A stretch of 64,000 bases of DNA from Pseudovirgaria hyperparasitica. Its lineage: Eukaryota. Both the position numbers and the translations under genes were made by a program. The notes under the pieces are model-generated. The model made no database searches. It was not told where the DNA came from and was given only the letters and a program-made list of their open reading frames with translations. The stretch is taken from assembly GCA_010093815.1 (NCBI GenBank), contig ML996590.1, one strand, 5' to 3'. Below are positions 1 through 64,000 of this stretch, piece by piece (within the stretch, counting starts at the first letter, position 1; each line of letters starts with the position of its first letter).

Positions 1-376
1 GCGAGCTAAGCCGGATTAGGGTAGATAAGGCCCCGGTATATAGTGAAAATTCTATGATTCGAGCTAAGCTAGTTATGGGTCTAGCCGCTCTAGGCGTCGC
101 TCTTACCACTTAAGGTGGCTTGGTAGGTGGCTATATTAGGTAATTCTTATCATGTAATGACGGTATAGTCATTTTCATATTACCTAATGGTCGCTTAGGA
201 CTAAGTAGTTATGTGACGGTAACCTTCACGTTACGTGCTCGCTTAGCCCTATACACTTTTAATAGAGCGTGCAAAAACTAGTGTGTGAAAAGGTGGCCGT
301 TATAGGATTCGAACCCACGACGTTAGATGACAAACGCTTCTAGTAACGTAGCATACTACTACTACGCTACCTGGCC
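1..376 (-). mobile_element. tRNA-headed SINE, copy 1 (5' part; runs off the window start), inserted in Gypsy family A
   Basis: Reverse complement of 12307-12682 with transition-type differences. The tRNA-like head ends at 376 and is followed directly by family A sequence matching ~13680 onward. Confidence 0.85.
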
Positions 377-3048
377 TAACTACTTTATATAGTATCTATT
401 TAGAATGATCCGGTAATAATAAGATATAAAATAGCTTAAGAAGCGTAATATAGAATATATTATATATCTTTAACGTAGAAGGGAGTTATAACTCGTACGC
501 CTAGTTATTAATTACACGAGTAATCTTATATAGATCTATTATTATATAGTTAAGCTTCTTCTTTGGCCTAATACTACGAATATTCTTACTATTTAGTAAA
601 ACTTTATCTCTAATATTAAAGATTATAGGTTTTCTACCCTTATTATAGTGCGATTTACTATAATTCGTAGTATCTTATAGTAACTTTATAACGCTTCTTT
701 AGGTTTAGAATAGTTCTATAGTAATTTCTATTACTTTAACGTTAGGTCGTTCTACTTTAAACTAAGTCCCTAAGAACTATATATTATAGTTCTAACCGAA
801 GTTTACTTCGAACGGACTTACGTAGGTTAATGTATATCGGCTATTATTATACGCGAATTCCGCGATATAGACTAACCTTATCTAGTTATTCTACTTATAG
901 TTATAATATACACGTAAATATACCTCGACTATCTAATTCTACCGCTCTATCTATCTATCTATTTATAGGTAGAACGTAGTACTAAGTTTCCGCTTAATTC
1001 CTAGCGTATAGTAGAAATCCTTCTAAAATTTAGACGTTATCTACGGACCTCTATCTAAAACTATACTATTTAGTATACTATAGAGCCGGACTACGTCACG
1101 GAGTAGTATATCTATAAGATCCGGTGCTTAGATTATCTTTCTTATAGGGATATAGTATAATATCTTCGTAAATCTATCTAGAACTATAAGTAAACTATTA
1201 TAAATATACCTAGAATACTTACTTAGGGGTAGATCTATAATGAAATCCATTAATAATTTCTTCTATGCCTCCTTTAGCATAGGTAATAGCCTTAATTTAC
1301 TATATAGTAAGTGTCTATATACTTTCGTATACTGGTAAACGTTATACGTTTTTATGTAGTCTTTTATATATTTATAAAGACCTAGCTAGTTATACGTCCT
1401 TCGGATTAAATCGACCGTTCTTATAATACTAAAGTACCCTACTAACGTGTAATCGTGCTATTCCCTTAATACATTAATTTATAAGCCGCCTTCCGGCACG
1501 TAGAGTCGGCCTTAGAAGTAGATCGCGTCTAATTATCGTTTCTACCTTAATAACCACGGTAGATCTATAGCGCTTCCTTTTATACTTATAACTTTCTTTA
1601 CTAATATATTAGAATTCTAGGTAGATTTAATTAAGTCTTCGAGGGTTTTCTTAGTTTCTTAGACATTTATTTAGATTACTTAATACCCGCTCTAATTCCC
1701 GCGGAGAATCGCTGAAAGTATCCTAGCTTCTAGTATTCTATTAGATAACTAGTCTTATAGTATCTAAAGTATAGTATAGTCTAACTTACACCGACTATCT
1801 ACGTTATTCTATAACGATTTCTTATAATCTTTATACCGCGATAGAGGATTAGCTTTATTCTCTCTTCTAGCTTTATATAAGATTTTAAAGTTAAATATTA
1901 ATATCTACTTAGCCTAACGTACTTATCGGCGATTAAGGACCTTAGTTAATATAAAGTAATATAGATTTACGTAATCCGATAATAATTTAATCTAATATAT
2001 AGAGCCTTCTAAATAATATCGCTATTACTTAAAACTCTTAATAATTACGAGTAGTTTCTAGTCGTGCGTGTTATAACGCGTCTCTATATCCGCCATTTTA
2101 TAGGAAAAGAAAGCGACCGGGTGCTATTACACCTTATCTTTCGTATCTTTATACGGTTAACTAATAATTCTAGTAATTATAAATTCTAACGCGTTAGTTT
2201 CGACCCGAATATACTTCTTAGAATTAAAATACCTAAGAATCGGCGTAGTTATAAAGTAATTCTTTAATAATCGGAACGTATCTTACGCTTCCGGCGTTAA
2301 CTATATCTTAACCGACTTAGCTTTATACTATGCTCGCCTACCTATAGAGATTTTACCGCCATTCTCTATAAGTTTATTAAGCGACGCCGTAATTCATAAG
2401 AAGCCTATAATAAATTTATAATAATAGTTTATAAAACCTATAAATATTCTAATTTAACGTATAGTAGTAGGTTCTAGCCATTCTATAATAGTCTTTACAC
2501 GCTCCGGCTCTATTTTTAGGCCGCTATATATTATAATAAAGCTAAGAAACCCAACTTCTTATTAGTAAAACTCGTATTTAGATAATTTTACGTAGATTTT
2601 ATACTACCTTAGACGATTTAGTACTAATTTCACGTATTCTTTATAATCCTATATACTATCGGAGTAAATTAGTATATTATTAAGATAAACTACGTAAATC
2701 ACGTTAAGTAATCCTATAAGTATAGTATTAATATATCCTTAAAACGCTCCTAGCGCATTTATTAGCCCGAATAGTATAATAGTATACTTAAAATAACTAT
2801 ATCTAGTCCGAAATGCGGTTTTCTACTTATCTCTGCGACGAATTCAAAGCCGGTAATATATATCTTATAAATCTAGCTTCGTAAAGTACTTTACCTTTAT
2901 TAATTAGTCTAAAGATTTACTAACTAGCGGTAATAGATAACGATTCTTCTTAGTTACCGTATTTAGTATCTAATAGTCGATGTATAGATGTAAACTTCCG
3001 TCTTTCTTCTTTATAAAGAGAATAGATATACTAGCCGATAATATACTA
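377..3048 (-). mobile_element. Ty3/Gypsy family A, copy 1: RIP-degraded RT-RNaseH-integrase fragment
   Basis: Colinear with 13680-16290. Minus strand gives RT motifs (LCIDY, KNRYPLP, TAFRTRY, YLDDILIYS) and RNaseH/integrase motifs, interrupted by TAA/TAG. Confidence 0.9.
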
Positions 3049-3286
3049 TAATAATAATAATAATATTAGTAAACTAGGTAGAGTACCACTCTATAGGCGC
3101 ATGCCTCCTCTAGTCTAAGCTACTATATAAGAAGAAACCTATAAATAGGAAAAACTCCCTTATATCTATAACTACGCTCTGTCTATCCTCTTATTCTTTA
3201 TATATATATAGCCCTAGGGGCTACCTATAGGCCTATAGCCTATATTATAATAGTTTACCCTTAGGCAGCACGTGTAGGTGCGGAGA

Positions 3287-3317
3287 TTATTAGTTAAGGG
3301 CTACCCTTAACTAATAA
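3287..3317. repeat. 31-bp palindrome TTATTAGTTAAGGG-NNN-CCCTTAACTAATAA (LINE copy 1, after ORF2)
   Basis: Perfect 14-bp arms read directly; recurs 7 times in the window. Confidence 0.95.
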
Positions 3318-6300
3318 TCGCGGTTCTCCCGGGGTTCTTCCGACGTATACCGGGGTTCTTCTAGTATATATTAGGCTTCTTCCGGCATATATACGCGGGT
3401 CTACTAGAACTAGGGGAGAGGAAGGTATATAAGTATCTATCGGGCGACGTCCTTAGAGTACTTATTAAGCCATCGCGTAATATTAGAGGTCCTTATTATA
3501 CGGACGAGGGCTTATCTTAGGGTATAGAGGCTAGAGCACGTCGCGAGGTAGTAGCGTATTATACCTCTCCGGCCATAGTCCTCGTACTAGAGAGATATAT
3601 CTAGAACGCCTCTCTAGTAGAGGTAATATAGAAGATCTATAGCGTCTATTCGGGCTTAGAGGAGTATAGATACTTAGGCCTTCGTTAGCCCTTTATATAT
3701 CTATTTACTTAGTTCCTTCTAAGACCCTTAGATCTATTCTAGATACCTATCCTATTAGGAGGCCTACTAGGCTTTAAGTACCTCCCTCTATTTATTCTAG
3801 ATCCACGACCGTATAACGTGGCTAAGCTTCTTAGGGCTCTATTAGCTTAGGATGGTATCTAGGTTATTTTGAACCTCCTACGCGGTCTAGCTTAAGTCCG
3901 CCTCTATATAGTATTTATATTATACTCGAGTTTATTCTATAGTAGGGAGGGCCTAGTAATACACGGGGATACGTGTACGTAGTATAGCGAAGGTATATAC
4001 CCTATCTCCTCTACGTTCTTATACTTATTATTTAGTAAAGTATATAAGTCTCTATATCTAGTAGAAGTTCTATATACTTATTACGTTTGTCTCGCGTCGG
4101 AGGAGTATTATATTAGTAGCTTTATATACGCCGGAGATAAGATGGAGTATATGGTTTTATATAGACTTAAGCTTTACCCGCCGAGCTTATATAAGGGCCG
4201 TATACTAGTACTCGTATCTATATATAAAGGCTAGGCGTGCTAGGGAGACGTATAGCTATCTCGCCTTATCCTAGGCTATTCCCTACGTAGATGCCGTAAT
4301 CTAGTATATAGTGGTTTCTACCTAGAGGGCTCTAGAGATAGCGTGTGCCACCTATAGTCTCTATTTTAGCTTATTATCGATTATAACGCCGAGTGCGCGT
4401 ATACTCTATACTAGTAGTTCTATAAAGGCGTCGATTTAGAGGTGACGTGCCCCCTTCCTAGTAGCCTATCCTCTATAGCGGTTAATAAAGTATATAAGCT
4501 AGTATTTTTTAGGTGCGATTTTTACTCTATGGCGCTTTACCCACTAGATACATTTCTCGTGGTCTCGTTTAAGTCGTGTATATATTCTACTAGTACTACT
4601 ATCGACCGCGAGGAGGTATATATTATCCGTGTATCCGACTACCTCTATATATTCTATTCCCTAAAGGAGATCTACTATAAAGAAGAGGAAGAGGATCGGG
4701 GAGATAGTGCTCCCTTATAGGATGCCGTATACTATCTCCTTATATTCGCTTTGGTATCTAGGGATATATATTTAAGTAGTCCTTTACGCGAGGAAGGACT
4801 ATATAAATCATATAATCTACTTAGGTATTCGCCTTATCCGGAGGTTATAGATAAGTCTTATATAGTTTACCTTATTAAACGCCCCTACTATATCTAGGGA
4901 GAGTAGCGTAACGACTCGTCCTTATTTCTATATAGTCTAGATAACCTCGAGGATGTATTAAATAGCTATAATTAGGGAGCTTCCTACCTTCGCCTTCTGG
5001 TTTACTAGGAGAAGGCCGTATACCTATACTACTATACTTATCTTCTTAGTAATCGTGGCTTCTAGTACCTTACTAAGGTAGGAGAGAAGGGTAATCGGCC
5101 TCCATCCCTTCGGCGTGTTTAGGCTCTTCCCTAGTTTTAGGAGTATAACTATATATATAGTTTAGAAGCTCTATAGGTGGTATCCTATACGGGCGCACGC
5201 TCGGAATCTATAGCCTATAATTAGTAAGGTCGCCTATATAGTTCTCTTAAGGTATCGATTCGGAATTCTACCTAGCCCGGGCGCTTTATCGTTCGGGAGT
5301 GTCTTAATAGCGCCGAGTATATCGTCGTCCATGATTTCTCTAGGGATACTTATAGCTTCCGGGTATTCCGTGCCATTAATATCTAATAGGTCTACGGGTT
5401 CTAGGAGAGAGAATATAATCTCTTATAGGATCTCTATTTTCTTAAGGCTCGTGGAGTACATCTTTTCTTAACATATAAGAGGGGGTATAAGTGGTATAGG
5501 TGTCGGGGAGACGGTGCTTTTAGCCTATTTTACTATATACTATAGTCTAGTAGTATTACGTGTGTATCTATCCGTAACTATATACTACTATTTACGTTAC
5601 TTATTACGGAGGACCTTATCTCGTTATCTTCTCGCCTCTCTCTATTTATCCTACGCTTTAGATATATAGTTATAGTATACGCGTGTATATAATCTCCGGA
5701 CTTCTCGCCTATGCTCTCGTACTTAAGGTATACTTTTTAGGTCTAGGGGTCTATATATTCGGTACGGCACGTGTTTATCTCTTACTCCCTAGTACGCCTA
5801 TAGGAGTATATTTACGGCCTGGTTAATAGCCGGGCCATTAGATACGTCGACTATAGACGGGTCTAGAATCGTCGATTCTAGGTTCTTTAGGTACTTTTCC
5901 TAGTTAGTATCCTTCTATAGCTATCGCCCTCGTTAGTCTTAAGGGGTAGATACGTCTATTACGGTCTCTATATATTTATAGTCGGAGTCTATCTATATAA
6001 GGCTTAGGTAGTAGTATTAAGTTCTATTATAAATATATCTAGTGGCTAGGGTAAGGTTAAGTATAGATCCGCCCTTATCTTATTTATGTTTTCGCTAGGT
6101 AATCTATTCTACTAGTATAAGAAGATATAGGAAGCCGTAGTATTAGATGCGTAGTTCTCTAGCTCGAAGCTCTTCGCGGGTAACGGTTAGTCTACCCTAC
6201 TAGCTATAATAGAGGTTAAAGTCTCCTAGAAGGATATGTTATCCTAGCTCGGTAGTGCCCTTAAGTATATTATCCGCCTAAAGTAATCGGTTCTAATTAT

Positions 6301-8075
6301 ATATATTATATATATAGAGGGGTCCGATATTCGTCTAGAGGTGTAGTGTTATCCGGAGGTTATCCCGTTTAGTATACGACCATAATAAGAGTAGAATAGA
6401 CTTATAGATATAGAAGAGGACTCTCCTCTCCGGTCCTAGGGGGTGTATTATATAATATTCTAGGTGTGTTATTGGTTTATTCGTCTAGTAGTATTTATAT
6501 AGCTCCTATATAGCGAGTATTATAGCTCCGGTCTCCTCGAGGAGTATTACCTAGCTCTTATATTTATACTATACGTTTACTTATATAATTAGGAGTATAT
6601 CTTAGTCTCTTATTAGGTGCTAGAGAATATATAGGCCTATATATTTATTCCTCTAAGACGCGACTATCCTCGTATGGCGACGGCCTTAGTAATTCCTTAG
6701 GGCCGTCCTATTATTAGCTTTCTCGGGATAGTTTACTATTTCTAACTACTTCCTTATAAGGAGGTAGTCTATAGTAGTAGTATTATAGTAAAGAGAGAAA
6801 CGGTAGTAGGTCGTATCGTTTATAGCTACCTTACTCCCTTTATCCGGATTAAGTAGATATATTTAGTAATCTATTTACGTTTCACGCACGTAGCCGACTA
6901 TAACGGGTACTTACTATCGTAGTTAGAGTACTTCGCCGTGTCTCTATCCCTCTAGCCCTCTCCTTATATCCCGTAGGGGCACTTCTAGATACTATATTCT
7001 TATTAATACTATCTATACCTAGTCTTTTAGGAGTACCGCTATACTATATACCTATATCCCTAATAGTTAAAGTACTATATTATCGCCTATGCTCTATCCT
7101 ATAGTTCCGCTATAAGAAGCTCCCCTTCCGCTAGGAATCCCTCTTATATAATTTAATACGCGAGGGCGGGGTCCTTAAGCTCTACTATTATAGTAGAGTA
7201 TACCTTCGATCTAGTTTTAATCCCTTATATATTCTTCTACCATGCTCTTACGATCTTAATCCCTAGGTATTTTCGCTCGTTTAACTATTCTATCTATATA
7301 ATATCCTCTTCTCTAATAACCTATCCGCTTACGGGTATAGAGTATACCTATATCGGGTATATAGCCGCCCTAATAGAGGCGCCTAGAAAGATACTACTAA
7401 TCGCGTTCGGATTACGCGAGATAGTCTACTACGTGATATTCGTTATTATAGTAAGTACTACTCCTCCTAGCGTGAGTTTAGCGACGATAATATTTAACTA
7501 TATTCCCTTTTATTTATTAATCTTACTTACTATATCCTTTAGGGATGCTTACTAGATCTATACTAGGGTGTCCTTATCCTAGATTATAACGCGTATACTA
7601 TACGCCGAGTCGCCGGTCTAGGGGGCCCGTAGTATAGCCTCCGGTATTACTACTATTTATACCTATATACTAGGGTACTTACCTTAAGTAAGTTCCTCCT
7701 AGATTCTACGTAGGCTAGCCTCTATTTAGTTAAGTCTACCCTCCGGTTCTCCTAGTTATATCTTCTTCTTCTCCTCTATAATTCCCTTTAGATTCCGGAT
7801 AAGGTCCTAGAATATATATAGAAGGGTCTTCTAGCCCTCTCCGGCTTCCTTCTCTATACGTACTACCTAGTAGTTAATATAATCTAGGAGGGTTTCCCCT
7901 CTCGGGGTCCCCTTTATTCTATCTATCTATGGCGGCGTGCGTCTTTAGATATATTCTACGTTTTAGATAGGTATATAGTTACTCTCGGTAATATTACTAT
8001 ATGGCCTTTTCTATTATACCGGTAGGGGTATATCCGGTATATGCTAGGGTATGTCGGTGCCTAAGGCCGCTATAT

Positions 8076-8106
8076 TTATTAGTTAAGGGCTACCCTTAAC
8101 TAATAA
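8076..8106. repeat. 31-bp palindrome (LINE copy 1, immediately before the ORF1 start)
   Basis: Same sequence as 3287-3317. Confidence 0.95.
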
Positions 8107-8354
8107 AAGGGGGTCGGCGTGTTAGTATTCTAGTAGCGTAGTCCGTGCCTCTATCTCCGTGAGGATTTTAAGAGGGTATATATATATCTTTACACGGCGA
8201 TAACGTCTTGGTTTCGACGCTGCACGTACGTGTATATAGTAGTAGTTAGTGTACTCGGTATACTCTATCGATTAAGGTGTGTATCTCGCTATATTACCCC
8301 GAATGGACTAAGTTAGCCTCTTAGGGATGTAAAAGAAGTTTTTATTTCTACTTC

Positions 8355-10382
8355 GTACTAGTATCTATAGATAAATTAAGATATATTCTAAAATAAAAGG
8401 AATTCTATATAAAGATTCTATTTATAGTCTCTAATAAATACCTTTAGAGAAGTAAAATCTCTATAGATACTAAATAGAATTTTATAGTTATAATACTAAA
8501 GGGTATAAGAATTATAGTAGAAGAAGTATTAGAAAGTATTATAATTATATAGCTTCTAAAGCTAGAAAATAGATTTTTTATAAGAGAAATTACCTAGATA
8601 GTCTACGCCTAGATACCCGCACGATATTTTATAATAGATACTACTAAAGAAATTTAGAACTACTATAGCTATAATTAGAATATACTAATAACTTAGCTCT
8701 AAGAGTTAAATAAAGAAAATATTTAATAATATAGTATATAGCGTAGAGTAGATAGATTAATCTAGATAACTATTACTATATAGCTACTAACGAACGTTCT
8801 ATAGTTATAGATAATTAGTTAGCTAGATCTAGTTATATAGTAGCTATAGTAGAATTTAGAAGCAAGTCTAAACGCTTATAAGTATTAATAATATATCTTA
8901 TATAAATATATAAGAGTCTAGTATATTATATAACGTCTAAAAAGTCTTAACAAAAACTAGACTACTATAATTTAGTCCTTAGGATACTAGCTCTAGTTAA
9001 TCTATTAACTAAGTACTCTAGAGAATAAAATTTAAATTATTAAGAACGTCTATAAAAGGCGGTTATAGATACTACTTAATAAAAATACTCTATATAACTT
9101 AGTTTAAAAATAGAGTCTAATTAAAAATATAATAATTACTAAATATAAAGTAGTATATAAAAAGCTACTTAAAGAACTCTATATACTTTATACTAAAGAC
9201 TTAGTCTATATATGGCTTATTTCTATAGCTTTACTTAAGGACCTTATATAGAAACTTATACTAGTCTATAAAAAAATACTATAGTTTACTAATCTATTAA
9301 TCTATAGAGAAAATCACGGTTTTAATCTAGAGATAATAATAGTAATTATTTAGAACGGCTCTAGAGATAATAGAATGGCTTTAGATATAGAGATTAATAT
9401 ACTTCTACTACGGTATCTAATAAATAGTAGTATACTATACTTATCTAAGATATATACTCTAGAAGTCGCTATTAAACTACTACCACAAATTAATAACGTT
9501 AAAAATATTAGAGTAGTTAAGAGTCTTATAGATATTACTAAAGTATAGCTAATTATCTTAGTAAGAGAGATTACTAAAGAACTAAAGACTAGGGTATCTA
9601 TCTTATATAACTAAGAAGGCTTAATAAAAGCTATTAAAGTCCCGTTATCTATTATAAAATTAGTACTAGCTACTACTACGAAAAAAGTAGCGCTAGTTAC
9701 CCTAGTAAAAAAGGTAAAGCTAGCTACTATTATAAGAAAAGTAGTAGTAAAGCTAATTACTACCGCGTCTAATATAGCTTCTATATTATCTAAACTTTTA
9801 TTAATCTCTATAATCTTAACTACCTTAATCTCTACTATAATTAGTTAATATAAAGCGGAGATAAAGATACTTATCTTAGCTTATAAAAAAGAGATAGAAG
9901 TATAGATTAAAGAAATTATAATAGAAGCTCTAAAAAGGTTCTTAGTAGAGGTATAAAAGATCGCTATATAAAAGATAGCTATAACTATAGTAGTAGCTAT
10001 AATAGTAGTAGTAGCTACGTCTATAGTAACTACTATATCTATAATAACTACTACGCCCGCGATAAATACTTCGTCTAAGAGAGAATTAACTAGATAAACT
10101 CTAAGAATTACTAACTAGATATAAAGATTTATAGAGATAATTATAAATCTATAATATTCTAATAGTATAATAAAAACTATAGAGTATACTATAGAAGTAG
10201 ATATATAGAATATTAATAAAGTAATTAGAAGATACTAGTAATATATCTAAACTAGCTTTAAAAATTTACTCGCTAAGAAAGAGAAAGAGCTAGATAAAAC
10301 TTCTATACTTTTTAATAAGATAGTAGCCGCTAGTACTTATACTTAGAGTTACTATTCTAAACTAGATAATATTTAGACAGAG
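8355..10382 (+). pseudogene. Long RIP-degraded ORF of unknown identity, continuing at 18671-18965 and 32287-~32800
   Basis: One + frame traced from ~8830 with only TAA/TAG interruptions and Ala/Thr/Pro/Lys-rich stretches. The frame rejoins across the TSDs of elements A2 and B1. Confidence 0.5.
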
Positions 10383-10610
10383 TGTAAGAATAGGGTTATT
10401 AGATAGTAGTGTAGTTAGATAGAATAATAGGGTGTATTCTATTATAGAACGAATTACTACCGAACCCTTTCGGTAGGAATCCGAGAGTATATATATAAAG
10501 GGACGCCGATCTATCTAGTACGTGACTATTTACCGCCCTTTACGTTACCTTCTAACTCTATTAGCTAAGGTATATATAGATTAGGTCCTACCTAAGGCTA
10601 AGTCCTAATA
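10383..10610 (-). repeat. 3' LTR of family A copy 2
   Basis: TGTAAG...CTAATA (RIP of TG...CA); direct repeat of 18438-18665. Confidence 0.93.
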
Positions 10611-11042
10611 ATTATCCCTTCCCTCTAGGAAGCTACCCTTAGCGACCTAGATCGTTATCTATCTCTATATCCCTATCCTAAGTCTCGTAAGACCTTAGTC
10701 GTTCTCCATGCTTCGTCTTAGATACTTACTAATATTTACCGATCTAAGATTTACATAAGCGTTTTCCTAATAAACTAAATTTTATCTATCTTAACTTCTT
10801 ATATAGGTGAGATTACCTAATTAGGCCTAGCGTATCACGTGATGTGATTAGGTAAGCCTAGGTACTACCTATATTAAAATCTTTTCTTAGAAATATTCCT
10901 TTCTTTAAAAAACTTCTTAACTCTTTATAGAGTTTTTTAGATTATTAGATATATCACCCGATCCTTATAGATATAGATTTATATAGATTTACTATAATTT
11001 AGTATGATTTATATAATTTACTAATTTTTCTACCGTCCTTAG

Positions 11043-12076
11043 CTAGTAATAACATAATTCGTAATAATCTATATAAATTAATAATAATCTTAATATAGTT
11101 TCCTAAAATCTTAATACTCTAAAGTAATTAGCGCGGAAATAGGCGCCTTTAAATAATCCCTATCTTATATATGTTACCGACATATCGAAAGCTATTAATC
11201 TACCCCGACCTAGGCCGGGCTCTAATAATCTAGCTATATATTATTATGGTTATTGCTTTCCGTCGTATATTACTCACGGTAGTACTAAATCTATAATATA
11301 CGGTACTTATATAACTAAGAAGCGTTATTACTTATAGATATTTAAGTAAGTTCGAAGAACTTTACGTAGATTTACTTATATTAGTATAGATTACTACTAG
11401 GCCTCTAGTAACCTCTACTAATAAGGAGCGTGGTACTACCGATCGTAACGCCTTAGAGAAGGCTTTCTACGAGCTATATACCTAAGGTAAGGGTTACGCC
11501 TAGGAGTACGATTCTAATAAGATCCGTAAGGATTTATCGGAATCTACTATAGCTATTATTACCGCGATTACTAGGTAACATTATTTTTCTTAAATTATTA
11601 TAGATTCTTACTAATATATATTAATCTCTATAATAGTACTAAAATCTCTACTACTTCGGACTTCTTTCTATATACCGGCGATATTAGAATTCCTAGAAAA
11701 GGTTCTAGTGAAAAGGCTAAGGTTCCTTCCTCGCGCGTACTAAAGAGCTATAAATTTAGGGAAGATAGCTCTAATCTAGAAGTTTCTATACTAAAGGTAT
11801 ATGGTTCTATACCGATCGTTAAATCTTTTCGCTGATTTATATAATTACTAGCGTGCCCGCGCCGTTCCGTCCCTCTCTATCCCGGGTTCTACCGCTCTAT
11901 AGGTTTCTATAGAGGAGTTTATAGCTATAAGGCACGCTATATAGAATTTATAGCGTCGGAACGAAAGGCTAGAGACTTATATTATGAAGCTCTATACTAT
12001 ACTAAACAAGAACTAGCGGAAGGAATTAGATGTAACCATCGCGGTAATTAGTACTTCTACTCCTACTCTAACTTAA
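11043..12076 (+). pseudogene. Antisense spliced accessory gene in Gypsy A (Zn-cluster-like Cys motif plus coiled coil), RIP-degraded; 5' end uncertain
   Basis: Introns 11346-11400 (GTAAGT..TAG), 11575-11636 (GTAACA..CTAAT..TAG) and 11797-11851 (GTATAT..GCTGAT..TAG) give phase-compatible exons. Tyr/Cys codons are spaced Cx2C...C...Cx2Cx6C. Confidence 0.65.
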
Positions 12077-12306
12077 TCGGTTTAGATCTACACCGATTAG
12101 TACTAATATATCTCTTTTATCTAGCGTTTTTAGTTTTTTAGTTTTAATTTTAAAGTGATCTTACTTCTTCTAGATAGATTAGTACGAGTTTATATAGATC
12201 TATATAGATCTTTATATTTTCTTTTAGCTTTCTTAATTTTATCTTTCTTTAATAATAACTTCTTTAATCTCTTTAGTAATCTATACCGATCTATACTAAT
12301 TAGCAC

Positions 12307-12389
12307 GGCCAGGTGGCGTAGTGGTAGTATACTACGTTACTAGAAGCGTTTGTTATCCAACGTCGTGGGTTCGAATTCTATAACGGCTA
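12307..12389 (+). promoter_or_regulatory. tRNA-derived head of SINE (Pol III internal promoter, A and B boxes)
   Basis: GGCC...GGC(C/T)A ends; T-arm GTGGG-TTCGAAT-CC(C/T)AT. Isotype not assignable. Confidence 0.75.
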
Positions 12390-13250
12390 CCTTTTTACAT
12401 ACTAGTTTTTACACGCTCTATTAAAAAGTATATGGGGCTAAGCGAGTACGTGACGTAAAGGTTACCGTTATATAACTACTTAGTCCTAAGCGACTATTAG
12501 GTAATATGAAAATAACTATACCGTTATTACATAATAAGAATTACCTAATATAGCTATCTACTAAGCTACCTTAAGTAGTAGAGCGACGCCTAGAGCGGCT
12601 AGACCCATAACTAGCTTAGCTCGAATCATAGAATTTTCACTATATACCGGGGCCTTGTCTACCCTAATCCGGCTTAGCTCGCGCTTACTCCGGCTCGGTA
12701 ACCACGAAATAGACGGTAATACCTAATTAAGTATCCCGCCTACCTATAGACGATTATATAGCCCCGAAGAATAATTTCCGAATTCGGCCTAGCTAGGGTT
12801 AGTACTAAGGCATGGACCTATTAGATATACACCCCCTCCGGTATTAGTCATCTTAATTAATAACTACTACCTAGCGTAAAGCTATATTCCTATAGATAGG
12901 AAAAAACACGGTAACATAGGAATAAAAGACTAGGCCTAGCCTAGCGACCTACCCAATCACAAGAAAGGTAATACCTACTATAGTTGGTTAGGGCGTTATT
13001 AAGAGCCGGTACTAATATAGTAATAAAAGCCTAATATAAGGATAAGAAGTAAGTTTATTACCCAATGGGATTCGAGGACTTAGACTAGGCTAGGTTAGGT
13101 TAGTAATAGGGTCTAGTTAGGGAGCTAATCATAGGAGGTTTTCTTATATACATAGCAGCCAATACTAGAGGAGGCCTGAGCCTATGGAGCATATATATAG
13201 CTATATATATAGTTCTTCCTAGTTAAACACTAATATTATTATTATTATTA
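12307..13250 (+). mobile_element. tRNA-headed SINE, full-length copy (~945 bp) with LINE-like 3' end
   Basis: A box TGGCGTAGTGG, B box GGTTCGAAT(T/C)C, (ATT)n tail, TSD TACTAATTAGCAC (12294-12306/13251-13263). The last ~120 bp resemble the LINE 3' UTR. Confidence 0.88.
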
Positions 13251-13389
13251 TACTAATTAGCACCGATTTTCGATGTCCATTTCTCTTAGTAAATCATTTT
13301 TCTAAGTCTCTTTTTTAGTTAAATTTTTTAAAGTTCTAAGTTTGAACTTTCTAAGGAAGTTCCTTAATTCCTTAGAATGTTTTAAAGAT

Positions 13390-16300
13390 CTATGTCTCTT
13401 TCACCTTCTTCCTTTTAGGCGGCCGTCCTTAGCGCCGAACTATACTAAAAAACGTTAAATCGCCGTACTTTGGTATAATTCTCTGCGATTCCGTGGCTTC
13501 CTTTACTAATCGCTACTTATATACTAATATCGCTGCTTTACTAATGTTTATTATAGGTTCCTAAGTATCTTTATTAGGATTATATTCTTTCTAACGAATT
13601 TTATATAGCCACGTGCCATCTTCGGCGTGTTACTAGCTAAGTATCTACTTAACTTTATAGATATCTATACCTTCTTACGTAACTACTTTATATAGTATCT
13701 ATTCGGAACGATCCGGTAATAATAAGGCATGAAATGGCTCGAGAAGCGTAATATAGAATATATTATACATCTTTAACGTAGGAGGGAGTTATAACTCGTA
13801 CGCCTGGTTATTAATTACACGAGTAATCTTATATAGACCTATTATCATATAGTTAAGCTTCTTCTTTAGCCTAATACTACGAATATTCTTACTATTTAGT
13901 AAAACTTTATCCCTAACATTAAAGATTATAGGTTTTCTACCCTTATTATAGTGCGATTTACTATAATTCGTAGTATCTTATAGTAACTTTATAACGCTTC
14001 TTTACGTTTAGAATAGTTCTATAGTAATTTCTATTACTTTAACGTTAGGTCGTTCTACTTTAAACTAAGTCCCTAAGAACTACGTATTATGGTTCCGACC
14101 GAAGTTTACTTTAAACGGACTTACGTGGGTTAACGTATGTCGGCTATTATTATACGCGAATTCCGCGATATAGACTAACCTTACCTAGTTATCCTACTTA
14201 TAGTTATAATATACGCGTAAATACGCCTCGACTATCTAATTCTACCGCTCCGTCTATCTATCTATTTATAGGTAGAACGTAGTACTAAGTTTCCGCTTAA
14301 TTCCTAGTGTATAGTAGAAATCCTTCTAAAATTTAGACGTTATCTACGGACCTCTATCCGAAACTATACTATTTAGTATACTATAGAGCCGGACTAGGTT
14401 ACGGAGTAGTATATCTATAAGATCCGGTGCTTAGATCGTCTTTCTTATAGGGATATAGTATAATATCTTCGTAAATCTATCTAGAACTACGAGTAAACTA
14501 TTATAAATATACCTAGAATACTTACTTAGGGGTAGATCTATGATAAAATCCATTAATAATTCCTTCTATACCTCCTTTAGCATAGGTAATAGCCTTAATT
14601 CGCTATATAGTAAGTGTCTATATACTTTTGTATGCTGGTAAACGTTATATATTTTTACGTAGTCTTTTATATATTTATAAAAACCCGGCTAGTCGTACGT
14701 CCTTCGGATTAAATCGACCGTCCTTATAACGCCGAAGTGCCCTACTAACGCGTAATCGTGCTATTCCCTTAAAACATCGATTCGTAAGCCGCCTTCCGGT
14801 ATATAGAGTCGGCCTTAGAAGTAGATCGCGTCTAATCGTCGTTCCTACCTTAATAACTATAGCGGATCTATAGCGCTTCCTTTCATGCTTATAACTTTCT
14901 TTACTAATATATCGGAATTCTAGGTAGATTTAATTAAGTCTTCGAGGGTTTTCTTAGTTTCTTAGACGTTTATTTAGATTACTTAATACCCGCTCTAATT
15001 CCTGCGGAGAATCGCCGAAAGTATCCTAGCTTCTAGTATTCTATTAGATAACTAGTCTTATAGTATCTAAAGTATAGTATAGTCTAAATTACACCAACTA
15101 TCTACATCATTCTATAACGATTTCTTATAATCTTTACGCCGCGATAGAGGATTAGCTTTATTCTCTCTTCTAGCTTTATATAAGATTTTAAAGTTAAATA
15201 TTAATATCCACTTAGCCTAACGTACTTATCAGCGATTAAGGACCTTAGTCGATATAAAGTAATATAGATTTACGTGATCTAATAATAATTCGATCTAATA
15301 TATAGAGCCTTCTAAATAATATCGCTATTACTTAAAACTCTTAACGATTACGAGTAGTTCCTAGTTATACGTATTATAACGCGTCTCTATATCCGCCATT
15401 TTATAGGAAAAGAAAGCGACCGGGTGCTATTACACCTTGTCTTTCGTATCTTTATACGGTTAACTTATAATTCTAGTAATTATAAATTCTAACGCGTTAG
15501 TTTTAACCTAAATATACTTCTTAGAATCGAAATGCCTAAGAATCGGCGTAGTTATAAAGTAATTCTTTAACGATCGGAACGTATCTCGTGCTTCCAGCGT
15601 TAACTATATCTTAACCGACTTAGCTTTACGCTATACTCGCCCATCTATAGGGATTTTACCGCCATTCTCTATGAGTTTATTAAGCGGCGCCGCAATTCGT
15701 AAGAAGTAGTAGTAGGTTCTAGCTATTCCATAATAGTCTTTACACGCTCCGGCTCCATTTTTAGGCCGCCATGTGTTATAATAAAGCCGAGAAACCTAAC
15801 TTCTTGTTAGTGAAACTCGCATTTAGATAATTTTACGTAGAGTTTATACTACCTTAGACGATTTAGCACTGATTTCACGTGTTCTTTATAATTCTATATG
15901 CTATCGGAGTAAATTAGTATATTATCGAGATAAACTACGTAAATCACGTTAAGTAATCCTACGAGTATAGTGTTAATATATCCTTAAAACGCTCCTAGCA
16001 CATTTATTAGCCCGAATAGTATAATAGTATACTTAAAATAACTATATCTAGTCCGAAATGCGGTTTTCCACTTATCTCCACGACGAATTCGAAGCTAGTA
16101 ATATATATCTCGTAAATCTAGCTTCGTAAAGTACTTTACCTTCGTTAATTAGTCTAAAGATTTACTAACTAGCGGTAATAGGTGACTATTCTTCTTAGTT
16201 ACTGTATTTAGTACCTAATAGTCAACGTATAGATATAAACTTCCGTCTTTCTTCTTTATAAAGAGAATAGGTGCGCCGGCCGATAACGTACTACGACGTA

Positions 16301-18400
16301 TCTAGCCTCTTTTAAGGTATTCTTTAATGTATTTACGAAGAACTTTGAGTTCTAGTCTCGAAAGTAGGTAAAGTAGACTATAAGGGACGTCTACTCCCTC
16401 TTTAAGTACGATCTTTAGCTTATGCGGCCCGTGATTAGGGAGAAGTAATGCATCTCCTACCGAAAATATATCCGTATACTACGAATATACGTCGGGTAGC
16501 GTATCTTCGCCCCGATTATTACTATCGTCCTCGTCTTTATTAACGATTAATAAGAATATAAGATAGATTAGCGACGATCGGGTCCGTATGGTAAGGTTCC
16601 ATGCCTTCTTACTAATAGTTACGACTTACTAGTATAATTTACCATAGTACTATCGGAACGTTAATATCTCCTTCTAAAAATTAAGGATGGGGTTTAGGCG
16701 TCTAAGCTAAGGCATCCCTAGAATTATATTCTATTAGCTAATATTAGCCACGATAAATTCATTAGACATCTACTATTTTATTATCTTCGAGTCATGAACT
16801 TCGTAATTCGTTATAGCTTTACCCAAAGTTCTAACTTTATATCTATTAACTACGATAGTTCGGCTAACTTTACCAAGATCGTACGATAATCTATACTCCT
16901 TTATAAGAATCGACGAAATATAGTTATCTTCTATACTAGTGTCTATAAGGGCCTATATAGTTTTATTACCATTTACTATAGGTAACGATACTTTTAGTAA
17001 TATTAGGTCTTTACTCGCCGGAAGGCGCTACGGCTCCTTCTAAGTATATATAATTTAGCTAAGGACGCGGTTAGATCTCGTGTACTAGCCTATTCTTTTT
17101 TTAGATTCTTATAGTTAGGTAAAATATATCCTATTTCTCTATACTTATAGTAACGAAGTACGCTATAATCCTACTATTTTATGATAGGCGTTATATTTAA
17201 GCCTATGCCTTATCCTTTTCCGCGTTAAGAAGCACCGCCTTAATTGTTTCGGTATCCTCTTAACGCGTTTCTACCCCGATTTACGCTCTTCTAGCGCTAA
17301 TCGCGGTAAGGTTACTCTTAATCGAACGTATTCGATTGACCTCGTTTCTAACCCATATAGGGTTCGTCAGTTTTACCTAGAGAGCCGCGTTCCTTAAGGA
17401 TGCGGTAGTATTTATTAGCTTTCTCCTCTAATTCGTGTAGATAGTTAAAACTTAATAATACTATTCCTAGTCTTTCGCGGATTAACGGAAGTAGTACTTC
17501 GCGAAACTAGAATATATGAATATTTTCCTATAGCGTAGGGATATTATCCTATAGGTTTTAGAGGTATTATAGTAGTTAAGTAGGTGTCTAGTTCGGTCGT
17601 TATGCCACGCTTCTTAACTTAGATAGTACCTTTCTTTTACGTTCTCTATCCGTTCCGAGGGTGTTTAGTATAAATATAGCTAAATATTCCTAGGTTATCG
17701 TAGATAGTAGCTATACTTCCTTCTATCTATCCTATTAATCGCGGGATTATAAGTCTAGGTATCGTTCTCCGAACGAAATGCGTTATACTTTAGTAGAAAA
17801 GAGTAGAGGGTTATCGAGGAAGTACTTTTCGCAGTCTCTCTTCTAGTCTTTCTACTCCTTTTAGTTCTTCCCTATAAATATAGTCGGGTCTTTAGGTTTC
17901 GGCATACCTAGAGAAGGAGTAGGGTAAATCGGTAACGAAGCGGCTGGGTATACGGTAGATTATCGTAACTCTAATAGTAGGTAAACTAATTCCGCCTAAA
18001 TTAGTATAGGAAGTCGTCCACCTACTATCGTTCGGCGTAGTTCTTTAAGAGACTCCTTAAGTTCTCGTCTCTTTGCGAGGAGTTTCGCGCGTTCTATCTA
18101 TTCTTTAAGGGTTTGAATCTCTTAAGCCTAATTCATGATGTATTCCTAAAGTTCGGCGATGGTTTATTATAATATCTTACGTGGCTCCGCCACGACTCGT
18201 TATCCGGCTTTATATTATTAGAAGTTACTCGGCGTATCTACCATTTCTTCGTCTAAAAGCTCCGTGATTTAGTCTAATATTTCCACTTCTCGGTTAGAAA
18301 CGGCCGGGATTAATGCCGATTATAGAGGATCCCTATTATTTAATATAGTGTTACTTATCCCTATAGTGGATCGTGTCGACCTTCTCGGTTCTAGTTAGAC
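13390..18400 (-). pseudogene. gag-pol of family A copy 2 (RIP-inactivated; ends approximate)
   Basis: Gag knuckle ~17100-17160, protease LIDTG-like ~16940, RT ~15750-16400, RNaseH, integrase, chromodomain ~13520-13700. Confidence 0.85.
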
Positions 18401-18437
18401 TATCTTAACTATAGTACTATATAGGGAGTAATTTGAA

Positions 18438-18665
18438 TATAAGAATAGGGTTATTAGATAGTAGTATAGTTAGATAGAATAATAGGGTGTATTCTATTAT
18501 AGAACGAATTACTACCGAACCCTTTTGGTAGGAATCCGAGAGTATATACATAAAGGGACGCCGATCTATCTAGCACGTGACTGTTTACCGCCCTTCACGT
18601 TACCTTCTAACCCTGTTAGCTAAGGTACGTGTAGGTCGGGTCCTGCCTAAGGCTAAGTTCTAATA
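18438..18665 (-). repeat. 5' LTR of family A copy 2
   Basis: Direct repeat of 10383-10610; adjacent to the gag start. Confidence 0.93.
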
Positions 18666-19692
18666 TAGAGATACTAATTTCTAGAATCTCTATATCTAAG
18701 TACTAGTTTAATATATCTAAGTACTAGTTTAAACAACTACTAGAATAAAATAAATAGAAGAATAAATTCTATAATATAGAAGACTTCTAAATGAAAGAAG
18801 CTACTACTATAGAAACTAAACTAATTATTAAAACTAATAAAGTTACTACTACTATCGATACTACTACCAAAACTATTTTAGCTACTTCTATAATTATTAT
18901 TATAGCTCTAGAACCGGTAGTTACTATAATTAGAAGCTAATTAACTAATACTTACTTAACTTAGCTATAAGAATTATAGACGTAGGATAGTAGTCTAACA
19001 GGTTATAGGAGGATTCGGGAATATATTTAAAAGGGTAGTCTACTCTTCTAACGAGGTTAATTCCTAAAGAGTAGAAATTAAGTATATACGGCCTACTTAT
19101 ATAGTAGTCTCGCTTATTCTAGCTGGCTTAACCTAGGTCCACCTATTACGGACCGTACTAGACCATAGTAGTCTAGTTAAGTCTATCCTAGTATTAGCCC
19201 TAATAATATCCTTCTTCTTTTTATACTTCGCCCCGAAGTACTTAGCTATATATAAATCTATAATTCTATAAGCTTTATATTTATACGCGCATCTAATTAA
19301 ATCTATATAATATTATTAATAGTCTTTATATTAGTAAACTTAAGCTCTAGTTTACTTTTATTTATATACGCGCTTATCCCTTACTTTATAGCTACTACCT
19401 TAGAGATAGCTCCGTGGGTTATATAACCGCTATATTAACTAAGCTTATATTTAGTTCTCTTATTCTAAATTTTCTTCTCTAGTATATCTACCTTACTCTT
19501 AAGGTAAGTCGTTAATTTATATACTATCTTCTTTAGTTTAGATCCATTCGGGTCTAGAGTAGTCTATTTTTATTAGAGCTGGTCCTATATAATCTATTCG
19601 TGTTATTATAGTTACTAATTTAGCTTCTTTAATTACCTTTAAGACTAAACGAGTATTCTACTCTTAGATCTCTAGCTAATATATATATATAG

Positions 19693-20997
19693 ATATCTAA
19701 TACTAGTTCTATTCCTAAGCCTACCTCCTCCTCTTATAAGACTTACTCTAAAGAGATTATCTCTACCCCGGCTATACCGGCTAAAAAATCTACTTATTAT
19801 AGTAGTATAAAGGCGCGCTCTAAGTTAGAGAAGAAGGTAGCTAAGGCTACTACTACTATTACTACTAACGTAGCCACTAGTCGCTCTAATCTAGATAATT
19901 CTAGTACTAGTATTGCGGAAGAGATAGCTATAAAGCCTATCTATACCTACTCACGCTATCTATCTACTCTACCTTCTTTAGAGGATAAAGAAGATCTTAT
20001 TATAGATAATAATCGAGAGTTTACGTCTTCGCCGCCTTACTCTAAACGCCGTTCCTCTTTTCGGTCTAATATAGACTAACTTAGTCGCTCTAGGTCCTTT
20101 TAGGACCTTAATATTCGCTCTAAACCTAGCCCTAGTAATAATAAGGCCTAGGTCGCTAAAGATACTAAACGTAGTTACGGTTTACGCTATAGGAAAATAG
20201 CGAACTACGGTTCGATATACTTTAAGTATATTTAGGCTTATACTACTAGCTCTAAATATCTCTTCCGCTCTAACTCTAGTATTAGCTACTACTCTACTAA
20301 CCGCGACGGGCCTATATACCTAATCTTTAAGCTCCCTACCCGCTACTACCGCTATACTATCCTTAGTAAAGTTTATCTTTAGGTAAGTCTATTAGACTAT
20401 TTTAGTCTAGGGTAATCTAAAGTTATCTATACTAATATATTTTTAGGTTTCTATTTATATATAAGATATATATAACGATCTTCGTGTCCGTAAGACTCTC
20501 GGCGGTTCTAGTAGTTATCTAGCTTCTATATATAGGGAGTTTAGAGAGCGCTATAAGTTCTTTCTAGAGGTTATTAAAGTATAAGTTTAGAAACCGTTAA
20601 TTATTATTAACCTTAGCTTATAATTTTTAGTCGCCGCGAGATTCCTAGCACTTAGGCTACCTATTCTAGGGAGTCGGTTTTAGCTACTAAGGCCGTAGAA
20701 GAGATTCGTACTATTTCTTTCTACCCGCCTTATACTACTAACGGGTCTTATAAGAGATCTACTAGTTCTCCTTCTAAGTTACCTTATAAGAGGGTATATA
20801 TTCTATTCTAGATTATTCTAGACCGCGTTAGCTAACTTTAGGTCTAGTCGCTCCGCTCTAGCGCTTAGTTATTGTCTTACTAGGCTCTAACTAAGCGCGT
20901 GGTTACTCTAGAGAATAAGGTCTCTAACCTCCGTCGCTCTATTACTTAGTTAGTTCGTTTACCATACTCTAAGAGTAATAATAAGATAGAGGAGTAG
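19693..20997 (+). pseudogene. Antisense four-exon accessory gene in Gypsy B copy 1 (basic N-terminus, Zn-cluster-like Cys motif, coiled coil)
   Basis: Introns 20383-20446, 20581-20630 (donor RIP-mutated GTAAGT->ATAAGT) and 20794-20841 (GCTAAC branch) give a continuous ~380-codon frame. De-RIP reading CFKC...C...RCYRCTVLGKVCLQ. Confidence 0.72.
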
Positions 20998-23703
20998 CTC
21001 TATAGCTCTATTTACTAGGGTTTCTATATAGTATATATTAGCTCTATCTACCTAGTTTCTATCTATTTTAGTCCTTTTTAGACCGTTTAGATATCTATCT
21101 ACTAGTTTTCTAGTAATTTAATTCTTAACTTAATAATATTATATACGTTCTTATTTATTCTATAACTATTAAATTTTAGGTTCTAATTTCCTTTAAGTTA
21201 CTTAAGTATAGGTATTATATATAAATTAGTTTATCTCTCTAAATTATATTAGAGTACCCGAACTAGTAGCCTAGTAGTTATTAGTTCGGGTACCCTAACT
21301 TTTTATATTATATATTACGAGTTTAATTCCGTAGTAGGGTACCTTTTTAGTTTCTTAGTTCTATATTCTTCTCGTGGATAATAGTCTATATTAGTCTATT
21401 CTAGACTTCTCTATATTATTCTATTATAATATATCGCGTCGCGTATCTATAACGGTTATTTACGTTTTCTTCGCGTTTAGTAACCGTACATCGCTTGAAT
21501 TATAGGGCTACCTTATAGAGTTTTCCTAGTATACGTTTAGGATTTATAATTCGATACTTTGTTCTCTATAGTATCCTTCTTCTTTTTATAACGGCCCTAA
21601 TAGCGCTAGGTTTACGGTAGTAACGTATTATCCTATAACCTCTATTTATATATAGCTATCACGGTACTTAAGATATATACTATAGGTTCCTAGGTATTCT
21701 TATCCTTGGTGTAGTTCTTCTAACGGATTCGATACTTTTAGACACCGTTCTTATTAAGTCTATGTTCGATAATATAGTCTACTTTATATACGTCTAGTCT
21801 ATCTTAGGGTATAATACAGTATAATTATACATTTATACGTTTATATATATTAGGTCGAAACCTTTCAAGTAATATAACGTGGAACATATTATAGACTTTT
21901 ATATTATTTCCTAGGTCGAGCTCGTAGACTCTTATACTAATATAACGTTTGATTTAGAAGGGACTAGCCATTTTATAATTAAGCTTTTTATTTACTTATA
22001 ACATTTATATATTATAGATATTAAGAAGGACTTCGTCTTCCTTCTCGTACGCTTAATCTTTAACTAATCTATTATAGTACTTTATATATAACTTATTTAC
22101 TTACTAGATTATTACGCGATAGTTATATATAGTTTTAAAGATTTTAATTACTAGTTCCTACGCGTAGACGTTAACATCTATCGTTTAGTCGAACTAGACC
22201 GTATAAGGTTCGAAATCTATCCTTAGACTATATCCTAGGTTCGCCTAGAAGAGCGTGACACCTATTATACTATAACGACTATTATTATACGCGAATTCTA
22301 CTATACTTAGTAGAGAGGCCTAGTCGTCTTATTTAAAATTATAGAATATATGAAGGTAGGCCTTGAGCGTTTAGTTCTATCGCTCTATCTAACCATCTAT
22401 TTATAGATAGAATACTATTAACATATTTCTATTTATACCGGCTATTTCGTAGAATAACATCTAGAATTTAGACATGAATATACTCCCTTAGTCTATAACG
22501 ATCCTTTTCGGTATACTATAGACCTTAATAATCTTATTCTAGAATACTTATGCTAGTTCTTTTAATATAATTATCTTCTATATAGGGACGTACCTAGATA
22601 TCTTTATAAGTCTATCTACGATAATAAGAATTAAATTATAACTTATTCTAAGTATCTTACTTAGAGGTAAGTTAACTATAAAATCTATAGTAATATCTTC
22701 CTATATAAAGAGGGGGACTAGTAGAGACTATAAGTTCCTATATAGCTTATATCTAGGTGCCTTTATTCTTTAATAAATTAGATAAGTAGCTATCTATTCT
22801 TCGATATACTTAGATATATCTTTCTAAAAATAGTACTAACGAATCGAGCTTAGGGTGCGTATATACCCGAAATATTCTACTAGGTTAGCGTTATGGTATC
22901 GGCTAACTATAGTAAATCATGCGTTACCTATCGGTATATAGTACTTTCTATTATAGTAGAGCAAGCCGTCCACGAAGGTCTACTTATAGTCTACTTCGGT
23001 CTATAAGAATCTATCTTACTATATTTTATATAACTTTAAAACTATTAGGTCTATCTTTTATAGATCCGCGATTAACTAGGCGAGCTCTACTTAATATACA
23101 CGCTAGGCACTATCGCCCTCCCTAATAGCGCCGATAAATGGCTTACTAGGGACTTTAGTACCGTGTCTTTAGTTACTAGCTTCGGTCTTATAAATTTAAT
23201 TACTAGTATCGGCGTTAGTATCTCGCTAATTATTAGATAACTTATTATCTAACCTCGTCCTTAAGAGTTAGATCTATAGCTACTCTAGGACCCTATAGCT
23301 ACTATAATCCTAGGCGCCTTCTTTATAGTTAGGTCTTCTTAATATTCTATTAGCTAGGTTTATACTTCTAGGTCGATAGTAGATTATAAAGTAGAAATTT
23401 ATAAGCTACTTAGCCTATTAAACCTATTAACGATTTAAAACCGTTATACTTATAAACCATATTAGAAAAAAAACTTCTTACACCCCAACGGACTAAACTA
23501 GTTAATTCGGGGTAAAATAGCGATTTATATACATTAAACGATAGAGTACACCGAGTATAATAACCTCCGACACACGTATATACGTATAGTATATAATACG
23601 CGACGATACTAACGTGTAGAGATACTATATATATATACTTAAAGACTCTTCGATAACATGAGTATAGACTATATCTAATAAACGCCGACACGCCGACCCT
23701 CTT

Positions 23704-23734
23704 TTATTAGTTAAGGGCTACCCTTAACTAATAA
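23704..23734. repeat. 31-bp palindrome upstream of LINE ORF1
   Basis: Read directly; followed by CCATAGCG (RIP of CCATGGCG start context). Confidence 0.95.
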
Positions 23735-26700
23735 CCATAGCGGCTTTAGGTATCGTAATACCCCGGTAGACGCTAGATATACCCCCACTAGTACGGTAGA
23801 AACGGCTATATAGCAATATTAATGTGGATAGCTAGACACCTATCTAAAATATAGGAACTAACTAAGGGTGCGAAGCGCTATAGATAACCTAGACTAAGGG
23901 GACCCTAAGAGGGGAGACCCTTCTAGATAAAATTAAATACTAGGTAATACGTATAGAGAGGGACGCCGAGAAGGGAAAGAAGACCCTCCTTTATATATTC
24001 TAGGACCTTATCTAGAACCTAAGAGGAATTATAGAGGAAGAAAGGAAGTCGCTATAAGAGGAACCTAGTAGTAGACTTAACCGAATGGAAGCCAGCCTAC
24101 GGAGAATCTAGGAAGAGCTATTCTAAGGTAAGCGCTATAATACGTAGGCTTAGATTATAGTAACACCCGGAGCTACTATACTAAGGACTACTAGAACCAT
24201 AGATAGAGCATATAGTATACGTATCGTAATCTAGGATAAGGACATGCTAGCGTAGGTCTAATAGGCATCCCTAAAGGAAATTATAAATAAGATTAATAAA
24301 TAGAAAGGAATGTAGTCGAGCGTCGTGGCTACTAAAGTTACGCTAGGTAGAGTAGTACTTACTACTATAACGAATACTACGTAGTAAAACATCTCGTAAG
24401 ATCCGAATATAATAGGTAGTATCTTCCCCGGCGCGTCTATTAGGGTAGCTATATACCCGATTATAGTATATATAGTATCTATACGGGGATAGGCTATCGG
24501 AGCGGAGGATATTACGCGTATAGAATAATCTAATATACAAAAATACCTAGGGATTAAGATTGTAAAAGCGTGGTAGAAGAACCCATAGACGATTAAGACG
24601 ACGGTGAAAAAACACTCTACTATAATTATAGAGCTCTAAGACCCCGCCCTTATATAACGCATTATATAGAAGGGATTCCTAGTAGAAGGAGAGCTCCTTA
24701 TAGCCGAGCTATAGAATAGGGCATGGGTAATAATATAGTACTTTAACTATTAAGGGTATAGACATACTATATAAAGGTACTTATAGAAGACTAAGTATAG
24801 ATAGTACCGTGGGGACCACGCTATCTAGAAGTACTCTTATAAACCGCGAGGAGACGGACTAAGAAACAGGGATATAGTATAGTATTTAAACTATGACGGG
24901 AAACACCCGTTATGGTTATTAACGTGTATAAAACGTAAATAGATTATAGAATATATTCGCACGATAAAAGCGAGAGGCGCGAGATAGTTATAGAATATAA
25001 TACCTACTACGGGCCCTTCCTTTATAATACCCCTAACCTCCCCTCTAGAAGGTAGTTAGATAGAATAGTAGACTATCCCGAAGACGATAGGACAACTAAA
25101 AGGCATAGTTAAGGCCGCTGCCGCGCGAGGATAGTCGCGCCTCTAAGGAATAAGTATATAGGTATATATACTCCCTAGTATCTAATAAGGGACTAGAATA
25201 TACTCCGAATTATATAGATAAACATATAATATAAAAGGGAGAACTAGGCGACGCTCCTCGAAGAGACTAGGGCTATAATACTCGCTATCTAGGAACCCTA
25301 TAAATACTACTAGACAAGTAAACCAACTATACACCCCGGATACTATACTATACACCCTCTAGGACTAAAAAGACGAGTCCTCTTCTATATTTATAGGTTA
25401 ATACTACTCTTATTATAGTCGTATACCAAGCGCGATAACCTTAGGATAATACTATACCTATAAATAGATATAGGCCCCCTATATATATATAATATATATA
25501 ACTAATAACGTATACTTATACTAGACGAGATGCTCGAGGGTACTACGGAACTAGGGTAATATAACCTCCTAGGAGACTTTAACCTCTACTACTAATAGTA
25601 GGGAGGCCTAGCCGTAGTAAGGGAAGAACTTAGAGTAAGGGAACTACGTACCCGCTACCACGACTTCCTATATCTACTTACACCTATAGAATAAGTTATA
25701 TAGAAAAAATATAAATAGGACGAAGACGGGTCTACGCTTAACCTTACCTTCGCTACGGAGTATATTAGTTACTAGATCTAATACTACCGCCTAAGCTAGG
25801 TATAGATGGATTCCGACTATAAATATATAGAAACCGTAATAAACGTATATACCCCGAATGAATAACGGGGATAATAGATATAGAAGGATACTAACTAGGA
25901 AAAGTACCTAAAGGACCTAGAATCGGCGATCCTAGATCCCTCTATAGTCGATATATCTAATAACCTAGCCATAGACTAGGCCGTATAGATACTCCTATAA
26001 ATATACTAGAATACGAGAAATAAACACGTGCTATACTAAATATACCGGCCCCCGGAAGTAAAGGGGATTCCTCGAGTATAGGAAAGTAGATAAGACGCCT
26101 AAAGGCTATATAGACGCGTATACTATACGAGAATACCCGAGTCGTAGAAAGAATAGAAGGAAGTAATATAATAACGTGATAAAGTCCTCTATAATAAAAG
26201 GCGTAAATAGTAGCGTATAATTACTAGTTAATAGACACGATACGTAATAGAGCTATGGCGTATAGCGAAATGGGCTAAGGGTATAGATACTCCGACACCC
26301 CCGCTACTTATGCCTCCCCTAATATATTAGCGGAGAATATACTCTACGGGCCTTAAGAAAACTAAGGCCCTATAGAAGGCCATGTTCCCTCTTCTAGAAC
26401 TAGTAGACCTATTAGATATTTATGGCGCCGAATATCTATATATAGTAGATATCCCCGAAGGAGTTACGGAGAAGGATATACTTAATATTATTAAGATACT
26501 CCCAAATAATAAAGTACCTAGACTAGATAGAATTCTAAATCGATACCTAAAAAGTACTATAAAAGTAACCCTACCACTTATTACTTATATATTCTAAGCA
26601 TACGTCACGTAGGGGTACCACCCCTAGAGCTTCTAAGTCGTCTATACTATTATACTCCCGAAACTAGGAAAGAGCCCTAACTCCCTAAAGGGATAGAGAC

Positions 26701-28480
26701 TAATCGCCCTTCTCTTCTACCTAGGTAAGATACTAGAGACTATGGTAGCGAAGAAGATAAGTACCGCGGTATAGAAATATAATCTCCTCCCTCTAAACTA
26801 GAAGGTAAAGGTAGATAGCTCTCTAATAATAGCTATCTAATATATTATTAAAGTCGTCTAGGCCGTATAGAAATAGGGACGGGTAGTATTACTCCTCTCC
26901 CTTAATATGGCCGGAGTATTTAATAAGGTAAACCATATAAGACTTATTTATAACCTCTAGATAAGACGAATACTAGAATAGATTACACGCTTTATATAGT
27001 TATTCCTTATAGGAAGAATAACTTAGATATATATCCCTAGGTACTAGAGCGAATATAAAGAGATGGTATACGGCATCCTATAAGGGAGTACCATCTCTCT
27101 AATTCTATTCCTCTTCTTTATAGTAGACCTTCTTTAAGGAATAAAGTATATAGAGGTAGTCGAATACGCTAATAATATATACCTCCTAGCTATTAATAAT
27201 AATACTAACTGAACGTATAGACGACTAGAATAGAACTATAAGAGGTACCTCTAGTAGATAAAACGCCACGGAGTAAAGTTCGCCCCGGAGAAATACTAGC
27301 TTATATACTTTATTAACTATTAAGGGAAATAGATAACTAGGGAAGGCGAATAACGCCCCCGAATCGACGTATTTAACGAATTACTAGTATAAAGTATACG
27401 CGCGCTCGGAGTTATACTAGATAGTAAGCTTAAATAGGGACCATAAGTGGCATACGCCGTATCTAGAGCCCTCTAGATAGAAGCCGCTATACGACGGATT
27501 ATAGCCTCTATATAGGGAACCGCCCGGGATAAGGCACGCCAGCTATATATATCTATAGTATGACCCGCCTTTACGTATAGATACGAGTGCTAGTATACGG
27601 CCCTTATATAGACTAGGTGAATAAAGCTCGAATCCATATAGAACCGTATACTCCGTCTTATATTAGGTATATATAAAGCTACTAACATGGTACTACTACG
27701 ACGCGAGATAGACGTTATAAGTATATATAACTTCTACTAGATATAGAGGGTAGTATACTTTACTAAATAATAAGTATAGGAACGCATAGGAAACGTAGAA
27801 TATACTTTCGCCGCGCTACGTGTACGAATTAGTATATATTACCGTATACTTCTATATATAGGCTAGAATCGAATACGGTATAGATACTTAATAGAAGCTA
27901 ACTCTAGCTAAGTAGTATAAGAAGTCTGAGATAACCTAGACGCTCTCCTAGACTAGTAGAGCCTTTAAGAACTCGTAAAAAATATACGGTCGTAGACTTA
28001 AGATAAGTAGAAAGAGGTACTCTGTACCTACTAGACCTTCTAGTAGGATAGGTACCTAGAGTAGATTCGAGGGCCATAGAAGGAACTAAGTAAATAGATA
28101 TATAAAGGGCTAATAAAAGCCTAAGTATCTATACTTATCTAAGCCCGAACGGGCGCTATAGAACTCCTATACTATATCTATAAGAGAGGCGTTCCCGATA
28201 TCTCTCTATAGTATAAGGCGTGCGGCCGGAGAGGTATAATACGCTACTATCTAGCTATATACCCTAACCTCTATATATAACGGTAATAGCTTATCCACGT
28301 TACGAAGACTTTAGATATTATATAATAGCTTAATAAGTACCCTAAGGACGTCTCCCGATAGATGCTTATATATCTACTACTTCTCTAGTACTAGTAGACC
28401 TAGAAATATATACTAGAAGAGACCTAGTATACGCTAGTAGTAACCCGATATATACCGGAAGAACCCTAGGAGAACCCCGA

Positions 28481-28511
28481 TTATTAGTTAAGGGCAGCCC
28501 TTAACTAATAA
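28481..28511. repeat. 31-bp palindrome at LINE ORF2 end
   Basis: Read directly; loop CAG. Confidence 0.95.
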
Positions 28512-31500
28512 CCTCCGCACCTATACGTGCTACCTAAGGGTAAAATAACGGTAATATAGGCTATAGGCTAATAGGCGTACTCTATAGCTATATACTTAAG
28601 ACGAAACAGAGGTTTAACGAGATGTAGTTATAGATATAAGGAAGTTTTTCCCTATAGGGTTTCTTCTTATATAGTAGCTTAGACTAGAGGAGGCATAGGC
28701 CTATAGAGTACTACTCTACCTAGTTATATAATATTATTATTATTATTATTATACTTATAAACCCCTTTAAGTTATAGTAATTAGTTAGTAACTTAACATT
28801 ATATATAGTACCTTTAAGATAATATTACTACTACTTAAATAACTCTACTATTACTAGTAGCTCTTAGTTATAAATAGTATATCTAGTCTTGACGTCGGCT
28901 ATCTTACGTAAGAAGAACGTAACTAGATACTATTAGACCTTTTTAGACTCTATTAGTCTAGGCTAGGAGAGTATACCCGAGATTATAAATTCTAATATAT
29001 TAGTTTTAACGTGAATAGGTTTAGTTAGGTCGAAGTATACTAGTAATAGAGCGGTTATAAATGCTTCTTTAATCTTCTTAAAGGATATTCTTTCGACCTT
29101 AGTTAATTTAATAGATTATAATTTAATATTACGCTATTTCTATCTACCACGGACTATAATAGATAAGTTAGTAGTAGTAGTATATGTATTAAGTAGTGCG
29201 GCTAAACGGGAGAAGTATTTAATAAATTTTCGGTAGTAGTTAGCGAAGCTAATAAAGACACGTATATCTCGAACGGATTTTAGTTTAGACTAGTCTATAA
29301 TAGTAGTAACTCTATCTCTCTCTATAGTTATACCTTTATTAGTAATAACGAAGCTAAGAAAGTTAATATAGTTCTAATGGAACTCGCATTTAGATAGCTT
29401 AATATATAGATTATACTTTTCTAGCCTATCTAGAACTATACGTACATGCTAGATATACTCCTCCTTATTATCTAAGAAGATAAGGATATTATCTAGGTAC
29501 ACGATATATATCGTGTCGAGTAGGCCTACTAGCGCGTTATTAATATACGCTTAGAAGGTGTCTAGCGCGTTAGTTAGTCTAAAAGAGACCACGGTATACT
29601 TAAAGTATCTATAACGGGTCCTAAAAGCCGTTTTCTATTCGTCGCCTTCCTTAATACAAAGGCGATAGTAGGCGTTATATAGATTAAGCTTAGTAAAGAT
29701 CTTTATACGTTCTAGTCTATTAATAGACTCGGAGATAAGAGGTAGTAGATAACGATTCTTTCGCGTAATATTATTTAGACTATAGTAGTCGATATATAGA
29801 CGGAGGCTCCTATCCTTCTTCTTTATAAAGAGAATTAGAGCTCCGGCTAGGGATATACTAGGCCTAATCTATTCTTATATAAGGTTCTTTTTAATATATT
29901 CTTAAAGGGCTTATAACTTAGGTTCTAAAAGAGAGTAGATGGGTCTATATAGAGGTTACTAGCCGTCTTTAAGATTAATAGTAAGGTCGGTAGATTAGTA
30001 TTAAGGTAGTTTAGAGAAATTAATCGCTAACACGATATATTAGTATATTTTATACTAATATAGTAGGTTTTTATCTACTTTAATACTAAGCTCGCTATTT
30101 TACGTAAGTAAGAGTACGTAGATAGTAGAGATTACCTTCTTATAATCTTTCTAGAATTATTTATTATTAATAAGCTATACTAGTTCCTATTAAGGTAGGT
30201 TTATACGCTAGCTAGCTATCTTCTTAAGGAAGTCTAGTTTTAGATTATATTTCTTAAGCTATAGTATACCTAGGATTATATTAAAGGGACTATCTACTAT
30301 AATAAAGGTTAAGTAGTAGAGTTTCTATTTCCCTCCGCTATCCTAGATACTATATTTAATAGTATAGATACCGTATAACTTAATAGAACCGTTAATACCA
30401 TGGAATATAGTATCTATTAGAGCTTAGATATTAGCGTTAAGTTCTTATACTCGTTAGGTTAATATAACGTTAGTAGCCGACCTACTATTAAGTATTATAG
30501 TCTAATATTATCCACGAGGGACCTCGATAGATCTAGCCTATAGTTTAATATACTATTTAGCGGATTATCCCTCTATTATAGTCGCGTCTATAAGTCGCGA
30601 GGGTTTCTCGTAGGCTATTAGTTTTTTATATTCTATACTAGGTAGTTAGGCGCGATGTGTTCTAGCTACTAGCACTTATAGTATATAACTAGTTAGTTAG
30701 TTATATTAGTACTTAGTAGCTTCCCTAAACGGTACTTAGATACTATATAGTCTATTCTACTATAGGTATAGTAAGTAACTTTAGGTTATTTATATAAGTC
30801 GGTCCTTATATCTTAATATATTAATTAGTAGAGAGATTCACGATATAATCCGCGTGGTTTTAAATTTAAGATATAGTAGTAGCCTTATAACGTCCCGCGA
30901 GATCTATTACTAAATTAGTTTTAGTTAGACGATTTTATATTAGATTAGATTATTAGAGATAGTCATGTACTAGCACGGTATTAATTATTTATTATATGCT
31001 AGTATCGCTCCGCGAGGTTTATAAGAGCTTAGAGGTCTATAGAGATTATCGTTATAAGGTTAAGACGGTTCTTTATATTTAGGGCGAGGGACCGTTTAAA
31101 GTCGTTATACTATTAAATTATATAATCTTCTTTAGCTTCTCTTTAGAGGGGCCGAAGGTATTTAAGGAGTTATAATAGTAACTAATTATCTCGTTATCGA
31201 GTCTTAAAGATATAGCCCTAGGCCTAGTCGCGTCGTTTAGCCCTATTACTAAAATATTAGAGGAGAAATTTAGTAAACGTGTCCTAGTTATAGGCATCCT
31301 TAGAATATTTAATTTAGTATACTATCTAACGTTCTAAAGGCGTCGGGTCGAGATAGTTCTAGGCGAATCTAATTTTATTACTATCGTTCGTGAATAGATA
31401 GAAGAATCGGCTATATTAGTAAGTCTATACATGGAAACTCTTTCTACTTTTACCATTAAAGTAAGGTAGTTTCTTAGGTTAGGGTAATTAGGATAGTAGT

Positions 31501-32799
31501 AGACTAGGATAGATCGTTTTAGTTAGTATAGGTCTATATAAATATAGATTAGTCGTTACTAGAACTAAAGCGTATAATATAGCTTTAAGTCTCGTAGTAT
31601 ATCCTTAAGCTTCGTCGAGTTCGCGTAGTTATTACTCGAGTTAAATATATTATTACCTCTCTTTATATAGTCTAGTATATACGTTATTATACGGTATAGT
31701 TAATATTAGGCGATTCTAATAGATTAACTCGTTAACGTTAATAAGGTCTAGCCTTATATTAAGGTTAGGTCTAGTATAGTTTAAACTAGACTAAGATAGA
31801 GTATAATAGACTCTATCCTCGTGTTCTATAATATCTTCTATAGTTATATAGAATATCATGCGAGTTATTAGTGCGATAGTCTATAAGGTATAGTTATTAG
31901 TAGGGGTAGTTATAGATAGACTATTCTTCTTATTTAGGTTAGGAGAAGGTCTACTATAAGAGGCGGTACCACGAGTATTATAACGAGTGGTTAGAGCCAT
32001 TTCTATAAACTACCGTCGTGCTATATAAAGAGGAATTAAAATATAAGGATTATAGACGTAGAATAGTAGTCTAATAGATTATAGGAGGATTCGGGAATAT
32101 ATTTAAAAGGGTAGTCTACTCTTCTAACGAGGTTAATTTCTAAAGAGTAGGAATTAAGTGTGTACGGCCTACTTATATAGTGGTCTCGCTTATTCTAGCT
32201 AGCTTAACCTAGGTCCACCTATTACGGACCGTACTAGACCATAGTAGTCTAGTTAAGTCTATCCTAGTGTTAGCCCTAACATTAGCTAAGAAAAGATAAT
32301 AGTATATATAAATAGTTATAGATCTCTATAGCTATACTAATACTATAAATAGATTAAATAGATATAAAAGAAATAAGAGTAATAAGAATAGTTCTAAATT
32401 ATATATTTAAATACTCTAATAGCTAATTTAACGCTCTTCTTGAGATTTATAATAGACTTTAGATAGTTACTATAAATCTAAAGGTAATTAAAGCTATTCT
32501 TACGTAAGAACCTAAGAGATATAGAGCTATATTATAATAATACTATTAATACTTCTACTAACACCTAGGAACTAACTTAGTATAGTATCTATATAATTAT
32601 CTAATGGAAGCTAGCTTACTAAAGTAAGTACTATAACGAAACTTATTACTTTAAATTACCCCTAGTAGCTATTATAGAAAGTAATAAGAAGATAGATAAC
32701 GGTAAGAACTACGGACTAAAGGTCCTATATATATAGCCGTAGATTCTATAAAGTAGCTAGTAATAATTAATCTTATACTTAACTAAGATATAATAACTC

Positions 32800-35762
32800 T
32801 ATCTTCAATAAGAATAGTATACTTAGAAATAGAACCTTTAGATTTAGTCTTAATAGGAGAATACTAATAACTATAATTAGATATAGCGGAACTAGAATAA
32901 TATAACTTAATTCTAGAAATACTATAGCTTAAAGAAGTTAACCCTATAATTAATTAGAAAACTAAGGAAATTATACTATAGAGAATATTAAAACTCTTAG
33001 AAACTATTAAAGAGAAGTTAGAGATTAATAAATCTATTAAGGCGCTAATAACTAGAAATTCTATCTACTATATTTAAAGACTTAATAATAAGTAAGATAA
33101 CGTAGAAAGCGGACCCTTATATAAGAAATATATAGTATAATAAGATATATCTATAGATAAATAGATTTAAAAAATAAATAATATATTTATACTAGAAAAA
33201 TATTACTAATATTATATTATATTTAAAGAAGAACTTAAGATAGAACTACTAAAGTATAGTCTATATAATTATATAATAATCCTCTAACTAGGAATATTAT
33301 CTATATTTAAAAGTATATATTAACTAACTAAAAAATAATTAGAAATAATATAATAATATATTAAGAAAATAGAAGTAAAAGAATATATCTAACTATCTAA
33401 ATTATCTATAGAATATCTAATACTCTTTATACTAAAGAAAGATAGAAGTAAATAACTCTATATAGACTATTAATACTTAAATAATATTACTATTAAAAAC
33501 TAATACTCTTTACTCTAAATTAATAAGCTATAGAACTAACTTATAGAAGCTAAGTACTTTACTATAATAGACTTAAGAGAAGTCTATAATCTTATATATA
33601 TAGTAGAAGAAGCTAAATAGAAAATACCTTTTAGACTTAATATAGATACTATAAATATCTAATAATACTATTTAGACTAACTAATATACTAGCTATATTT
33701 TAGATACTAATTAATAATATATTAAGAGAATATATTAATTACTTTATAATAGTCTATCTAGATAATATATTAATTTACTTAAAGAATCTATTAGAATATA
33801 GAGAATATATATCTAAGATACTTTAGATATTATAAATAGTAAATCTACTAGTAGAATTAAAGAAGAGTATCTTTTATATATAGAAAGTTATATTTCTAGA
33901 ATTTAAAATTATATTTAGAGGAATATAAATAGATCTAAAGAAGATTAAAACTATTAAAAATTAGAAGTAATCTAAAATTATTAAGGAAATCTAAGGACTT
34001 ACTAGATTTATAAACTTTTATAGGAAATTTATATATAACTATTCTATAAAAATAGCTCTACTATATAAACTTATAAAAAAGAATATAATATTTAAATAGA
34101 GACTAAAGTAAGAATAAATATTCTAGTAATTAAAGAAGTCTATTATAACTAAACTAATATTAAAGATATATTTAATAGAAAAACTATATAAAGTAGAGAT
34201 AGATATATTAGAATTTACTATTAGAGAGTATTAATCTAGATAGATAGATAAGGGAAAAGATACTCTATAGTATTTTATTTCTAAAAGTTTTAAGAATTAG
34301 AAATAAACTAGCTAATCTATAAAAAGAAACTCTATATAATTATTAAATATCTTAAGAAATAGAGAAGCTATCTCTATAGATAAGATTATATAATAAAAAT
34401 ATAGACTAACTATAAGAACGTTACTACTTTTACTATAATAAAGAAACTATAAAAGAAGTAAATTAGTTAGTATAAGATTCTTATAGAATTTAATATCTAG
34501 ATTATATACTATAAAGAATCTAAGAATAGAATAGCTAATACTCTTAGTAGATAGATAGAATATAAGTAAAAGAAACCTACTATAGTATAAGCTATATTAG
34601 AGATAACTAAAGATAGAAACCTCTAACTAATATAATATATTATAATAATATAAAAGAAATTTATATTTAAAGACCCTAAGGGAAGAAGTATAATCTCTAG
34701 AGATAAGATCTACTACTTTATTAAGGAATTTTATAAAGATCTAATATATAGATACTAAGAAGAAATAAAAACCTATAAAAGATTTAAAAGATACTATATA
34801 ATCTATAAGAAAAGATAAATTATTAAGAAAGTTATATAAAACTATATTCTATATTATAAAAGCTAATCTAGTAGATGAAAGCTCTATAGAGAACTCTAAC
34901 TAATTCCCCTACTATTATATACTTAGAAAATAATCTCTATAGACTTTATAATAGATCTACTACTCTTAAGAGAACTAGTCTTATAAATATAGTATAATAC
35001 TATACTAGTAAGAGTTAATAAACTTATAAAGTATACTTACTTTATACTATATTAAAAGAATATAGATATAGAAGAAATAGTATATATATTTCTATAAGTA
35101 GTTATAGTAAACTATAGATTATCTAATAGTATTATATTAGATAGAGATAAGCTCTTTATATTAAACTTTTAGAAAAGCCTAGTATAATAACTTAGAATAA
35201 GCTACTAACTATTAATAGTTAATTATCTATAGATAGATAGATAAATAGAGATTCTAAATAGAATACTAGAATAATATCTTTAATACTATATTAATAAATA
35301 ATAAGATAACTAGATAGAACTACTACTACTACTAGCTTACTTTATCTATAATAATATAATAACCTTAATAACTAAAACTTTACTATTCTATATGAATTAT
35401 AGATTTAACTCTATAACTAGCTATAATTATAAACTAGAATAATTAGTACTAAAAGTAATAATTAAGGTAGAATAACTATATAAGCTATACTTAGAACTAT
35501 AAACTAAACTTTCCTTTATTAATAAAAGAATAGTAAAATATATAAATTAGAAAAGAATAAAGAGACTATCTCTAAGAGAGAGAGACCTAATATTTCTTAT
35601 ATAAAAATATTAAGATATAACAACTAAATAATAAATTAGACTTTAAGAAGATTAGACCTTTCTAAATAAAATAAAAAATTTTAGAAGTTAATTATAAACT
35701 ATCTTTACCTTAGAATATAAGAATATACCTAGTATTCTCTATCTTATTACTAGAACTAGTAC
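32800..35762 (+). mobile_element. Ty3/Gypsy family D pol fragment (protease C-half, RT, RNaseH, integrase), very heavily RIPed, truncated
   Basis: De-RIP motifs DLILGMPWLKEVNPIIDW, LCVDY, VYLDDILIY, ADALSR, ISMDFI, QTDGQTE, HPVFxISLLEP. No matching LTR pair found. Confidence 0.82.
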
Positions 35763-35764
35763 TA

Positions 35765-36085
35765 TATCATTAAGGGTAGACCCTAGATATACTTAACGCT
35801 AGTATACTACGTCTATACTACTACTCTCTCCTTACTTAATAAGACTAAGTAAGTCTCTTTTTAATAGTATACTCTATTCTATATCTTAAGAAAGCTAAGT
35901 AGACTCTAGCTTTCTCTCTTATTAAACTTACTATATTCTATAAATACTCTTGTATCTATATATATATTATATTTCTATAATATTAAGTTTAATTCTATTT
36001 TACTCTTTAAGTATTTTACTATAGACTTTAGAGATAATATATAGAGTAATACTAGGGGTAAGCCGGGCTAAGATCTAGGTCTAAA
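35765..36085 (+). repeat. Probable 5' LTR/leader of Gypsy family C
   Basis: Non-coding segment that interrupts the D integrase and precedes the C gag once the LINE is removed. No partner LTR seen. Confidence 0.35.
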
Positions 36086-36097
36086 TATAGAGTTATA

Positions 36098-39000
36098 GAA
36101 TCTATACTTAACCTTACCCTAACTACGGAATATATAAGCTATAGAGTATAATACTACCGCCGTAGTAAGACGTAGATAGACTCTAACTACGAGTATATAG
36201 AGACCGCGATAGATATATCTATATTTAATAAATAATAGAGGAGATAGCTCTAGAAAGATACTAACTAGAAGAAATATAGAGAAGACCTAGAATTAGTAAT
36301 TCTAGATCTCTCTATAGTTAACGTATCTAATATCCCGGCTATAGATAGAGCTATATAAGTCCTTCTTTAAGTCTTCTAAGACTTAAGAGATAAATATATA
36401 CTATATTAAATATATAAGCCCCTAGATATAAAGAGTATATCTTAAATATATAAAAGTAGATAGGAAGCCTAGAGACTATATATTCGTATATACTATATCT
36501 AGATAGCTAAGGCATAGAAGAAATAGAAAGAGATAATCTAATCTTATAATAGAACCCTCTATAATAAATAATATAAATACTAGTATATAATTACTAATAA
36601 ATATACACGCTAGGCTATAGAGCTATAGTATATAGTAAAGTAGGCTAAGAGCGTGGACGTGCCGACGCTACTACTACTAATACCTTCTCTAATATACTAG
36701 AGGAGAATATATACTATAAGTTCTAAAAAGATAGAGATTCTCTAAAAGATTATATTTCCCCCCCTAGAGCTAGTAGACCTATTAGATATTAATAATACTA
36801 TATATCTAGATATAGTTAATATCTCTATAGAGATTATAGAAGAGAATATACTTAATACTATTAAAGTACTTCCGAATAATAAAGTGCCTAGACTAGATAG
36901 AATACTAAATAGATATCTTAAATATACTATATAGGTAACTCTACTACTTATTAGTCTTATCTTCTAGATATATACTAAGAATAGATACTATCTCTAAAGC
37001 TTCTAGACTACTTATACTATTATACTTCTAAAGCTAGAGAAGAATTCTAACTCTCTAAAAGGATAGAGACTAATTACCCTTCTCTTCTATCTTAGTAAGA
37101 TATTTAAGACTATAATTATAAAGAAGATAAGTACTATAGTATAAGAATATAATCTTCTTCTAGTAAACTAGAAGATAAAGATAGAGAGCTCTCTAATTAC
37201 TACTATCTAATATATTCTTAAAGTTATTTAGACTATATAGAAGTAGAGATATATAGTAATATTACTCTCTCTTAATATAGCTAGTATATTTAATAAGGTA
37301 AACTATATAAGACTTATCTATAATCTATAGAAGAGATATATACCCGAATAGATTATAAAGTTTATATAGTTCTTCCTTACTAAAAGAATTACCTAGATAT
37401 ATATCTCTAGATATTAAAGTAAATATAAGAAGATAATATATAGTATTCTATAAGAAAGTACTATCTCTCTAATTCCCTTTCTCTTCTTTACTATAGACCT
37501 TCTATAGAGAATATAATATATAGAGATAGTAGAATATACTAATAATATATACCTTCTAGCTATTAATAATAATACTAGTTTAATATATAAATACCGTAAA
37601 TAAGACTATAAGAGGTATATCTAGTAGATAAAGCGCTATAGAGTAAAGTTAGCCCCTAAGAAATACTAACTTATATACTTTATTAACTACTATAGAAGAT
37701 AGACTACTAGAGAAGAAGAGTAATATTCTATAATAGATACTTTCTCTAAACTACTAACATAGAGTATATATATACTTAGTATTATAATTAATAATAAACT
37801 TAAATAGGGTCTATAGATTACTTATACTATATCTAGGGCTCTTAAGATAGAAGCTACTATATACTAGATTACGGCCTCTATATAGGGAACCGCCTAGAAT
37901 AAGATATACTAGCTATATATCTCTATAGTAAGACCCGCCTTTATATATAGATATAAGTACTAGTATATAGCCTTTATATAAGCTAGGTAAATAAAGCTTA
38001 AGTCTATATAGAACTATATACTCTATCTTATATTAGAAGTATATAAAGCTACTAATATAGTACTACTATAACACGAGATAAATATAATAAGTATATAGAA
38101 CTTCTACTAGATATAGAGAGTAATATACTTTACTAAATAATAAGTATAGAAACACGTAGAATATATAGAATATACCTTTACCACGCTATATATATAAGTT
38201 AGTATCTACTATTAAGTACTACTATATATAGACTAGACTTAAATATAATATAAGTATCTAATAGAGATAGACTTAAACTAAATTATATAAGAGATTAGAG
38301 ATAATCTAGATACCTCTCTAGACTAGTAGAACCCTTAGAAGCTTATACGGGCTATATAGTTATAGACCTAGAATAAATAGAAGAAAGTCCTCTAAATCTA
38401 TTAGATATTCTAATAGAATAGATATCTAGAATAGATTTAAGGACTATAGAAGAAACTAAGTAAATAGATATATAAAGGGCTTATAAAAGTCTAAGTATCT
38501 ATTCTTCTCTAAGCCTAAATAGAAGCTATAGAACTTCTATACTATCTATATTAGAGGGGTATCCTAGATATATCTTTATAGTATAAAGTATATAGCTAGA
38601 GAGATATAATATAGTACTATCTCTCGATATATCTAGACCTCTATATATAGAGATAGTTACTTATCTATATAATAAGAATCTCTAATATTATATATTAGCT
38701 TAATAAGTACCCTAAGAAGATCGCCTAGTAAATACTTATATATCTCTCTCTCTCTTAGTACTAATAGACCTAGATATATATACTAGAAGAGACTAGATAT
38801 ATACTAGATAGACCCTAGTATACGCCGGAAGAACCCTAGAAGAACTCTAATTATTAGTTAAGGGTAACCCTTAACTAATAACCCCTATACTATATATATA
38901 CTATCTAAGAATAAAATAATAGTACTATAGATTATAGGTCTATAGATATTTCTAATAACTATATACTTAAGATAATATAAAGATTTAATAAGATATAGTT

Positions 39001-39125
39001 ATAGAGAGAAGGAAGCTTTTCCTTTTATAAAGGTTTCTTCTTATATAATAGCTTAGACTAGAGAAGATATATACCTATAGAGTAAACTACTCTATCTAGT
39101 TATATAATATTATTATTATTATTAT
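36098..39125 (+). mobile_element. 5'-truncated Tad1-like LINE, copy 3
   Basis: Homologous to ~25730-28750; TSD TATAGAGTTATA (36086-36097/39126-39137); palindrome at 38851-38881; (ATT)n tail. Confidence 0.92.
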
Positions 39126-39137
39126 TATAGAGTTATA

Positions 39138-42100
39138 AAGCTCTAAAGAGACTATCTTTAATCTACTATAATACTAGAAGCTCTTAAATAAGAGATTCTT
39201 ACTATAAGAAATAAAGTCTTCTAGAATTAATTAAGTTCTACTATAAATAAACTACTAAAGTCTCTACTTAAAAAAATAATTATAACTCTATAAACTAACT
39301 AAAAACTATTAGAACCTAGAGACTAGAAACTACCCTTCTAGAATAGTAAAGTAGCTACCTTTAAAGACTATCTATTATAGTTATATAGCTTCTATAAGAT
39401 ATAATCTATACTTAAGCTAAAGCTATCTCTAGAATACTACTAGAATACTATCTATAATACTCTACTAGTATATAAGAGAAACTAAATATAATACTTCTAG
39501 AAAGGGGGGAACTCTATAAAAGATAAGGACTCTAAAGTCTTCTTTATATAACTTAAGTATATATTTATAGATAGTAATAAGAAGGCTTAGACCTTAGAAA
39601 AGCTTTTATTACTTAAATATATAGATAGCTAATCTTAGTATAAATACTAACTTAAATTTAATAGACTTCTACTAAGTACTAGTAGAGATAACTAGAAAGA
39701 TAGTATAAAAATTAGCTATCTCTAAAATACCTTCTTAAACTCTACTTATATATATATAGTCTCTATACTAAGAATTATAGACTACTATAGCTTTATAGAA
39801 GAGATTAAGAGAATTATAATAAACTTAGAAGATACTAAGTAGTTTAAGATAGCTAATAAGAAATAGAAAAAGAATATAGTTACTATAATAAGAAGTATAG
39901 TAGCTCTAAGATTATATAAGTATTATACTATACCTAAAAAGAATAAGAATAGATATACTATTATAGACTCTATATATATAAGTAGAGACTAGAAGAAAGA
40001 ATCTAGATTCTACTATAAGATAGAGAAGATACTAAAGATAAAGTAGATTAACTAAGTAGAAAGAGATAGATATAGAAAAGAAGGGCTCTACTTCTATTAT
40101 AGAGTATTAGAATACTAGATTAAAGACTATCTATATACTATTCTCTTCTTAATCTCTAAAAGAATTATAAAGATTAATTAAGTTAAAATTATACCTCTAT
40201 TAAAGATTAAAGATAATCTTATAGATTCTAGTAATAAGTACTTAGAAAATATATAACTCTCTCTTAAAGTTAAGAATAGAAAGTAGAGAATATACTAGTA
40301 GATAGATAGACTAAGTTCTAAAGTATAATAGATAGAAACCTTATATATATAGATATAGTCCTCTAAAAAAGCTATTAGAACTTTTATACTTATTAATAAA
40401 GGCTACTAGTACTATACTATAATTTAAGAAGACTTAATAGAAGGTCTAGAACTTCCCTATATAAATTATAGAAAGTATATAATTAAGGGAGTAATAGATA
40501 CTATATATAACTCTAAAATTTAGAGAGTTATTATATTTTATATAGAGATATATAATTATAAATAAGATATCTATATCTATATAGTATCTAACTTAGTCTT
40601 TCTACTTATTCTTAGAAACTCTTAGAAAGTATATAATAAGATAAGAACTATATCTAATAAATAATAGTACTACTATAGCTAAGTAAAGTAATAGATAGAT
40701 AAAGATCTTAACTACTATAAGCTAGAGACCGCTAAAGAATAGATAAATCTAGTAAAAGAATATAAGAACTCTAAAGGGACCCTTATAGTAAATATAGTAT
40801 CTATAGAGAATATCTATAAGATACTAGAGAAGAAGAAAGAGCTATTACTAGAATAGATATAGAAAATACTATCTCTATAGCTTTAGAATATAGCTCTACT
40901 ATTTTCTAAGAGAGAAGTAGATAAACTTATATTATACTAACTAGATATTAACTATAAAATTAAGATATATAAGAAAGTAGATAGAATACTAATAGACTTA
41001 CTATAGAGATAGCTATTTAGTATAGTAAAAGATAAGCTTCTTGTACTAGTTAAACTTCTAAGAGATCTTCTAGTAAAAGGGCTTATTTAGTATACTATAT
41101 TAGAAGCTATAGTCTCTATATTATTTATAAGAAAGTCTAGTAGAGAACTCTAGTTCTATTATAACTACTATATCTTAAATACTATTACTAAGTCTAACTA
41201 GTATCCCTTACTACTAATACTAGAGACTCTCTAAAATCTAATAGATACTAAGTAGTTAACTAAGATAGATATAGTTACCGCCTTCTACTAGACTAGTATA
41301 GCCCCTAGCTATAAATATAAGATAGTATTTAAAATATAGTTAGGGTTACTTAAATAGATAGTATATCTATTTAGATTATTAGGGGCTCTAGTAATCTTCT
41401 AATAGTATATTAACTCCTTACTATAAGAATAGCTAGATAACTTTACTTTAGTCTATATAGATAATATAATTATTTACTTAAATAGATTAAAGAAAGACTA
41501 CTTTAGTAAGATATATATTATTCTCTAGAAGCTCTAGAATAGAGATCTCTATCTAGATTCTAGGAAAAGTAAGTTTACTTATAAGAAGATTAAATATCTT
41601 AGATTTATTATATATACTAATAGAAAAGATATAGACTCTAATCTAAAGAAGCTAGAAGTAGTAAAAGACTAGTAGAAGCTAAATACCTAGAAGAAAGTAT
41701 AATAGTTTCTTAGGTTCTATAACTACTACTAGATATTTATTATAAACTATTCTAAACTAGCTAGACCTCTTATAGCGCTTACTAATAAGAATACTCTATT
41801 CTTCTAGAGAAAGAATAAGAATAAGTTATTCTAGACTCTAAAGAAAAAGTTCTTAGAGACTCTAGTTATAGTATACTAGAACCCTTATTAGAAGATATTA
41901 CTTAAAATAGACTATAGTAGATTTATACTTAGAGAGATACTACTTTAGAAAAATAAAGGAACTCTTAGATCTATTAGATTTTTCTTATAGAAGCTAAATA
42001 AAGTAGAGATTAACTATAATATCTATAATAAGAAGATACTTACTATAATCTTCTACTTAAAGTTCTAGAACCCTAAGTTAAAAGTATATAGTCCCTTTAC

Positions 42101-44087
42101 TATATAGATAGACTATAAGAATCTTAAATACTTTATAATAAAATAATACCTATTAGAATACTAAATATATTAATAAAATCTTATCTAAATACTAGTTCTC
42201 TCTAGTTTATTAACTAGAATCTAAAGTAATTATCTCTAATACTCTATTAAGATAGAAATAAGATAATATACTTAGAGTAGATAATAAAGAGTCTAGGTTC
42301 TATAGGTTTCTAGACCCTAAAGATATAAAAGATTAGCTAGTCTCTAAGGTAAGACTAGTAGTAGTCTATACTACTAACTTACTATTTAAGAATATATTAC
42401 TAGAGACTAAGCCTATCTATAGAGAGCTAGCTTCTCTAGAACTCTTCTAGAAGTACTCTCTAAATAATCTATAGACTATAATAGTAGAGAAGAACTTAAT
42501 ATACTAAACTATACTCTATATAGTAAAGAAAGAAGTATAGTTAGTTCTAAGTAAAGTAAAGCTAAAAGTCTAAGTAGTAGATTATAATATTAATTTAGAA
42601 GACTATCTTAATTACTATAGAAAGCTATAGATACTAGATATAAAGATAACTATAGAAGCCGAGTATAAAGTACTAGAACCTAGTAATTTAGAAGAGAATA
42701 TTCTTTAGACTAAGCTTATCTAGTCTATATATAACTTACTACTCTATAGCTATCTAGACTAAGACTCTATTAATTCTATACTAGTATAAAGCTTTTACTA
42801 GCTACTATAGATAAGATATATAAGGTAGTTTCTATATAACTATAACTCCTATAGATAGAATAAGATATAGTAGAAATAAAAATATAGACTTCTAAAGTCT
42901 CTTCTAGTATCTAATTACTTCTTCTAGAAGATCTTAATAGACTTTATTACTAATCTATCTAGCTTAGAAGAGAACTATTACTTATAGATTATTAAAGACT
43001 ATATAAATAAGACTATAGTATTATAAGTAATATCTACTATAAAGGTAGAGAAATATACTATAGCGTTTATAGATTACTAGATAAGATACTATAGTATATC
43101 TATAGTAATAATAAGTAATTAAGAAATAAAATAGACTAGCTATTTCTAGAAGACCTTTTATAGTCTTACTAGAGTAATCTAGAGACTAAGCTTTATATAC
43201 TATCTATAAATAGATAGAGACCTAGAAAAAATAAACTAAGAGAGATAGAGCTACTTATAAAACTTAATTAATTAGAAATAGTCTAATTAGAAAACCTAGC
43301 TTCTAATAGTATAACTAGTACTAAACGTATATTACTAAGTAGAGCTAGAAATAAGTCTATTCTTTACTATCTATAGATATAATCTATTATTCTCTATAGC
43401 TCTATAGATAGAAGCTAACTCTAATTTCTTACTCTCTACTAAGTAAAGAGTAGTAATCTTTATAAAGAAGATAAAGAATATTACTAAGCTATATAAAGTA
43501 AATATAGTAGAGGCTATCTAGAAGTAAGAGGAGTCTATAAATAGAAAGTAAACTCTAGTACTAGTATATTATATAGAAGATAAAGTATAGCTTAACTTAA
43601 GAAACTATATAATAAGTTAACTAAAGAAGAATCTAGACTTAAAGTATATAAAATAAACTATAGATAAAGTTCTATTACTAGTATCTATTAGACTAAGAGG
43701 GCTTTCTAATAATATCTATCTAGTATTCTATATATATCTACTTAGACTAGCTAGTAAAGACCCTTTATCTAGATAGAAGACTAATAATAAATAACTAGAC
43801 TCTATACTTATTAAGATATATAAAGACTAGTAAGTTAAGAAAATACTATATACTAGAAATAAAGAGCGAGGATAGAAAAGAGAAGTCCTAGTAAAATAAA
43901 TAGAATACTATAATCTAATATAGAAACCCTTAGTAAATCTAATAGATACTACTATATTAGATAAGTTAAAATAGAAGTTTAGATCTACTAAGATAAATAA
44001 TAGTCTACTAGAGTAGTAGACTATAAAGAAAAAGAAGATATCTATTTAGTAATATATAGAATATATAGATAAAGAAGAGAAAGACTA
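39138..44087 (+). mobile_element. Ty3/Gypsy chromovirus family C internal region (gag-PR-RT-RH-INT-chromodomain), heavily RIPed
   Basis: De-RIP motifs FCVDY, CPFGL, YxDD, ETDCSGF, ISMDFIT, HPQTDG, WQVEKIL...VLVKW...TWEP; purine tract at ~44070-44084. Confidence 0.85.
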
Positions 44088-44611
44088 TATAGTATAGTAA
44101 GCTATTCTTAGGCGTATGCCTTTAAAGGAATAGATTTACTTCTTAATAAGATAGATATAATAAAATTACGTCTATCTTCTCTATATACTATAAGTACTCT
44201 TTAACCTTATAACTACTTATTAGTTCTCTTATATAATAGAACGGGTCTATATAATACTTATAATTAATTCCTTAATAACTATATCTATTAATTAATACCT
44301 ATAGAAGCCTAAAAATATAAAGAAAAGCTAAATAGTTAAATATAAGTAATAGAAGTATATATCTATCCTAAATAAGTAGAGAAATATCCTTCTTAAGTAT
44401 ATAAATATACTATATAATTAAGCTAGAGATATATATATATAGGGCTATAGATACGGCCTTTTATATATATCTCTCTAGTCTATAGAGCTACTACTCTTAA
44501 TAGTATAATAGCTATTATAGAAACTATATAGAAAATATATAAGGAAACTATCTATAAAATAAAGGAAAAGACTAATAATAAGTAGTTATTATAGATAAAT
44601 ATTAGTCTAGA

Positions 44612-44642
44612 TTATTAGTTAAGGGTAGCCCTTAACTAATAA
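44612..44642. repeat. 31-bp palindrome abutting the stop codon of the dioxygenase-like pseudogene
   Basis: Same arms as the LINE palindromes, but the flanks are not LINE ORF sequence. Confidence 0.95.
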
Positions 44643-45710
44643 TTAGATAGATTTAGATATCTATTCTTAGTTCTTAAGATCCTAAGCTAGCTCTTTAAGA
44701 ATTATATTACTTAATTTAGATAGAATAGAATTATTATTATTAGAGATTCTATTAGACCACTCTTATCTATAGAAGTTCTCTATATTATTAGATAGTATAG
44801 TATTAGATAGGTATTTCTTAAAGTTAATAGACTACTTCTCGCCTCTAGCCTTATTAAACTCCTTCTAGAATAATCTATCCTTATAGACCTCTCTCTCTAG
44901 TTCTACTATCTTTATAAAAGTTTCTATAAATACCTTAGTAGTATCTTTAAACCACGCGTTAGTCTTTTACTTTAACTTCTAAGATCTAGTATTAAGCTAT
45001 ATAGCGGCCTCCCTATATACTTTCTAGCTATTCTATCTTTTCTAGCTAATTAGAGCTTTACTTACTATATTAGAATTTAAGAGCTAGATAGTAGCTAGAA
45101 AGACATATAGAATAGCACTATACTTATTTAAGAAACTAGATAGAGATATAGACCCTAGCATTAGATTTCTATATACTACTATAAGCTACTTCTAAATATC
45201 TATTTCTAGTATCTCTATTATTATATAGTTAGAGCTAATAGAGATATACTATAGAAATATTATATATCTTACCCTCTTTACTAGCTCTAGAGCACTATAT
45301 ATTATAAGAGGGCTAGATATATAGATCTTAAGGGCCTTATAGGGTATAGATATAAATAGACTAAACCTCTACTTATCCTCTATATTATAGATCTTATTAT
45401 TAATAGTAATAACTATACTATATCTATTAACTTCTAGACAGAGCTTTATCTAGATCTACTATTCTTCTAGAAACTTATATAATTATAGAATAATAATAGT
45501 AAAGTTATCTTTTACTTATTATTAAAACTAATACTTTCTTAGATTATATTAGTACTATAATAGTTATTAGAGTTAAGTACTCTATTAATTAAGTTATCTA
45601 GATACTAGAATATAGTTCTATCTTCTAGTCTCTAGAACTTTATATAATATAGATATAAAATTAGATAATAGTTATAGTTAGATCTATAGACTATATAAGA
45701 AAGCTAGTAT
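44643..45710 (-). pseudogene. 2OG-Fe(II)/PhyH-like dioxygenase-family gene, 3' part (RIP-degraded, frameshifted)
   Basis: De-RIP reading RLISYPYYAKF..PGD.T.FRHLD...GANMIQGSVSFDDE...HGA...RRTMFPWYV: an HxD motif, a distal His and a basic residue, as in double-stranded beta-helix oxygenases. Confidence 0.6.
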
Positions 45711-45715
45711 ATAGA

Positions 45716-48700
45716 TATAAGGATTATAGACGTAGGATAGTAGTCTAATAGGTCATAGGAGGATTCGGGAATATATTTAAAAGGGTAGTCTACTCTTCTA
45801 ACGAGGTTAATTTCTAAAGAGTAGGAATTAAGTATGTACGGCCTACTTATATAGTGGTCTCGCTTATTCTAGCTAGCTTAACCTAGGTCCACCTATCACG
45901 GACCGTACTAGACCATAGTAGTCTAGTTAAGTCTATCCTAGTATTAGCCCTAATAATATCCTTCTTCTTTTTATACTTTACTCTAAAGTACTTAGCTATA
46001 TATAAATCCGTAATTCTATAAGCGTTATATTTATACGCGTATCTAATTGAATCTATATAACGTTATCGATAGTCTTTATATTAGTAAACTTAAGCTCTAG
46101 TTTACTTTTATTTATACACGCGCTTATCCCTTACTTTATAGCTACTACCTTAGAGATAGCTCCGCGGGTTATATAACTACTATATTAACTAAGCTTATAT
46201 TTAGTTCTCTTATTCTAAATTTTCTTCTCTAGTATATCTACCTTACTCTTAAGATAAGTCGTTAATTTATATACTATCTCCTTTAGTTTAGATCCGTTCG
46301 GGTCTAGAGTAGTCTATTTTTATTAGAGCTAGTCCTATATAATCTATTCGCGTTATTACGGTTACTAATTTAGCTTCTTTAATCGCCTTTAAGACTAAAC
46401 GAGTATTCTACTCTTAGATCTCTAGCTAACGTGTATATATAGATATCTAATACTAGTCCTATTCCTAAGCCTACCTTCTTCTCTTATAAGACTCGCTCTA
46501 AAGAGATTACCTCTACCCCGGCTATACTAGCTAAAAAATCCACTTATTATAGTAGTATAAAGGCGCGCTCTAAGTTAGAGAAGAAGGTAGCTAAGGCTAC
46601 TACTACTATTACTACTAACGTAGCCACTAGTCGCTCTAATCTAGGTAATTCTAGTACTAGTATTACGGAAGAGATAGCTATAAAGCCTATCTATACCTAC
46701 TCGCGCCGTCTATCTACTCTACCTCCTTTAGAGGATAAAGAAGATCTTATTATAGACGATAATTAAGAGTTTACACCTTCGCCGTCTCGCTCTAAACGCC
46801 GTTCCTCTTTTCGGTCTAATATAGACTAACTTAGTTACTCTAGGTCCTTTTAGGACCTTAATATTTACTCTAAACCTAGCCCTAGTAATAATAAGGTCTA
46901 GATCGCCGAAGATACTAAATATAGTTACGGTTTACGCTATAGGAAAACGGCGAACTATAGTTTAATATACTTTAAGTATATTAAGACTTACGCTACTAGC
47001 TCTAAATATCTCTTCCGCTCTAACTCTAGTATTAGCTACTACTCTACTAACCGCGATAGATCTATACGCCTAATCTTTAAGCTCCCTATCTACTACTACT
47101 ACTATACCGTCCTTAGTAAAGTTTATCTTTAGATAAGTCTATTAGACTATTTTAGTCTAGGGTAATCTAAAGTTATCTATACTAATACGTTTTTAGGTTT
47201 CTATTTATATATAAGATATATATAACGATCTTCGCGTCCGCGAGACTCTCGGTAGTTCTAGCGGTTATCTAGCTTCTATATATAGGGAGTTTAGGGAGCG
47301 CTATAAGCTCTTTCTAGAGGTTATTAAAGTATAAGTTTAAAAACTATTAATTATTATTAACCTTAGCTTATAATTTTTAGTCGCTGCGAGATTCCTAGCG
47401 CTTAGGCTACCTATTCTAGGGAGTTAGTTTTAGCTACTAAGGCCGTAGAAGAGATTTATACTATTTCTTCCCGCCCGCCTCGTGCTACTAACGGGTCTTA
47501 TAAGAGATCTACTAGTTCTCCTTCTAAGTTACCTTATAAGAGGGTATATATTCTATTCTAGATTATTCTAGATCGTGTTAGCTAACTTTAGGTCTAGTCC
47601 CTCCGCTCTAGCGCTTAGTCGTTATCTTACTAGGCTCTAACTAAGCGCGTGGTTACTCTAGAGGATAAGGTCTCTAACCTCCGTCGCTCTATTACTTAGT
47701 TATTTTATTTACTATACTCTAAGAGTAATAATAAGATAGAGGAGTAGCTCTATGGCTCTATTTACTAGGGTTTCTATATAGTGTATATTAGCTCTATCTA
47801 CCTGGTTTCTATCCGTTTTAGTCCTTTTTAGACCGTTTAGATACCTATCTACTAGTTTTCTAGTAATTTAATTCTTAACTTAATAATATTATATACGTTC
47901 TTATTTATTCTATAACTATTAAATTTTAGATTCTAATTTCCTTTAAGTTACTTAAGTATAGGTATTATATATAAATTAGTTTATCTCTCTAAATTATATT
48001 AGAGTACCCGAACTAGTAGCCTAGTAGTTATTAGTTTAGATACTCTAACCTTTTATATTATATATCACGAGTTTAATTCCGTAGTAGGGTACCTTTTTAG
48101 TTTCTTAGTCCTATATTCTTCTTATGTATAATAGTCTATGTTAGTCTATTCTAGACTTCTCTATATTATTCTATTATAATATATTACGTAGCGTACCTAT
48201 AACGGTTATTTACGTTTCCTTCGCGTTTAGTAACCGTGCATCGCTTAAATTATAGGGCTACCTTATAGAGTTTTCCTAGTATACGTTTAGAATTTATAAT
48301 TCGACACTTTATTCTCTATAGTATCCTTCTTCTTTTTATAATGGCTCTAATAGCGCTAGGTTTACGGTAGTAACGTATTATCCTATAACCTCTATTTATA
48401 TATAGCTATCGCGGTACTTAAGATATATACCGTAGGTTCCTAGGTGTCCTTATCCTCGGTATAGTTCTTCTAATAGATTCGATACTTTTAGATACCGTTC
48501 TTATCGAGCCTATATTTAATAATATAGTCTACTTCGTACACGTCTAGTCTATCTTAGGGTATAATAGAGTATAATTACACGTTCATGCGTTTATATACGT
48601 TAGGTCGAAACCTTTTAAGTAATAAGACGTGGAATACGTTATAGACTTTTATATCATTTTCTAGGTTAAGCTCGTAGGCTCTTATACTAATATAACGTTT

Positions 48701-51700
48701 GATTCGGAAGGGACTAGCCATTTTATAATTAAGCTTTTTATTTACTCGTGATATTTATATATTATAGATATTAAGGAGGACTTCGTCTCTCTCCTCGTAC
48801 GCTTAATCTTTAACTAATCTATTATAGTACTTTATATACGACTTATTTACTTACTAGATTATTACGCGATAGTTACGTGCGGTTTTAAAGATTTTAATCG
48901 CTAGTTCCTACGCGTGGACGTTAACATCTATCGTTCGGTTGAACTAGACTATATAAGGTTCGAAATCTATCCTTAGACTACGTTCTAGGTTCGCCTAGAA
49001 GGGCGTAACACCTATTATACTATAATGACTATTATTATACGCGAATTCTACTATACTTAGTAGAGAGGCCTAGTTATCTTATTTAAAATTATAGAATATA
49101 CGAAGGTAGGCCTCGAGCGTTTAGTTCTATCGCTCTTTCTAACTATCTATTTATAGATAGAATACTATTAATATATTTCTATTTATACCGGCCATTTCAT
49201 AGAATAACGTCTAGAATTTAGACGTGAATATACTCTCTCGGTCTATAACGATTCTTTTTAGTATACTATAGACCTTAATAATCTTATTCTAGAATACTTA
49301 TACTAGTTCTTTTAATATAATCGTCTTCTATATAGGGACGTACCTAGATATCTTTATAAGTCTATCTACGATAATAAGAATTAAATTATAACTTATTCTA
49401 AGCATCTCGCTTAGAGGTAAGTTAACTATAAAATCTATAGTAATATCTTCCTATATAAAGAGGGGGACTAGTAGAGGCTATAAGTTCCTATATAGCTTAT
49501 ACCTAGGTGTCTTTATTCTTTAATAAATCGGATAAGTAGCTATCTATTCTTTAATGTACTTAGGTATATCTTTCTAAAAATAGTACTAATAAATCGAGCT
49601 TAGGGTGCGTATATACCCGAAATATTCTACTAGGTTAGTGTTATAGTATCGGCTAACTACGGTAAATCGTGTGTTACCCGTCGGTATATAGTACTTTCTA
49701 TTATAGTAGAGTAAGCCGTCCACGAAGGTCTACTTATAGTCTACTTCGGTCTATAATAATCTATCTTACTATATTTTACGTAACTTTAAAACTATCGGGT
49801 CTATCTTTTATAGATCCACGATTAACTAGGTAAGGTCTACTTAATATACACGCTAGGTACTATCGCCCTCTCTAATAGCGCCGATAAATAGCTCGCTAGA
49901 GACTTTAGTACCGTGTCTTTAGTTACTAGCTTTAGTCTTATAAATTTAATTACTAGTATTAGCGTTAGTATCTCGCTAATTATTAGATAACTTATTATCT
50001 AACCTCGTCCTTAAGAGTTAGGCCTATAGCTACTCTAGGACCCTATAGCTACTATAATTCTAGGCGCCTTCTTTATAGTTAGGTCTTCTTAATATTCTAT
50101 TAGCTAGGTTTATACTTCTAGGTCGATAGTAGATTATAAAGTAGAAATTTATAAGCTACTTAGCCTATTAAACCTATTAATGATTTAAAACCGTTATACT
50201 TATAAACCTCTTTAAGTTATAGTAATTAGTTAGTAACTTAACGTTATATATAGTACCTTTAAGATAATATCGCTACTACTTAAACGACTCTACTATTACT
50301 AGTAGCTCTTAGTTATAAATAGTATATCTAGTCTCGACGTCGGCTATCTTACGCGAGAAGAACGTAACTAGATACTATTAGACCTTTTTAGACTCTATTA
50401 GTCTAGGCTAGAAGAGTATACCCGAGATTATAAATCCTAATATATTAGTTTCAACGTGAATAGGTTTAGTTAGATCGAAGTACACTAGTAATAGAGCGGT
50501 TATAAATACTTCTTTAATCTTCTTAAAGGATATTCTTTTAACCTTAGTTAATTTAATAGGTTATAATTTAATATTATACTATTTCTATCTACTATAGACC
50601 GTAATAGATAAGTCGGTAGTAGTAGTATACGTATTAAGTAGTGCGGCTAAACGGGAGAAGTATTTAATAAATTTTTAGTAGTAGTTAGTAAAGCTAATAA
50701 AGACACGTATATCTCGAACGGATTTTAGTTTAGGCTAGTCCATAATAGTAGTAACTCTATCTCTCTCTATAGTTATACCTTAATTAGTAATAACGAAGCT
50801 AAGAAAGTTAATATAGTCCTAATGGAACTCGCATTTAGATAGCTTAATATATAGCTTATACTTTTCTAGCCTATCTAGGACTACACGTACGTGCTAGATA
50901 TACTCCTCCTCATTATCTAAGAAGATAAGGATATTATCTAGGTACACGATATATGTCGTGTTAAGTAGGCCTACTAGCGCGTTATTAATATATACTTAGA
51001 AGGTGCCTAGCGCGTTAGTTAGTCTAAAAGGGACTACGGTATACTTAAAGTATCTATAACGGGTCCTAAAAGCCGTTTTCTATTCATTACCTTCCTTAAT
51101 ATAAAGGTAATAGTAGGCGTTACGTAGATCGAGCTTAGTAAAGATCTTTATACGTCCTAGTCTATTAATAGACTCGGAGATAAGAGGTAGTAGATAACGA
51201 TTCTTTCGTATAATATTATTTAGGCTATAGTAGTTAATATATAGACGGAGGCTTCTATCCTTCTTCTTTATAAAGAGAATTAGAGCTCCGGCTAGAGATA
51301 TACTAGGCCTAATCTATTCTCGTGTAAGGTTCTTTTCGATGTATTCTCGAAGGGCTTATAACTTAGGTTCTAAAAGAGGGTAGATAGGTCTATATAGAGG
51401 TTACTAGCTATCTTTAAGATTAATAGTAAGGTCGGTAGATTAGTATTAAGGTAGTTTAGAGGAATTAATCGCTAACATAATATATTAGTATATTTTATAC
51501 TAATATAGTAGGTTTTCGTCTACTTTAATACTAAGCTTACTATTTTACGTAAGTAAGAGTATATAGATAGTAGAGATCGCCTTCTTATAATCTTTCTAGA
51601 ATTATTTATTATTAATAAGCTATACTAGTTCCTATTAAGGTAGATTTATACGCTAGCTAGCTATCTTCTTAAGAAAGTCTAGTTTTAGATTATATTTCTT

Positions 51701-53726
51701 AAGCTATAGTATACCTAGAATTATGTTAAAGGGACTATCTACCACGATAAAGGTTAAGTAGTAGAGTTTCTATTTCCCTCCGCTATCCTAGATATCGTAT
51801 TTAATAGTATAGGTACTATATAACTTAATAGGACCGTCGATACCATGGAATATAGTACCTATTAGAGCTTAGATGTCGGTATTAAGTTCTCGTGCTCGTT
51901 AGATCGATATAACGTTAGTAGCCGACCTACTATTAAGTATTATAGTCTAATATTATCCACGAGGGACCTCGATAGGTCTAGCCTATAGTTCGATATACTA
52001 TTTAGTAGATTACCCCTCTATTATGGTCGCGTCTATAAGTCGCGAGGGTTTCTTATAGGCTATTAGTTTTTTATATTCTATACTAGGTAGTTAGGCGTGA
52101 TGTATCCTAGCTACTAGCACTTATAGTATATAACTAGTTAGTTAGTTATATTAGTACTTAGTAGCTTCCCTAAATAGTACTTAGGTACTATATAGTCTAT
52201 TCTACTATAGATATAGTAAGTAACTTTAGGTTATTTATATAAGTCGGTTCTTATATCTCGATATATCGATTAGTAGGGAGATCCACGATATAATCCGCGT
52301 GGTTTTAAATTTAAGGCATAGTAGTGGCCTTATAACGTCCCGCGAGATCTATTACTAAATTAGTTTTAGTTAGATGATTTTACGTTAGATTAGATTATTA
52401 GAGATAGTCGTGTACTAGCGCGGCGTTAATTATTTATTATATACTAGTATCGCTCCGCGAGGTTTATAAGAGCTTAGAGGTCTATAGAGATTATTATTAT
52501 AAGATCGAGATGGTTCTTTATATTTAGGGCGAGGGACCGTTTAAAGTCGTCGTACTATTAAATTATATAATCTTCTTTAGCTTCTCTCTAGAGGGGCCGA
52601 AGGTATTTAAGGAGTTATAATAGTAACTAATTATCTCGTTATCGAGTCTCGAAGATATAGCCCTAGGTCTAGTCGCGTTATTTAGCCCTATTACTAAAAT
52701 ATTAGAGGAGAAATTTAGTAAACGTATTCTAGTTATAGGTATCCTTAGAATATTTAATTCGGTATACTATCTAACGTTCTAAAGGCGTTGGGTTAAGGTA
52801 GTTCTAGACGAATCTAATTTTATTACTATTATTCGTGAATAGATAGAAGAATCGGCTATATTAGTAAGTCTATACGTGGAAACTCTTTCTACTTTTACTA
52901 TCGAAGTAAGGTGGTTTCTTAGGTCGGGGTAATTAGGATAGTAGTAGACTAGAATAGATCGTTTTAGTTAGTATAGGTCTATATAAATATAGATTAGTCG
53001 TTACTAGAACTAAAGCGTATAATATAGCTTTAAGTCTCGTAGTACGTCCTTAAGCTTCGTTAAGTTCGCGTAGTTATTACTTAAGTTAAATCTATTATTA
53101 CCTCTCTTCGTGTAGTCTAGTATATATATTATTATAAGATATAGTTAACGTTAGGCGATTCTAATAGATTAACTTATTAACGTTAATAAGGTCTAGCCTT
53201 ATATTAAGGTTAGGTCTAGTATAGTTTAAACTAGACCAAGATAGAGTATAATAGACTCTATCCTTATATTCTATAATATCTTCTATAGTTATATAGAATA
53301 TCGTACGAGTTATCGGTGTAATAGTCTATAAGATATAGTTATTAGTGGGGGTAGTTATAGATAGACTATTCTCCTCGTTTAGGTTAGGAGAAGGTCTACT
53401 ATAAGAGGCGGTGCCACGAGTGTTATAACGAGTGGTTAGAGCTATTTCTATAAACTACCGTCGTGCTATATAAAGAGGAATTAAAATATAAGGATTATAG
53501 ATATAGAATAGTAGTCTAATAGGTTATAGGAGGATTCGGGAATATATTTAAAAGGGTAGTCTACTCTTCTAATAAGGTTAATTCCTAAAGAGTAGGAATT
53601 AAGTATATGCGGCCTACTTATATAGTGGTCTCGCTTATTCTAGCTGGCTTAACCTAGGTCCACCTATCACGGACCGTACTAGACCATAGTGGTCTAGTTA
53701 AGTCCATCCTAGGGTCAGCCCTAACA
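45716..53726 (-). mobile_element. Ty3/Gypsy family B, copy 2, uninterrupted (8011 bp)
   Basis: 240-bp LTRs 45716-45955 and 53487-53726; TSD ATAGA (45711-45715/53727-53731); colinear with copy 1 minus the LINE. Confidence 0.95.
46443..47747 (+). pseudogene. Antisense four-exon accessory gene in Gypsy B copy 2
   Basis: Colinear with 19693-20997 (offset 26750), with the same splice signals. Confidence 0.72.
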
Positions 53727-53731
53727 ATAGA

Positions 53732-54640
53732 ATATTAATAGACTAGCTACTAGATATAAGAGTAGTAGATAGTATATAGCTATCTATAGTTTAACTTATT
53801 ATTATATCTCTACTAGTAGTATTTATATATCTTAAACTCTAGTCTACTAAGTTTAAGAATACTTTTATTAAGAATAGTTATTTTAGACTTAAGAGGTTTA
53901 AATATTCCTATAATATTAATACTTCTAGTCTTATTCTATTCTATAAGAAGCTAATCTTCTAATCTCTTATTATACTTCTAGATAAGAGATAGAATACTAT
54001 TAAGTATCTTCTATATATCTATAACTAGTTTAGATATATTAGAGATATAAAAGTAATAGATCTCTAATACCTCCGTAGAGTATGGTAGCTAGATATACTT
54101 AGTAAAGTATATATAATACTTATTATCTACTTTAAGGGCTCTAATATTATCTCTAAAGTTAAATATCTTCTTAAGTCTTACTACTAGGTTTATATAGAAT
54201 ATACTAACTAATATCTTATTTTTTCTAGCTATATTCTAGTAATACTTAAAGTAGACTCTATAGGGGGTAGCTCTATTAATTATCTATTTCTTTTATTTAA
54301 CTAGTAGAGCTATACCTTTAGCTATTATAAAGTTCTTCTTTAAGGATACCGCGGCTTTAAATATCTTTATTATAGAGGGTATATACTTATAATACTTAGA
54401 GTCTTCTTCCTCTTTCTTCTACTACTACTACTAGATTTATTTTAGACTATAAGACTTTAGTAACTAATAGATATTATAAGTATATTTTTAGTAGGTATTA
54501 AGGGTCTACTAATAAGATATATCTATAGATAGACTTTACTAAGAGAGATATAATAGATACTAATAAAGTCTAAGTATAAGTAGGCGGCGAATATATCTCT
54601 ATAGTAGATAGATAATATATTTCTAATCTAGAAGGTTTAC
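53732..54640 (-). pseudogene. Dioxygenase-like gene, 5' part (start not defined)
   Basis: De-RIP reading EFKMYKYH...NYGWLRTIYYSHIQQLV joins the 3' part across the ATAGA TSD. Confidence 0.55.
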
Positions 54641-54732
54641 CTTATAGAGGTAATTTTACTATAGATATTACTTATATTTACTTTAGTAATAGTAGTTCTA
54701 GAGATAGAGATAATATACTTATCTTCTTAATC

Positions 54733-54742
54733 NNNNNNNNNN
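54733..54742. other. Assembly gap (10 N)
   Basis: N run. Confidence 1.
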
Positions 54743-55116
54743 GAGAGAGAACTAAATACATAGAGAGACCGTTCCTTATATATTCCTCCTTATATATTCT
54801 AGATCCTTCTCTCTATTAATAATAGGAATCTTCTAGACCTCTAGACGTACGTATACGTTCTATAGCTCTAGTAGTTCCCTTAGAATAGAATAGGGTAGAG
54901 TAGAACTCTATAGAACTTATAGACTCTATAGTAGAATCTTATAGAACTCTATAGAAGTTCGTGTTTCTAAAGATCTCTAGAAGTTTCTAGAAGGTTCTAG
55001 AAACTTCTATAAGAGTATAGAGTATTTATATATATAAGTAGATAATATTAGTAAGGTCGATTACTAATATTAAGCTATTCCTAATAAGGAAATACCTTAT
55101 ATAAACTTATTAGACA
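54743..55116. repeat. LTR-like segment with internal ~10-bp TAGAAnnTTC tandem units, ending in ...AGACA
   Basis: Terminal CA and short tandem repeats; no second copy in the window. Confidence 0.35.
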
Positions 55117-56199
55117 TAGTAGAGATAGAGTTTATAATTTTACTATAGATATTACTTATACTTACGTTAGTAATAGTAGCTCCGGAGATAGAGATAATAT
55201 ACTTATCTTCTTAATCTATAAAAACTACTCTATAGATCTATAGACTATTCTACTAACCTAAGACTACTAGCTAATAGAAATAATAAGTTCTATTCTATTA
55301 TAGAAAAGTAATTTATTTTATTAACTAGGGTAGTTTTAGAGTTATAGAAGGGAGGGTCCTCTTATATTATAATCTCTAGCTATAGTAGTATTAATATTAG
55401 AACTCTAGAGATATACTTTAATTTCTTATTCTCTCTATTCTTAACTAATTTAAGACTATAGAGGTATATTTAACTAGTCTCTTACTTATATCTATAGCTA
55501 TATTTATAAAAGTACTACTAGCTTTTCTATAAAGTTCTATATCTACTATAGTAGCCTAAGAGTAGATTAGAATAACTAGCCTTCTATATTAGAGAGATCT
55601 TTTTACTAGTTCTATAGAATTATATTTTTAGTCTTTAGAATATATAAGTTAGTATATCTTTCTTAATAAATTATCTTATAGACTTCTTTTAGAATAGTAG
55701 ATTTAATCTTTACTTTACTATATTCTATTATAGCTTCTATCTTCTAGAATATATTAACTATACTACTTAAAAGTTATTCTATAAGACTAGTAATATAATA
55801 AAGATTATTAAATATATCTATAATATAATTCTACCGTTTCTATAGATTCTAAATAGTAAGAATATAGTTAATAGTAGAGGCGTTTACTTCTATAATATCT
55901 ACTAGTAGATCTTAAGAGATAGTAGATAGTCTTAAGACTATAAGGGTAGTTAAAGGCCCTACTTTAGTACTTATAACCCTTTACTATAATTATATCTATC
56001 TTATTTAAACTTATTAATCTTATAATTCTTTATAAATAGATATCTTCTTTTTTAGTAGAGCTATTACTATTATTAGTTTCTATAAGAAGATATAGAGATA
56101 TAAAAGGAAGTTAGTATAAGAAGAGTATTAGAGAGGTTAAGAAGGTATAAAGAGAAGAGAGTTCTATACTTCTTATATATCTTGTCTTATACTTTATTA

Positions 56200-56960
56200 A
56201 ATACTAGGTATATAATAAATTTTATAAATAGACTTTATTAATAGCTATATATCTATATATATATTAAATCTATAAATAAATATATACTAGATATATAGAA
56301 AATCTATAAATAAATATATACTAGGCGCTTAGCAAAATCTATAAATAGATAGACGCTAGGTATATCTCTATCTCTTAGTTATAAGGTTTTCTATAAATAT
56401 CTTTCTTTTATAAACTTTCTCTCTCTTTTCTTCTTTTCTTTATTAGCTTTAATAGAGTCTTATATAAGTATAGTATAAAGTAAGCGTTTATAGAAAGACT
56501 TTAAATTTATATATATCTCTCTTTATATCTTTCTTACTTTAATAGTAAGGTTTATTATTTATTATAATAATAGAGTTTATCTTTACTATAATAGTAGAGT
56601 TTATCTCTTTAGATAAATAGATATAGAGTATATAGAGAATCTATGAATAAATATATACTAGGTATATCTTTATTCTTATAAGACTTTCTATAAGTATCTT
56701 CTTCTTCTAGACTTTCTCTCTCTATTCTTTTTCTTATTAGTTTTCTATAGAATTATAGAGGTCTCTAATAGATAGACTTTAATTATATAACCGGCTTATA
56801 TATAGTAGATAGACTATAAATATACTCTTACTTATATTTTTCTTTACGTCTTTCTTAGTTTAATACTTATATTTTTCTTTATATCTTTCTTAGTTTAATA
56901 ATAAGGCTCGCTATTTCTTAGTAATAATAGAGTTTATCGCCCCTTTTTAATAATAGAGCT
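56200..56960. repeat. Degenerate tandem and dispersed repeats (AAATCTATAAATAAATATATACTAG units; longer duplicated blocks) downstream of the family F integrase
   Basis: Repeated units visible at ~56266, 56300, 56335 and 56638. Confidence 0.55.
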
Positions 56961-57099
56961 TATTATTATAAGACTACTTCTTAAAAGTATCTTTCTCTTC
57001 CCTTTTAAAAAATTTAAAAAAAAACTTCTATTCTATAGAAGAAGATATTAGTCTTAGAGAAGTATATATACTCTTCTCTATTAAAGTTTTATAGAGTAG

Positions 57100-58752
57100 A
57101 AATTACTACTTCTACTTATACTTATATACTATTATTATAGTATTCCATAGGCTATCTATAGTATTCTTTCTTATTACTACTCTTATTATTTTTATAGATA
57201 ATTCTTTTAATAGATAGCTAGAAGAACTTAGTTTACTACTAACTATTTATATTACGTATAAAGTACTTCTTTAGTCTATAGCTTAGAAATATTCCTTTAA
57301 GTCTAGTTCTATCTAGTTCTATAAGCTAGTAGATATAGTTAAATACTAACTAGATTCTATATAGCCCTCTCTAATACTACCTTAGTTTCTATTCTATATT
57401 CTTCTATTATTATAAATTATATAGAAGAATAATAGTATTAATCTATAATAGTTCTTAATAGAGATAATAATTATTATTCTATATCTGTCTTAATTCTTTA
57501 TAAGTCTATATAGTATAGATATATACTTCTTAGAGATCCTTAGATCTTCTCTTTAGTTATCTAGCTTAAAGAGTAAGTAAGTCTAATATTAATTATATCT
57601 TATTCTAAGGGAGTATTTAGAATAATTTAAATTCGACCTCTATAGATATAATTAGTTTGTAGCTAAGTATAAGATATATAGTACTATATCTAATACTAGT
57701 ACGAGTTATAATTCTATCTATCTATATAACTATATAGAGGTATTTAGACTAGTTCTTATATCTACTATTAGTTATCTTTATAAGGGTATTAGTAAGTAGT
57801 ATAGAACTTCTTTTAATAATTCTATTTATATAGAGATTATATATAGATATAACCTTCTAATAAATTCTATAGAGTTTAAGAAGTTCCTCTATAGTATCTA
57901 TATTCTCTTTTCTACTATTATAAGTAATCTTAGAAATAATTCTATATCTATAAATAATATTTTTAAAGAGAAACTTTATAATAATAGTAGACGTAGCTAC
58001 TATATCTACCTCTATCTTAGTCTATCTACTTAGCTACTCCCTTATAGATACTACCTTACTATATTCTATAGAAGGTAGTAGCGTTATTATATCTAGGTAT
58101 ATTCTTTACTAGAGAATAGATATTACTATATAGTAGAGCCTTTTATTAAGACTACTAAGAAGTTTACTCTACTACTAATATTTATTATAAGTCTTTATAT
58201 ATTATTATATATCTTTATATATCTCTATCTATTAATACTTATCTTTAATTCTTCTAAGAGTCCCTTTACTATCTCTATAATCTATCTTATTATAAGTAGT
58301 AGTAATTATATATATCCTAGTATTCGGGTTATTAACTACTTATATATATTAGTAATATCTATCTTCTCTCTACTAGAGTATTTAGTCTTATATAAGAAAT
58401 TTAAGATAGTTAGTTATAAAGGCCTTATATATATAATTAGTTAGATTAGTTAGTCTCTTAAGTATAGTAAGATACTTTATAATTCTTTACTACTTATTAC
58501 TATATTTATTAGTTAGAGATAACTTAATAGTAGTATAGTTAAGTATCTCTATTAAGTAATCCTTCTATAGATAGACTTAATTAATAATATTCCTAGTATA
58601 TCTATATATAGAGCTATATCTATAGACTTATCTAGATTAAAAGTAGAGATATCTAGTAGTTCTTCTCTCTTATATATCTACAAGATACTATTAGTAACTA
58701 TATTATACTTTCTAGATATACATCTAATTATAAAATTCTATAGTTAAATCTA
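57100..58752 (-). mobile_element. Ty3/Gypsy family F RNaseH/integrase fragment
   Basis: De-RIP reading ITCDGGKEN...ISAYNPRANGIVERG...LTDALAK...WSKHLHAVxWADR. Confidence 0.7.
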
Positions 58753-58762
58753 NNNNNNNNNN
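58753..58762. other. Assembly gap (10 N)
   Basis: N run. Confidence 1.
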
Positions 58763-59313
58763 ATATAACTAGGTAGAGTAGTTTACTCTATAGATATATA
58801 CCTTCTCTAGTCTAAGCTATTATATAAGAAGAAACCTTTATAAAAGGAAAAACTCTCTTCTTTCTATAACTATATCTTATTAAATCTCTACGTTATCTTA
58901 AGTATATAGCTATTAGAAATATCTATAGATCTATAGTCTATAGTATAGTTATTTTACCCTTAGATAGTATATATAGAGTACGTGGGTTATTAGTTAAGGG
59001 CTATTCTTAACTAATAATTAGGGTTCTTCTAGGGTTCTTCTAGTGTATACTAGGGCTTATCTAGTATATATCTAGCTTCTTCTAGTATATATATCTAGAT
59101 CTACTAGTACTAAGAGAGTAGAAGATATATTAGTATCTACTAGATAATCTCCTTAGGGTACTTATTAAGCTAGTATATAATATTAGAGGTCTTTATTATA
59201 TAGATAAGTATTTATCTTTATATATAGAGGTTTATATATATTATAAGATAGTACTATATTATATCTCTTTAGCTATATACTTTATATTATAGAGACGCGT
59301 TATAGATATCTCT
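58763..59313 (-). mobile_element. Short 3' fragment of the LINE, copy 4
   Basis: Homologous to ~3065-3615; degenerate palindrome at 58987-59017. Confidence 0.85.
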
Positions 59314-59314
59314 C

Positions 59315-62300
59315 TTATTAAGATTATTAATAAGTTAACTTAAATTAGTTATAAAGTATACTATTTTCTATCTATATATATAGTTAGTTGTATTTATATA
59401 TCCGACCGGTTCGCTACTACCTATAGTAATTATATATAATATATACTACTACTATAGCTATAATAAGGTACCTAAATTTAAGAAAATCTACTACTATTCT
59501 TAGTAGCTTTACACGCGACGCTTAGCTAGATATAGATTTATATCTTTATAGATACTACGGCGCGGTTAACCTACTACTAAGCCGATATTTATAAGTTCCT
59601 TACTAGACACGATATACTTTATAGTTTCTTTAGAATACTCTTATTACTTAGCTAGTAGCTTAGTAACCTTATTATCTTAATCCTTATTCTAGTTAACTTA
59701 TAGTATCTTACTAGTATATAGTATACTAGTTAGTTTATATAAAGCTATTACAGCCTTACCTTATATACTATTAGAGTTATTATCTAGAAAAACTAGTTTT
59801 ATAACCTTTTAGTATATCTTATAATATAATAGTCTATTTAGTAGTAGTTTAGTAAGGTAAGATTCATACTATTTATAACTATAAGTAGCTATAGTAGTAT
59901 CTTCGAGTCTAAAGCTATAATAGTAGTAGATATTCTAGTGGTATTTAACTATTTACTTTAGTATTAACTCCTTAGTATAAAACTTATACTTAGCGTTATA
60001 GATCTAATTAGAGTACTTCTATATATACTTACTAATTTCGTTATTAAATAATCTTATAGTGTATTTACCGCATTTATAAATTAACTTTATAGACTTAAGG
60101 AGGTTAACTACCTCTTCTAGGAGCCCTAGTTACTTAATTAGCGTACCTATCTAGTATAAGTAATATTCTAGTTCCCTATAGTTAGCTAGAGAACGAGCTA
60201 ACTTACTTAGACTAGATAGAAGACCTAGATAGTTAACTAAATTAGGCTACTTAGACTTTTATTAAAATAACTAAGATAATATTTTTAAGGTAGTTAAGGT
60301 TATCTTAAGAACTAGGTAGGGCTATACTATAGTAAAATTACTATTAATTTCTTTCTTATCTAATAAGATAATAAGTCGTTCCTTTATAAACTTAGATTAG
60401 ATAATATAAGGGTCCTTCTTAATAGATAGTTTTTTAAATACTAGACTTTCTATAACTACTCTATTAAGGCTCTACGTCTTTTTAGTAGTAATTACTTTCT
60501 ACTAAAAGTTCTAGAATAATATAATATATATATCTAGATTACTCTTAACTTTAAAGGAGTCTTTAGTCGTTAAAATAGTATACTTAAATATAGATTACTT
60601 ATATCTACTTTTAACTATATTAATACTTTTATTACTAATAAGTTTATAAAGAGTTTTAGCTTACTTAAGGAGTATTATATATAGATTATTTCTAGTAGCT
60701 ATTAGAATAGACGTTAAAAATTATACCTAAGTAGCTATCGTGGTTCTCTAGTTAACTATATTTATCTTAATTAACGAGGTTATATTATATAGCTATTAGT
60801 AGATATTAGTAAGATAGATATCGGCCTAGATTAACTAGTTAATAATTCTTTTAACTACGTTAAGGTTATATATATAGATTTCTAATATAGTTACTTTCTT
60901 ATTATTTAGCTAATCTTTCTATAGAATTATAATTAGATTAAATCTTTATATACTAGTTTTAAAATTAATTACACGACTTAATTTAGGTATGAAAAGTAAT
61001 AGGTTACTAATATTTAGTACTAAGCTACCCGAGTTCGTTTACTATCTACTTAACTAACTACGTGGCGAGCTAAAGTCTAAATTATTAGTAGTAGTTAGTA
61101 ATATAAGTAATATAGTATATATATAATCTAATTATCGCGATCGGGCTAAAATTAGATTATCTACTAGACTCTTTATAGTCGGTTATATAGTACTTATAAT
61201 CTTTAATAGTTACTTAGCTAAGATACCGCCGTTATTATCTTCGTATCTATATACTAGGTTAATATCTAAGGGTACCGCCTAATTATAATAGTTGGTTTTA
61301 TTTACTATAAGTAGCTTATCTTTAATTACCTAGGGCTTAGAATAAGTCTTCTCTAAAATCTACTAATAATATAGTAGTAATATTACTACTCTACTAAGTA
61401 TAAATTAATAAAATATAATTATAACTTTATTATTTAAGACGCTAGGAGCTCCGCACGGTAGATATCCTTTCTAAAACTATTCTTCTTTTAAGAAGACGGC
61501 TAGCTAGTAGATACTAACCTTACCCTTCTTTATAATCTATTATTCTATTACTATAATAATTAGTAACTTTACTTAGTCGGATAGTTAGACGTTTATAGAT
61601 AGCTAAGTTATATAGTTCTCTATAATATTAATAGAATAATCTATATAAAATAGCTATAAATTATATTTTAAAAGGTACTATTATTTAGTTATAGAGAAAT
61701 TATCTACTACTAGTCTATTACTAGAGATCTATACGGGTAGAGCTAACGATAAAGGGTATTCTATTACTATATATTCTAGAAGAATTAGTAGAAAAGCTTT
61801 TAATAAGCTAGGAAAATTCTTAGAATCTATCTAGTCTACTATTACGTCGTATAGATCTATATAGAATAGTTAGTTAGCTAGTTTAATATTTACTCGCGTC
61901 TAAATCTTTTCTATAGACTAATAGTAGTGCTTTTTATCTACCTTTAGATATAGATATAGAAGGATACTAGTTAGTTTAGATTAAGTATAACTATTATAAG
62001 TCTACTAAATTAATATACTAGGGCTTATAAGGATAAAGCTAGTTATATATAGTAATTAGTTAATATTATAGAATAGTTATAGATTAGTAACTATAAATAG
62101 TAGACTATATAGTTAGCTTAACTATAGTACTTATTTTTAGTTAATAGATCTAGATCTAGTACTAACCTTTAAGTAAATAATATAGAAAAGTACTTAATAG
62201 TTATATATCTATAAAATACTTAGTAAATATATATATTATAACGTAGCTCGTTATAATAGATATTAATAGCTCTCTATCTATAATAGCTAGAGGCGGATAG

Positions 62301-64000
62301 ATATTATAACTTTAAGTAGTTATTAATCTAGTTAGACTTCTAGTAGACTATTTCTATAAGCTTATTTAAGGTTATATTCTTTAACTAAGTCTAATAGAAG
62401 TATACTTCGCCGTATCTACTAACCGAATTCTAGACCGTTGCTATATACTGTTACCTAGTATTTAATAGTTAGTTTATAATTATATCTAATTTAAATATAG
62501 CGCTAATTATAGATAGTTATCGCTATCTACTTATTTATAATAGTAAGTAGGTATATATCTTCTCTATAGTCGAAGTAGTTAAGTTCCTTTAGAAATGGTT
62601 CTAACTACTTAATAGATATTACTAGGTGTATTTTCTATATCCCTGGTAGCTCTAGTTCGTATATCTAATAGTCTACAACGCGTTTTATTAGTACTAGCCC
62701 GACTTACTATTAGCTAAGCTTATAATAGATGCCTAGAATCTTATACCCTTTATATAGTTAAATATAGACCTAGTTACTAGGAGCGAGATCTAGTAGAGAT
62801 ATATAGCGTATATCGAAACGCTCCTTTATACGCGTCTAGGTAAATACTAGTACGTCTAACGCCTCTTTCTAGTTTATATTATACTTTTAGATGTAATTAT
62901 TTACTTCTATTAAACTAGTCTCCTTAAATAGAGCGCCTTTAGATAGTTAGAAGCTATATAATATCTTATTTAGAGATTTTTATATTAAGGAGTTTATTAA
63001 ATTATTTATAAGTTACTAGACTAATAGAACATAGATTATCTAGTCTATGGCCGGTAATATTAAAATAAGAAAACATAGGGTAATCTCTACCGTTTAGTTT
63101 GTACGTTCGCTTTAACTATTACTCTACTTATAATAGATAGTTAATACTAGGATTTTAGTATTAATGCCCTCTAAAATTCCTTTCTAAAATAATAATAGGA
63201 ATTTTTAGTCCCTATTATAAATAATTATAGCTAGAACTCTCTATTCTAGTAGTATACTCCTTCTAAATATAGTTATCTATTATATAGTAGTCTAGTCGTT
63301 TTAGCCTAGAATAAGATAGATTCGCTTAGTAAACTTATCTATTACTATAAGTAGTATATTAAGTCTATTCTATATTAGTAGTCTAATAATAAAATCTATT
63401 ATAACTATATAAAATAGTATTAGTAGTAACTAGACTAGCTTTAATTCGCTATATAGTATATATCTTTATATCTAGTAAGTTTTATAGATAGAATAGTACT
63501 AAATATAGTACTTTAGACGCTTTATAAGCTAATAAATAAAGTAGCCTAAGCGAATTTAATCGTATACTTAGAAAAAACCTATATAAGTACTTTTATTATA
63601 GAATTAAGCGAAAATGTCTCTATTAAGTAATTTTAGTATATAGATCTAATATTATCTATTAAGCTAATTAATATAATAAATTATACTATTAGTAAATTAA
63701 AAAGAAATCGATCGGATAATATTATTATCCTAGTCTACTACTATAGCTTTTATACTTATCTAGTACTTATTATTATTATATATATTAGCTAGCTACCTTA
63801 TAAACTTTAGATTAATTTTAACTATTATAATATTAAATATTAAGAGCTCCTTAAGAATGTCTAAGTCTCTTAGCTAGACTCTATTATAGATCTAATAGAG
63901 CTAAGAAAGAGCGTTAGGTACTACGTGCTCTTTATCTAGTCTATATTTAAGCTCTAGGTTAAACTATAATAGATACTATAAGGCCCGTACTAGTTAGAGA
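59315..64000 (-). mobile_element. Ty3/Gypsy family E: integrase plus chromodomain-like region plus long in-frame C-terminal extension
   Basis: De-RIP reading VAMDFIIGLP, DRDRKF, KLHKGYKIPG..KLSQQ.VGP, KIHPVISIKQLEP (~62590-62640). The same frame continues to ~59315. Confidence 0.8.

What the first reader, a model, noticed from the sequence alone, without database searches (positions are those of the whole stretch)
11043..12076. A second, sequence-distinct Gypsy family (A) has an antisense gene of the same architecture
Seen: family A has different LTRs and no evident DNA similarity to B in this region, yet shows the same layout. It has a Cys-motif exon ending C-G-T-C-x6-C-L-Q (B: C-Y-R-C-x6-C-L-Q) just before intron 1, three short introns with compatible phases, and a last exon with heptad character (AMRHAMQNLQRRNERLETYIMKL after de-RIP). 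One TGC codon survives. Inferred: the same position, orientation, exon plan and motif in two families points to a retained accessory gene of a chromovirus lineage rather than chance capture. This is the best candidate here for an undescribed system.
Basis: partly seen in the sequence, partly recalled or inferred. Interest (0 to 1): 0.88.

Follow-up and report, generated by a model that had tools for sequence, protein, structure and literature searches.

The report
Possible antisense gene relic in Gypsy element
A mutation-riddled fungal Gypsy retrotransposon has a 1.7-kb stretch after its pol gene that may hold the wreck of a backwards-facing extra gene, a layout already described in other fungal and plant elements, and this dead copy cannot prove it.

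Summary
The gene reads on the window's + strand, antisense to a complete family A Ty3/Gypsy element (10381-18665, minus strand; 5-bp target duplication, polypurine tract).

In favour of a gene relic:
- The 1.7-kb stretch between pol and the 3' LTR belongs to the high-copy family, once a nested 965-bp SINE-like insertion (12297-13261) is removed.
- Its + strand is more open than shuffles (P about 0.007-0.05).
- Three GT..AG segments of 55-62 nt link the open frames in phase.

Against:
- The 'Cys motif' is Tyr codons plus one TGC and a TAG.
- A RIP-tolerant alignment of the A and B intervals is at chance level, although the same method detects gag.
- The motif block ranks 5th of 249 donor-like sites.
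- Intron 1 differs in phase between A and B.
- No homologue turned up in three protein searches, Pfam or 80 related metagenome loci.
- Other non-genic tiles of the window look equally 'open'.

Antisense genes between pol and the 3' LTR are already in print (brtn of Boty; plant aORFs). Verdict: plausible but unproven relic, about 0.45, and not an undescribed kind.

The parts
10381..10609 (-). 3' LTR of the family A element (about 228 bp; pairs with 18435-18665)
   Evidence: About 93% identity to the 5' copy. Target-site duplication CAGAG / TAGAG flanks the element.
10615..10626 (-). Polypurine tract AGAGGGAAGGGA, just inside the 3' LTR
   Evidence: Read.
10611..12296 (.). Native pol-to-3'LTR interval of family A (1686 bp)
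   Evidence: Summed contig depth in runs X1 and X2 matches that of the pol 3' end and is about 10x that of the nested insert. Contigs join 12296 to 13262.
11152..11345 (+). Candidate exon 1. A 61-codon open run ending Y-G-T-Y-x6-Y-L-TAG (11299-11337). One TGC at 11254-11256. 11 of 61 codons are Tyr.
11346..11400 (+). Candidate intron 1 (55 nt, GTAAGT..TAG, phase 2; no branch-site match)
   Evidence: phase checked by hand.
11401..11574 (+). Candidate exon 2 (frame of 10613; 2 in-frame stops, TAA and TAG)
11575..11636 (+). Candidate intron 2 (62 nt, non-consensus donor GTAACA, ACTAAT branch-like, TAG)
   Evidence: The same segment was chosen by the loose-donor search.
11637..11796 (+). Candidate exon 3 (frame of 10612, no stop). 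It lies inside the 86-codon ORF 11575-11835.
11797..11851 (+). Candidate intron 3 (55 nt, GTATAT, CTGAT branch-like, TAG). Most other genomic copies read CT at 11847-11848, which keeps the TAG.
11852..12076 (+). Candidate exon 4 (frame of 10613; 4 in-frame TAG; helical-looking peptide at 11924-11992; TAA at 12074-12076)
12297..13261 (+). Nested 965-bp SINE-like insertion. Not part of the element and not part of the candidate gene.
   Evidence: Contigs skip it. A second copy lies at 1-392, inverted. Its tail resembles the LINE 3' end.
13300..16800 (-). pol of family A (RT, RNase H, integrase, SH3; chromodomain-like end near 13450-13695)
   Evidence: Pfam RVT_1 2.6e-21, RT_RNaseH_2 1.9e-15, Integrase_H2C2 5.2e-10, SH3_Tf2-1 3.8e-11. 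tblastx to B.
18435..18665 (-). 5' LTR of family A

Best explanation
The 1.7 kb between pol and the polypurine tract / 3' LTR of family A is a regular internal part of this chromovirus-type Ty3/Gypsy element. It most likely carries the RIP-wrecked relic of an accessory gene read on the opposite strand, of the known 'antisense aORF between pol and 3' LTR' type.

Inferred working of the intact ancestor:
- Transcription starts in the roughly 540 bp next to the 3' LTR and runs towards pol, tail to tail with it.
- Short spliceosomal introns are removed only from this antisense transcript. The sense genomic RNA keeps them, so they are copied at each transposition.
- The product is a small protein of about 250 residues with a Tyr/Cys/His-rich N-terminal part and a helical C-terminal part, acting on the element's own expression or life cycle.

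Shown: the position, the strand, that the interval belongs to the family, and a modest excess of open frame.
Inferred: that it is coding at all, the exon plan, the Cys motif, the promoter and any function.
This copy is dead.
For: - The element is complete, with TSD, LTR pair and PPT.
- The interval is as deep as pol in the genome's own contigs.
- + strand openness: 13 stops in 299 codons in one frame against a shuffle minimum of 21.1 +/- 2.6, P=0.0055. The span was chosen post hoc. Longest run 86 codons, P=0.03-0.055 (P=0.050).
- Spliced-ORF score 125 or 170 against shuffles of 67.5 +/- 16.4 or 79.7 +/- 24.5, P=0.007. The sense strand scores 61 or 76.
- The single GTAAGT follows a 64-codon open run. 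Only 7 of 251 donor-like sites in the window have 60 or more open codons upstream.
- The four-exon model is in phase, and all 7 stops are RIP-type TAA/TAG.
- Family B shows a stronger version of the same layout.
- There is a published precedent in fungal chromodomain Gypsy elements.
Against: - No relative among 1.84 billion representatives. The one hit, P0001, is a repeat protein matching the stop-ridden middle of the query.
- None in two word-indexed searches of the two A frames.
- No Pfam hit on the + frames.
- The A and B intervals are not alike beyond chance.
- The motif block is only 5th of 249 sites, and stop-ridden junk scores as high.
- 7-17 of 148 window tiles are as 'open', among them the antisense strand of the LINE.
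- The stop-count test does not even pick out true pol (P=0.80), so its meaning in RIPped DNA is uncertain.
- The intron 2 donor is non-consensus, and exon 1 has no ATG.
- The closest intact relative, L030, has no long interval.
- Four other long-interval elements show no antisense openness.
Confidence: 0.45

Rival explanations
1. The interval is non-coding internal DNA of the element, such as a long 3' untranslated or regulatory stretch. The 'gene' is an over-reading. RIP makes Tyr, Leu, Ile and TAG/TAA very common. De-RIP lets almost any Tyr become Cys and any stop become Gln or Trp. GT..TAG pairs of 45-80 nt are easy to find wherever a frame switch is needed.
For: - Only one real Cys codon.
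- A-to-B alignment is at chance level, while gag is detected by the same method.
- No homologue anywhere searched.
- Junk sites match B's motif block as well as A does.
- Non-genic tiles are equally open.
- Whole-interval stop test P=0.17.
- Long intervals in L034, L060, L073 and L076 show no antisense signal.
Against: - Shuffle tests give P=0.007 and P=0.0055 for the post-hoc span 11152-12048.
- The openness is confined to the + strand even though this interval has little A/T skew.
- An open run ending at the only GTAAGT coincides with a top-2% motif score.
- Family B's much longer ORF and its canonical intron sit in the same place.
Confidence: 0.4
2. The interval is an old capture: a fragment of a host gene or of another mobile element, taken up in reverse orientation by the ancestor of family A and carried along passively. 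Family B's interval would be an independent capture.
For: - A and B intervals share no detectable similarity.
- Exon 1 length and intron 1 phase differ between them.
- The nested SINE-like insert 220 bp away shows that foreign DNA does lodge in this interval.
Against: - No match to any protein family or protein that would name a source.
- The interval is present at full family depth.
- Two families having it in the same place and orientation argues for retention rather than accident.
Confidence: 0.12

Closest known systems
[quoted passage not shown] 2011, Virology 417:248). I saw this only as a citation and in passages of PMC8365987, PMC7264820, PMC4227169 and PMC5987419; the paper itself is not held.
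   Same: It is a fungal LTR element with gag, RT, IN and a chromodomain, carrying an extra gene between pol and the 3' LTR on the opposite strand. BRTN-like transcripts are reported in Monilinia.
   Different: I had no brtn sequence to compare. The A translations found nothing in the protein collections. Whether brtn has introns or Cys motifs I could not see. I recall the Boty LTR as roughly 0.6 kb, against 228 bp here; that figure comes from memory and from no call.
Plant antisense aORFs between pol and the 3' LTR (Grande, RIRE2, Retand, PvRetro13), reviewed in PMC7264820 (section 5 read). PMC11963269 was seen as a search listing and abstract start only.
   Same: Same place and orientation inside a Ty3/Gypsy element. 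Present in most copies of a family. Function unknown.
   Different: They are plant lineages; the abstract start of PMC11963269 calls Retand a non-chromovirus lineage. No sequence comparison was done. The copies here are RIP-inactivated.
Family B of this window (B1 18962-32337, B2 45712-53782)
   Same: Minus-strand chromovirus-type element. A 2.3-kb pol-to-3'LTR interval with + strand open frames. A Y/C-xx-Y/C-x6-Y/C-L-TAG block next to a (G/A)TAAGT donor. Several donor-like hexamers about 170-240 nt apart.
   Different: pol is only about 45-55% identical in protein. The intervals are not alignable. B's first exon is at least 230 codons and Ser/Thr-rich, against about 60 in A. The donor follows the motif directly in B (phase 0) but 8 nt later in A (phase 2).

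Membership tests
Antisense accessory ORF between pol and 3' LTR of Ty3/Gypsy elements (aORF-3R; brtn type) | Lies inside the element, between the end of pol and the 3' LTR | tested here: met
   LTR pair, 5-bp TSD and PPT define the element. The candidate at 11152-12076 lies between PPT/LTR (10610) and the pol end (about 13300), with a nested insert removed.
Antisense accessory ORF between pol and 3' LTR of Ty3/Gypsy elements (aORF-3R; brtn type) | Reads on the strand opposite to gag-pol | tested here: met
   pol domains are on the minus strand. Open frames and donor-like signals are on the + strand only.
Antisense accessory ORF between pol and 3' LTR of Ty3/Gypsy elements (aORF-3R; brtn type) | A real coding frame, kept in most copies | tested here: inconclusive
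   The interval is present at family depth. Openness gives P=0.007-0.05 against shuffles, but 7-17 of 148 tiles match it. The copy is RIPped, and no un-RIPped copy was at hand.
Antisense accessory ORF between pol and 3' LTR of Ty3/Gypsy elements (aORF-3R; brtn type) | Antisense transcript exists | not testable with these tools
   No RNA holder is listed for the stretch. The contigs laid cannot show strand or level.
Antisense accessory ORF between pol and 3' LTR of Ty3/Gypsy elements (aORF-3R; brtn type) | Sequence similarity to BRTN itself | not tested
   No brtn sequence was available from any tool. Indirectly, the A translations hit nothing credible in the protein collections.
Same gene as the family B antisense candidate | Protein similarity above chance | tested here: not met
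   RIP-tolerant codon Smith-Waterman over all 9 frame pairs: 45 against null 39.8 +/- 3.8 (maximum 49). Controls: gag 57 against 38.2 +/- 3.0, IN-chromo 189 against 31.8 +/- 3.7. tblastx finds nothing.
Same gene as the family B antisense candidate | Shared motif at the end of exon 1 | tested here: inconclusive
   Present only in RIP-tolerant form. The 16-codon block ranks 5th of 249 donor-like sites once B1 and B2 are set aside.
Same gene as the family B antisense candidate | Introns at the same position and phase | tested here: not met
   The intron 1 donor is 8 nt after the motif, phase 2, in A. It follows directly, phase 0, in B1 and B2.
Chromovirus-type Ty3/Gypsy element (host element of the finding) | RT, RNase H and integrase in Gypsy order, plus a C-terminal chromodomain | tested here: met
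   RVT_1, RT_RNaseH(_2), Integrase_H2C2, rve (below Pfam's cut-off) and SH3_Tf2-1 occur in that order. The chromodomain is not called by Pfam in A, but the pol end aligns to B's and to L029's chromodomain-bearing pol (score 296 against 33.6).

The most novel reading that the evidence does not exclude
Families A and B descend from a chromovirus lineage that carries one ancient, intron-bearing antisense gene. It would encode a small protein with a zinc-binding Cys cluster and a coiled-coil tail, unrelated in sequence to brtn and to every protein family on record. This would be a second, independent family of fungal retrotransposon accessory genes, whose antisense introns are preserved because only the antisense transcript is spliced.
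Probability: 0.22. Interest if true: 0.55.

Novelty: new member of a known kind. Interest (0 to 1): 0.3.

Why it matters
If real, this would add a spliced, sequence-orphan antisense gene to the few accessory genes known from fungal LTR retrotransposons. It would also suggest that such genes are commoner in chromoviruses than the single brtn case implies. Their function is unknown in fungi and in plants alike, so a family found in two diverged elements would give a handle for comparative and expression work.

As it stands, the copy is RIP-dead and the coding claim is unproven. The practical value is a pointer: look at un-RIPped relatives. It is also a caution that de-RIP by eye can turn Tyr-rich junk into Cys motifs.

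Tried and rejected
- Whole genome: none is held.
- Earlier findings: four look-ups, all empty.
- Sequencing runs: no RNA holder is listed. Runs X3 and X4, of unknown kind, have next to no cover on the interval. I draw no conclusion from either.
- Purine/pyrimidine 3-periodicity, which RIP does not change: it has no power, because true pol is not detected either.
- Stop-density ranking of window tiles: the antisense strand of the LINE and a low-complexity stretch score best, so it does not separate genes from non-genes. A first run of the spliced-ORF search with too mild a stop penalty was uninformative.
- Protein Atlas on the A 86-codon ORF and the B1 128-codon ORF: no usable hit.
- B1 ORF in the word-indexed protein search: nothing.
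- Viral-contig scan with A integrase: no relative.
- Metagenome scan: 80 loci, none close (26-44% identity in the best segment). There is no strict CxxCx6CLQ in 1,052,498 codon positions. Antisense ORFs there are Copia gag or RT (L020, L024) or an unrelated ORF family.
- The L060/L076 tblastx matches to A's interval fell below 28 bits when re-run on the intervals alone.
- Other Gypsy fragments of the window (33276-35367, 41013-43290, 62593-63585) have no alignable intervals.
- Rfam and ARAGORN on the tRNA-like head of the nested insert: no hit.
- The idea that 12291-12682 was part of the gene region was rejected. It belongs to the nested insert.

Full report
**Setting**

- The window is AT-rich fungal repeat DNA (GC 0.20-0.40) that is riddled with stop codons. 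Only 13 stop-to-stop frames of 80 codons or more exist in 64 kb. That, together with the transition bias below, is the signature of RIP.
- A self-comparison and Pfam scans of six-frame translations with stops read as X give the layout.
- Family A is a Ty3/Gypsy element on the minus strand, 10381-18665. In order it has RVT_1 (2.6e-21), RNase H (1.9e-15), Integrase_H2C2 (5.2e-10), rve (weak) and SH3_Tf2-1 (3.8e-11), followed by a chromodomain-like end.
- Its LTRs are about 228 bp and about 93% identical. The element is flanked by CAGAG / TAGAG, and the purine run AGAGGGAAGGGA abuts the 3' LTR. It is therefore one complete insertion.
- Family B lies on the minus strand at 45712-53782 (B2) and 18962-32337 (B1). 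B1 is split by a Tad-like LINE.
- A and B pol proteins are about 45-55% identical after RIP. Their gag regions are barely detectable.

**Which strand the finding is on**

The claimed gene therefore reads on the + strand, antisense to A, with its 3' end towards pol and its 5' end towards the 3' LTR.

**The interval is composite**

- pol ends near 13300, which leaves 2.7 kb before the 3' LTR.
- Contigs of the organism's own DNA runs (X1, X2) join 12296 to 13262, skipping 965 bp. Summed depth over 12289-13224 is about ten times lower than on either side.
- That segment has a Pol III A-box/B-box-like head (my reading; ARAGORN and Rfam do not call it). Its tail resembles the LINE 3' end. A second, inverted copy sits at 1-392, abutting the pol of a partial A copy. 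It is a nested SINE-like insertion and not part of the element.
- The native interval is 10611-12296 (1686 bp). It is as deep in X1 and X2 as the pol end, so it belongs to the high-copy family. This fits 'retained in the family', but the same would hold for any internal non-coding stretch.

**What the + strand shows**

- In the frame of 10612 there is a 61-codon open run, 11152-11334. It ends Y-G-T-Y-x6-Y-L-TAG, has one TGC at 11254-11256, and 11 of its 61 codons are Tyr.
- Eight nucleotides further on lies GTAAGT (11346), the only strict donor hexamer in 11040-12100.
The phases are compatible, which I checked by hand.
- The joined length is 750 nt, or 250 codons. All 7 in-frame stops are TAA or TAG, and a TAA follows at 12074-12076.
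- Intron 3 is convincing after de-RIP (GTATAT from GTATGT, CTGAT branch, TAG). Intron 2 has the non-consensus donor GTAACA. Intron 1 has no branch match. Exon 1 has no ATG, and 11043 is not a start in that frame.
- An unbiased search for the best spliced open path does not return this model. With strict donors it takes 11575-12138 in one frame.

**Is it more than chance?**

For:
- 13 stops in 299 codons in 11152-12048, against a shuffle minimum over six frames of 21.1 +/- 2.6 (P=0.0055). The span was chosen after seeing the frames.
- An 86-codon run, P=0.03-0.055.
- Spliced-ORF score P=0.007 against 300 dinucleotide shuffles, with the sense strand at null level.
- Only 7 of 251 donor-like sites in the window follow 60 or more open codons.

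Against:
- Over the whole interval the stop test gives P=0.17.
- True pol fails the same test (P=0.80).
- 7-17 of 148 window tiles score as high, led by the antisense strand of the LINE.
- A RIP-invariant purine-periodicity test had no power.
- RIP turns TGT/TGC and CAT/CAC alike into TAT/TAC. Each 'Cys' could therefore be Cys, His or native Tyr.

**Is it the same gene as in B?**

- B is the stronger case. It has ORFs of 128 (B1) and 107 (B2) codons (P=0.0005 and 0.0045) and a nearly open Ser/Thr-rich frame of about 230 codons. That frame ends Y-Y-R-Y-x6-Y-L-TAG, directly followed in B1 by GTAAGT...ACTAAT...TTTTTAG, 64 nt as traced (20383-20446).
- The B1-to-B2 differences are 195 transitions to 9 transversions, as RIP predicts.
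- Nothing beyond the motif links A to B. blastn and tblastx find only the pol end.
- I wrote a codon-level Smith-Waterman that lets every TpA revert to CpA or TpG before scoring. It gives 45 for the intervals against 39.8 +/- 3.8 for shuffles. The same method gives 57 against 38.2 +/- 3.0 for gag and 189 against 31.8 for IN-chromo. It can therefore see gag-level divergence, and it sees nothing here.
- Taking B1's 16 codons before its donor as the reference, A's donor ranks 5th of 249 other donor-like sites. Stop-ridden junk scores the same or higher.
- Intron 1 differs in phase and exon 1 in length.
- The coincidence of an open run, the sole GTAAGT and a top-2% motif score is suggestive. It is not proof.

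**Relatives elsewhere**

- The two A frames found nothing in the word-indexed collection.
- A full HMMER pass over 1.84 billion representatives returned one hit, a bacterial-looking repeat protein matching the stop-ridden middle of the query. I discount it.
- The B1 ORF also found nothing. The Atlas gave no usable hit.
- A metagenome scan with A's integrase gave 80 Gypsy loci at 26-44% identity. None has the strict motif in 1,052,498 codon positions.
- The closest intact relative, L030, runs from the pol end to the next gag in 472 nt. It has no long interval.
- Four loci with LTR pairs (L034, L060, L073, L076) have 1.3-2.2-kb intervals but no antisense openness.
- Five loci (L006, L013, L014, L029, L039) share an orphan antisense ORF downstream of pol. 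It is unlike A and B, and I could not place LTRs around it.

**What is known**

- Passages in PMC8365987, PMC7264820 (section 5 read), PMC4227169 and PMC5987419 cite Zhao et al. 2011. They state that Boty-like elements of Botrytis and Sclerotinia, which have gag, RT, IN and CHROMO domains, carry an additional antisense gene, brtn, between pol and the 3' LTR. BRTN-like transcripts occur in Monilinia.
- The same layout is known in plant elements (Grande, RIRE2, Retand, PvRetro13), with unknown function. The original paper is not held.
- My searches for a fungal case beyond brtn found none. That covers only the open-access library searched.
- The layout is therefore a known kind. What could be new is another, spliced, sequence-orphan member.

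**Verdict**

- My best reading is that A's interval holds the RIP-wrecked relic of an antisense accessory gene of the brtn/aORF type, at about 0.45.
- A non-coding interval over-read through de-RIP freedom is nearly as likely, at 0.40. An old passive capture is at about 0.12.
- Homology of the A and B candidates is not shown.
- Interest is modest.

Noticed in passing
window 12297-13261 (+); second copy 1-392 (inverted): A 965-bp SINE-like element is nested in the family A interval. Its head has Pol III A/B-box-like, tRNA-type sequence (about 12312-12400). Its tail resembles the 3' end of the window's Tad-like LINE. Other genomic copies of A lack it. An un-RIPped version sits in 3.1-kb and 5.4-kb contigs of runs X3 and X4 at high depth. 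Neither ARAGORN nor Rfam calls the head.
   Followed up: partly
window 3048-8350 (-), 23463-28749 (+), 36100-39125 (+), 58763-59295 (-): Copies of a Tad-like non-LTR retrotransposon (RVT_1 1.6e-14) cut a partial A copy and B1. The strand antisense to its RT is the most 'ORF-like' tile of the whole window, probably because that strand is A-poor.
   Followed up: partly
window 8351-10380: A very AT-rich, low-complexity stretch (GC about 0.27) is open in frames of both strands: 6-11 stops per 300 codons. It matches nothing in the A or LINE queries. Its nature is unexplained.
   Followed up: no
L006 7901-8605, L013 7933-8646, L014 4148-4881, L029 2023-2968, L039 1785-2105 (all minus strand of the locus): Un-RIPped metagenomic chromovirus-type elements share an orphan antisense ORF 0.6-1.5 kb downstream of the pol stop, 57-87% identical over short pieces. 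It has no Pfam family, no LTR pair was found around it, and it is unlike the A and B intervals. It may be another antisense accessory gene.
   Followed up: partly
window 19693-20808 (B1) and 46443-47558 (B2), + strand: Family B's antisense candidate has a 128-codon intact ORF in B1. A canonical intron (GTAAGT...ACTAAT...TAG) lies at 20383-20446, and a second intron-like segment at 20553-20616 (ATAAGT...TTAAC...TAG). This is clearer than anything in family A.
   Followed up: partly
window 33276-35367 (+), 41013-43290 (+), 62593-63585 (-): Further, more heavily RIPped Gypsy pol fragments of other families. Their flanks do not align to the A or B intervals.
   Followed up: partly

Follow-up and report, generated by a model that had tools for sequence, protein, structure and literature searches.

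The closest published precedent for the gene described here is brtn, an additional antisense gene of the Boty-like Ty3/gypsy elements of Botrytis cinerea and Sclerotinia (Zhao et al. 2011, Virology 417:248), as it is portrayed in passages of PMC7264820, PMC8365987, PMC4227169 and PMC5987419. Plant retrotransposons hold a comparable class, the aORF-3R, for which passages of PMC7264820 and PMC11963269 name gene23 of maize Grande, rice RIRE2, and Silene and other Retand elements with a TRP28 domain; some of its products are found in the nucleus or predicted as DNA-binding. The same passages report no clear function for any antisense gene lying between pol and the 3' LTR, plant or Boty, and the word 'intron' is absent from both papers, while PMC11963269 adds that antisense genes exist in retroviruses. 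A literature search brought up no account of an LTR retrotransposon that encodes a zinc-cluster-like protein; Zhao et al. 2011 lay outside that search and may already describe the family.

The gene considered here lies in a 64,000-nucleotide stretch of Pseudovirgaria hyperparasitica DNA (the window, meaning that whole stretch), where it is carried by both of the two copies of a Ty3/gypsy element, family B. We give a probability of roughly 0.7 to the reading that it is a RIP-inactivated copy of an accessory gene belonging to a fungal Ty3/gypsy chromovirus lineage, and, judging from related elements, such an antisense gene is a regular part of that lineage.

Place and strand of the antisense gene

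The gene with its flanks in family B copy 1, and the second copy, are laid out as follows in window coordinates.

About 18966-19208, minus strand: 3' LTR of family B copy 1 (pair 18966-19203 / 32042-32279, 95% identity; right edge placed from the adjoining polypurine tract).
About 19210-19234, minus strand: polypurine tract adjoining the 3' LTR, recognised from its sequence, of which the reverse complement is purine-rich and ends in AAAAAGAAGAAGG.
19235-19692, plus strand: spacer upstream of the antisense gene, presumed to hold its promoter and 5' UTR.
19693-20382, plus strand: exon 1, 230 codons, with an ATA start, a basic Ser/Thr/Lys-rich N-terminal part and then the Tyr-for-Cys motif.
20218-20382, plus strand: putative cysteine-rich domain, now Tyr, Y176-x2-Y179...Y199/200...Y218-x2-Y221-x6-Y228-L-stop, ending at the intron 1 donor.
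20383-20446, plus strand: intron 1, 64 nt, phase 0, GTAAGT..TACTAAT..TAG, with a +1 shift of frame across it.
20447-20578, plus strand: exon 2, 44 codons, 1 stop.
20579-20640, plus strand: intron 2, boundaries uncertain, donor GTATAAGT, candidate acceptors at 20616, 20630 and 20640.
20641-20793, plus strand: exon 3, 51 codons in the model with a 62-nt intron 2, 1 stop.
20794-20841, plus strand: intron 3, 48 nt, phase 0, GTATAT..GCTAAC..TAG, identical in both copies.
20842-20997, plus strand: exon 4, 51 codons and TAG, with a 3-4-3-4 hydrophobic heptad stretch, LTKRVVTLE(N/D)KVSNLRRSITxL.
21470-23458 (start approximate), minus strand: 3' part of copy 1 pol (integrase, chromodomain, basic tail), convergent with the gene, from translations, the copy 2 Pfam matches and the copy-to-copy alignment.
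45712-53783, minus strand: family B copy 2, full length, with LTRs at 45715-45958 and 53486-53729 and gag-pol on the minus strand.
46443-47747, plus strand: antisense gene of copy 2, intron 1 donor mutated to ATAAGT.

The two copies of the gene, 19693-20997 and 46443-47747, align over 1305 gap-free columns at 96% identity, with 95 differences of which 92 are transitions, confirming the presence in both copies that had been read from the sequence alone. From the LTR through the antisense region into pol the copies are homologous without a break (18962-23458 versus 45712-50208, 93% identity), and the Pfam matches in copy 2 pol (RVT_1, 1.8e-20; RNase H; SH3_Tf2-1) lie on the minus strand, in one of the six frames; in copy 1, pol resumes at 28749 past a nested insertion. 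This continuity, together with the minus-strand pol and the positions of the LTR and polypurine tract, places the gene between pol and the 3' LTR, antisense to pol, in both copies. In DNA contigs of the source organism (runs X1 and X2) every one of the 30 bins of 19262-21400 is represented, and among the 40 of 181 variable places listed there is no insertion or deletion within the gene that is reported by more than one contig of one run. The spacer at 19235-19692 has 7-14% stops in all six frames, none of them stop-poor, and contains a TATATATATA run directly ahead of the ATA start.

Exons, introns and RIP damage

The antisense frame is 3-periodic, broken by three short GT..AG segments, and the spliced plus-strand model has 377 codons. 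Exon 1 shows 5 stops in 230 codons (2.2%) in this frame and 3.5-23.6% in the five others, and over exons 1-3 the antisense frame stands at 2.2% stops versus 7.3% in the true pol frame. Of 3000 random Markov-2 sequences of 690 nt, none had five or fewer stops in any frame; of 182 real 690-nt segments taken from outside family B, 2 did. Exon 4 has 5 stops in 52 codons and is no more open than other frames, so the case for it is the heptad pattern and its continuity with exon 3.

Three GT..AG introns leaving a frame of about 380 codons had been proposed, and the proposal stands for introns 1 and 3, which have canonical splice signals, and for the length of the frame; the +1 change of frame across intron 1 equals the intron length modulo 3. 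It gives way at intron 2, which cannot be canonical and in-frame simultaneously: the frame is kept either by a 62-nt intron with a GAG acceptor (20579-20640) or by one of 38 nt (20579-20616), and the version with the best signals, 52 nt (20579-20630), leaves a one-base frameshift. Precedents for odd options of this kind are a 39-nt intron in the gene of L080 and AAG acceptors in the model of L009, two of the related elements considered below. A different splicing scheme, Model B, in which intron 1 is 83 nt long with an AAG acceptor and exon 2 is read in the third frame, gives the phases 0,2,0 of the L002, L003 and L080 genes; it was set aside, as it bypasses the first TAG downstream of the branch point. 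By eye the exon 2 frame of Model A, that of the list above, resembles exon 2 of L002 and L003 more, a likeness without alignment support.

Each copy has 12 stops in the spliced frame, one of them terminal, and all are TAA or TAG, as RIP of CAA, CAG or TGG predicts; the ATA start is likewise compatible with RIP of an original ATG. RIP is near-saturated here, so that Cys and Tyr cannot be told apart in the window copies. With 11 internal stops per copy, the ATA start, the lost intron 1 donor of copy 2 and the one-base frame problem at intron 2, the gene is dead in this genome, and should be annotated as an inactivated gene of a transposon and not as one of the host.

Relatives among environmental chromoviruses

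Relatives come from 79 scanned loci of environmental (metagenomic) DNA, here given L numbers. Five of these, L002, L003, L080, L009 and L016, are not RIP-mutated, and all five have an intact antisense gene at the same place, an uninterrupted ORF once two or three canonical introns of 39-79 nt are removed, with products of 257, 286, 259, 212 and 362 aa, respectively. They encode real Cys, CX2C...CX2CX5-6C, where the window shows Tyr, and in all five intron 1 begins two codons past CX2CX5-6C, in phase 0. The window counterpart, Y218-x2-Y221-x6-Y228-L-stop followed by GTAAGT, has the same intron 1 offset and phase, its Cys being inferred from Tyr and the motifs of window and relatives having been compared after the sequences had been seen. 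The antisense, intron-containing, element-borne gene that the sequence-only reading placed between pol and the 3' LTR is thus upheld by the plus-strand frame, the minus-strand pol and intact relatives of the same build. The position of intron 1 is shared with unRIPed relatives, in five of five, and introns 1 and 3 of the window fit the short canonical introns of these genes.

Phylogenies of pol (FastTree), in which the window sequence is a long, compositionally odd branch and supports are SH-like only, make it sister to L002+L003 with support 98, or 99 after in-silico RIP of all rows, and, once L080 is added, sister to L002+(L003+L080) with support 97. The window pol falls inside a clade of eight (support 99 or 90) that includes all five intron-bearing elements; L001 and L008, of the same clade, show no such antisense gene. 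Among the five elements the distribution of the gene follows the pol tree, the pols of L003 and L080 being sisters. The antisense gene itself evolves fast: L003 and L080 share 72% identity in pol and 28% in the antisense protein, these proteins being homologous at E 1.2e-23, and the L002 protein gives no BLASTP match to that of L003 or L080 (E above 1).

Given such fast evolution, a lack of similarity between the window product and these proteins is expected, and no method found significant similarity between them. The L002 protein matched the window by tblastn at the right place only with E above 3, better chance matches lying elsewhere; Smith-Waterman scores of window against relatives were inside the shuffle range (z at most 1.5); HMMs of RIP-transformed relatives did no better on the window than on shuffles; and the window exons, compared by tblastn with the 79 loci both as they stand and after in-silico RIP, had no match below E 0.02 and none at the corresponding place. 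Larger databases were equally silent: with window translations (X at stops) a word-indexed search of 5.8 billion proteins scored none of its 1325 candidates and an exhaustive HMM search over 1.84 billion representatives returned 0 matches, the L002 ORF matched only itself, with no usable match in the ESM Atlas, and nothing named BRTN was returned for the window product or the L002 ORF. Matches of a pattern C-x-[KR]-C-[AIL]-[KQ]-[GA]-[YF] to L002 and L003 were made by eye and defined post hoc, and are not counted as evidence.

A second clade has intronless antisense ORFs (L022, L024, L029 twice, L030, L036 and L038) with the spacing CX2CX6CX8-9CX2CX6C, in which a long helix is confidently predicted after the Cys6 module. 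The intron-bearing and intronless groups are joined weakly by L009 (E 0.007), and of 15 matches in the motif scan of the 79 loci, 14 are antisense to pol. The match in L014 and the first in L025 look like chance and were rejected, as were the antisense ORFs of L062, L043 and L068, which resemble other transposons or chance ORFs. The nearest ESM Atlas clusters, with 122, 62 and 210 members and no Pfam family, are a lead only.

Product, rival readings and known systems

A zinc cluster of the form CxxC...C...CxxCx6C, followed by a coiled-coil tail, had been proposed for the product. Both the Tyr pattern and the heptad tail are there as first described, and the five relatives supply real Cys; the window motif matches just the second half of Zn2Cys6 (CX2CX6C, as Tyr), and Tyr209 was Arg, as copy 2 indicates. 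The tail motif is found at 133 of about 128,000 codon positions (about 1 in 1000), and among the 40 of 181 variable places listed, about half of the contig depth reads His for Tyr219. Canonical Zn2Cys6 spacing, CX2CX6CX5-12CX2CX6-8C with Y or C allowed, is absent from the gene, the one six-frame match in the window (9945-10037) being unrelated. Nor does the Pfam Zn_clus profile (PF00172) lend the zinc-cluster name any help, as it matched nothing in a six-frame scan of copy 2, in the L002 ORFs or, with E values allowed up to 1, in the ORFs of L022, L038 and L030. In the intronless group, the structural neighbours that rank highest for the L022 model are Zn2Cys6 DNA-binding domains, with non-significant matches, and the group's profile found nothing significant among PDB sequences, LAC9 being at E 0.65. 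A zinc-cluster-like regulator is a plausible identity for the product; a role as activator or anti-silencing factor is speculation.

In the reading that we propose, a promoter of the gene's own, situated in the 3' LTR or in the spacer between it and pol, would drive transcription towards pol. Retrotransposition would leave the introns in place, since the genomic (sense) RNA carries them as reverse complements, which cannot be spliced; the same logic underlies retrotransposition reporters with an antisense artificial intron. The gene would encode a small nuclear protein in which a zinc-binding Cys-rich module precedes helical and coiled-coil segments; this protein would probably form dimers, bind DNA and control the transcription or the copy number of the element itself. 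A bolder and frankly tentative extension is that at least two fungal chromovirus clades encode, antisense and by the 3' LTR, a miniature Gal4-like factor (Cys6 zinc module, coiled coil, acidic/basic tail), one clade with introns that only an antisense gene can keep; this factor might bind the element LTR or host promoters, set expression or escape from silencing, and be widespread in Ascomycota among 'hypothetical proteins'.

The gene could be real and its product nevertheless another zinc-binding or disulfide-rich module that binds RNA or protein, or the antisense transcript could be what matters, through dsRNA or small-RNA control, with the protein secondary. Non-canonical spacing in the window's clade (in L002, CX2C-X16-C-X24-CX2C-X5-C), just five invariant Cys columns among the five relatives, the absent Pfam match and the AlphaFold model of the L003 exon 1 domain with four relatives, which at pLDDT 53.7 is too poor for a structure search, would all suit such a module, and a dsRNA role for antisense transcription of ORFs of this kind is discussed in a passage of PMC7264820. 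We nonetheless hold this reading to be unlikely: the sister clade has the exact Zn2Cys6 spacing and, as its best if non-significant structural neighbours, Zn2Cys6 domains, and relatives that have diverged far from one another have all kept the ORF open, which speaks for selection on the protein. It is highly improbable that the gene is a host fragment, for example of a zinc-cluster transcription factor with introns, transduced or inserted into the family B progenitor as cargo with no role in the element, since five related elements have a gene of the same build, place and strand whose distribution tracks the pol tree, the L003 and L080 genes are homologous and their pols sister, and the motif matches in the 79 loci are nearly all antisense to pol. 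Transduction is, in a passage of PMC7264820, one of the origins discussed for additional ORFs in LTR retrotransposons, and the want of a homologue linking the gene to other elements by sequence also fits with cargo.

There might also be no plus-strand gene at all, the periodicity coming from a sense-strand extra ORF or from chance and the GT..AG segments being accidents of TA-rich RIP sequence. Indeed, the in-register minus-strand frame of exon 1 is stop-poor as well (8 stops in 230 codons, versus 5 in the plus frame), so that stop counts alone do not settle the strand, and donor-like hexamers are common in the window (plus strand 242, minus strand 254). The strand of a gene is hard to call in RIP DNA: a codon-usage classifier, trained on pol that had itself undergone RIP, found the true frame in just 10 of 22 test segments, and was dropped as a strand test. 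However, the stop-poor blocks end at canonical plus-strand splice signals, with the frame shift at intron 1 fitting its length modulo 3, and no random sequence was as open. Moreover the gene-strand frame is the sole stop-free frame of exon 1 or the ORF in seven of eight relatives, the exception being L009, in which one pol-strand frame of 61 codons is stop-free as well. An absence of any gene on this strand is, on balance, barely credible, and we retain the reading of a RIP-inactivated accessory gene of a chromovirus lineage.

On that reading, antisense extra genes of retrotransposons gain a recognisable build, a Cys6 zinc-cluster-like module and then helical or coiled-coil segments, with a conserved intron position and with intact relatives in two chromovirus clades that can be cloned. 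The function of retrotransposon antisense genes is therefore directly testable in fungi. The case also shows how spliceosomal introns can persist in a retroelement when they belong to an antisense gene.

Compared with the fungal Zn(II)2Cys6 factors (Gal4, Pho7, Leu3, Hap1, Put3, AlcR; PF00172), the intronless relatives have the exact six-Cys spacing and then a long helix, and the window gene has the CX2CX6C half, as Tyr, plus a heptad tail. Unlike those factors, the element proteins are unmatched by Pfam, their structural matches are non-significant and, in the window's clade, the loops between Cys pairs are much longer; they are also small (about 160-360 aa), lack the fungal middle-homology region and are encoded by a transposon. 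HBZ of HTLV-1 is a spliced bZIP protein gene transcribed from the 3' LTR. The likeness is one of outline, a regulatory protein that has a helix for dimerisation and comes from a partly spliced antisense gene close to the 3' LTR, but its fold is unrelated and its host is that of a vertebrate retrovirus, common descent being without evidence. The plant aORF-3R, as the passages on them portray it, share the place between pol and the 3' LTR, the antisense orientation and conservation within families, and differ in their plant hosts, mostly non-chromovirus lineages and unrelated protein families (TRP28, SMC-like). Nearest of all stands brtn, likened here by published position and description: as so described, it too is an extra gene of fungal, chromodomain-bearing Ty3/gypsy elements, lying between pol and the 3' LTR, antisense to gag-pol, and carried across the copies of a family.

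The antisense frame of family B

The window consists of nested fungal repeats wrecked by repeat-induced point mutation (RIP), with GC between 0.18 and 0.40. Observed/expected ratios in the gene region are 0.05 for CA and TG and 1.81 for TA (TpA/ApT 2.26), and 19262-21400 holds 410 TA, 6 CA and 8 TG dinucleotides. GC is very low (0.18-0.20) at 33001-36000, and two runs of 10 N (54733-54742 and 58753-58762) are probably assembly gaps. Self-comparison of the window delimits two copies of family B, a Ty3/gypsy chromovirus element with gag-pol on the minus strand.

Family B features in the window
18962-23458 and 28749-32337, minus: copy 1, interrupted by a nested insertion
18966-19203 and 32042-32279: LTR pair of copy 1, from self-comparison
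~19210-19234: polypurine tract, adjoining the left LTR
19693-20997, plus: antisense gene of copy 1
45712-53783, minus: copy 2, whole
45715-45958 and 53486-53729: LTR pair of copy 2, from self-comparison
46443-47747, plus: antisense gene of copy 2

With stops written as X, the six-frame translation of copy 2 shows Pfam domains of pol in a single frame, a minus-strand one: RVT_1 (1.8e-20), two models of RNase H, and SH3_Tf2-1. These are followed by a chromodomain-like stretch and a basic tail. From the positions of the LTR, the polypurine tract and the minus-strand pol, the gene region falls between the pol end and the 3' LTR, its plus strand antisense to pol. The pol of copy 1 is split by an insertion of ~5.3 kb (23459-28748), 73-75% related to 3048-8350 (inverted) and to 36100-39139, which looks like another retroelement family amid the RIP-mutated repeats.

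The sequence-only reading described a spliced antisense frame in both copies, and stop counts, gapless alignment and splice signals all bear this out. The gene copies align without gaps at 96% identity, with transitions making up 92 of the 95 differences. Exon 1 (19693-20382) has 5 stops in 230 codons, against 3.5-23.6% in the remaining five frames. Second-order Markov simulation of 690-nt sequences gives no frame with five stops or fewer in 3000 cases (minimum 8, mean 18.3), and 2 of 182 real segments from the rest of the window have one. A weak point is that exon 1 has a second open reading, in the in-register minus-strand frame, which holds 8 stops; periodicity of the RNY type looks alike on both strands. 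The ends of the stop-poor blocks coincide with plus-strand splice signals, intron 1 being 64 nt (GTAAGT..TACTAAT..TAG), with the observed frame shift equal to its length modulo 3, and intron 3 being 48 nt (GTATAT..GCTAAC..TAG). The spliced model of 377 codons has 12 stops in each copy, one of them terminal, and all are TAA or TAG, in agreement with RIP, which predicts these from CAA, CAG and TGG. The expected ATG reads ATA. Parts of the model are weaker: intron 2 keeps the frame only at 62 nt (GAG acceptor) or 38 nt and at 52 nt, where its signals are best, leaves a one-base frameshift, exon 4 is no more open than its other frames, and the intron 1 donor is lost in copy 2.

Many differences between the copies are paired CG-to-TA changes with a few CA/TG intermediates, which fits a two-step mutation of CpG to TpG or CpA and then, by RIP, to TpA. 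The family B pol frame proper (48413-51985) has 7.3% stops, little below the 8-15% of its wrong frames, exons 1-3 (19693-20793) have 2.2%, and 3-periodicity is much stronger in these exons than in pol; the antisense gene was once poorer in RIP-sensitive Gln/Trp codons, or had a stronger codon bias.

Family B appears very abundant in the source organism, short DNA contigs of two sequencing runs aligning on 19262-21400 at 80-100% in numbers of 5798 (X1) and 2008 (X2), contig depth not being equal to copy number. Across runs X1-X4, any indel listed in the gene (19693-20997) comes from a single contig of a single run at most, and nearly every change is a transition (in X1, 53 places with A>G, 54 with T>C, 31 with C>T and 26 with G>A). 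Among the 40 of 181 variable places listed, which include no second-position base of a candidate Cys codon, C at 20347 persists in about half of the depth and makes codon 219 CAC (His), so some genomic copies hold CpA sites spared by RIP. This rules out Y219 as a former Cys, as Arg in copy 2 does Y209. The TAG at codon 181 (20233) is private to copy 1; copy 2 and nearly all contig depth read AAG.

Antisense genes in related elements

A profile built from the best pol matches retrieved 79 metagenome loci and one built from the nearest pols 16 IMG/VR loci, and all six frames of each were scanned with a loose Cys pattern, CX2C..C..CX2CX4-9C. The 79 loci give 15 matches, of which 14, spread over 12 loci, are antisense to pol, two of these looking like chance; the sole sense-strand match is the gag CCHC knuckles of L074. 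The viral loci give one match, again antisense (L080). By hand-combined counts, 33 loci extend at least 1000 nt past the detected pol C-terminus and 7 of them carry the antisense motif in that stretch; four further loci carry it in truncated or permuted contigs. Removing canonical introns from five loci yields ORFs free of interruption.

Antisense genes of intron-bearing relatives (locus; protein; exons; introns; phases)
L002; 257 aa; 294/137/142/201 nt; 71/47/51 nt; 0,2,0
L003; 286 aa; 267/197/211/186 nt; 79/72/58 nt; 0,2,0
L080; 259 aa; 252/146/190/192 nt; 39/65/60 nt; 0,2,0
L009; 212 aa; 186/216/168/69 nt; 46/50/49 nt; 0,0,0
L016; 362 aa; 498/297/294 nt; 47/51 nt; 0,0

Their donors are GTAAGT, GTAGGT, GTATGT, GTGAGT and GTGAGC, their branch sites CTGAC/CTAAT and their acceptors mostly YAG. 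The five proteins share five invariant Cys columns (CX2C ... CX2CX5-6C), intron 1 starts in phase 0 two codons past the last Cys in all five, and the C-terminal exons are helical and heptad-like. The L002 gene runs from 6844 to 5902, between the pol stop (5678) and the contig-end LTR repeat, and that of L080 lies inside a single repeat unit of a permuted contig, spanning the contig ends. In seven of eight relatives checked a stop-free frame exists on the gene strand only; the exception, L009, has an additional stop-free frame of 61 codons on the pol strand.

A second group of antisense ORFs, of 166-192 aa, is intronless and has the exact Zn2Cys6 spacing CX2CX6CX8-9CX2CX6C, a long predicted helix and, at the end of the tail, G-S-S or G-N-S. 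These ORFs are homologous to one another (E down to 5e-14), and their stops overlap or abut the pol 3' end.

Intronless antisense ORFs (locus coordinates, all minus strand)
L022:5377-5952
L024:2839-3336
L029:6626-7171 and 173-727
L030:5608-6126
L036:1311-1829
L038:4586-5119

Their nearest ESM Atlas clusters are Ascomycota 'hypothetical proteins' with 122, 62 and 210 members. The L080, L002 and L029 contigs represent elements that are circularly permuted or arrayed in tandem, with terminal repeats in L080 (1-123 = 6995-7117) and L002 (20-126 = 7590-7696), and in L029 two differing antisense ORF copies flank one gag-pol. A 354-aa antisense ORF past pol in another locus (L062:5601-6662, minus) is probably part of a nested element rather than an accessory gene, being copia-type gag/pre-integrase-like by eye.

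Fit of the window gene to its relatives

A FastTree analysis of pol cores, with the window and the 62 of 79 loci whose coverage reaches 600 or more of the 892 query residues, makes the window pol sister to L002+L003 (SH-like support 98), in a clade of eight that contains every intron-bearing element found among the 79 loci. As the window branch is long and its composition odd, the tree was redone with the same in-silico RIP on all rows, giving the same placement (99; clade of eight at 90) with no branch flagged long. When L080 is included, in a 31-row subset of our choice, the window branches as sister to L002+(L003+L080) at 97. The intronless-ORF elements form a separate pol clade. Within the window's clade no such antisense gene was found in L001 and L008, and L053 has too little sequence for a gene call.

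The window gene has the place and strand of these antisense genes, a modelled intron number equal to that of its three nearest relatives, a heptad tail, and exons 2-4 of 132/153/156 nt, against 137-197/142-211/186-201 nt. The most telling point is that Y218-x2-Y221-x6-Y228-L-stop, directly abutting GTAAGT, reads as the RIP image (TGY to TAY, CAG to TAG) of C-G-R-C-x6-C-L-A|GTAAGT in L003. The window holds 133 instances of this motif in ~128,000 codon positions; the chance of one falling exactly at the intron 1 proposed from sequence is ~1 in 1000, a post hoc figure that needs caution because the likeness was spotted only after both sequences had been seen. With the upstream Y176-x2-Y179 and Y199/200 the first-to-last span is 53 residues (55 in L002). 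The sole other Y-x2-Y-x5/6-Y-x2 directly before a donor-like sequence (GTATAT) in the window, at 14370-14408 (plus), is taken as chance and lies antisense within another element's integrase region.

Direct homology searches with the window product are negative: it has no match among 1325 word-sharing candidate proteins or in an exhaustive HMM search of 1.84 billion representatives, its local alignments to the relatives score inside the shuffle range (z at most 1.5), and against HMMs from RIP-transformed relatives it scores no higher than its own shuffles. Tblastn of the L002 protein against the window, plain or RIP-transformed, gives colinear weak matches (E 3.5-11) outscored by chance matches. 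The equally RIP-mutated pol, as control, matches 746 proteins at E no greater than 1e-10 among 8000 candidates scored, largely from metagenome contigs (best 38% identity). The gene, however, evolves far faster than pol, and the non-significant homology therefore weighs less than it seems. Between L003 and L080 pol is 72% identical and the antisense protein 28% (E 1.2e-23), and BLASTP from either finds nothing of the L002 protein (E above 1), although L002 has the same gene structure and is sister to them in pol.

These data establish that the element carries an internal protein-coding frame, antisense to gag-pol, that has introns of spliceosomal type and a build common to intact relatives. That the window gene is a dead copy of an antisense gene typical of its lineage we put at a probability of about 0.8. 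The window copy is a fossil, and what makes it interesting is the gene family to which it points.

Putative product and known systems

The gene would be transcribed from its own promoter, located in the 3' LTR or the 460-nt spacer. Its introns would persist through replication because they read CT..AC on the replicated RNA, which is of the opposite strand. The product would combine a putative zinc-binding Cys-rich module, for which we see even odds, with helical/coiled-coil segments and basic stretches (e.g. KRR, exon 1), and might enter the nucleus, dimerise and bind DNA. The simplest role would be control of the element's own LTR, which parallels suggestions made, in the passages of the reviews consulted, for the antisense ORFs of plants and the antisense genes of retroviruses (PMC7264820, PMC11963269). 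A DNA-binding autoregulator is a tentative reading, which we consider somewhat improbable. The zinc-cluster-like regulator first proposed from the sequence is partly supported: the relatives, hidden from that reading, strengthen its case considerably, and the canonical Zn2Cys6 spacing is absent from the window gene.

The kind of gene is already known. The antisense gene brtn was reportedly described by Zhao et al. in 2011. Boty-like elements of Botrytis and Sclerotinia carry it, according to the relevant passages of citing papers (PMC7264820, PMC8365987, PMC4227169, PMC5987419), and the plant Grande, RIRE2 and Retand elements are there likewise said to have antisense ORFs at the same place (PMC7264820, PMC11963269). 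A full-text literature search, outside which the original brtn paper falls, found among the papers listed no account of a zinc-cluster-like or Zn2Cys6 antisense gene in LTR retrotransposons. Possible identity with the brtn family, known here via citing papers, is the chief risk to a claim of novelty. What may be new is that the gene is zinc-cluster-like, that a conserved intron follows its Cys module and that such genes occur in two chromovirus clades.

Follow-up and report, generated by a model that had tools for sequence, protein, structure and literature searches.

Within a RIP-degraded transposon nest of Pseudovirgaria hyperparasitica, we delineated a minus-strand unit, here named R, as one dead representative of a multicopy unit that is unclassified. 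Tentatively, we favor the possibility that R belongs to a small multicopy family that is Pol II-type, spliced, probably protein-coding, and neither a LINE nor a Gypsy gene. Sequence comparison among copies indicates that at least one of them was probably made through RNA. In its present state R is a relic, and the idea that it encodes an oxygenase, put forward in a preliminary description of the locus, is without support. The window, i.e., the whole stretch analyzed, comprises 64 kb of contig ML996590.1.

A multicopy unit split by a Gypsy insertion

R comprises 44094–45715 and 53732 to ~54433, is at least 2.6 kb long, and is split by a nested Gypsy element (Table 1). In purine/pyrimidine letters, the latter shares 99.8% identity with a sister copy at 18966–32281 of the window, which is flanked by its own 5-bp duplication, TTAGC. 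Removal of the insertion joins two minus-strand stretches, and the best reading frame continues through the joint. The earlier proposal that excision at ATAGA restores a minus-strand gene thus stands with respect to the LTRs, the ATAGA pair, and frame continuity, whereas the restored stretch still carries 45 in-frame stops among 608 codons in three ORF-like pieces and can be read through only by switching frame near 45400. R has been wrecked twice, by RIP and by the 8-kb insertion.

Table 1 Features of R and of the elements adjoining or interrupting it (window coordinates)
Feature	Position	Strand	Remarks
Neighboring heavily RIPed Gypsy fragment	39142–44093	+	Tail-to-tail with R, separate from R
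Putative 3' untranslated stretch of R	44094–44604	-	Truncated at 44093, start of another repeat
AGGC-N4-GCCT hairpin motif, LINE-tail type	44110–44121	-	One of four such motifs in the window
Solo 35-nt perfect palindrome of the LINE family, 3'-UTR type	44605–44641	.	G-ATTATTAG...CTAATAAT-C
Last ORF-like segment, in the frame described earlier	44646–44944	-	Stop counts, purine by codon position
76-nt spliceosomal-type intron	44945–45020	-	GTATAT...ACTAAC...AG; missing from another genomic copy
ORF-like middle part	45021–45715	-	Frame changes near 45400; stop counts by frame
ATAGA target-site duplication, left copy	45711–45715	.	Flanks nested Gypsy
Nested Gypsy element, ~8 kb	45716–53726	-	pol on minus strand; LTRs 45716–45958 and 53484–53726
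ATAGA target-site duplication, right copy	53727–53731	.	Flanks nested Gypsy
ORF-like upstream part	53732–54433	-	Starts behind a (TAG)5 run; frame of 45715–45561 after Gypsy removal
Stop-dense upstream stretch of R	54434–54742	-	Ends in a 10-N assembly gap, 54733–54742

Both ends of R are cut short. On the 3' side, position 44093 is a junction with a neighboring Gypsy fragment that contains an RT_RNaseH match (41901–42140, E 1.8e-8) as well as RT and integrase-like tblastx matches (41091–43650); four contigs fit solely to the right of 44093 and two solely to the left. What had been taken for a shared 3' end near 44088 is instead this junction with another repeat, beyond which the four contigs diverge. 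On the 5' side R reaches the assembly gap, which is flanked on both sides by an 83-nt repeat (54650–54732 and 55134–55216). A search for the far end by loose-end consensus words proved too unspecific, and no duplication was seen at 55911.

Self-BLAST, tblastx, and BLAST on purine/pyrimidine-collapsed (RIP-proof) letters detected no second copy of R within the window. Further copies were found among short contigs from two runs (X1 and X2) of one public sample of the same organism, of which 16 of 1,082 pieces were listed; our reading is limited to the parts of R with contig cover, and summed contig depths were not taken as copy numbers. Contigs of 141–217 nt at single-copy depth (about 180–285) overlie 44752–45659 with 3–9% differences, mostly transitions (156 of 190 differences in run X1). 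Distinct contigs with 6, 14, and 9 differences cover 45226–45479, and others cover 44752–44932 (6 differences), 44903–45043 (6), and 45512–45659 (12, plus an exact copy). Among the pieces listed there are at least three further diverged variants, confirming the earlier suggestion that the unit is multicopy. High-depth bins at 44183–44273 match no repeat in the window.

Coding-like signal and a 76-nt intron

In the coding-like frames chosen for R, TAA is scarce, with 2 instances among 233 codons, 4 among 122, and 3 among 253, against up to 33 in other frames. Across 53732–54433, the 18 stops in 233 codons include only 2 TAA, compared with 9 and 33 TAA in the other minus-strand frames; across 44646–44944, 6 of 99 codons are stops (2 TAA), with 23 in the worst frame. 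Frame f2 has no TAA between 45400 and 45021, while from 45715 to 45561 the best frame is f0. Codon position 1 is the purine-richest in three of four pieces, reaching 0.66 in 44646–44944 and 0.60, against 0.55 and 0.50 at positions 2 and 3, in 53732–54433. A plus-strand frame of the region is about as open, and stop density alone cannot tell the strand. Purine period-3 power was dropped as a coding test, as known coding and non-coding parts were not separated by it; the signal of R is no stronger than that of some non-coding parts. Seventeen variant letters from other copies were examined and none was informative, with no in-frame stop turned to sense. The stop formerly assigned to 44643–44645 does exist as a minus-strand TAA that abuts the palindrome in one frame, but its counterpart in the LINE is the CGA/TAA that flanks the 3' copies of the palindrome, and it is therefore not a meaningful stop.

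The intron was disclosed by its absence elsewhere. In each of the two runs, one contig skips 44942–45020 with CGT in between (joint 44941>45021), equivalent to a 76-nt loss plus two transitions. A random 50–100-nt segment of this region contains a GTRNRT 5' site, CTAAC, and AG together at a frequency of 6e-6. That one copy lacks exactly the segment bounded by these signals argues that R is a spliced gene, and the copy lacking it would be a product of reverse transcription, while the window copy retains the intron. Splicing out 76 nt shifts the frame. On both sides, however, the most open frame is f2, such that frame continuity is not preserved across the splice; R may thus have its intron outside the coding part, or the frames may have been misjudged.

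LINE-type hairpins and the origin of R

The resident LINE family, which we take to be Tad1-like, has best matches that carry PF00078, PF14529/PF03372, and PF00075. Each full-length copy in the window contains a 35-nt palindrome in both untranslated regions, and all four copies with readable or partly readable ends are marked by a terminal box, an (ATT)n tail, and target-site duplications (13 bp in LINE B, 11–13 bp in LINE C). A SINE-like element (12307–13252) shares the terminal box and (ATT)n tail, has an 11-bp duplication, and is devoid of the palindrome; tRNA and Rfam scans gave no matches, leaving its tRNA-like head putative.

R bears two hairpin modules of this LINE, arranged in LINE order. 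The palindrome core occurs at seven places in the window versus zero expected, the place at 44615–44639 being an exact match, and folding of the palindrome as RNA gives a hairpin with an energy of -20.3 kcal/mol (z -7.2). The second module, TAGGCGTATGCCT at 44109–44121, corresponds to TAGGCGCATGCCT at 3094–3106. Its core, AGGC-N4-GCCT, occurs four times in 64 kb versus 0.47 expected, the other three sitting in the tails of the SINE-like element and of LINEs A and B; the R version has a 4-bp stem, and a single minus-strand G-to-A change separates it from that of LINE A. The LINE-matching motif announced ~500 bp downstream is thus present, 494 nt from the palindrome in R compared with 184 nt in the LINE, with intervening sequences that are not alignable. 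Calling the pair "LINE 3' signals", as was done initially, is too strong: both modules match in kind and order, but the palindrome is also found in the LINE 5' UTR.

Beyond the two modules, similarity to the LINE fades into background. The flanks of the solo palindrome align to no LINE copy, their RIP-aware scores against LINE 5' and 3' regions equal background, and an apparent 22-nt extension toward the LINE 5'-type flank was lost in ungapped comparison. The 3' stretch of R scored 103 against the LINE 3' UTR, its tiles ranking 35th and 49th of 424, which is background. R, whose copy is truncated at 44093, has neither the LINE terminal box nor its (ATT)n tail, and the tail region fell outside the top 30 of 2,556 tiles; no (ATT)n was seen in the ~37 nt of other R copies beyond 44093, and no remainder of a LINE tail was found left of the neighboring Gypsy fragment. 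The only nearby (ATT)4 run, at 44730–44741, lies on the opposite strand inside the ORF; considered as a plus-strand LINE tail, it was rejected, its flank scoring 39 where the background is 45 ± 6. The palindrome had no match in a metagenome scan.

The identity of the putative protein was assessed by RIP-aware alignment, a scoring that allows every RIP-compatible ancestral codon. Against seven intact Tad1-like ORF2 proteins, R reached z = 1.6, whereas whole LINE C reached 32 and its sub-region 1100–2094 nt upstream of the palindrome, which lies at the same distance as R and is equally RIP-damaged, reached 17–19. With the window's LINE and Gypsy coding regions as targets, z was at most 3.5 (2.6 for LINE B codons), compared with 10–14 for the control. 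As judged from these alignments, a LINE or Gypsy protein in R is ruled out. It is accordingly very unlikely that R represents the 3' half of a LINE from an older, diverged lineage, with the end of ORF2, the palindrome, and the hairpin of the 3' UTR, even though the order of the three parts is identical and the R palindrome in one minus-strand frame reads N-Y-stop-L-R-A-T-L-N-stop-stop, in the register of D-Y-stop-L-R-V-A-L-N-stop-stop in the LINE, where the frame runs from ORF2 into the palindrome. The intron also speaks against such an origin, as LINEs are not known to carry spliceosomal introns. More improbable still is the original proposal of a non-autonomous, LINE-mobilized retroelement with a 2OG-Fe(II) (AlkB- or TET/JBP-like) oxygenase as cargo. 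The HxD...H triad it invoked could not be recovered: the three ORF-like pieces contain no His codon, HxD occurs in none of six frames, and Y-x-[D/N], taken as a de-RIP proxy, is present 6 times versus about 5.8 by chance from residue counts; Gln codons are likewise zero. Nor does any search offer positive evidence. Pfam gave no matches in 12 frame-pieces, phmmer none against 1.84 billion representatives, and word-based searches none at E ≤ 10 among 4,503 and 1,643 candidates, while PDB searches returned 0 and 3 matches at noise level (E 0.6–1.6). These negatives are uninformative, in that Pfam is blind at such RIP damage and also missed the sure reverse transcriptases of the equally RIPed LINE C and neighboring Gypsy fragment (no matches in six of six frames). 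The palindrome and hairpin, the multicopy state, and the intron-less copy would all suit the oxygenase-cargo proposal, but a LINE tail or duplication was not seen (R being truncated on one side and ending at an assembly gap on the other). A more elaborate version, in which an intron-bearing LINE parasite borrowed the palindrome and tail hairpins and carried a nucleic-acid-modifying 2OG oxygenase to counter cytosine-methylation or RIP-type silencing, is just as far-fetched.

Two further explanations were weighed. R may contain no gene, being a non-coding repeat such as an extended 3' LTR or an untranslated region belonging to the neighboring Gypsy fragment or to another degenerate element, with its ORF-likeness and intron-like indel accidental. 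We consider this unlikely. Polypurine runs at 44025–44038 and 44071–44084 are two of only 11 in 64 kb, the second lying 9 nt to the left of 44093, the boundary that the reads define, and TATAGT at 44093 and ACTATA at 44278–44283 resemble RIPed TG...CA ends, which are common words in RIPed DNA; the ambiguity of strand, the weak period-3 signal, and the failure to find a protein relative point the same way. However, no 5' LTR matching 44086–44290 was found in the window, a contig (44262–44410) crosses 44283, and the two contigs fitting left of 44093 continue differently, indicating that the two sides are different repeats. The full splice signals of the indel (6e-6 by chance) and the specific depletion of TAA in single frames also argue against this reading. 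An equally unlikely scenario is a family amplified as DNA, be it a host gene that underwent duplication or the gene of a class II transposon, in which a stray cDNA event deprived one copy of its intron and the hairpins derive from an old nearby LINE fragment. Retention of the intron in the window copy, the missing LINE tail, and a palindrome–hairpin spacer unrelated to that of the LINE are compatible with it. By contrast, a comparison of 44080–44100 with 54300–58760 gave no terminal inverted repeat candidates at ≥27/30 purine/pyrimidine matches (true ends may lie outside the window), Pfam, with little power here, found no transposase domain, and two LINE modules in LINE order beside an ORF end are unlikely to have arisen by accident.

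Under our preferred reading of R as a spliced, probably coding family, at least part of the family would have spread via spliced RNA. The resident Tad1-like LINE would be the likeliest helper in reverse transcription, because the R transcript bore LINE-type hairpins that LINE proteins could bind. LINE-assisted retroposition of R is plausible; R as a LINE-dependent coding retroelement, leaving the oxygenase aside, is doubtful. Amplification presumably came first and RIP of the duplicated copies followed, with the Gypsy insertion also destroying the window copy.

Significance and relation to known systems

If the R family did spread via RNA and with help from the LINE, it would be a LINE dependant of a kind rare in fungi, long and equipped with both an ORF and an intron, and the palindrome of both LINE untranslated regions would become a candidate recognition module. 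A wider lesson concerns annotation: at about 25% G+C after RIP, Pfam overlooks sure reverse transcriptases that RIP-aware scoring recovers (z = 17–32).

Transposon-borne TET/JBP dioxygenases have been described in rusts, mushrooms, and Pezizomycetes; in the available part of the 2025 survey, the reported carriers are all DNA transposons or Helitrons, and no retroelement-borne dioxygenase appears (Kojima 2025, PMC12730594). The oxygenase-cargo proposal, if true, would therefore provide the first. R has in common with these systems only the idea of a mobile element with a 2OG dioxygenase in a fungus, and is without a demonstrable dioxygenase feature.

According to the portions available of two articles, non-autonomous partners of "stringent" LINEs, including SINEs, share the LINE 3' stem-loop and tail (PMC4176376, PMC3747384), and processed retrocopies (retrogenes) come from LINE machinery (PMC3747384). 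R resembles the former in having short structured RNA modules in common with the resident LINE, multiple copies, and evidence of RNA copying. It differs in what is shared, namely a 35-nt palindrome in an internal position plus a 12-nt hairpin rather than the terminal box and (ATT)n, and in being long, ORF-like, and intron-bearing. The SINE-like element of the window serves as a proven LINE-dependent element, and R is without the terminal module that this element shares with the LINE. As with processed retrocopies, an R paralogue lacks the intron exactly; unlike them, the window copy keeps it, and a tail or duplication was not seen at its truncated ends. Ordinary retrogenes, moreover, need no LINE-type hairpins, which R possesses. 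From the Tad1-like LINEs of filamentous ascomycetes, R is set apart by its intron and by the absence of a reverse-transcriptase signal, while the palindrome and tail-type hairpin are common to both.

Copies and surroundings of the split unit

The window is an AT-rich transposon nest, heavily RIP-mutated, with a G+C content of 0.18-0.40 overall and 0.24-0.28 across the region studied here, in which a minus-strand unit is split by a nested Gypsy element. The preliminary description placed the insertion of this Gypsy at an ATAGA duplication, which is borne out by its LTR pair and by ATAGA on both flanks (Table). A sister Gypsy (18966-32281), 99.8% identical to the nested copy in purine/pyrimidine letters, has a separate 5-bp duplication, TTAGC. 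Judging from ~80% identity (purine/pyrimidine letters) to the reverse-transcriptase (RT) regions of both Gypsy families, the minus-strand stretch 33416-34085 is probably another degenerate Gypsy fragment. Two 10-N assembly gaps are present (54733-54742 and 58753-58762); the first is flanked by an 83-nt repeat (54650-54732 and 55134-55216; 94% identity, 98.8% in purine/pyrimidine letters), so the assembly join upstream of the unit may be unreliable. The segment 56170-57000 comprises ~3 tandem units of ~300-350 nt.

Copy number was assessed from the window itself and from the contigs of two public runs, both made from a single sample, probably the one behind the window's assembly. No second copy of the unit was found in the window, RIP-proof purine/pyrimidine letters included. 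Its predicted multicopy nature is nevertheless confirmed by distinct contigs that measure 141-217 nt and have a depth of 180-285 each, about that of a single copy. This contig evidence rests on 16 listed pieces out of 1082, and transitions make up 156 of the 190 differences in the first run.

Coordinates of the features in and around the split unit
Feature	Position (nt)	Strand	Remarks
ORF-like piece 1	54433-53732	minus	
ORF-like piece 2	45715 to ~45300	minus	same frame as piece 1 after Gypsy excision
ORF-like piece 3	45400-44646	minus	different frame
Gypsy LTR pair	45716-45958, 53484-53726		243 nt each
ATAGA flanks of nested Gypsy	45711-45715, 53727-53731		
Contig over unit	44752-44932		6 differences
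Contig over unit	44903-45043		6 differences
Contig over unit	45226-45408		6 differences
Contig over unit	45246-45396		14 differences
Contig over unit	45263-45479		9 differences
Contig over unit	45512-45659		12 differences, beside exact copy
LINE A	3048-8350	minus	
LINE B	23463-28749	plus	nested in sister Gypsy, 13-bp duplication
LINE C	36100-39125	plus	5'-truncated; 11-13-bp duplication; nested beside or in another Gypsy
LINE D	58763-59295	minus	tail hidden by assembly gap 58753-58762
Palindrome, just behind ORF2	3290, 28484, 38854, 58990		
Palindrome, 245 nt from 5' end of full-length LINEs	8079, 23707		
Palindrome, solo copy	44615		
SINE-like non-autonomous element	12307-13252	plus	946 nt
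Heavily RIPed Gypsy fragment	39142-44093	plus	left of boundary; RT 41091-41612; RNase H 41901-42140; integrase-like to 43650
Tandem unit pairs	56174-56325/56510-56662; 56307-56438/56610-56735; 56512-56605/56868-56964		

Coding signs and an intron-like difference

Excision of the Gypsy had been said to restore a minus-strand gene. The frame does run on across the joint, but the three ORF-like pieces involve a frame change and together hold 45 stops in 608 codons (36 TAG, 9 TAA). They contain no His, Gln or Cys codon, a pattern given by complete RIP of CA-containing codons. TAA is scarce in the chosen frames (2, 4 and 3, versus up to 33 in other frames) and purine content peaks at codon position 1 in all but one of the four pieces, as in known LINE and Gypsy frames; both are weak coding signs. 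One plus-strand frame is about as open as the minus-strand frames, and a period-3 measure failed to tell known coding parts from non-coding ones.

The strongest evidence is an intron-like difference between copies. In each run, one contig has 44941 and 45021 linked by CGT, which is explained most economically if 44945-45020 was lost and two transitions occurred. Read on the minus strand, this 76-nt segment runs GTATAT...ACTAAC...AG, with the branch point 15 nt from its end, and the candidate has, by its motifs, the form of a textbook fungal intron. Among random 50-100-nt segments of the same old layer, GT..AG occurs at a frequency of 0.0041, declining to 0.00042 with a GTRNRT 5' site and to 6e-6 with CTAAC as well. 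The full splice signals, together with the exact absence of the 76 nt from another copy, argue that the unit was once transcribed and spliced on the minus strand and that the other copy probably derived from spliced RNA. A simple model is opposed by the frame shift that removal of the segment causes, since one and the same frame is the most open to its left and to its right; the intron may be located downstream of the real stop, or compensation may come from a second intron, for which there is a 50-nt candidate at 45249-45200.

Protein searches returned no matches in Pfam for 12 frame-pieces of the unit, none by phmmer when its 233 upstream residues were compared with 1.84 billion representatives, none at E<=10 in word-based searches, and only noise in the PDB. 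Pfam was equally blank for LINE C and for the neighbouring Gypsy from gag to RT, both RIPed to the same level, and the negatives therefore mean little. In RIP-aware scoring, every codon receives its highest BLOSUM62 value among all ancestral codons compatible with RIP, and shuffled codons supply the null; by this measure LINE C reached z=32 when aligned to seven intact Tad1-like ORF2 proteins. Thus at ~25% G+C after RIP, an RT that is invisible to Pfam is recovered by ancestral-codon scoring (z=17-32).

LINE-type signals and the 3' boundary

Self-comparison identified one Tad1-like LINE family with four copies in the window. The RT region of LINE B matches Tad1-like proteins with PF00078, PF14529/PF03372 and PF00075 (best E 1.1e-22). 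The core of the family's palindrome occurs at 7 places in the window against 0 expected; the motif is a perfect 35 nt at the LINE 3' position, 29-35 nt across LINE sites, and folds as an RNA hairpin of -16 to -20 kcal/mol. Although previously taken for a LINE 3' signal, it lies near the 5' end of full-length copies as well as behind ORF2 and therefore belongs to both untranslated regions rather than being a specific 3' signal. Running from ORF2 into the palindrome, the LINE frame terminates at a TAG within the left arm; stops ~35 codons before it, common to both copies, may be RIP products. The solo palindrome has no sequence in common with the LINE copies outside the 35 nt. The TAA reported to abut it is present, but its counterpart in the LINE flank is CGA, and copies C and D, which are more RIPed, have TAA there too; it is therefore uninformative on a real stop.

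LINE A, B and C share one terminal arrangement: AGGC-N4-GCCT as a small hairpin, a CCTAGTT-type box and an (ATT)5-6 tail. The SINE-like element, flanked by an exact 11-bp duplication (CTAATTAGCAC), has the ~90-nt 3' end in common with the LINE (hairpin, CCTAGTT box, (ATT)5) and serves within this window as a positive control for LINE mobilisation; the palindrome is absent from it. Its head carries a box-B-like word, GGTTCGAAT, with no tRNA called by ARAGORN or Rfam. Another SINE-like copy, partial and inverted, lies at 1-392.

The proposed match of the unit's 13-mer (44109-44121) to the LINE tail holds: AGGC-N4-GCCT has four occurrences in the 64 kb where 0.47 are expected, a count reached in 0/100 shuffles, and the other three sites are in the tails of the two full LINEs and of the SINE-like element. 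A single G-to-A change (minus strand) separates the 13-mer from that of LINE A. Hairpin and palindrome are 494 nt apart in the unit and 184 nt apart in the LINE. Scores against the LINE stay at background level both for the spacer and for what lies behind the hairpin; the tail region misses the top 30 among 2556 tiles, UTR tiles come 35th and 49th out of 424, and no (ATT)n tail was found behind the hairpin. Between the two motifs lies an imperfect inverted repeat (44423-44478; 17-nt arms CTAGAGATATATATATA and TATATATATCTCTCTAG, 22 nt apart).

Public-run contigs define a repeat boundary at 44093, where four fit the right side only, with ~37 unlike letters to the left and no (ATT)n run, and two fit the left side only. 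The end formerly set at 44088 therefore marks where two repeats meet; the unit's true 3' end lies outside the window. Left of it, RT_RNaseH (E 1.8e-8) is the sole Pfam-visible part of a Gypsy fragment whose other matches are RT and integrase-like; an LTR pair was undetectable within the window. Of 11 long polypurine runs in the window, two directly precede the boundary.

Origin of the unit

The unit belongs to an unclassified multicopy family, apparently once spliced; this member is dead, ruined by RIP, and has two LINE-type hairpins. Its family would most likely have spread through RNA with LINE help, a history we put forward tentatively. Amplification at the DNA level, which would fit a hairpin with no (ATT)n behind it, is rather unlikely. 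Position 44093 could alternatively be the start of an LTR of the neighbouring Gypsy fragment; one contig spans the putative LTR end, and no second LTR matching it was found in the window. That the unit is a non-coding repeat or LTR is likewise rather unlikely.

Two coding alternatives are less probable still. An old LINE, to which the palindrome and hairpin might point, is very improbable: at equal distance from the palindrome (1100-2094 nt upstream in LINE C), the unit gives a RIP-aware z=1.6 against the Tad1-like ORF2 proteins versus 17-19 for LINE C. Against the window's LINE and Gypsy coding regions it gives z<=3.5 (Gypsy control 10-14). These low scores beside strong controls rule out a LINE or Gypsy protein in the unit. 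Least probable is the 2OG-Fe(II) dioxygenase earlier proposed as LINE-mobilised cargo, for which positive evidence is nil: the unit holds no His codon and no HxD of the expected HxD...H, and the de-RIP proxy Y-x-[D/N] has 6 occurrences against ~5.8 by chance (calculated from residue counts).

Among known systems, the fungal mobile elements reported to carry a TET/JBP dioxygenase are all DNA transposons or Helitrons (PMC12730594). Partners that have a 3' stem-loop in common with their LINE are well known (PMC4176376 and PMC3747384), and fungal SINEs are described with 4-14-bp duplications (PMC5063351).

What the first reader, a model, noticed from the sequence alone, without database searches (positions are those of the whole stretch)
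59812..60080. Cryptic C3HC4 RING finger and zinc fingers in the Gypsy E extension
Seen: TAC/TAT codons at 59928-59812 are spaced exactly x2-x11-x1-x2-x2-x11-x2, with a T-Y-S-Y core (de-RIP TCGH). Upstream are Y-K-C-G-K...Y-x3-Y and Y-K-F-Y...YH patterns, with one intact TGC. Known: C-x2-C-x(9-39)-C-x-H-x2-C-x2-C-x(4-48)-C-x2-C defines RING-HC E3 ligases. Inferred: a retrotransposon-encoded ubiquitin-ligase module, potentially acting on host silencing or defence proteins.
Basis: partly seen in the sequence, partly recalled or inferred. Interest (0 to 1): 0.8.

Follow-up and report, generated by a model that had tools for sequence, protein, structure and literature searches.

The report
RIP-mutated RING finger beside a Gypsy element
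A run of tyrosine codons in a mutation-scrambled fungal repeat is the fossil of a real RING zinc finger, as an unmutated relative in another fungus shows, but it lies in its own dead gene next to a Gypsy retrotransposon, not in an extension of that element's polymerase.

Summary
The Tyr spacing exists exactly as described (minus strand, 59928-59812). On its own it is at chance level: a RING pattern with Tyr as wildcard matches 7 times in the six frames of the window, against 7.1 +/- 3.2 in shuffles.

An exhaustive phmmer search found one relative. It is a 108-aa Pseudovirgaria hyperparasitica protein (P0005) that reads TCGHEWCEPC...YCKTC where the window reads TYSYK*YESY...YYKIY. Of 88 aligned codons, 78 are identical or explained by C>T/G>A (RIP) changes. 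The next-best of 127,474 offsets scores 32. P0005 passes Pfam zf-C3HC4 and matches solved RING E3s such as RNF4 and TRAF2.

So ligands 3-8 of a C3HC4 RING are confirmed as former Cys/His. Ligands 1-2 and the two upstream "zinc fingers" remain untested.

The RING sits about 110 codons from the end of a roughly 780-codon ORF relic (61899-59560). About 450 bp with no coding-frame signal separates that relic from the verified Ty3/Gypsy integrase. The region is multi-copy in the source organism. Whether the ORF belongs to Gypsy E, to a neighbouring element or to a captured gene is unresolved. This copy is dead.

The parts
59812..59928 (-). RIP-mutated C3HC4 RING finger. The eight ligand codons are all TAY: codons 51, 54, 66, 68, 71, 74, 86 and 89, counted from 60078.
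   Evidence: Spacing. Ligands 3-8 align with C, H, C, C, C, C of P0005. P0005 passes Pfam zf-C3HC4 and matches solved RING E3s. Ligands 1-2 are inferred only.
59629..59892 (-). 88-codon stretch homologous to P0005 (XP_033602934.1): the second half of the RING, an acidic stretch and an AT-hook-like basic motif.
   Evidence: phmmer against 1.84 billion representatives gave a single hit, E=6e-4, covering 59889..59644. BLASTP pair: 24/63 identical. 32 codons identical, 46 RIP-explainable and 10 neither, of 88. The next-best of 127,474 offsets scores 32.
59626..59649 (-). Remnant of the AT-hook-like motif. P0005 reads KRRGRPRG; the window reads K**EYSKE.
   Evidence: All eight codons are identical or RIP-explainable. 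The AT-hook core R-G-R-P is recalled, not tested against a profile.
59929..60078 (-). Upstream Tyr-rich stretch with C2H2-like spacings. It includes the intact Cys codon TGC (60072-60070) and the intact His codon CAC (59940-59938).
   Evidence: In most other genomic copies these two codons read TAC, so Cys and His are the older state there. Zinc-finger identity is not tested and no homolog covers this part.
59560..61899 (-). RIP-pseudogenised ORF relic of about 780 codons that carries the RING near its C-terminus. It has 62 in-frame stops (35 TAG, 27 TAA) and no ATG left.
   Evidence: Stops per frame are 62 against 128 and 118, chi-square p=4e-6. This is the strongest frame asymmetry among 4112 windows of 780 codons. 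The end coincides with the stop of P0005 (about 59568). No PDB or library homolog was found for the first roughly 640 codons.
61900..62349 (-). Spacer without coding-frame signal between the Gypsy pol and the RING ORF. It may be an LTR or an intergenic stretch.
   Evidence: Stops per 150 codons are 18, 21 and 15, and the pol/RING frame has the most. No repeat partner in the window.
62578..63417 (-). Ty3/Gypsy integrase core of element 'E', in the same strand and the same frame as the RING ORF.
   Evidence: phmmer against PDB: Ty3 Gag-Pol polyprotein 7q5b_A residues 1168-1449, E=1e-6. tblastn finds three other integrase-like relics in the window.
62350..62568 (-). Chromodomain-like tail of pol, judged by eye only.
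   Evidence: Read by eye from the translation. No PDB match at E<=10 and no Pfam match. Not verified.
58763..59295 (-). 3'-terminal fragment of a Tad-like LINE that follows the RING ORF and abuts a 10-N scaffold gap (58753-58762).
   Evidence: blastn to the 3' ends of the LINE copies at 3048-8350, 28749-23463 and 39125-36100. APE- and RT-like motifs were read by eye (motifs recalled) in the translation of the least mutated copy. N runs.

Best explanation
Region 59812-59928 is the RIP-destroyed remnant of a genuine C3HC4 (RING-HC) zinc finger. RIP turns TGY (Cys) and CAY (His) into TAY (Tyr), so all eight metal ligands now read Tyr. It also turned a Trp and several Gln/Arg codons into stops.

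The RING lay about 110 residues from the C-terminus of a protein of roughly 780 residues. After the RING came an acidic stretch and an AT-hook-like basic motif. The gene is a separate ORF relic that starts about 450 bp downstream of a Ty3/Gypsy integrase, on the same strand, and it belongs to a multi-copy repeat of this genome. So it was most probably carried by a mobile element.

Shown here: the homology and the RIP-type nature of the differences; the RING identity of the homolog; the ORF relic; the integrase; the multi-copy state.

Inferred: RING ligands 1-2; that the intact protein was a DNA- or chromatin-tethered RING E3 ubiquitin ligase; that a transposable element carried it. The copy in this window is dead.
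For: (1) An exhaustive phmmer search with the 883-aa read-through of 61950-59302 found one protein at E<=1e-3 among 1.84 billion representatives. It is P0005, E=6e-4, and it covers 59889-59644.

(2) Ungapped over 88 codons, 32 are identical, 46 differ only in ways that C>T/G>A changes produce (C/H>Y, W/Q/R>stop, G>S/E, P>S/L, E>K, D>N, A>V/I, M>I) and 10 are neither. The best other offset in the window scores 32 of 88 (mean 13.8, sd 3.4, 127,474 offsets). Shuffled P0005 at the locus reaches at most 27 in 5000 shuffles.

(3) P0005 hits Pfam zf-C3HC4 with E=1.1e-4 and 22.4 bits, cut-off 21, profile positions 15-40 of 40. Its best PDB matches are RING E3s: RNF4 7e-5, TRAF2 0.004, then TRAF3, TRIM56, RING2 and BRE1. 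All of them match over the second half of their RING. UniRef names it a C3HC4 RING-type protein.

(4) Frame asymmetry in stops over 61899-59560 is 62 against 128 and 118, p=4e-6, the top of 4112 windows.

(5) Contigs of two runs of the same sample gave 1236 and 694 laid pieces on 59300-62300. At single sites in the RING region, 9-13 distinct contigs carry another letter. In run X1, 374 of 425 variable places are transitions. The window's intact TGC and CAC read TAC in most other copies.

(6) The integrase is verified against Ty3 Gag-Pol, E=1e-6.
Against: - The Tyr pattern alone is what chance gives.
- Pfam finds nothing in the window's own translation.
- Only one homolog exists. It is an orphan: no relatives. 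Its gene model begins inside the RING, so ligands 1-2 have no outside support.
- The library E-value (6e-4) is modest. The strength comes from my own RIP-compatibility statistic.
- The first roughly 640 codons of the ORF match nothing.
- No LTR pair, TIR or target-site duplication ties the ORF to any element.
- The runs laid may be the sample the window was assembled from. Contig depth is no copy number.
Confidence: 0.8

Rival explanations
1. The RING ORF is an additional ORF of Gypsy element E itself, lying between pol and the 3' LTR. This is, but as a separate ORF rather than a Pol extension. The retrotransposon would then encode its own RING protein.
For: - Same strand and same reading frame as the integrase. 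RIP makes no indels, but the chance of a shared frame is 1 in 3.
- Only about 450 bp lies between the two.
- Both occur once in the window.
- The whole of 59300-62300, up to the pol tail, is covered by many contigs.
- Additional ORFs in Ty3/Gypsy elements are known in plants and planarians (passages of PMC9289625).
- No retroelement domain was detected downstream that would make the ORF the start of another element.
Against: - No LTR was identified, and the 5' end of E is outside the window.
- Sequence downstream is cut after about 265 bp by a LINE fragment and a scaffold gap.
- No intact relative with pol plus RING was found.
Confidence: 0.35
2. The ORF is the first ORF (gag-like) of a second retroelement lying in tandem behind E, with the 450-bp spacer as a shared LTR. 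Its Cys/His-rich, basic C-terminus would play the nucleocapsid role.
For: - Position directly behind a pol end plus an LTR-sized spacer.
- The Cys/His cluster followed by a basic motif at the C-terminus resembles the layout of nucleocapsid regions. That layout is recalled knowledge.
- What follows the ORF is lost to a LINE fragment and a gap.
Against: - The Cys/His cluster is a RING by profile, not a CCHC knuckle.
- 780 codons is long for a gag (recalled).
- No protease, RT or integrase was detected downstream in any frame, by the method that found E's integrase.
- My own 'D-S-G protease' reading of FLDNNSNS fell, because the homolog reads LPEDDSNN there.
Confidence: 0.15
3. The ORF is a host gene, or a fragment of one, that was duplicated or captured by some other repeat and then RIPed. 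It is not an adaptive module of a retrotransposon, and its place beside Gypsy E is mere neighbourhood in a repeat-rich AT isochore.
For: - The only relative is annotated as an ordinary single-copy hypothetical gene on a 2.1-Mb contig of another Dothideomycete.
- The window is a mosaic of nested, unrelated repeats.
- No TE hallmark was found in the ORF.
Against: - Many distinct variants exist in the genome.
- The relative's gene model is truncated inside the RING, as expected for a relic rather than a working host gene.
- It is an orphan with no orthologs in 5.8 billion clusters by word search.
Confidence: 0.25
4. The Tyr spacing is a chance product of RIP-biased composition and there never was a RING.
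For: The regex frequency equals the shuffle expectation. There are 11 other equally Tyr-rich loci. No Pfam hit on the window's translation.
Against: 78 of 88 codons are compatible with P0005, against at most 32 anywhere else. P0005 is a RING by Pfam and by PDB matches.
Confidence: 0.03
5. The RING is a continuous C-terminal extension of the Gypsy E Pol polyprotein (rve+chromo+RING).
For: Same strand and frame across 3.8 kb.
Against: - 21 in-frame stops in the 150 codons of 62349-61900, the highest of the three frames. The RING ORF has 7.9% in-frame stops and pol 10.2%.
- More than 700 codons lie between the pol tail and the RING.
- The chromodomain is not verified.
Confidence: 0.07

Closest known systems
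XP_033602934.1 / KAF2760483.1, hypothetical protein EJ05DRAFT_484208 of Pseudovirgaria hyperparasitica (P0005; UniRef 'Zinc finger C3HC4 RING-type domain-containing protein')
   Same: Colinear over 88 residues: second half of the RING, acidic stretch, AT-hook-like KRRGRPRG. Its stop lies close to the end of the window's ORF relic.
   Different: It is not RIP-mutated, is single-copy, and is only 108 aa, with the model starting at an internal Met inside the RING. Its genomic surroundings could not be read with these tools.
RING-HC E3 ubiquitin ligases with solved structures (RNF4, TRAF2/3, TRIM56, RING2, BRE1)
   Same: The CGH-x-[F/W]-C-x2-C ... C-x2-C half of the cross-brace aligns with P0005 and with Pfam zf-C3HC4.
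   Different: Only the RING half matches. No other domain of these proteins is present. The window's copy has Tyr at every ligand position and cannot bind zinc. E3 activity is untested.
Additional ORFs of Ty3/Gypsy LTR retrotransposons (plant aORFs; the orchid Gypsy elements with an AlkB-type 2-ODD ORF; giant planarian Gypsy elements)
   Same: An extra ORF with a host-like domain next to gag-pol, possibly kept through many rounds of copying (passages of PMC9289625 seen).
   Different: None of the passages I saw describes a RING. Membership of the RING ORF in the Gypsy element is not shown here. This host is a fungus that destroys its repeats by RIP.
RAG1 (Transib-type transposase fused to a RING E3)
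   Same: A RING ubiquitin-ligase domain physically joined to a mobile-element protein (passage of PMC10799480).
   Different: RAG1 is a domesticated host-TE fusion with an N-terminal RING and a DDE transposase. Here no transposase is seen, and the RING is near the C-terminus of a multi-copy dead ORF.

Membership tests
RING-HC (C3HC4) zinc finger, Pfam PF00097 | Ligands 3-8: C-x-H-x2-C-x2-C-x(4-48)-C-x2-C | tested here: met
   The window has Y-x-Y-x2-Y-x2-Y-x11-Y-x2-Y. The aligned unmutated homolog reads C-G-H-E-W-C-E-P-C-x11-C-K-T-C at the same columns, and every difference is a TGY/CAY>TAY change.
RING-HC (C3HC4) zinc finger, Pfam PF00097 | Ligands 1-2: C-x2-C lying 9-39 residues before ligand 3 | tested here: inconclusive
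   The window has Y-x2-Y 11 residues upstream (codons 51 and 54), but the homolog's model starts after them. The 40 listed variant sites do not include them, and 453 sites were not shown.
RING-HC (C3HC4) zinc finger, Pfam PF00097 | Profile match at the curated cut-off | tested here: inconclusive
   The window's own translation has no Pfam hit at E<=1. The homolog P0005 scores 22.4 bits against a cut-off of 21, over profile positions 15-40 of 40.
RING E3 ubiquitin ligase (function) | E2 binding and ubiquitin transfer | not testable with these tools
The window's copy has 62 in-frame stops and no Cys ligands.
Ty3/Gypsy LTR retrotransposon (element E) | Integrase core related to Ty3 | tested here: met
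   7q5b_A Ty3 Gag-Pol residues 1168-1449, E=1e-6, corresponding to window 63417-62578.
Ty3/Gypsy LTR retrotransposon (element E) | Chromodomain after the integrase (chromovirus) | tested here: inconclusive
   Seen by eye only. No PDB match at E<=10 and no Pfam match.
Ty3/Gypsy LTR retrotransposon (element E) | RING ORF enclosed by the element's LTR pair | not testable with these tools
   The 5' part of E lies beyond base 64000. No direct repeat was found around the ORF. A LINE fragment and an N gap cut the 3' side.
Pol extension (rve+chromo+RING in one polyprotein) | Unbroken coding frame from pol to the RING | tested here: not met
   62349-61900 has 21 stops in 150 codons in the pol frame, the most of the three frames.
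Classical C2H2 zinc fingers (upstream patterns) | C-x2-4-C-x12-H-x3-5-H with a hydrophobic core (recalled consensus) | tested here: inconclusive
   Codons 31/34/47/51 fit x2-x12-x3, with an intact His at 47. Codons 3/6/18/22 give x2-x11-x3, with an intact Cys at 3. No homolog covers them. With Tyr at 10%, such four-position patterns are expected by chance.
Retroviral-type aspartic protease (my own early idea for FLDNNSNS) | D-S/T-G active-site triad | tested here: not met
   The homolog reads L-P-E-D-D-S-N-N at these columns.
AT-hook | R-G-R-P core flanked by basic residues (recalled) | tested here: inconclusive
   P0005 has KRRGRPRG and the window codons are RIP-compatible with it. No profile test was run.

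The most novel reading that the evidence does not exclude
A multi-copy Ty3/Gypsy lineage (or another mobile element) of Dothideomycete fungi carried its own accessory gene for a chromatin-tethered RING-HC E3 ubiquitin ligase: RING plus AT-hook, placed 3' of pol. This would resemble the RING E3s that some large DNA viruses use against host silencing. It would be the first RING ligase encoded by an LTR retrotransposon. RIP has since killed it in this genome, and one unmutated relic survives in Pseudovirgaria hyperparasitica.
Probability: 0.25. Interest if true: 0.75.

Novelty: new member of a known kind. Interest (0 to 1): 0.5.

Why it matters
- It shows that protein domains can be read out of DNA that RIP has reduced to about 25% G+C. 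Cys and His both collapse to Tyr, and a codon-wise test of RIP compatibility against an unmutated relative recovers the homology where Pfam sees nothing.
- Biologically, a multi-copy ORF with a RING and an AT-hook next to a Gypsy pol raises the possibility that a fungal mobile element carried a ubiquitin-ligase accessory gene. Two literature searches and the passages of two papers that I read turned up no description of this.
- If the ORF proves to lie inside the LTR pair, it would add a new kind of host-interaction module to LTR retrotransposons.
- If it does not, this is one more RIP-killed repeated gene.

Tried and rejected
- Pfam hmmscan on X-for-stop translations: six frames of 54000-64000 and 63 overlapping 300-aa pieces of the minus strand. 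There were no relevant hits, not even for the integrase, so Pfam is blind to this degree of RIP. One sub-threshold DUF6560 hit was ignored.
- blastn of 59000-61000 against the window, and purine/pyrimidine-collapsed blastn of 59300-62400: no second copy of the RING region in the window.
- Word-based protein search with the 1566-aa read-through: nothing. AT-rich words probably crowd out relatives.
- Word searches with P0005, 'longer' and 'near': only P0005 itself.
- JGI metagenome scan with P0005: 102 pattern matches, none a relative.
- ESM Atlas with P0005: only generic RING clusters below 0.9, so leads only.
- PDB phmmer of the whole ORF relic, of the three minus frames of 58762-56061 and of the chromodomain-like tail: no hits.
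- Collapsed-alphabet Smith-Waterman search for LTR or TIR partners around the ORF: within the shuffle range.
- My by-eye readings of 'RT motifs' at 58800-59200 and of a 'D-S-G protease' at 59790 were both wrong. The first is the 3' end of a LINE and the second aligns to LPEDDSNN.
- A weak integrase-like motif at 58228-58178 (E=3.5) is not significant.
- No whole genome is held for this window, and earlier findings of the scan were empty.
- Literature searches listed no paper on a RING encoded by an LTR retrotransposon. I read only listings and the passages.
Full report
SETTING. The window is an AT-rich mosaic of nested repeats, with G+C between 0.18 and 0.40. Every frame holds about 10% Tyr, about 10% stops and under 0.6% each of Cys and His. 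This is the signature of repeat-induced point mutation (RIP). By established knowledge, RIP changes C to T and G to A, mostly at CpA/TpG, so TGY (Cys) and CAY (His) both become TAY (Tyr). The only ORFs of 120 or more codons in 64 kb are three short ones.

THE OBSERVATION. On the minus strand, in the frame whose codons start at 63999-3k, bases 60078-59812 read YKCGKYTIRLFNNEISKYI*KYSN*IYNAKYKFYTKELILK*IVKYH*NIYYYYSFRLEDTTIATYSYK*YESYLTKLLLNRLLYYKIY. Five in-frame stops lie in the stretch.

IS THE PATTERN MORE THAN CHANCE? By itself, no.
- A RING-HC regular expression with Tyr allowed at every ligand position has 7 matching starts in the six frames, two of them at this locus. Residue-shuffled frames give 7.14 +/- 3.18 (100 shuffles).
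- The local density of Y+C+H (21 of 89) is in the top 0.4% of windows, but 11 other loci reach 22 or more.
- Only the exact spacing is unique to this locus.

WHAT DECIDES IT. I read the frame through with X at stops (61950-59302, 883 residues) and ran it with phmmer against 1.84 billion representative proteins. One protein came back at E<=1e-3: P0005, 108 aa, E=6e-4, aligned to 59889-59644.

P0005 is XP_033602934.1 of Pseudovirgaria hyperparasitica. It is a singleton cluster that UniRef calls a C3HC4 RING-type protein. Where the window reads IATYSYK*YESYLTKLLLNRLLYYKIY*KVIKLVFLDNNSNSI*GKAVIALYKLTS, P0005 reads MATCGHEWCEPCLTELLPNGPLYCKTCKKVVKLVLPEDDSNNAQGEAAVAFHEPTS.

I then asked, codon by codon, whether the P0005 residue can be turned into the window's codon by C>T and G>A changes alone.
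- Of 88 ungapped positions, 32 are identical, 46 are RIP-explainable and 10 are neither.
- The same test at all 127,474 other offsets of both strands gives a mean of 13.8 (sd 3.4) and a maximum of 32.
- P0005 shuffled 5000 times at the true locus reaches at most 27.

So the homology is beyond doubt, and the direction of the differences is that of RIP acting on the window's copy.

P0005 itself hits Pfam zf-C3HC4 at 22.4 bits (cut-off 21) over profile positions 15-40 of 40. In the PDB it matches RNF4 (7e-5), TRAF2 (0.004), TRAF3, TRIM56, RING2, BRE1 and TRIM21, always over the second half of their RING. Hence window codons 66, 68, 71, 74, 86 and 89 were C, H, C, C, C, C. The stop at codon 70 was Trp. 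Codon 85 is a true Tyr.

Ligands 1 and 2 (codons 51 and 54) have the right spacing, one residue shorter than the Pfam consensus loop. They have no outside support, because the P0005 gene model starts at an internal Met (the window's ATA) inside the RING.

OTHER COPIES. Contigs of two runs of one sample were laid at 80% or higher likeness. They gave 1236 and 694 pieces on 59300-62300, with 9-13 distinct contigs carrying another letter at single sites inside the RING region. In X1, 374 of 425 variable places are transitions; in X2, 408 of 464. Only 40 of 493 variable sites were printed. Among those 40, the window's intact TGC (codon 3) and CAC (codon 47) read TAC in most other copies. This fits Cys and His as the older states there. 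None of the eight RING codons is among the 40 listed sites, so most copies probably also carry TAY there. The sample may be the one the window was assembled from, and contig depth is not a copy number.

THE GENE AROUND THE RING. Over 61899-59560 (780 codons) the RING frame has 62 stops, against 128 and 118 in the other two frames (chi-square p=4e-6). This is the strongest frame asymmetry among 4112 windows of that size on both strands. All 62 in-frame stops are TAG or TAA, and no ATG survives. The signal ends about where P0005 ends (about 59568).

After the RING come an acidic stretch and, in P0005, KRRGRPRG, an AT-hook-like motif with which the window's codons are RIP-compatible. The first roughly 640 codons match nothing in the protein library or the PDB.

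THE NEIGHBOURS. Upstream on the same strand and in the same frame, 63417-62578 matches the integrase of the Ty3 Gag-Pol polyprotein (7q5b_A residues 1168-1449, E=1e-6). Three other integrase relics lie elsewhere in the window.

Between the pol tail (about 62350) and the ORF start (about 61900) there is no frame signal, and the pol frame has the most stops (21 in 150 codons). The RING is therefore not in a continuous Pol extension.

Downstream, 265 bp after the ORF, lies the 3' end of a Tad-like LINE (58763-59295). Longer copies of that LINE are at 3048-8350, 23463-28749 and 36100-39125. The fragment abuts a run of 10 N (58753-58762), so what follows the ORF in the original element is not in the window. 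In other copies the sequence beyond 59315 differs (loose ends) and is absent from this window. No retroelement domain is detectable in 58762-56061. No LTR or TIR partner was found.

INTERPRETATION. The best-supported reading is a RIP-killed, multi-copy gene for a protein of about 780 residues, with a C-terminal RING-HC finger followed by an AT-hook. By analogy with solved RING E3s it would have recruited an E2 and, through the AT-hook, sat on AT-rich DNA. Both of these steps are inferred.

Its multi-copy state and its place 450 bp behind a Gypsy pol suggest that it was carried by a mobile element. My estimates for which element:
- an additional ORF of Gypsy E: about 0.35;
- a captured or unrelated repeated gene: about 0.25;
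- a gag-like first ORF of a tandem neighbour: about 0.15;
- a true Pol extension: about 0.07.

Additional ORFs in Ty3/Gypsy elements are known (passages of PMC9289625), and a RING joined to a transposase is known from RAG1 (passage of PMC10799480). My searches (listings only, plus those passages) showed no RING encoded by an LTR retrotransposon. Supplements were not consulted.

VERDICT. The RING inference is supported for six of the eight ligands. The 'Gypsy Pol extension' and the proposed function are not shown. Two of my own by-eye readings, an RT and a D-S-G protease, were refuted along the way. That is a warning against motif-spotting in RIPed sequence without an outside homolog.

Noticed in passing
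3048-8350 (-), 23463-28749 (+ in the window, opposite orientation to the first), 36100-39125, 58763-59295: A Tad-like LINE family. The least mutated copy (G+C about 0.39) still shows endonuclease-like (GDFNL..) and RT-like motifs in translation. The three longer copies are 73-75% identical to one another, and the fragment beside the RING ORF is 88% identical to the copy at 38573-39105.
   Followed up: partly
45715-53729 and 18966-32279: Two copies (about 93% identical) of an 8-kb LTR element with LTRs of about 240 bp (18966-19203, 32042-32279, 45715-45953, 53487-53729). The second copy is split by the 5.3-kb LINE at 23459-28748. At 8 kb it is long for a Gypsy-type element, and its internal layout was not resolved.
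   Followed up: partly
54733-54742 and 58753-58762: Two runs of 10 N, either scaffold gaps or withheld stretches. The second sits at the end of the LINE fragment, so adjacency of 58752 and 58763 is not assured.
   Followed up: yes
P0005 (XP_033602934.1), residues 1-27: The public gene model of the P. hyperparasitica relative starts at a Met inside the RING, after ligands 1-2. It is probably a truncated model or a relic of a longer ORF.
   Followed up: partly
58178-58228 (-): IEIYKDI**YIKTYNKY resembles the zinc-finger region upstream of the integrase core in another Gypsy relic of the window (1448-915). The match has E=3.5 and is not significant.
   Followed up: partly
about 18800-21130 (-): The second strongest stop-codon frame asymmetry in the window (59 against 113 and 122 stops in 780 codons). 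It lies on the minus strand inside the 8-kb LTR element and suggests a long ORF relic there.
   Followed up: no
55901-56800 (-), and 56174-56325 / 56510-56662: A sub-threshold Pfam DUF6560 hit (E=6.7e-4, 20.3 bits against a cut-off of 27.8) in a Lys/Arg/Glu-rich, locally repeated stretch. It is probably compositional.
   Followed up: no

Follow-up and report, generated by a model that had tools for sequence, protein, structure and literature searches.

A probable third gene, with a predicted RING finger, behind pol in a RIP-mutated chromodomain-type Ty3/Gypsy family of Pseudovirgaria hyperparasitica

In the window, the 64,000-nucleotide stretch of Pseudovirgaria hyperparasitica DNA analyzed here, the minus-strand frame that carries the integrase motifs of a Gypsy element (GPV..K and IHLVISIK.LEP) continues across positions 62400-59315. 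This raises the question of whether the region behind the integrase is unrelated flanking DNA, a very large extension of Pol, or a gene in its own right. A sequence-only reading had noted that the frame runs on for ~3.1 kb interrupted only by TAA and TAG, and our counts agreed, with 95 stops in 1028 codons, 95 of 95 being TAA or TAG and none TGA. The argument drawn from this, that such stops are the RIP products of CAA, CAG and TGG codons, carried no weight, as TGA was nearly missing from all six frames of the extension DNA (0, 0, 1, 0, 1 and 0) because RIP had erased TG (the RIP index, (CA+TG)/(AC+GT), was 0.04-0.08). Stop type was thus discarded as evidence for coding. The number of stops was 95 in the extension frame, 88 in the one antisense frame whose third positions coincide with its own, and 137-162 in the remaining four frames. 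Fixation of a stop in all copies did not identify true stops either, since in the integrase control 25 of the 47 stop sites were likewise fixed; all element copies examined were RIP-broken.

The extension belongs to the retrotransposon. It sits within a Gypsy family element of 9.55 kb with 150-bp LTRs and 5-bp target-site duplications, and 13 loci in the genome (G000) match at least 2.68 kb of the 3,086-bp query at 83-100%. The 3' LTR (59316..59465, minus strand; 150 bp) is 89-93% identical to the 5' LTR ~9.4 kb upstream in copies C11, C9 and C1, and the target-site duplication AGAGA (59311..59315, minus strand) is repeated outside the 5' LTR of the window copy. All four copies checked (the window copy, C1, C9 and C11) had an LTR pair with a 5-bp duplication, the Ty3/Gypsy arrangement of two LTRs flanked by a target-site duplication of 4-6 bp. 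In addition, a diverged relic had a related LTR joined directly to the end of the extension's reading frame. The sequence-only reading had asked whether other copies would instead show the extension to be unrelated flanking DNA; they did not, because the extension is present in them too, with the 3' LTR past its end. Right before the 3' LTR no clear purine run that could be a polypurine tract was seen in four copies, read by eye on RIP-mutated DNA. Nested insertions were common in the element copies, and the element in the window extends past the window end at 64000.

The evidence that the extension encodes a protein came mainly from five short un-RIPed relics elsewhere in G000. Together these relics comprise 461 codons with no stops in the extension frame, which we refer to as ORF3, and 8-19 stops in the other five frames, a contrast to be read with the tblastn search behind it in mind, since that method favours segments free of stops. 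An antisense ORF was ruled out by the 8-17 stops of the relics in antisense frames against none in sense. Transversions between the relics and the window were distributed 37/26/91 over the three codon positions (p 5e-11), and those shared among copies were distributed 2/3/11 in 62001-61612 and 15/7/25 in 61611-59512. Of the 39 window stops that lie over relic segments, 31 face Q, W or R in the relics. At third positions the divergence of the relics approached saturation, and across at least two older lineages the frame had stayed open. These comparisons show that ORF3 was protein-coding in this frame and under purifying selection. It spans 59509..62019 on the minus strand, in the same phase as pol, as ~830-900 RIP-broken codons without an identifiable start codon, and terminates in the stop at 59511-59509, where an un-RIPed relic has a stop as well. 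The earlier estimate of ~1,000 codons was too high because it included a spacer and the 150-bp 3' LTR, the coding part being ~2.5-2.7 kb. Short relics that escaped RIP can thus make a gene readable when none of its full-length copies is.

Upstream of ORF3 the element has an ordinary Pol. Pfam searches of the X-read copies C9 and C11 found RVT_1, RT_RNaseH, Integrase_H2C2 and SH3_Tf2-1 in one frame (in C9 at 1544-1691, 1836-1887, 2030-2078 and 2318-2376), RT_RNaseH alone being above cut-off. This RT-RNase H-integrase order is that of Ty3/Gypsy and is colinear with the intact P0006, to which pol is 32% identical over 1346 columns; with L054, L056 and L058 the RIP-broken pol shares 35-36% identity. 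The RIP-broken integrase part of gag-pol occupies 62601..64000 (minus strand) and the Tf2-type SH3 (GPY/F) region ~62593-62769 (minus strand), both placed with the X-read copies. A degenerate chromodomain-like end of Pol follows at 62365..62530 (minus strand). It had no Pfam match on two X-read copies and aligns with the chromodomain region of P0006 with a score reached by one of 500 shuffles; agreement with L058 and L054 was weaker (33 and 41 of 500 shuffles, respectively). These nearest intact relatives, chromodomain-bearing fungal Ty3/Gypsy elements (PF00385), are like the window family in their single-frame gag-pol, PR-RT-RH-INT order, Tf2-type SH3 and, probably, C-terminal chromodomain. 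Their Pol ends 0-45 residues past the chromodomain, in P0006 with the AT-hook-like KRKRGRP, and they differ in having no ORF3 homologue: L054 has ~1.1 kb between its pol end and the next gag frame, and L058 an unrelated 305-codon frame after pol.

The C-terminal part of ORF3 could be assigned from the relics. The second part of the C4 relic (G000:C4:1351978-1352256) matched zf-C3HC4 (PF00097) with 25.8 bits against a cut-off of 21, the first CxxC lying in the other part of that relic, across an insertion. The corresponding RIP-broken RING finger in the window is at 59812..59928 (minus strand). Its eight C3HC4 ligands have the spacing of a RING-HC finger (C-x2-C-x11-C-x-H-x2-C-x2-C-x11-C-x2-C), and the eight positions contain Y, C or H only in 15 of 15 rows, compared with a background of 50 of 830 codons. 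A PDB search returned RNF4 as the best match (E 1.2e-4), and nearly all of its 59 matches were RING domains, mostly E3 ligases. The ligand pattern is that of the C3HC4 RING E3 ligases RNF4, RING2 and TRAF2, a likeness read from sequence and confined to the finger. Viral RING ligases of the ICP0 type offer an analogy; the herpesvirus RING 1chc matched the ORF3 RING at E 0.45 only. The relic RING ends C-K-T-C-K where RNF4 shows C-P-T-C-R, and lacks both the Pro and the Arg that many active RING ligases carry near the last Cys pair.

A cysteine ribbon, C-x-C-x18-C-x4-H-x3-C (59986..60078, minus strand; relics G000:C8:904971-905096 and C4:1352715-1352849), likewise shows only Y, C or H at its five positions in the copies. 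By eye we took it to be GRF-like. A GRF zinc ribbon (PF06839) was not supported, there being no match on the relics at E 10, no relic among three G000 candidates, and an hhalign probability of 0.1% against one host GRF-like stretch. The basic tail contains two motifs, KRRGRPRG and GRPRR in the C4 relic, which by eye resemble AT-hooks, with no Pfam match. They lie within 59557..59649 (minus strand; RGRP at ~59626-59649, GRP at ~59557-59571) and are broken in the window copy, while RGRP is intact in copies C9 and C28 and the second GRP in C9 and C11. Together, these comparisons show that the C-terminal end of the ORF3 protein was made up of a cysteine ribbon, a C3HC4 RING and a basic tail bearing AT-hook-like motifs.

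The main body of ORF3 resembled nothing in the collections searched. The segment at 61201..61611 (minus strand; relics G000:C9:766570-766734 and C9:169795-170037) is conserved between lineages and had no Pfam, PDB or Atlas assignment; a PWWP domain (PF00855) at 61611-61400 was not supported, with no profile match and an hhalign probability of 0.5%. A basic and acidic linker-like stretch is found at 60253..60624 (minus strand; relic G000:C18:403136-403519). For the N-terminal part (the first ~700 residues) Pfam, PDB and PHROGs searches gave no credible match, an Atlas search with ORF3 gave leads below 0.9 only, and an AlphaFold model of extension residues 239-405 was not usable (pLDDT 29.6). 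A profile search of 1.84 billion proteins with the X-read copies returned three matches, two within G000 and the third P0005, a protein of 7,573 aa with 41 stretches (E 4e-5). Searching longer proteins for words of two relics, a weak search, added nothing new, and a metagenome pol scan gave no ORF3 match below E 0.6 in the 80 of 161 confirmed loci among the matches listed. Viral contigs yielded one 13-residue match and nothing useful, and the sequencing runs with a match were two DNA runs from one study, with no RNA run among those listed. In these protein, metagenome and relic word searches no ORF3 homologue was found outside G000, and the function of ORF3 is therefore read from its motifs.

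The sequence-only reading had left open whether Pol and the extension are one giant fusion or whether the latter is a same-frame extra ORF, and here the junction is informative. As a fusion, gag-pol-ORF3 would be a polyprotein of ~2,600 residues or more in which the integrase carried the RING and AT-hooks for targeting. In copies C9 and C11 a single frame does run through gag, pol and the extension with no net shift, the junction is unchanged in length in 9 of 16 loci, and P0006 shows that the lineage does place AT-hook-like motifs on the integrase. However, a +1 base at 62222 is present in six of the 16 loci, two of which are probably duplicates of each other, so that it was propagated to at least five independent sites; none of the other indels, 15 events in 4.6 kb being counted in all, is a shared frameshift, and five stop sites fixed in all copies precede it at 62364-62238. 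In addition, composition directly behind the chromodomain is non-coding-like: the coding signal is missing in the first ~160-340 bp, and G at codon position 1 minus G at position 2 was -11 in C9 (none of the 58 other windows being as low; their median is +12) and -3 in C11 (one of 58 as low), two figures that are not independent as these copies share an ancestor. The codon model was negative in windows starting at 62361 and 62301, as it also was in 3/20 and 4/20 windows of a low-complexity gag linker, and the shared transversions in the spacer (2/1/3 by codon position) were too few to judge. No fused relative was found among four matches of 1,612-5,131 aa (8,000 candidates scored, a weak search). 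The un-RIPed homologues proposed earlier as a check on one ORF keep the ORF3 frame open, and none found in G000 spans the junction or residues 385-578. Based on the +1 base, the junction composition and where Pol ends in the relatives, we favour the extra ORF and regard a fusion as unlikely. ORF3 is thus probably a separate gene that shares the phase of pol by chance (1 in 3), behind a probable non-coding spacer at 62020..62364 (minus strand; lower edge uncertain, 62200-62000).

A separate ORF3 could still be something other than a ligase gene. Its RING and ribbon might serve to bind proteins or nucleic acids and lack ligase activity, with the real activity in the first 700 residues, as might fit a protein that mostly has no domain assignment, is conserved at 61611-61201 and has a RING tail departing from the common ligase pattern; yet all eight RING ligands are kept and the PDB matches are mostly E3 ligases, and we consider this reading improbable. 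We hold it very improbable that ORF3 is a passenger of no benefit, whether a host gene that was captured or a mobile element that was nested. Capture by LTR elements has been described (PMC7264820), nested insertions abound and the closest intact pol relatives lack ORF3, but the relic codon data largely refute this reading, no intact host source was found among 40 scored matches in G000, and the diverged relic was already linked to an LTR. Least credence of all is given to an env-like membrane protein. A sense ORF between pol and the 3' LTR does occupy the env-like position (PMC7264820), but the five relic peptides, which do not cover the first ~160 ORF3 residues, contain no hydrophobic segment (best 19-residue mean 0.85), and a nuclear location is suggested by the RING and the basic tail. 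RIP itself inflates hydrophobicity, to 1.78 in RIP-mutated ORF3 and 2.56 in the pol control.

ORF3 has partial precedents. It is a conserved coding ORF between pol and the 3' LTR in most copies, like those of the aORF-3S elements Athila and Bagy2, which it resembles in position, orientation, presence in most copies and conservation under selection (PMC7264820). Their extra ORFs are described as env-like with transmembrane segments (PMC7264820), whereas ORF3 has a RING, a basic tail and, in the relics, no hydrophobic segment. Boty of the fungi Botrytis and Sclerotinia and maize Grande (gene23, with a nuclear product and its own promoter) also have an extra gene between pol and the 3' LTR, in antisense whereas ORF3 is in sense, and the review names no RING for either (PMC7264820). 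A report on 25-kb orchid Ty3/Gypsy elements describes an AlkB-type m6A demethylase with reported activity and calls the fixation of new domains rare (PMC9289625). Those elements too are a Gypsy lineage in which an extra domain, likely to act against host control, became fixed; the domain and the plant host differ, and any activity of ORF3 is predicted from sequence. Nothing relevant on a retrotransposon combining RING and DNA-binding motifs was found in the open-access full texts searched.

On balance, we lean towards the stretch being the third gene of a chromodomain-type Ty3/Gypsy family, with an element layout of LTR, single-frame gag-pol, short spacer, ORF3 and LTR. Expression of ORF3 would rely on an internal promoter or on splicing. 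Its product may be a nuclear accessory protein, a suggestion from the motifs that we hold with less than even confidence: the basic tail would take it to AT-rich chromatin, the RING would recruit a host E2 enzyme, the first 700 residues would choose the substrate, and the element might thereby attach ubiquitin to a histone or silencing factor, either on its own copies or at its insertion sites. More speculative, and rather doubtful at present, is that ORF3 gave a fungal retrotransposon lineage a chromatin-targeted ubiquitin ligase of its own, whose AT-hooks would lead to AT-rich, RIP-mutated heterochromatin and whose RING would mark host silencing proteins or histones for removal. If this is correct, ORF3 would do for a retrotransposon what counter-silencing RING ligases do for viruses, and would count among several distinct accessory genes borne by Gypsy families of a single genome. 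Additional genes are known from LTR retrotransposons, few of them with an identifiable biochemical handle; the predicted RING and DNA-binding motifs suggest, in concrete and testable form, how a fungal element may resist silencing or steer its insertion.

The extension lies inside the element. A DNA search of the window's own genome (G000) with the extension as query gave at least 44 matches (40 of 51 candidates scored), and at least 13 loci, including the window, matched 2.68 kb or more of it (again with 40 of 51 scored). The final 150 bp of the query matched twice in each element, approximately 9.4 kb apart, and in the window these 150 bp form a 3' LTR on the minus strand at 59465–59316, which makes the extension internal to the element. 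Three full copies (on contigs C11, C9 and C1) were approximately 9.55 kb long, with paired 150-bp LTRs that were 89–93% alike. Other copies carry the extension too, with the 3' LTR beyond it, so it is not flanking DNA. Target-site duplications of 5 bp were present in all four copies checked (AGAGA for the window copy), and no clear polypurine tract was found before the 3' LTR (window 59466–59508) in four copies. At the opposite end, the start of the 5' leader, ahead of recognisable gag, had a positive codon-model score in the gag frame (L023:1014–1550, L021:972–1510); an extended N-terminus of gag, of some length, or a small upstream ORF in the leader may account for this.

The window was heavily mutated by RIP, with a (CA+TG)/(AC+GT) ratio of 0.04–0.08 over 59–63 kb, and two copies of the element differed by 696 transitions versus 69 transversions. 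As the sequence-only reading had described, the frame encoding the integrase motifs on the minus strand ran on through 62400–59315, broken by TAA and TAG only (44 TAA, 51 TAG and no TGA in 1,028 codons). That reading had taken such stops as expected RIP products of Gln and Trp codons; stop type carries no information, because the other five frames each held only 0–1 TGA. The numbers of stops were mildly informative: the integrase frame held 95 and the antisense frame with which it shares third positions 88, against 137–162 in the others. Two 10-base runs of N (54732–54741 and 58752–58761) lie near the element, neither within the extension.

Evidence that the extension (ORF3) had been a gene came from relics. 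A profile built from nine X-read copies matched three of 1.84 billion proteins. Two of these come from G000 itself and therefore provide no evidence from outside that genome: P0004, and P0003, which one source labels a RING-type protein. Both are gene calls on short retrotransposon relics that escaped RIP, not host genes. A protein search identified three further relic loci in G000. Together the five loci gave 461 codons in seven segments, two of them overlapping by 16, across 61611–59512; the pol-phase sense frame had no stops, versus 8–19 in each other frame. None of the un-RIPed relics found in G000 spanned the pol–ORF3 junction. Relics and window were compared by transversions alone, since RIP does not make these, and the counts at codon positions 1/2/3 were 37/26/91 (p = 5e-11). 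Within the family, with L003 and L010 left out as duplicates, transversions common to at least two copies likewise fell mostly at third positions (2/3/11 in 62001–61612 and 15/7/25 in 61611–59512), whereas private transversions in 61611–59512 were flat (12/14/13). In the relic on contig C4, a related LTR was joined directly to the ORF end, so this ORF–LTR link is older than the burst of the family. The stop that closes this relic aligns with window 59511, a site that reads TAA in 15 of 15 rows. The extension is a real third gene of this fungal Gypsy family, element-borne, selected and RING-bearing, and is dead in all copies seen.

In the C9 and C11 copies, gag, RT, RNase H, integrase, SH3 and the extension are all in one frame, and the sequence-only reading had offered either a giant Pol fusion or a same-frame extra ORF. 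We consider that ORF3 was probably a gene separate from pol, and that a single polyprotein of gag-pol and ORF3 is unlikely. Pol of intact relatives stops 0–45 residues past the chromodomain, in agreement with the expectation that Pol normally ends shortly after it. Among the long intact relatives found, P0006 is the nearest (32% identity over 1,346 columns) and has a Pfam chromodomain. A chromodomain-like stretch of the window (62530–62365, minus strand; no Pfam match) aligned to that of P0006 with a score that 499 of 500 shuffles failed to reach.

Of the 15 indel events counted over 4.6 kb, a +1 base at 62222 was the sole frameshift common to several copies. Among the 16 loci that include this position, 6 carry it (on five contigs or at distinct sites once one likely duplicate is set aside), which argues against a fusion, although the lineage bearing it could have been mobilised in trans. 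Ahead of this base lie five stop sites shared by every copy, but such invariant stops are just as frequent in integrase. Under a codon model trained on gag-pol, windows starting 62361 and 62301 were negative and every window from 62241 on was positive; a gag linker also scored negative (in 3 and 4 of 20 windows), which weakens the negative junction score. The composition of the 120 codons after the chromodomain also speaks against a fusion, as G at codon position 1 minus G at position 2 was −11 in C9, where 0 of 58 other windows fell to this level, and −3 in C11, where 1 of 58 did. Together, the shared base, junction composition, codon model, fixed stops and Pol ends of relatives make a separate gene most likely.

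The C4 relic reads C-x2-C-x11-C-x-H-x2-C-x2-C-x11-C-x2-C, continuing across a 461-bp insertion (L052:4758–5218, G000:C4) that splits its RING. Its second part scored 25.8 bits on zf-C3HC4 (cut-off 21), with RNF4 as best PDB match (E 1.2e-4). All eight RING ligand codons read Y, C or H only in 15 of 15 family rows, against a background of 50 of 830 codons. Pro and Arg near the last Cys pair are common among active RING ligases; the relic RING has neither there, and its ligase activity is therefore not assured. The basic tail downstream holds KRRGRPRG and GRPRR, which we take to be AT-hook-like. Upstream of the RING lies a C-x-C-x18-C-x4-H-x3-C ribbon that looks GRF-like to us; profile tests of a GRF identity failed. 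Comparisons with Pfam, PDB, PHROGs and Atlas gave no assignment for the first 700 residues. In P0006, Pol ends in KRKRGRP approximately 40 residues past the chromodomain, an AT-hook-like motif on the integrase itself.

The insertion in the C4 relic is MITE-like: its ends are inverted and similar, and internally it contains a long palindrome of 227 bp (93%). Just past the window end, the copy in the window has its 5' LTR interrupted by an element of approximately 620 bp (L031:5447–6067, G000:C26). Direct terminal repeats of ~155 bp around a middle of ~310 bp give this element the form of a miniature LTR element, presumably TRIM-like, and RIP has altered it far less (index 0.47). L017 has a related copy within its ORF3, and L012 a solo repeat of the same kind. 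By shared transversions, the copy L005 (G000:C1:27414–33497) groups with one subfamily at 62222 and with another from ~60430 on, and such changes of allegiance, seen in other copies too, point to recombination between subfamilies while active.

Outside G000, no ORF3 homologue was found by the nine-copy profile in the representative library of 1.84 billion proteins, by two relic queries among longer proteins, in the best 80 of 161 confirmed metagenome loci carrying a related pol, or in viral contigs. This absence is weak, since the queries were RIP-damaged or very short and covered annotated proteins and listed metagenome and viral loci only. The closest intact pol relatives among those best 80 of 161 metagenome loci, L056 and L058, have another 305-codon frame right after pol (L058:2779–3693 and the end of L056), with a chromodomain-like stretch by eye and a weak DUF6945 match; this frame may be a further accessory gene of the clade.

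We infer that the ORF3 product would be a nuclear accessory protein whose basic tail may bind AT-rich DNA and whose RING may recruit an E2 enzyme. Its targets would be histones or silencing factors, either at the element itself or where the element inserts. Certain viral RING ligases break down silencing and offer an analogy; a counter-silencing or targeting role is plausible.

In LTR retrotransposons, extra ORFs located between pol and the 3' LTR have been described in both sense and antisense orientation, including an antisense one in fungal Boty and gene23 of Grande, which has a nuclear product (PMC7264820). ORF3 is like these in position but differs by its RING, as the main text of that paper names none for any extra ORF. 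The parts seen of PMC3248453 mention no RING, zinc finger or AT-hook, and its supplementary domain lists (e.g., Figure S1) might include one; those of PMC9289625 do not mention a RING and call fixation of extra domains rare. Searches of open-access full texts, supplements aside, yielded no relevant report of a retrotransposon with a RING. An extra ORF between pol and the 3' LTR is thus a known arrangement, and what appears new in this family is the RING together with an AT-hook-like tail.
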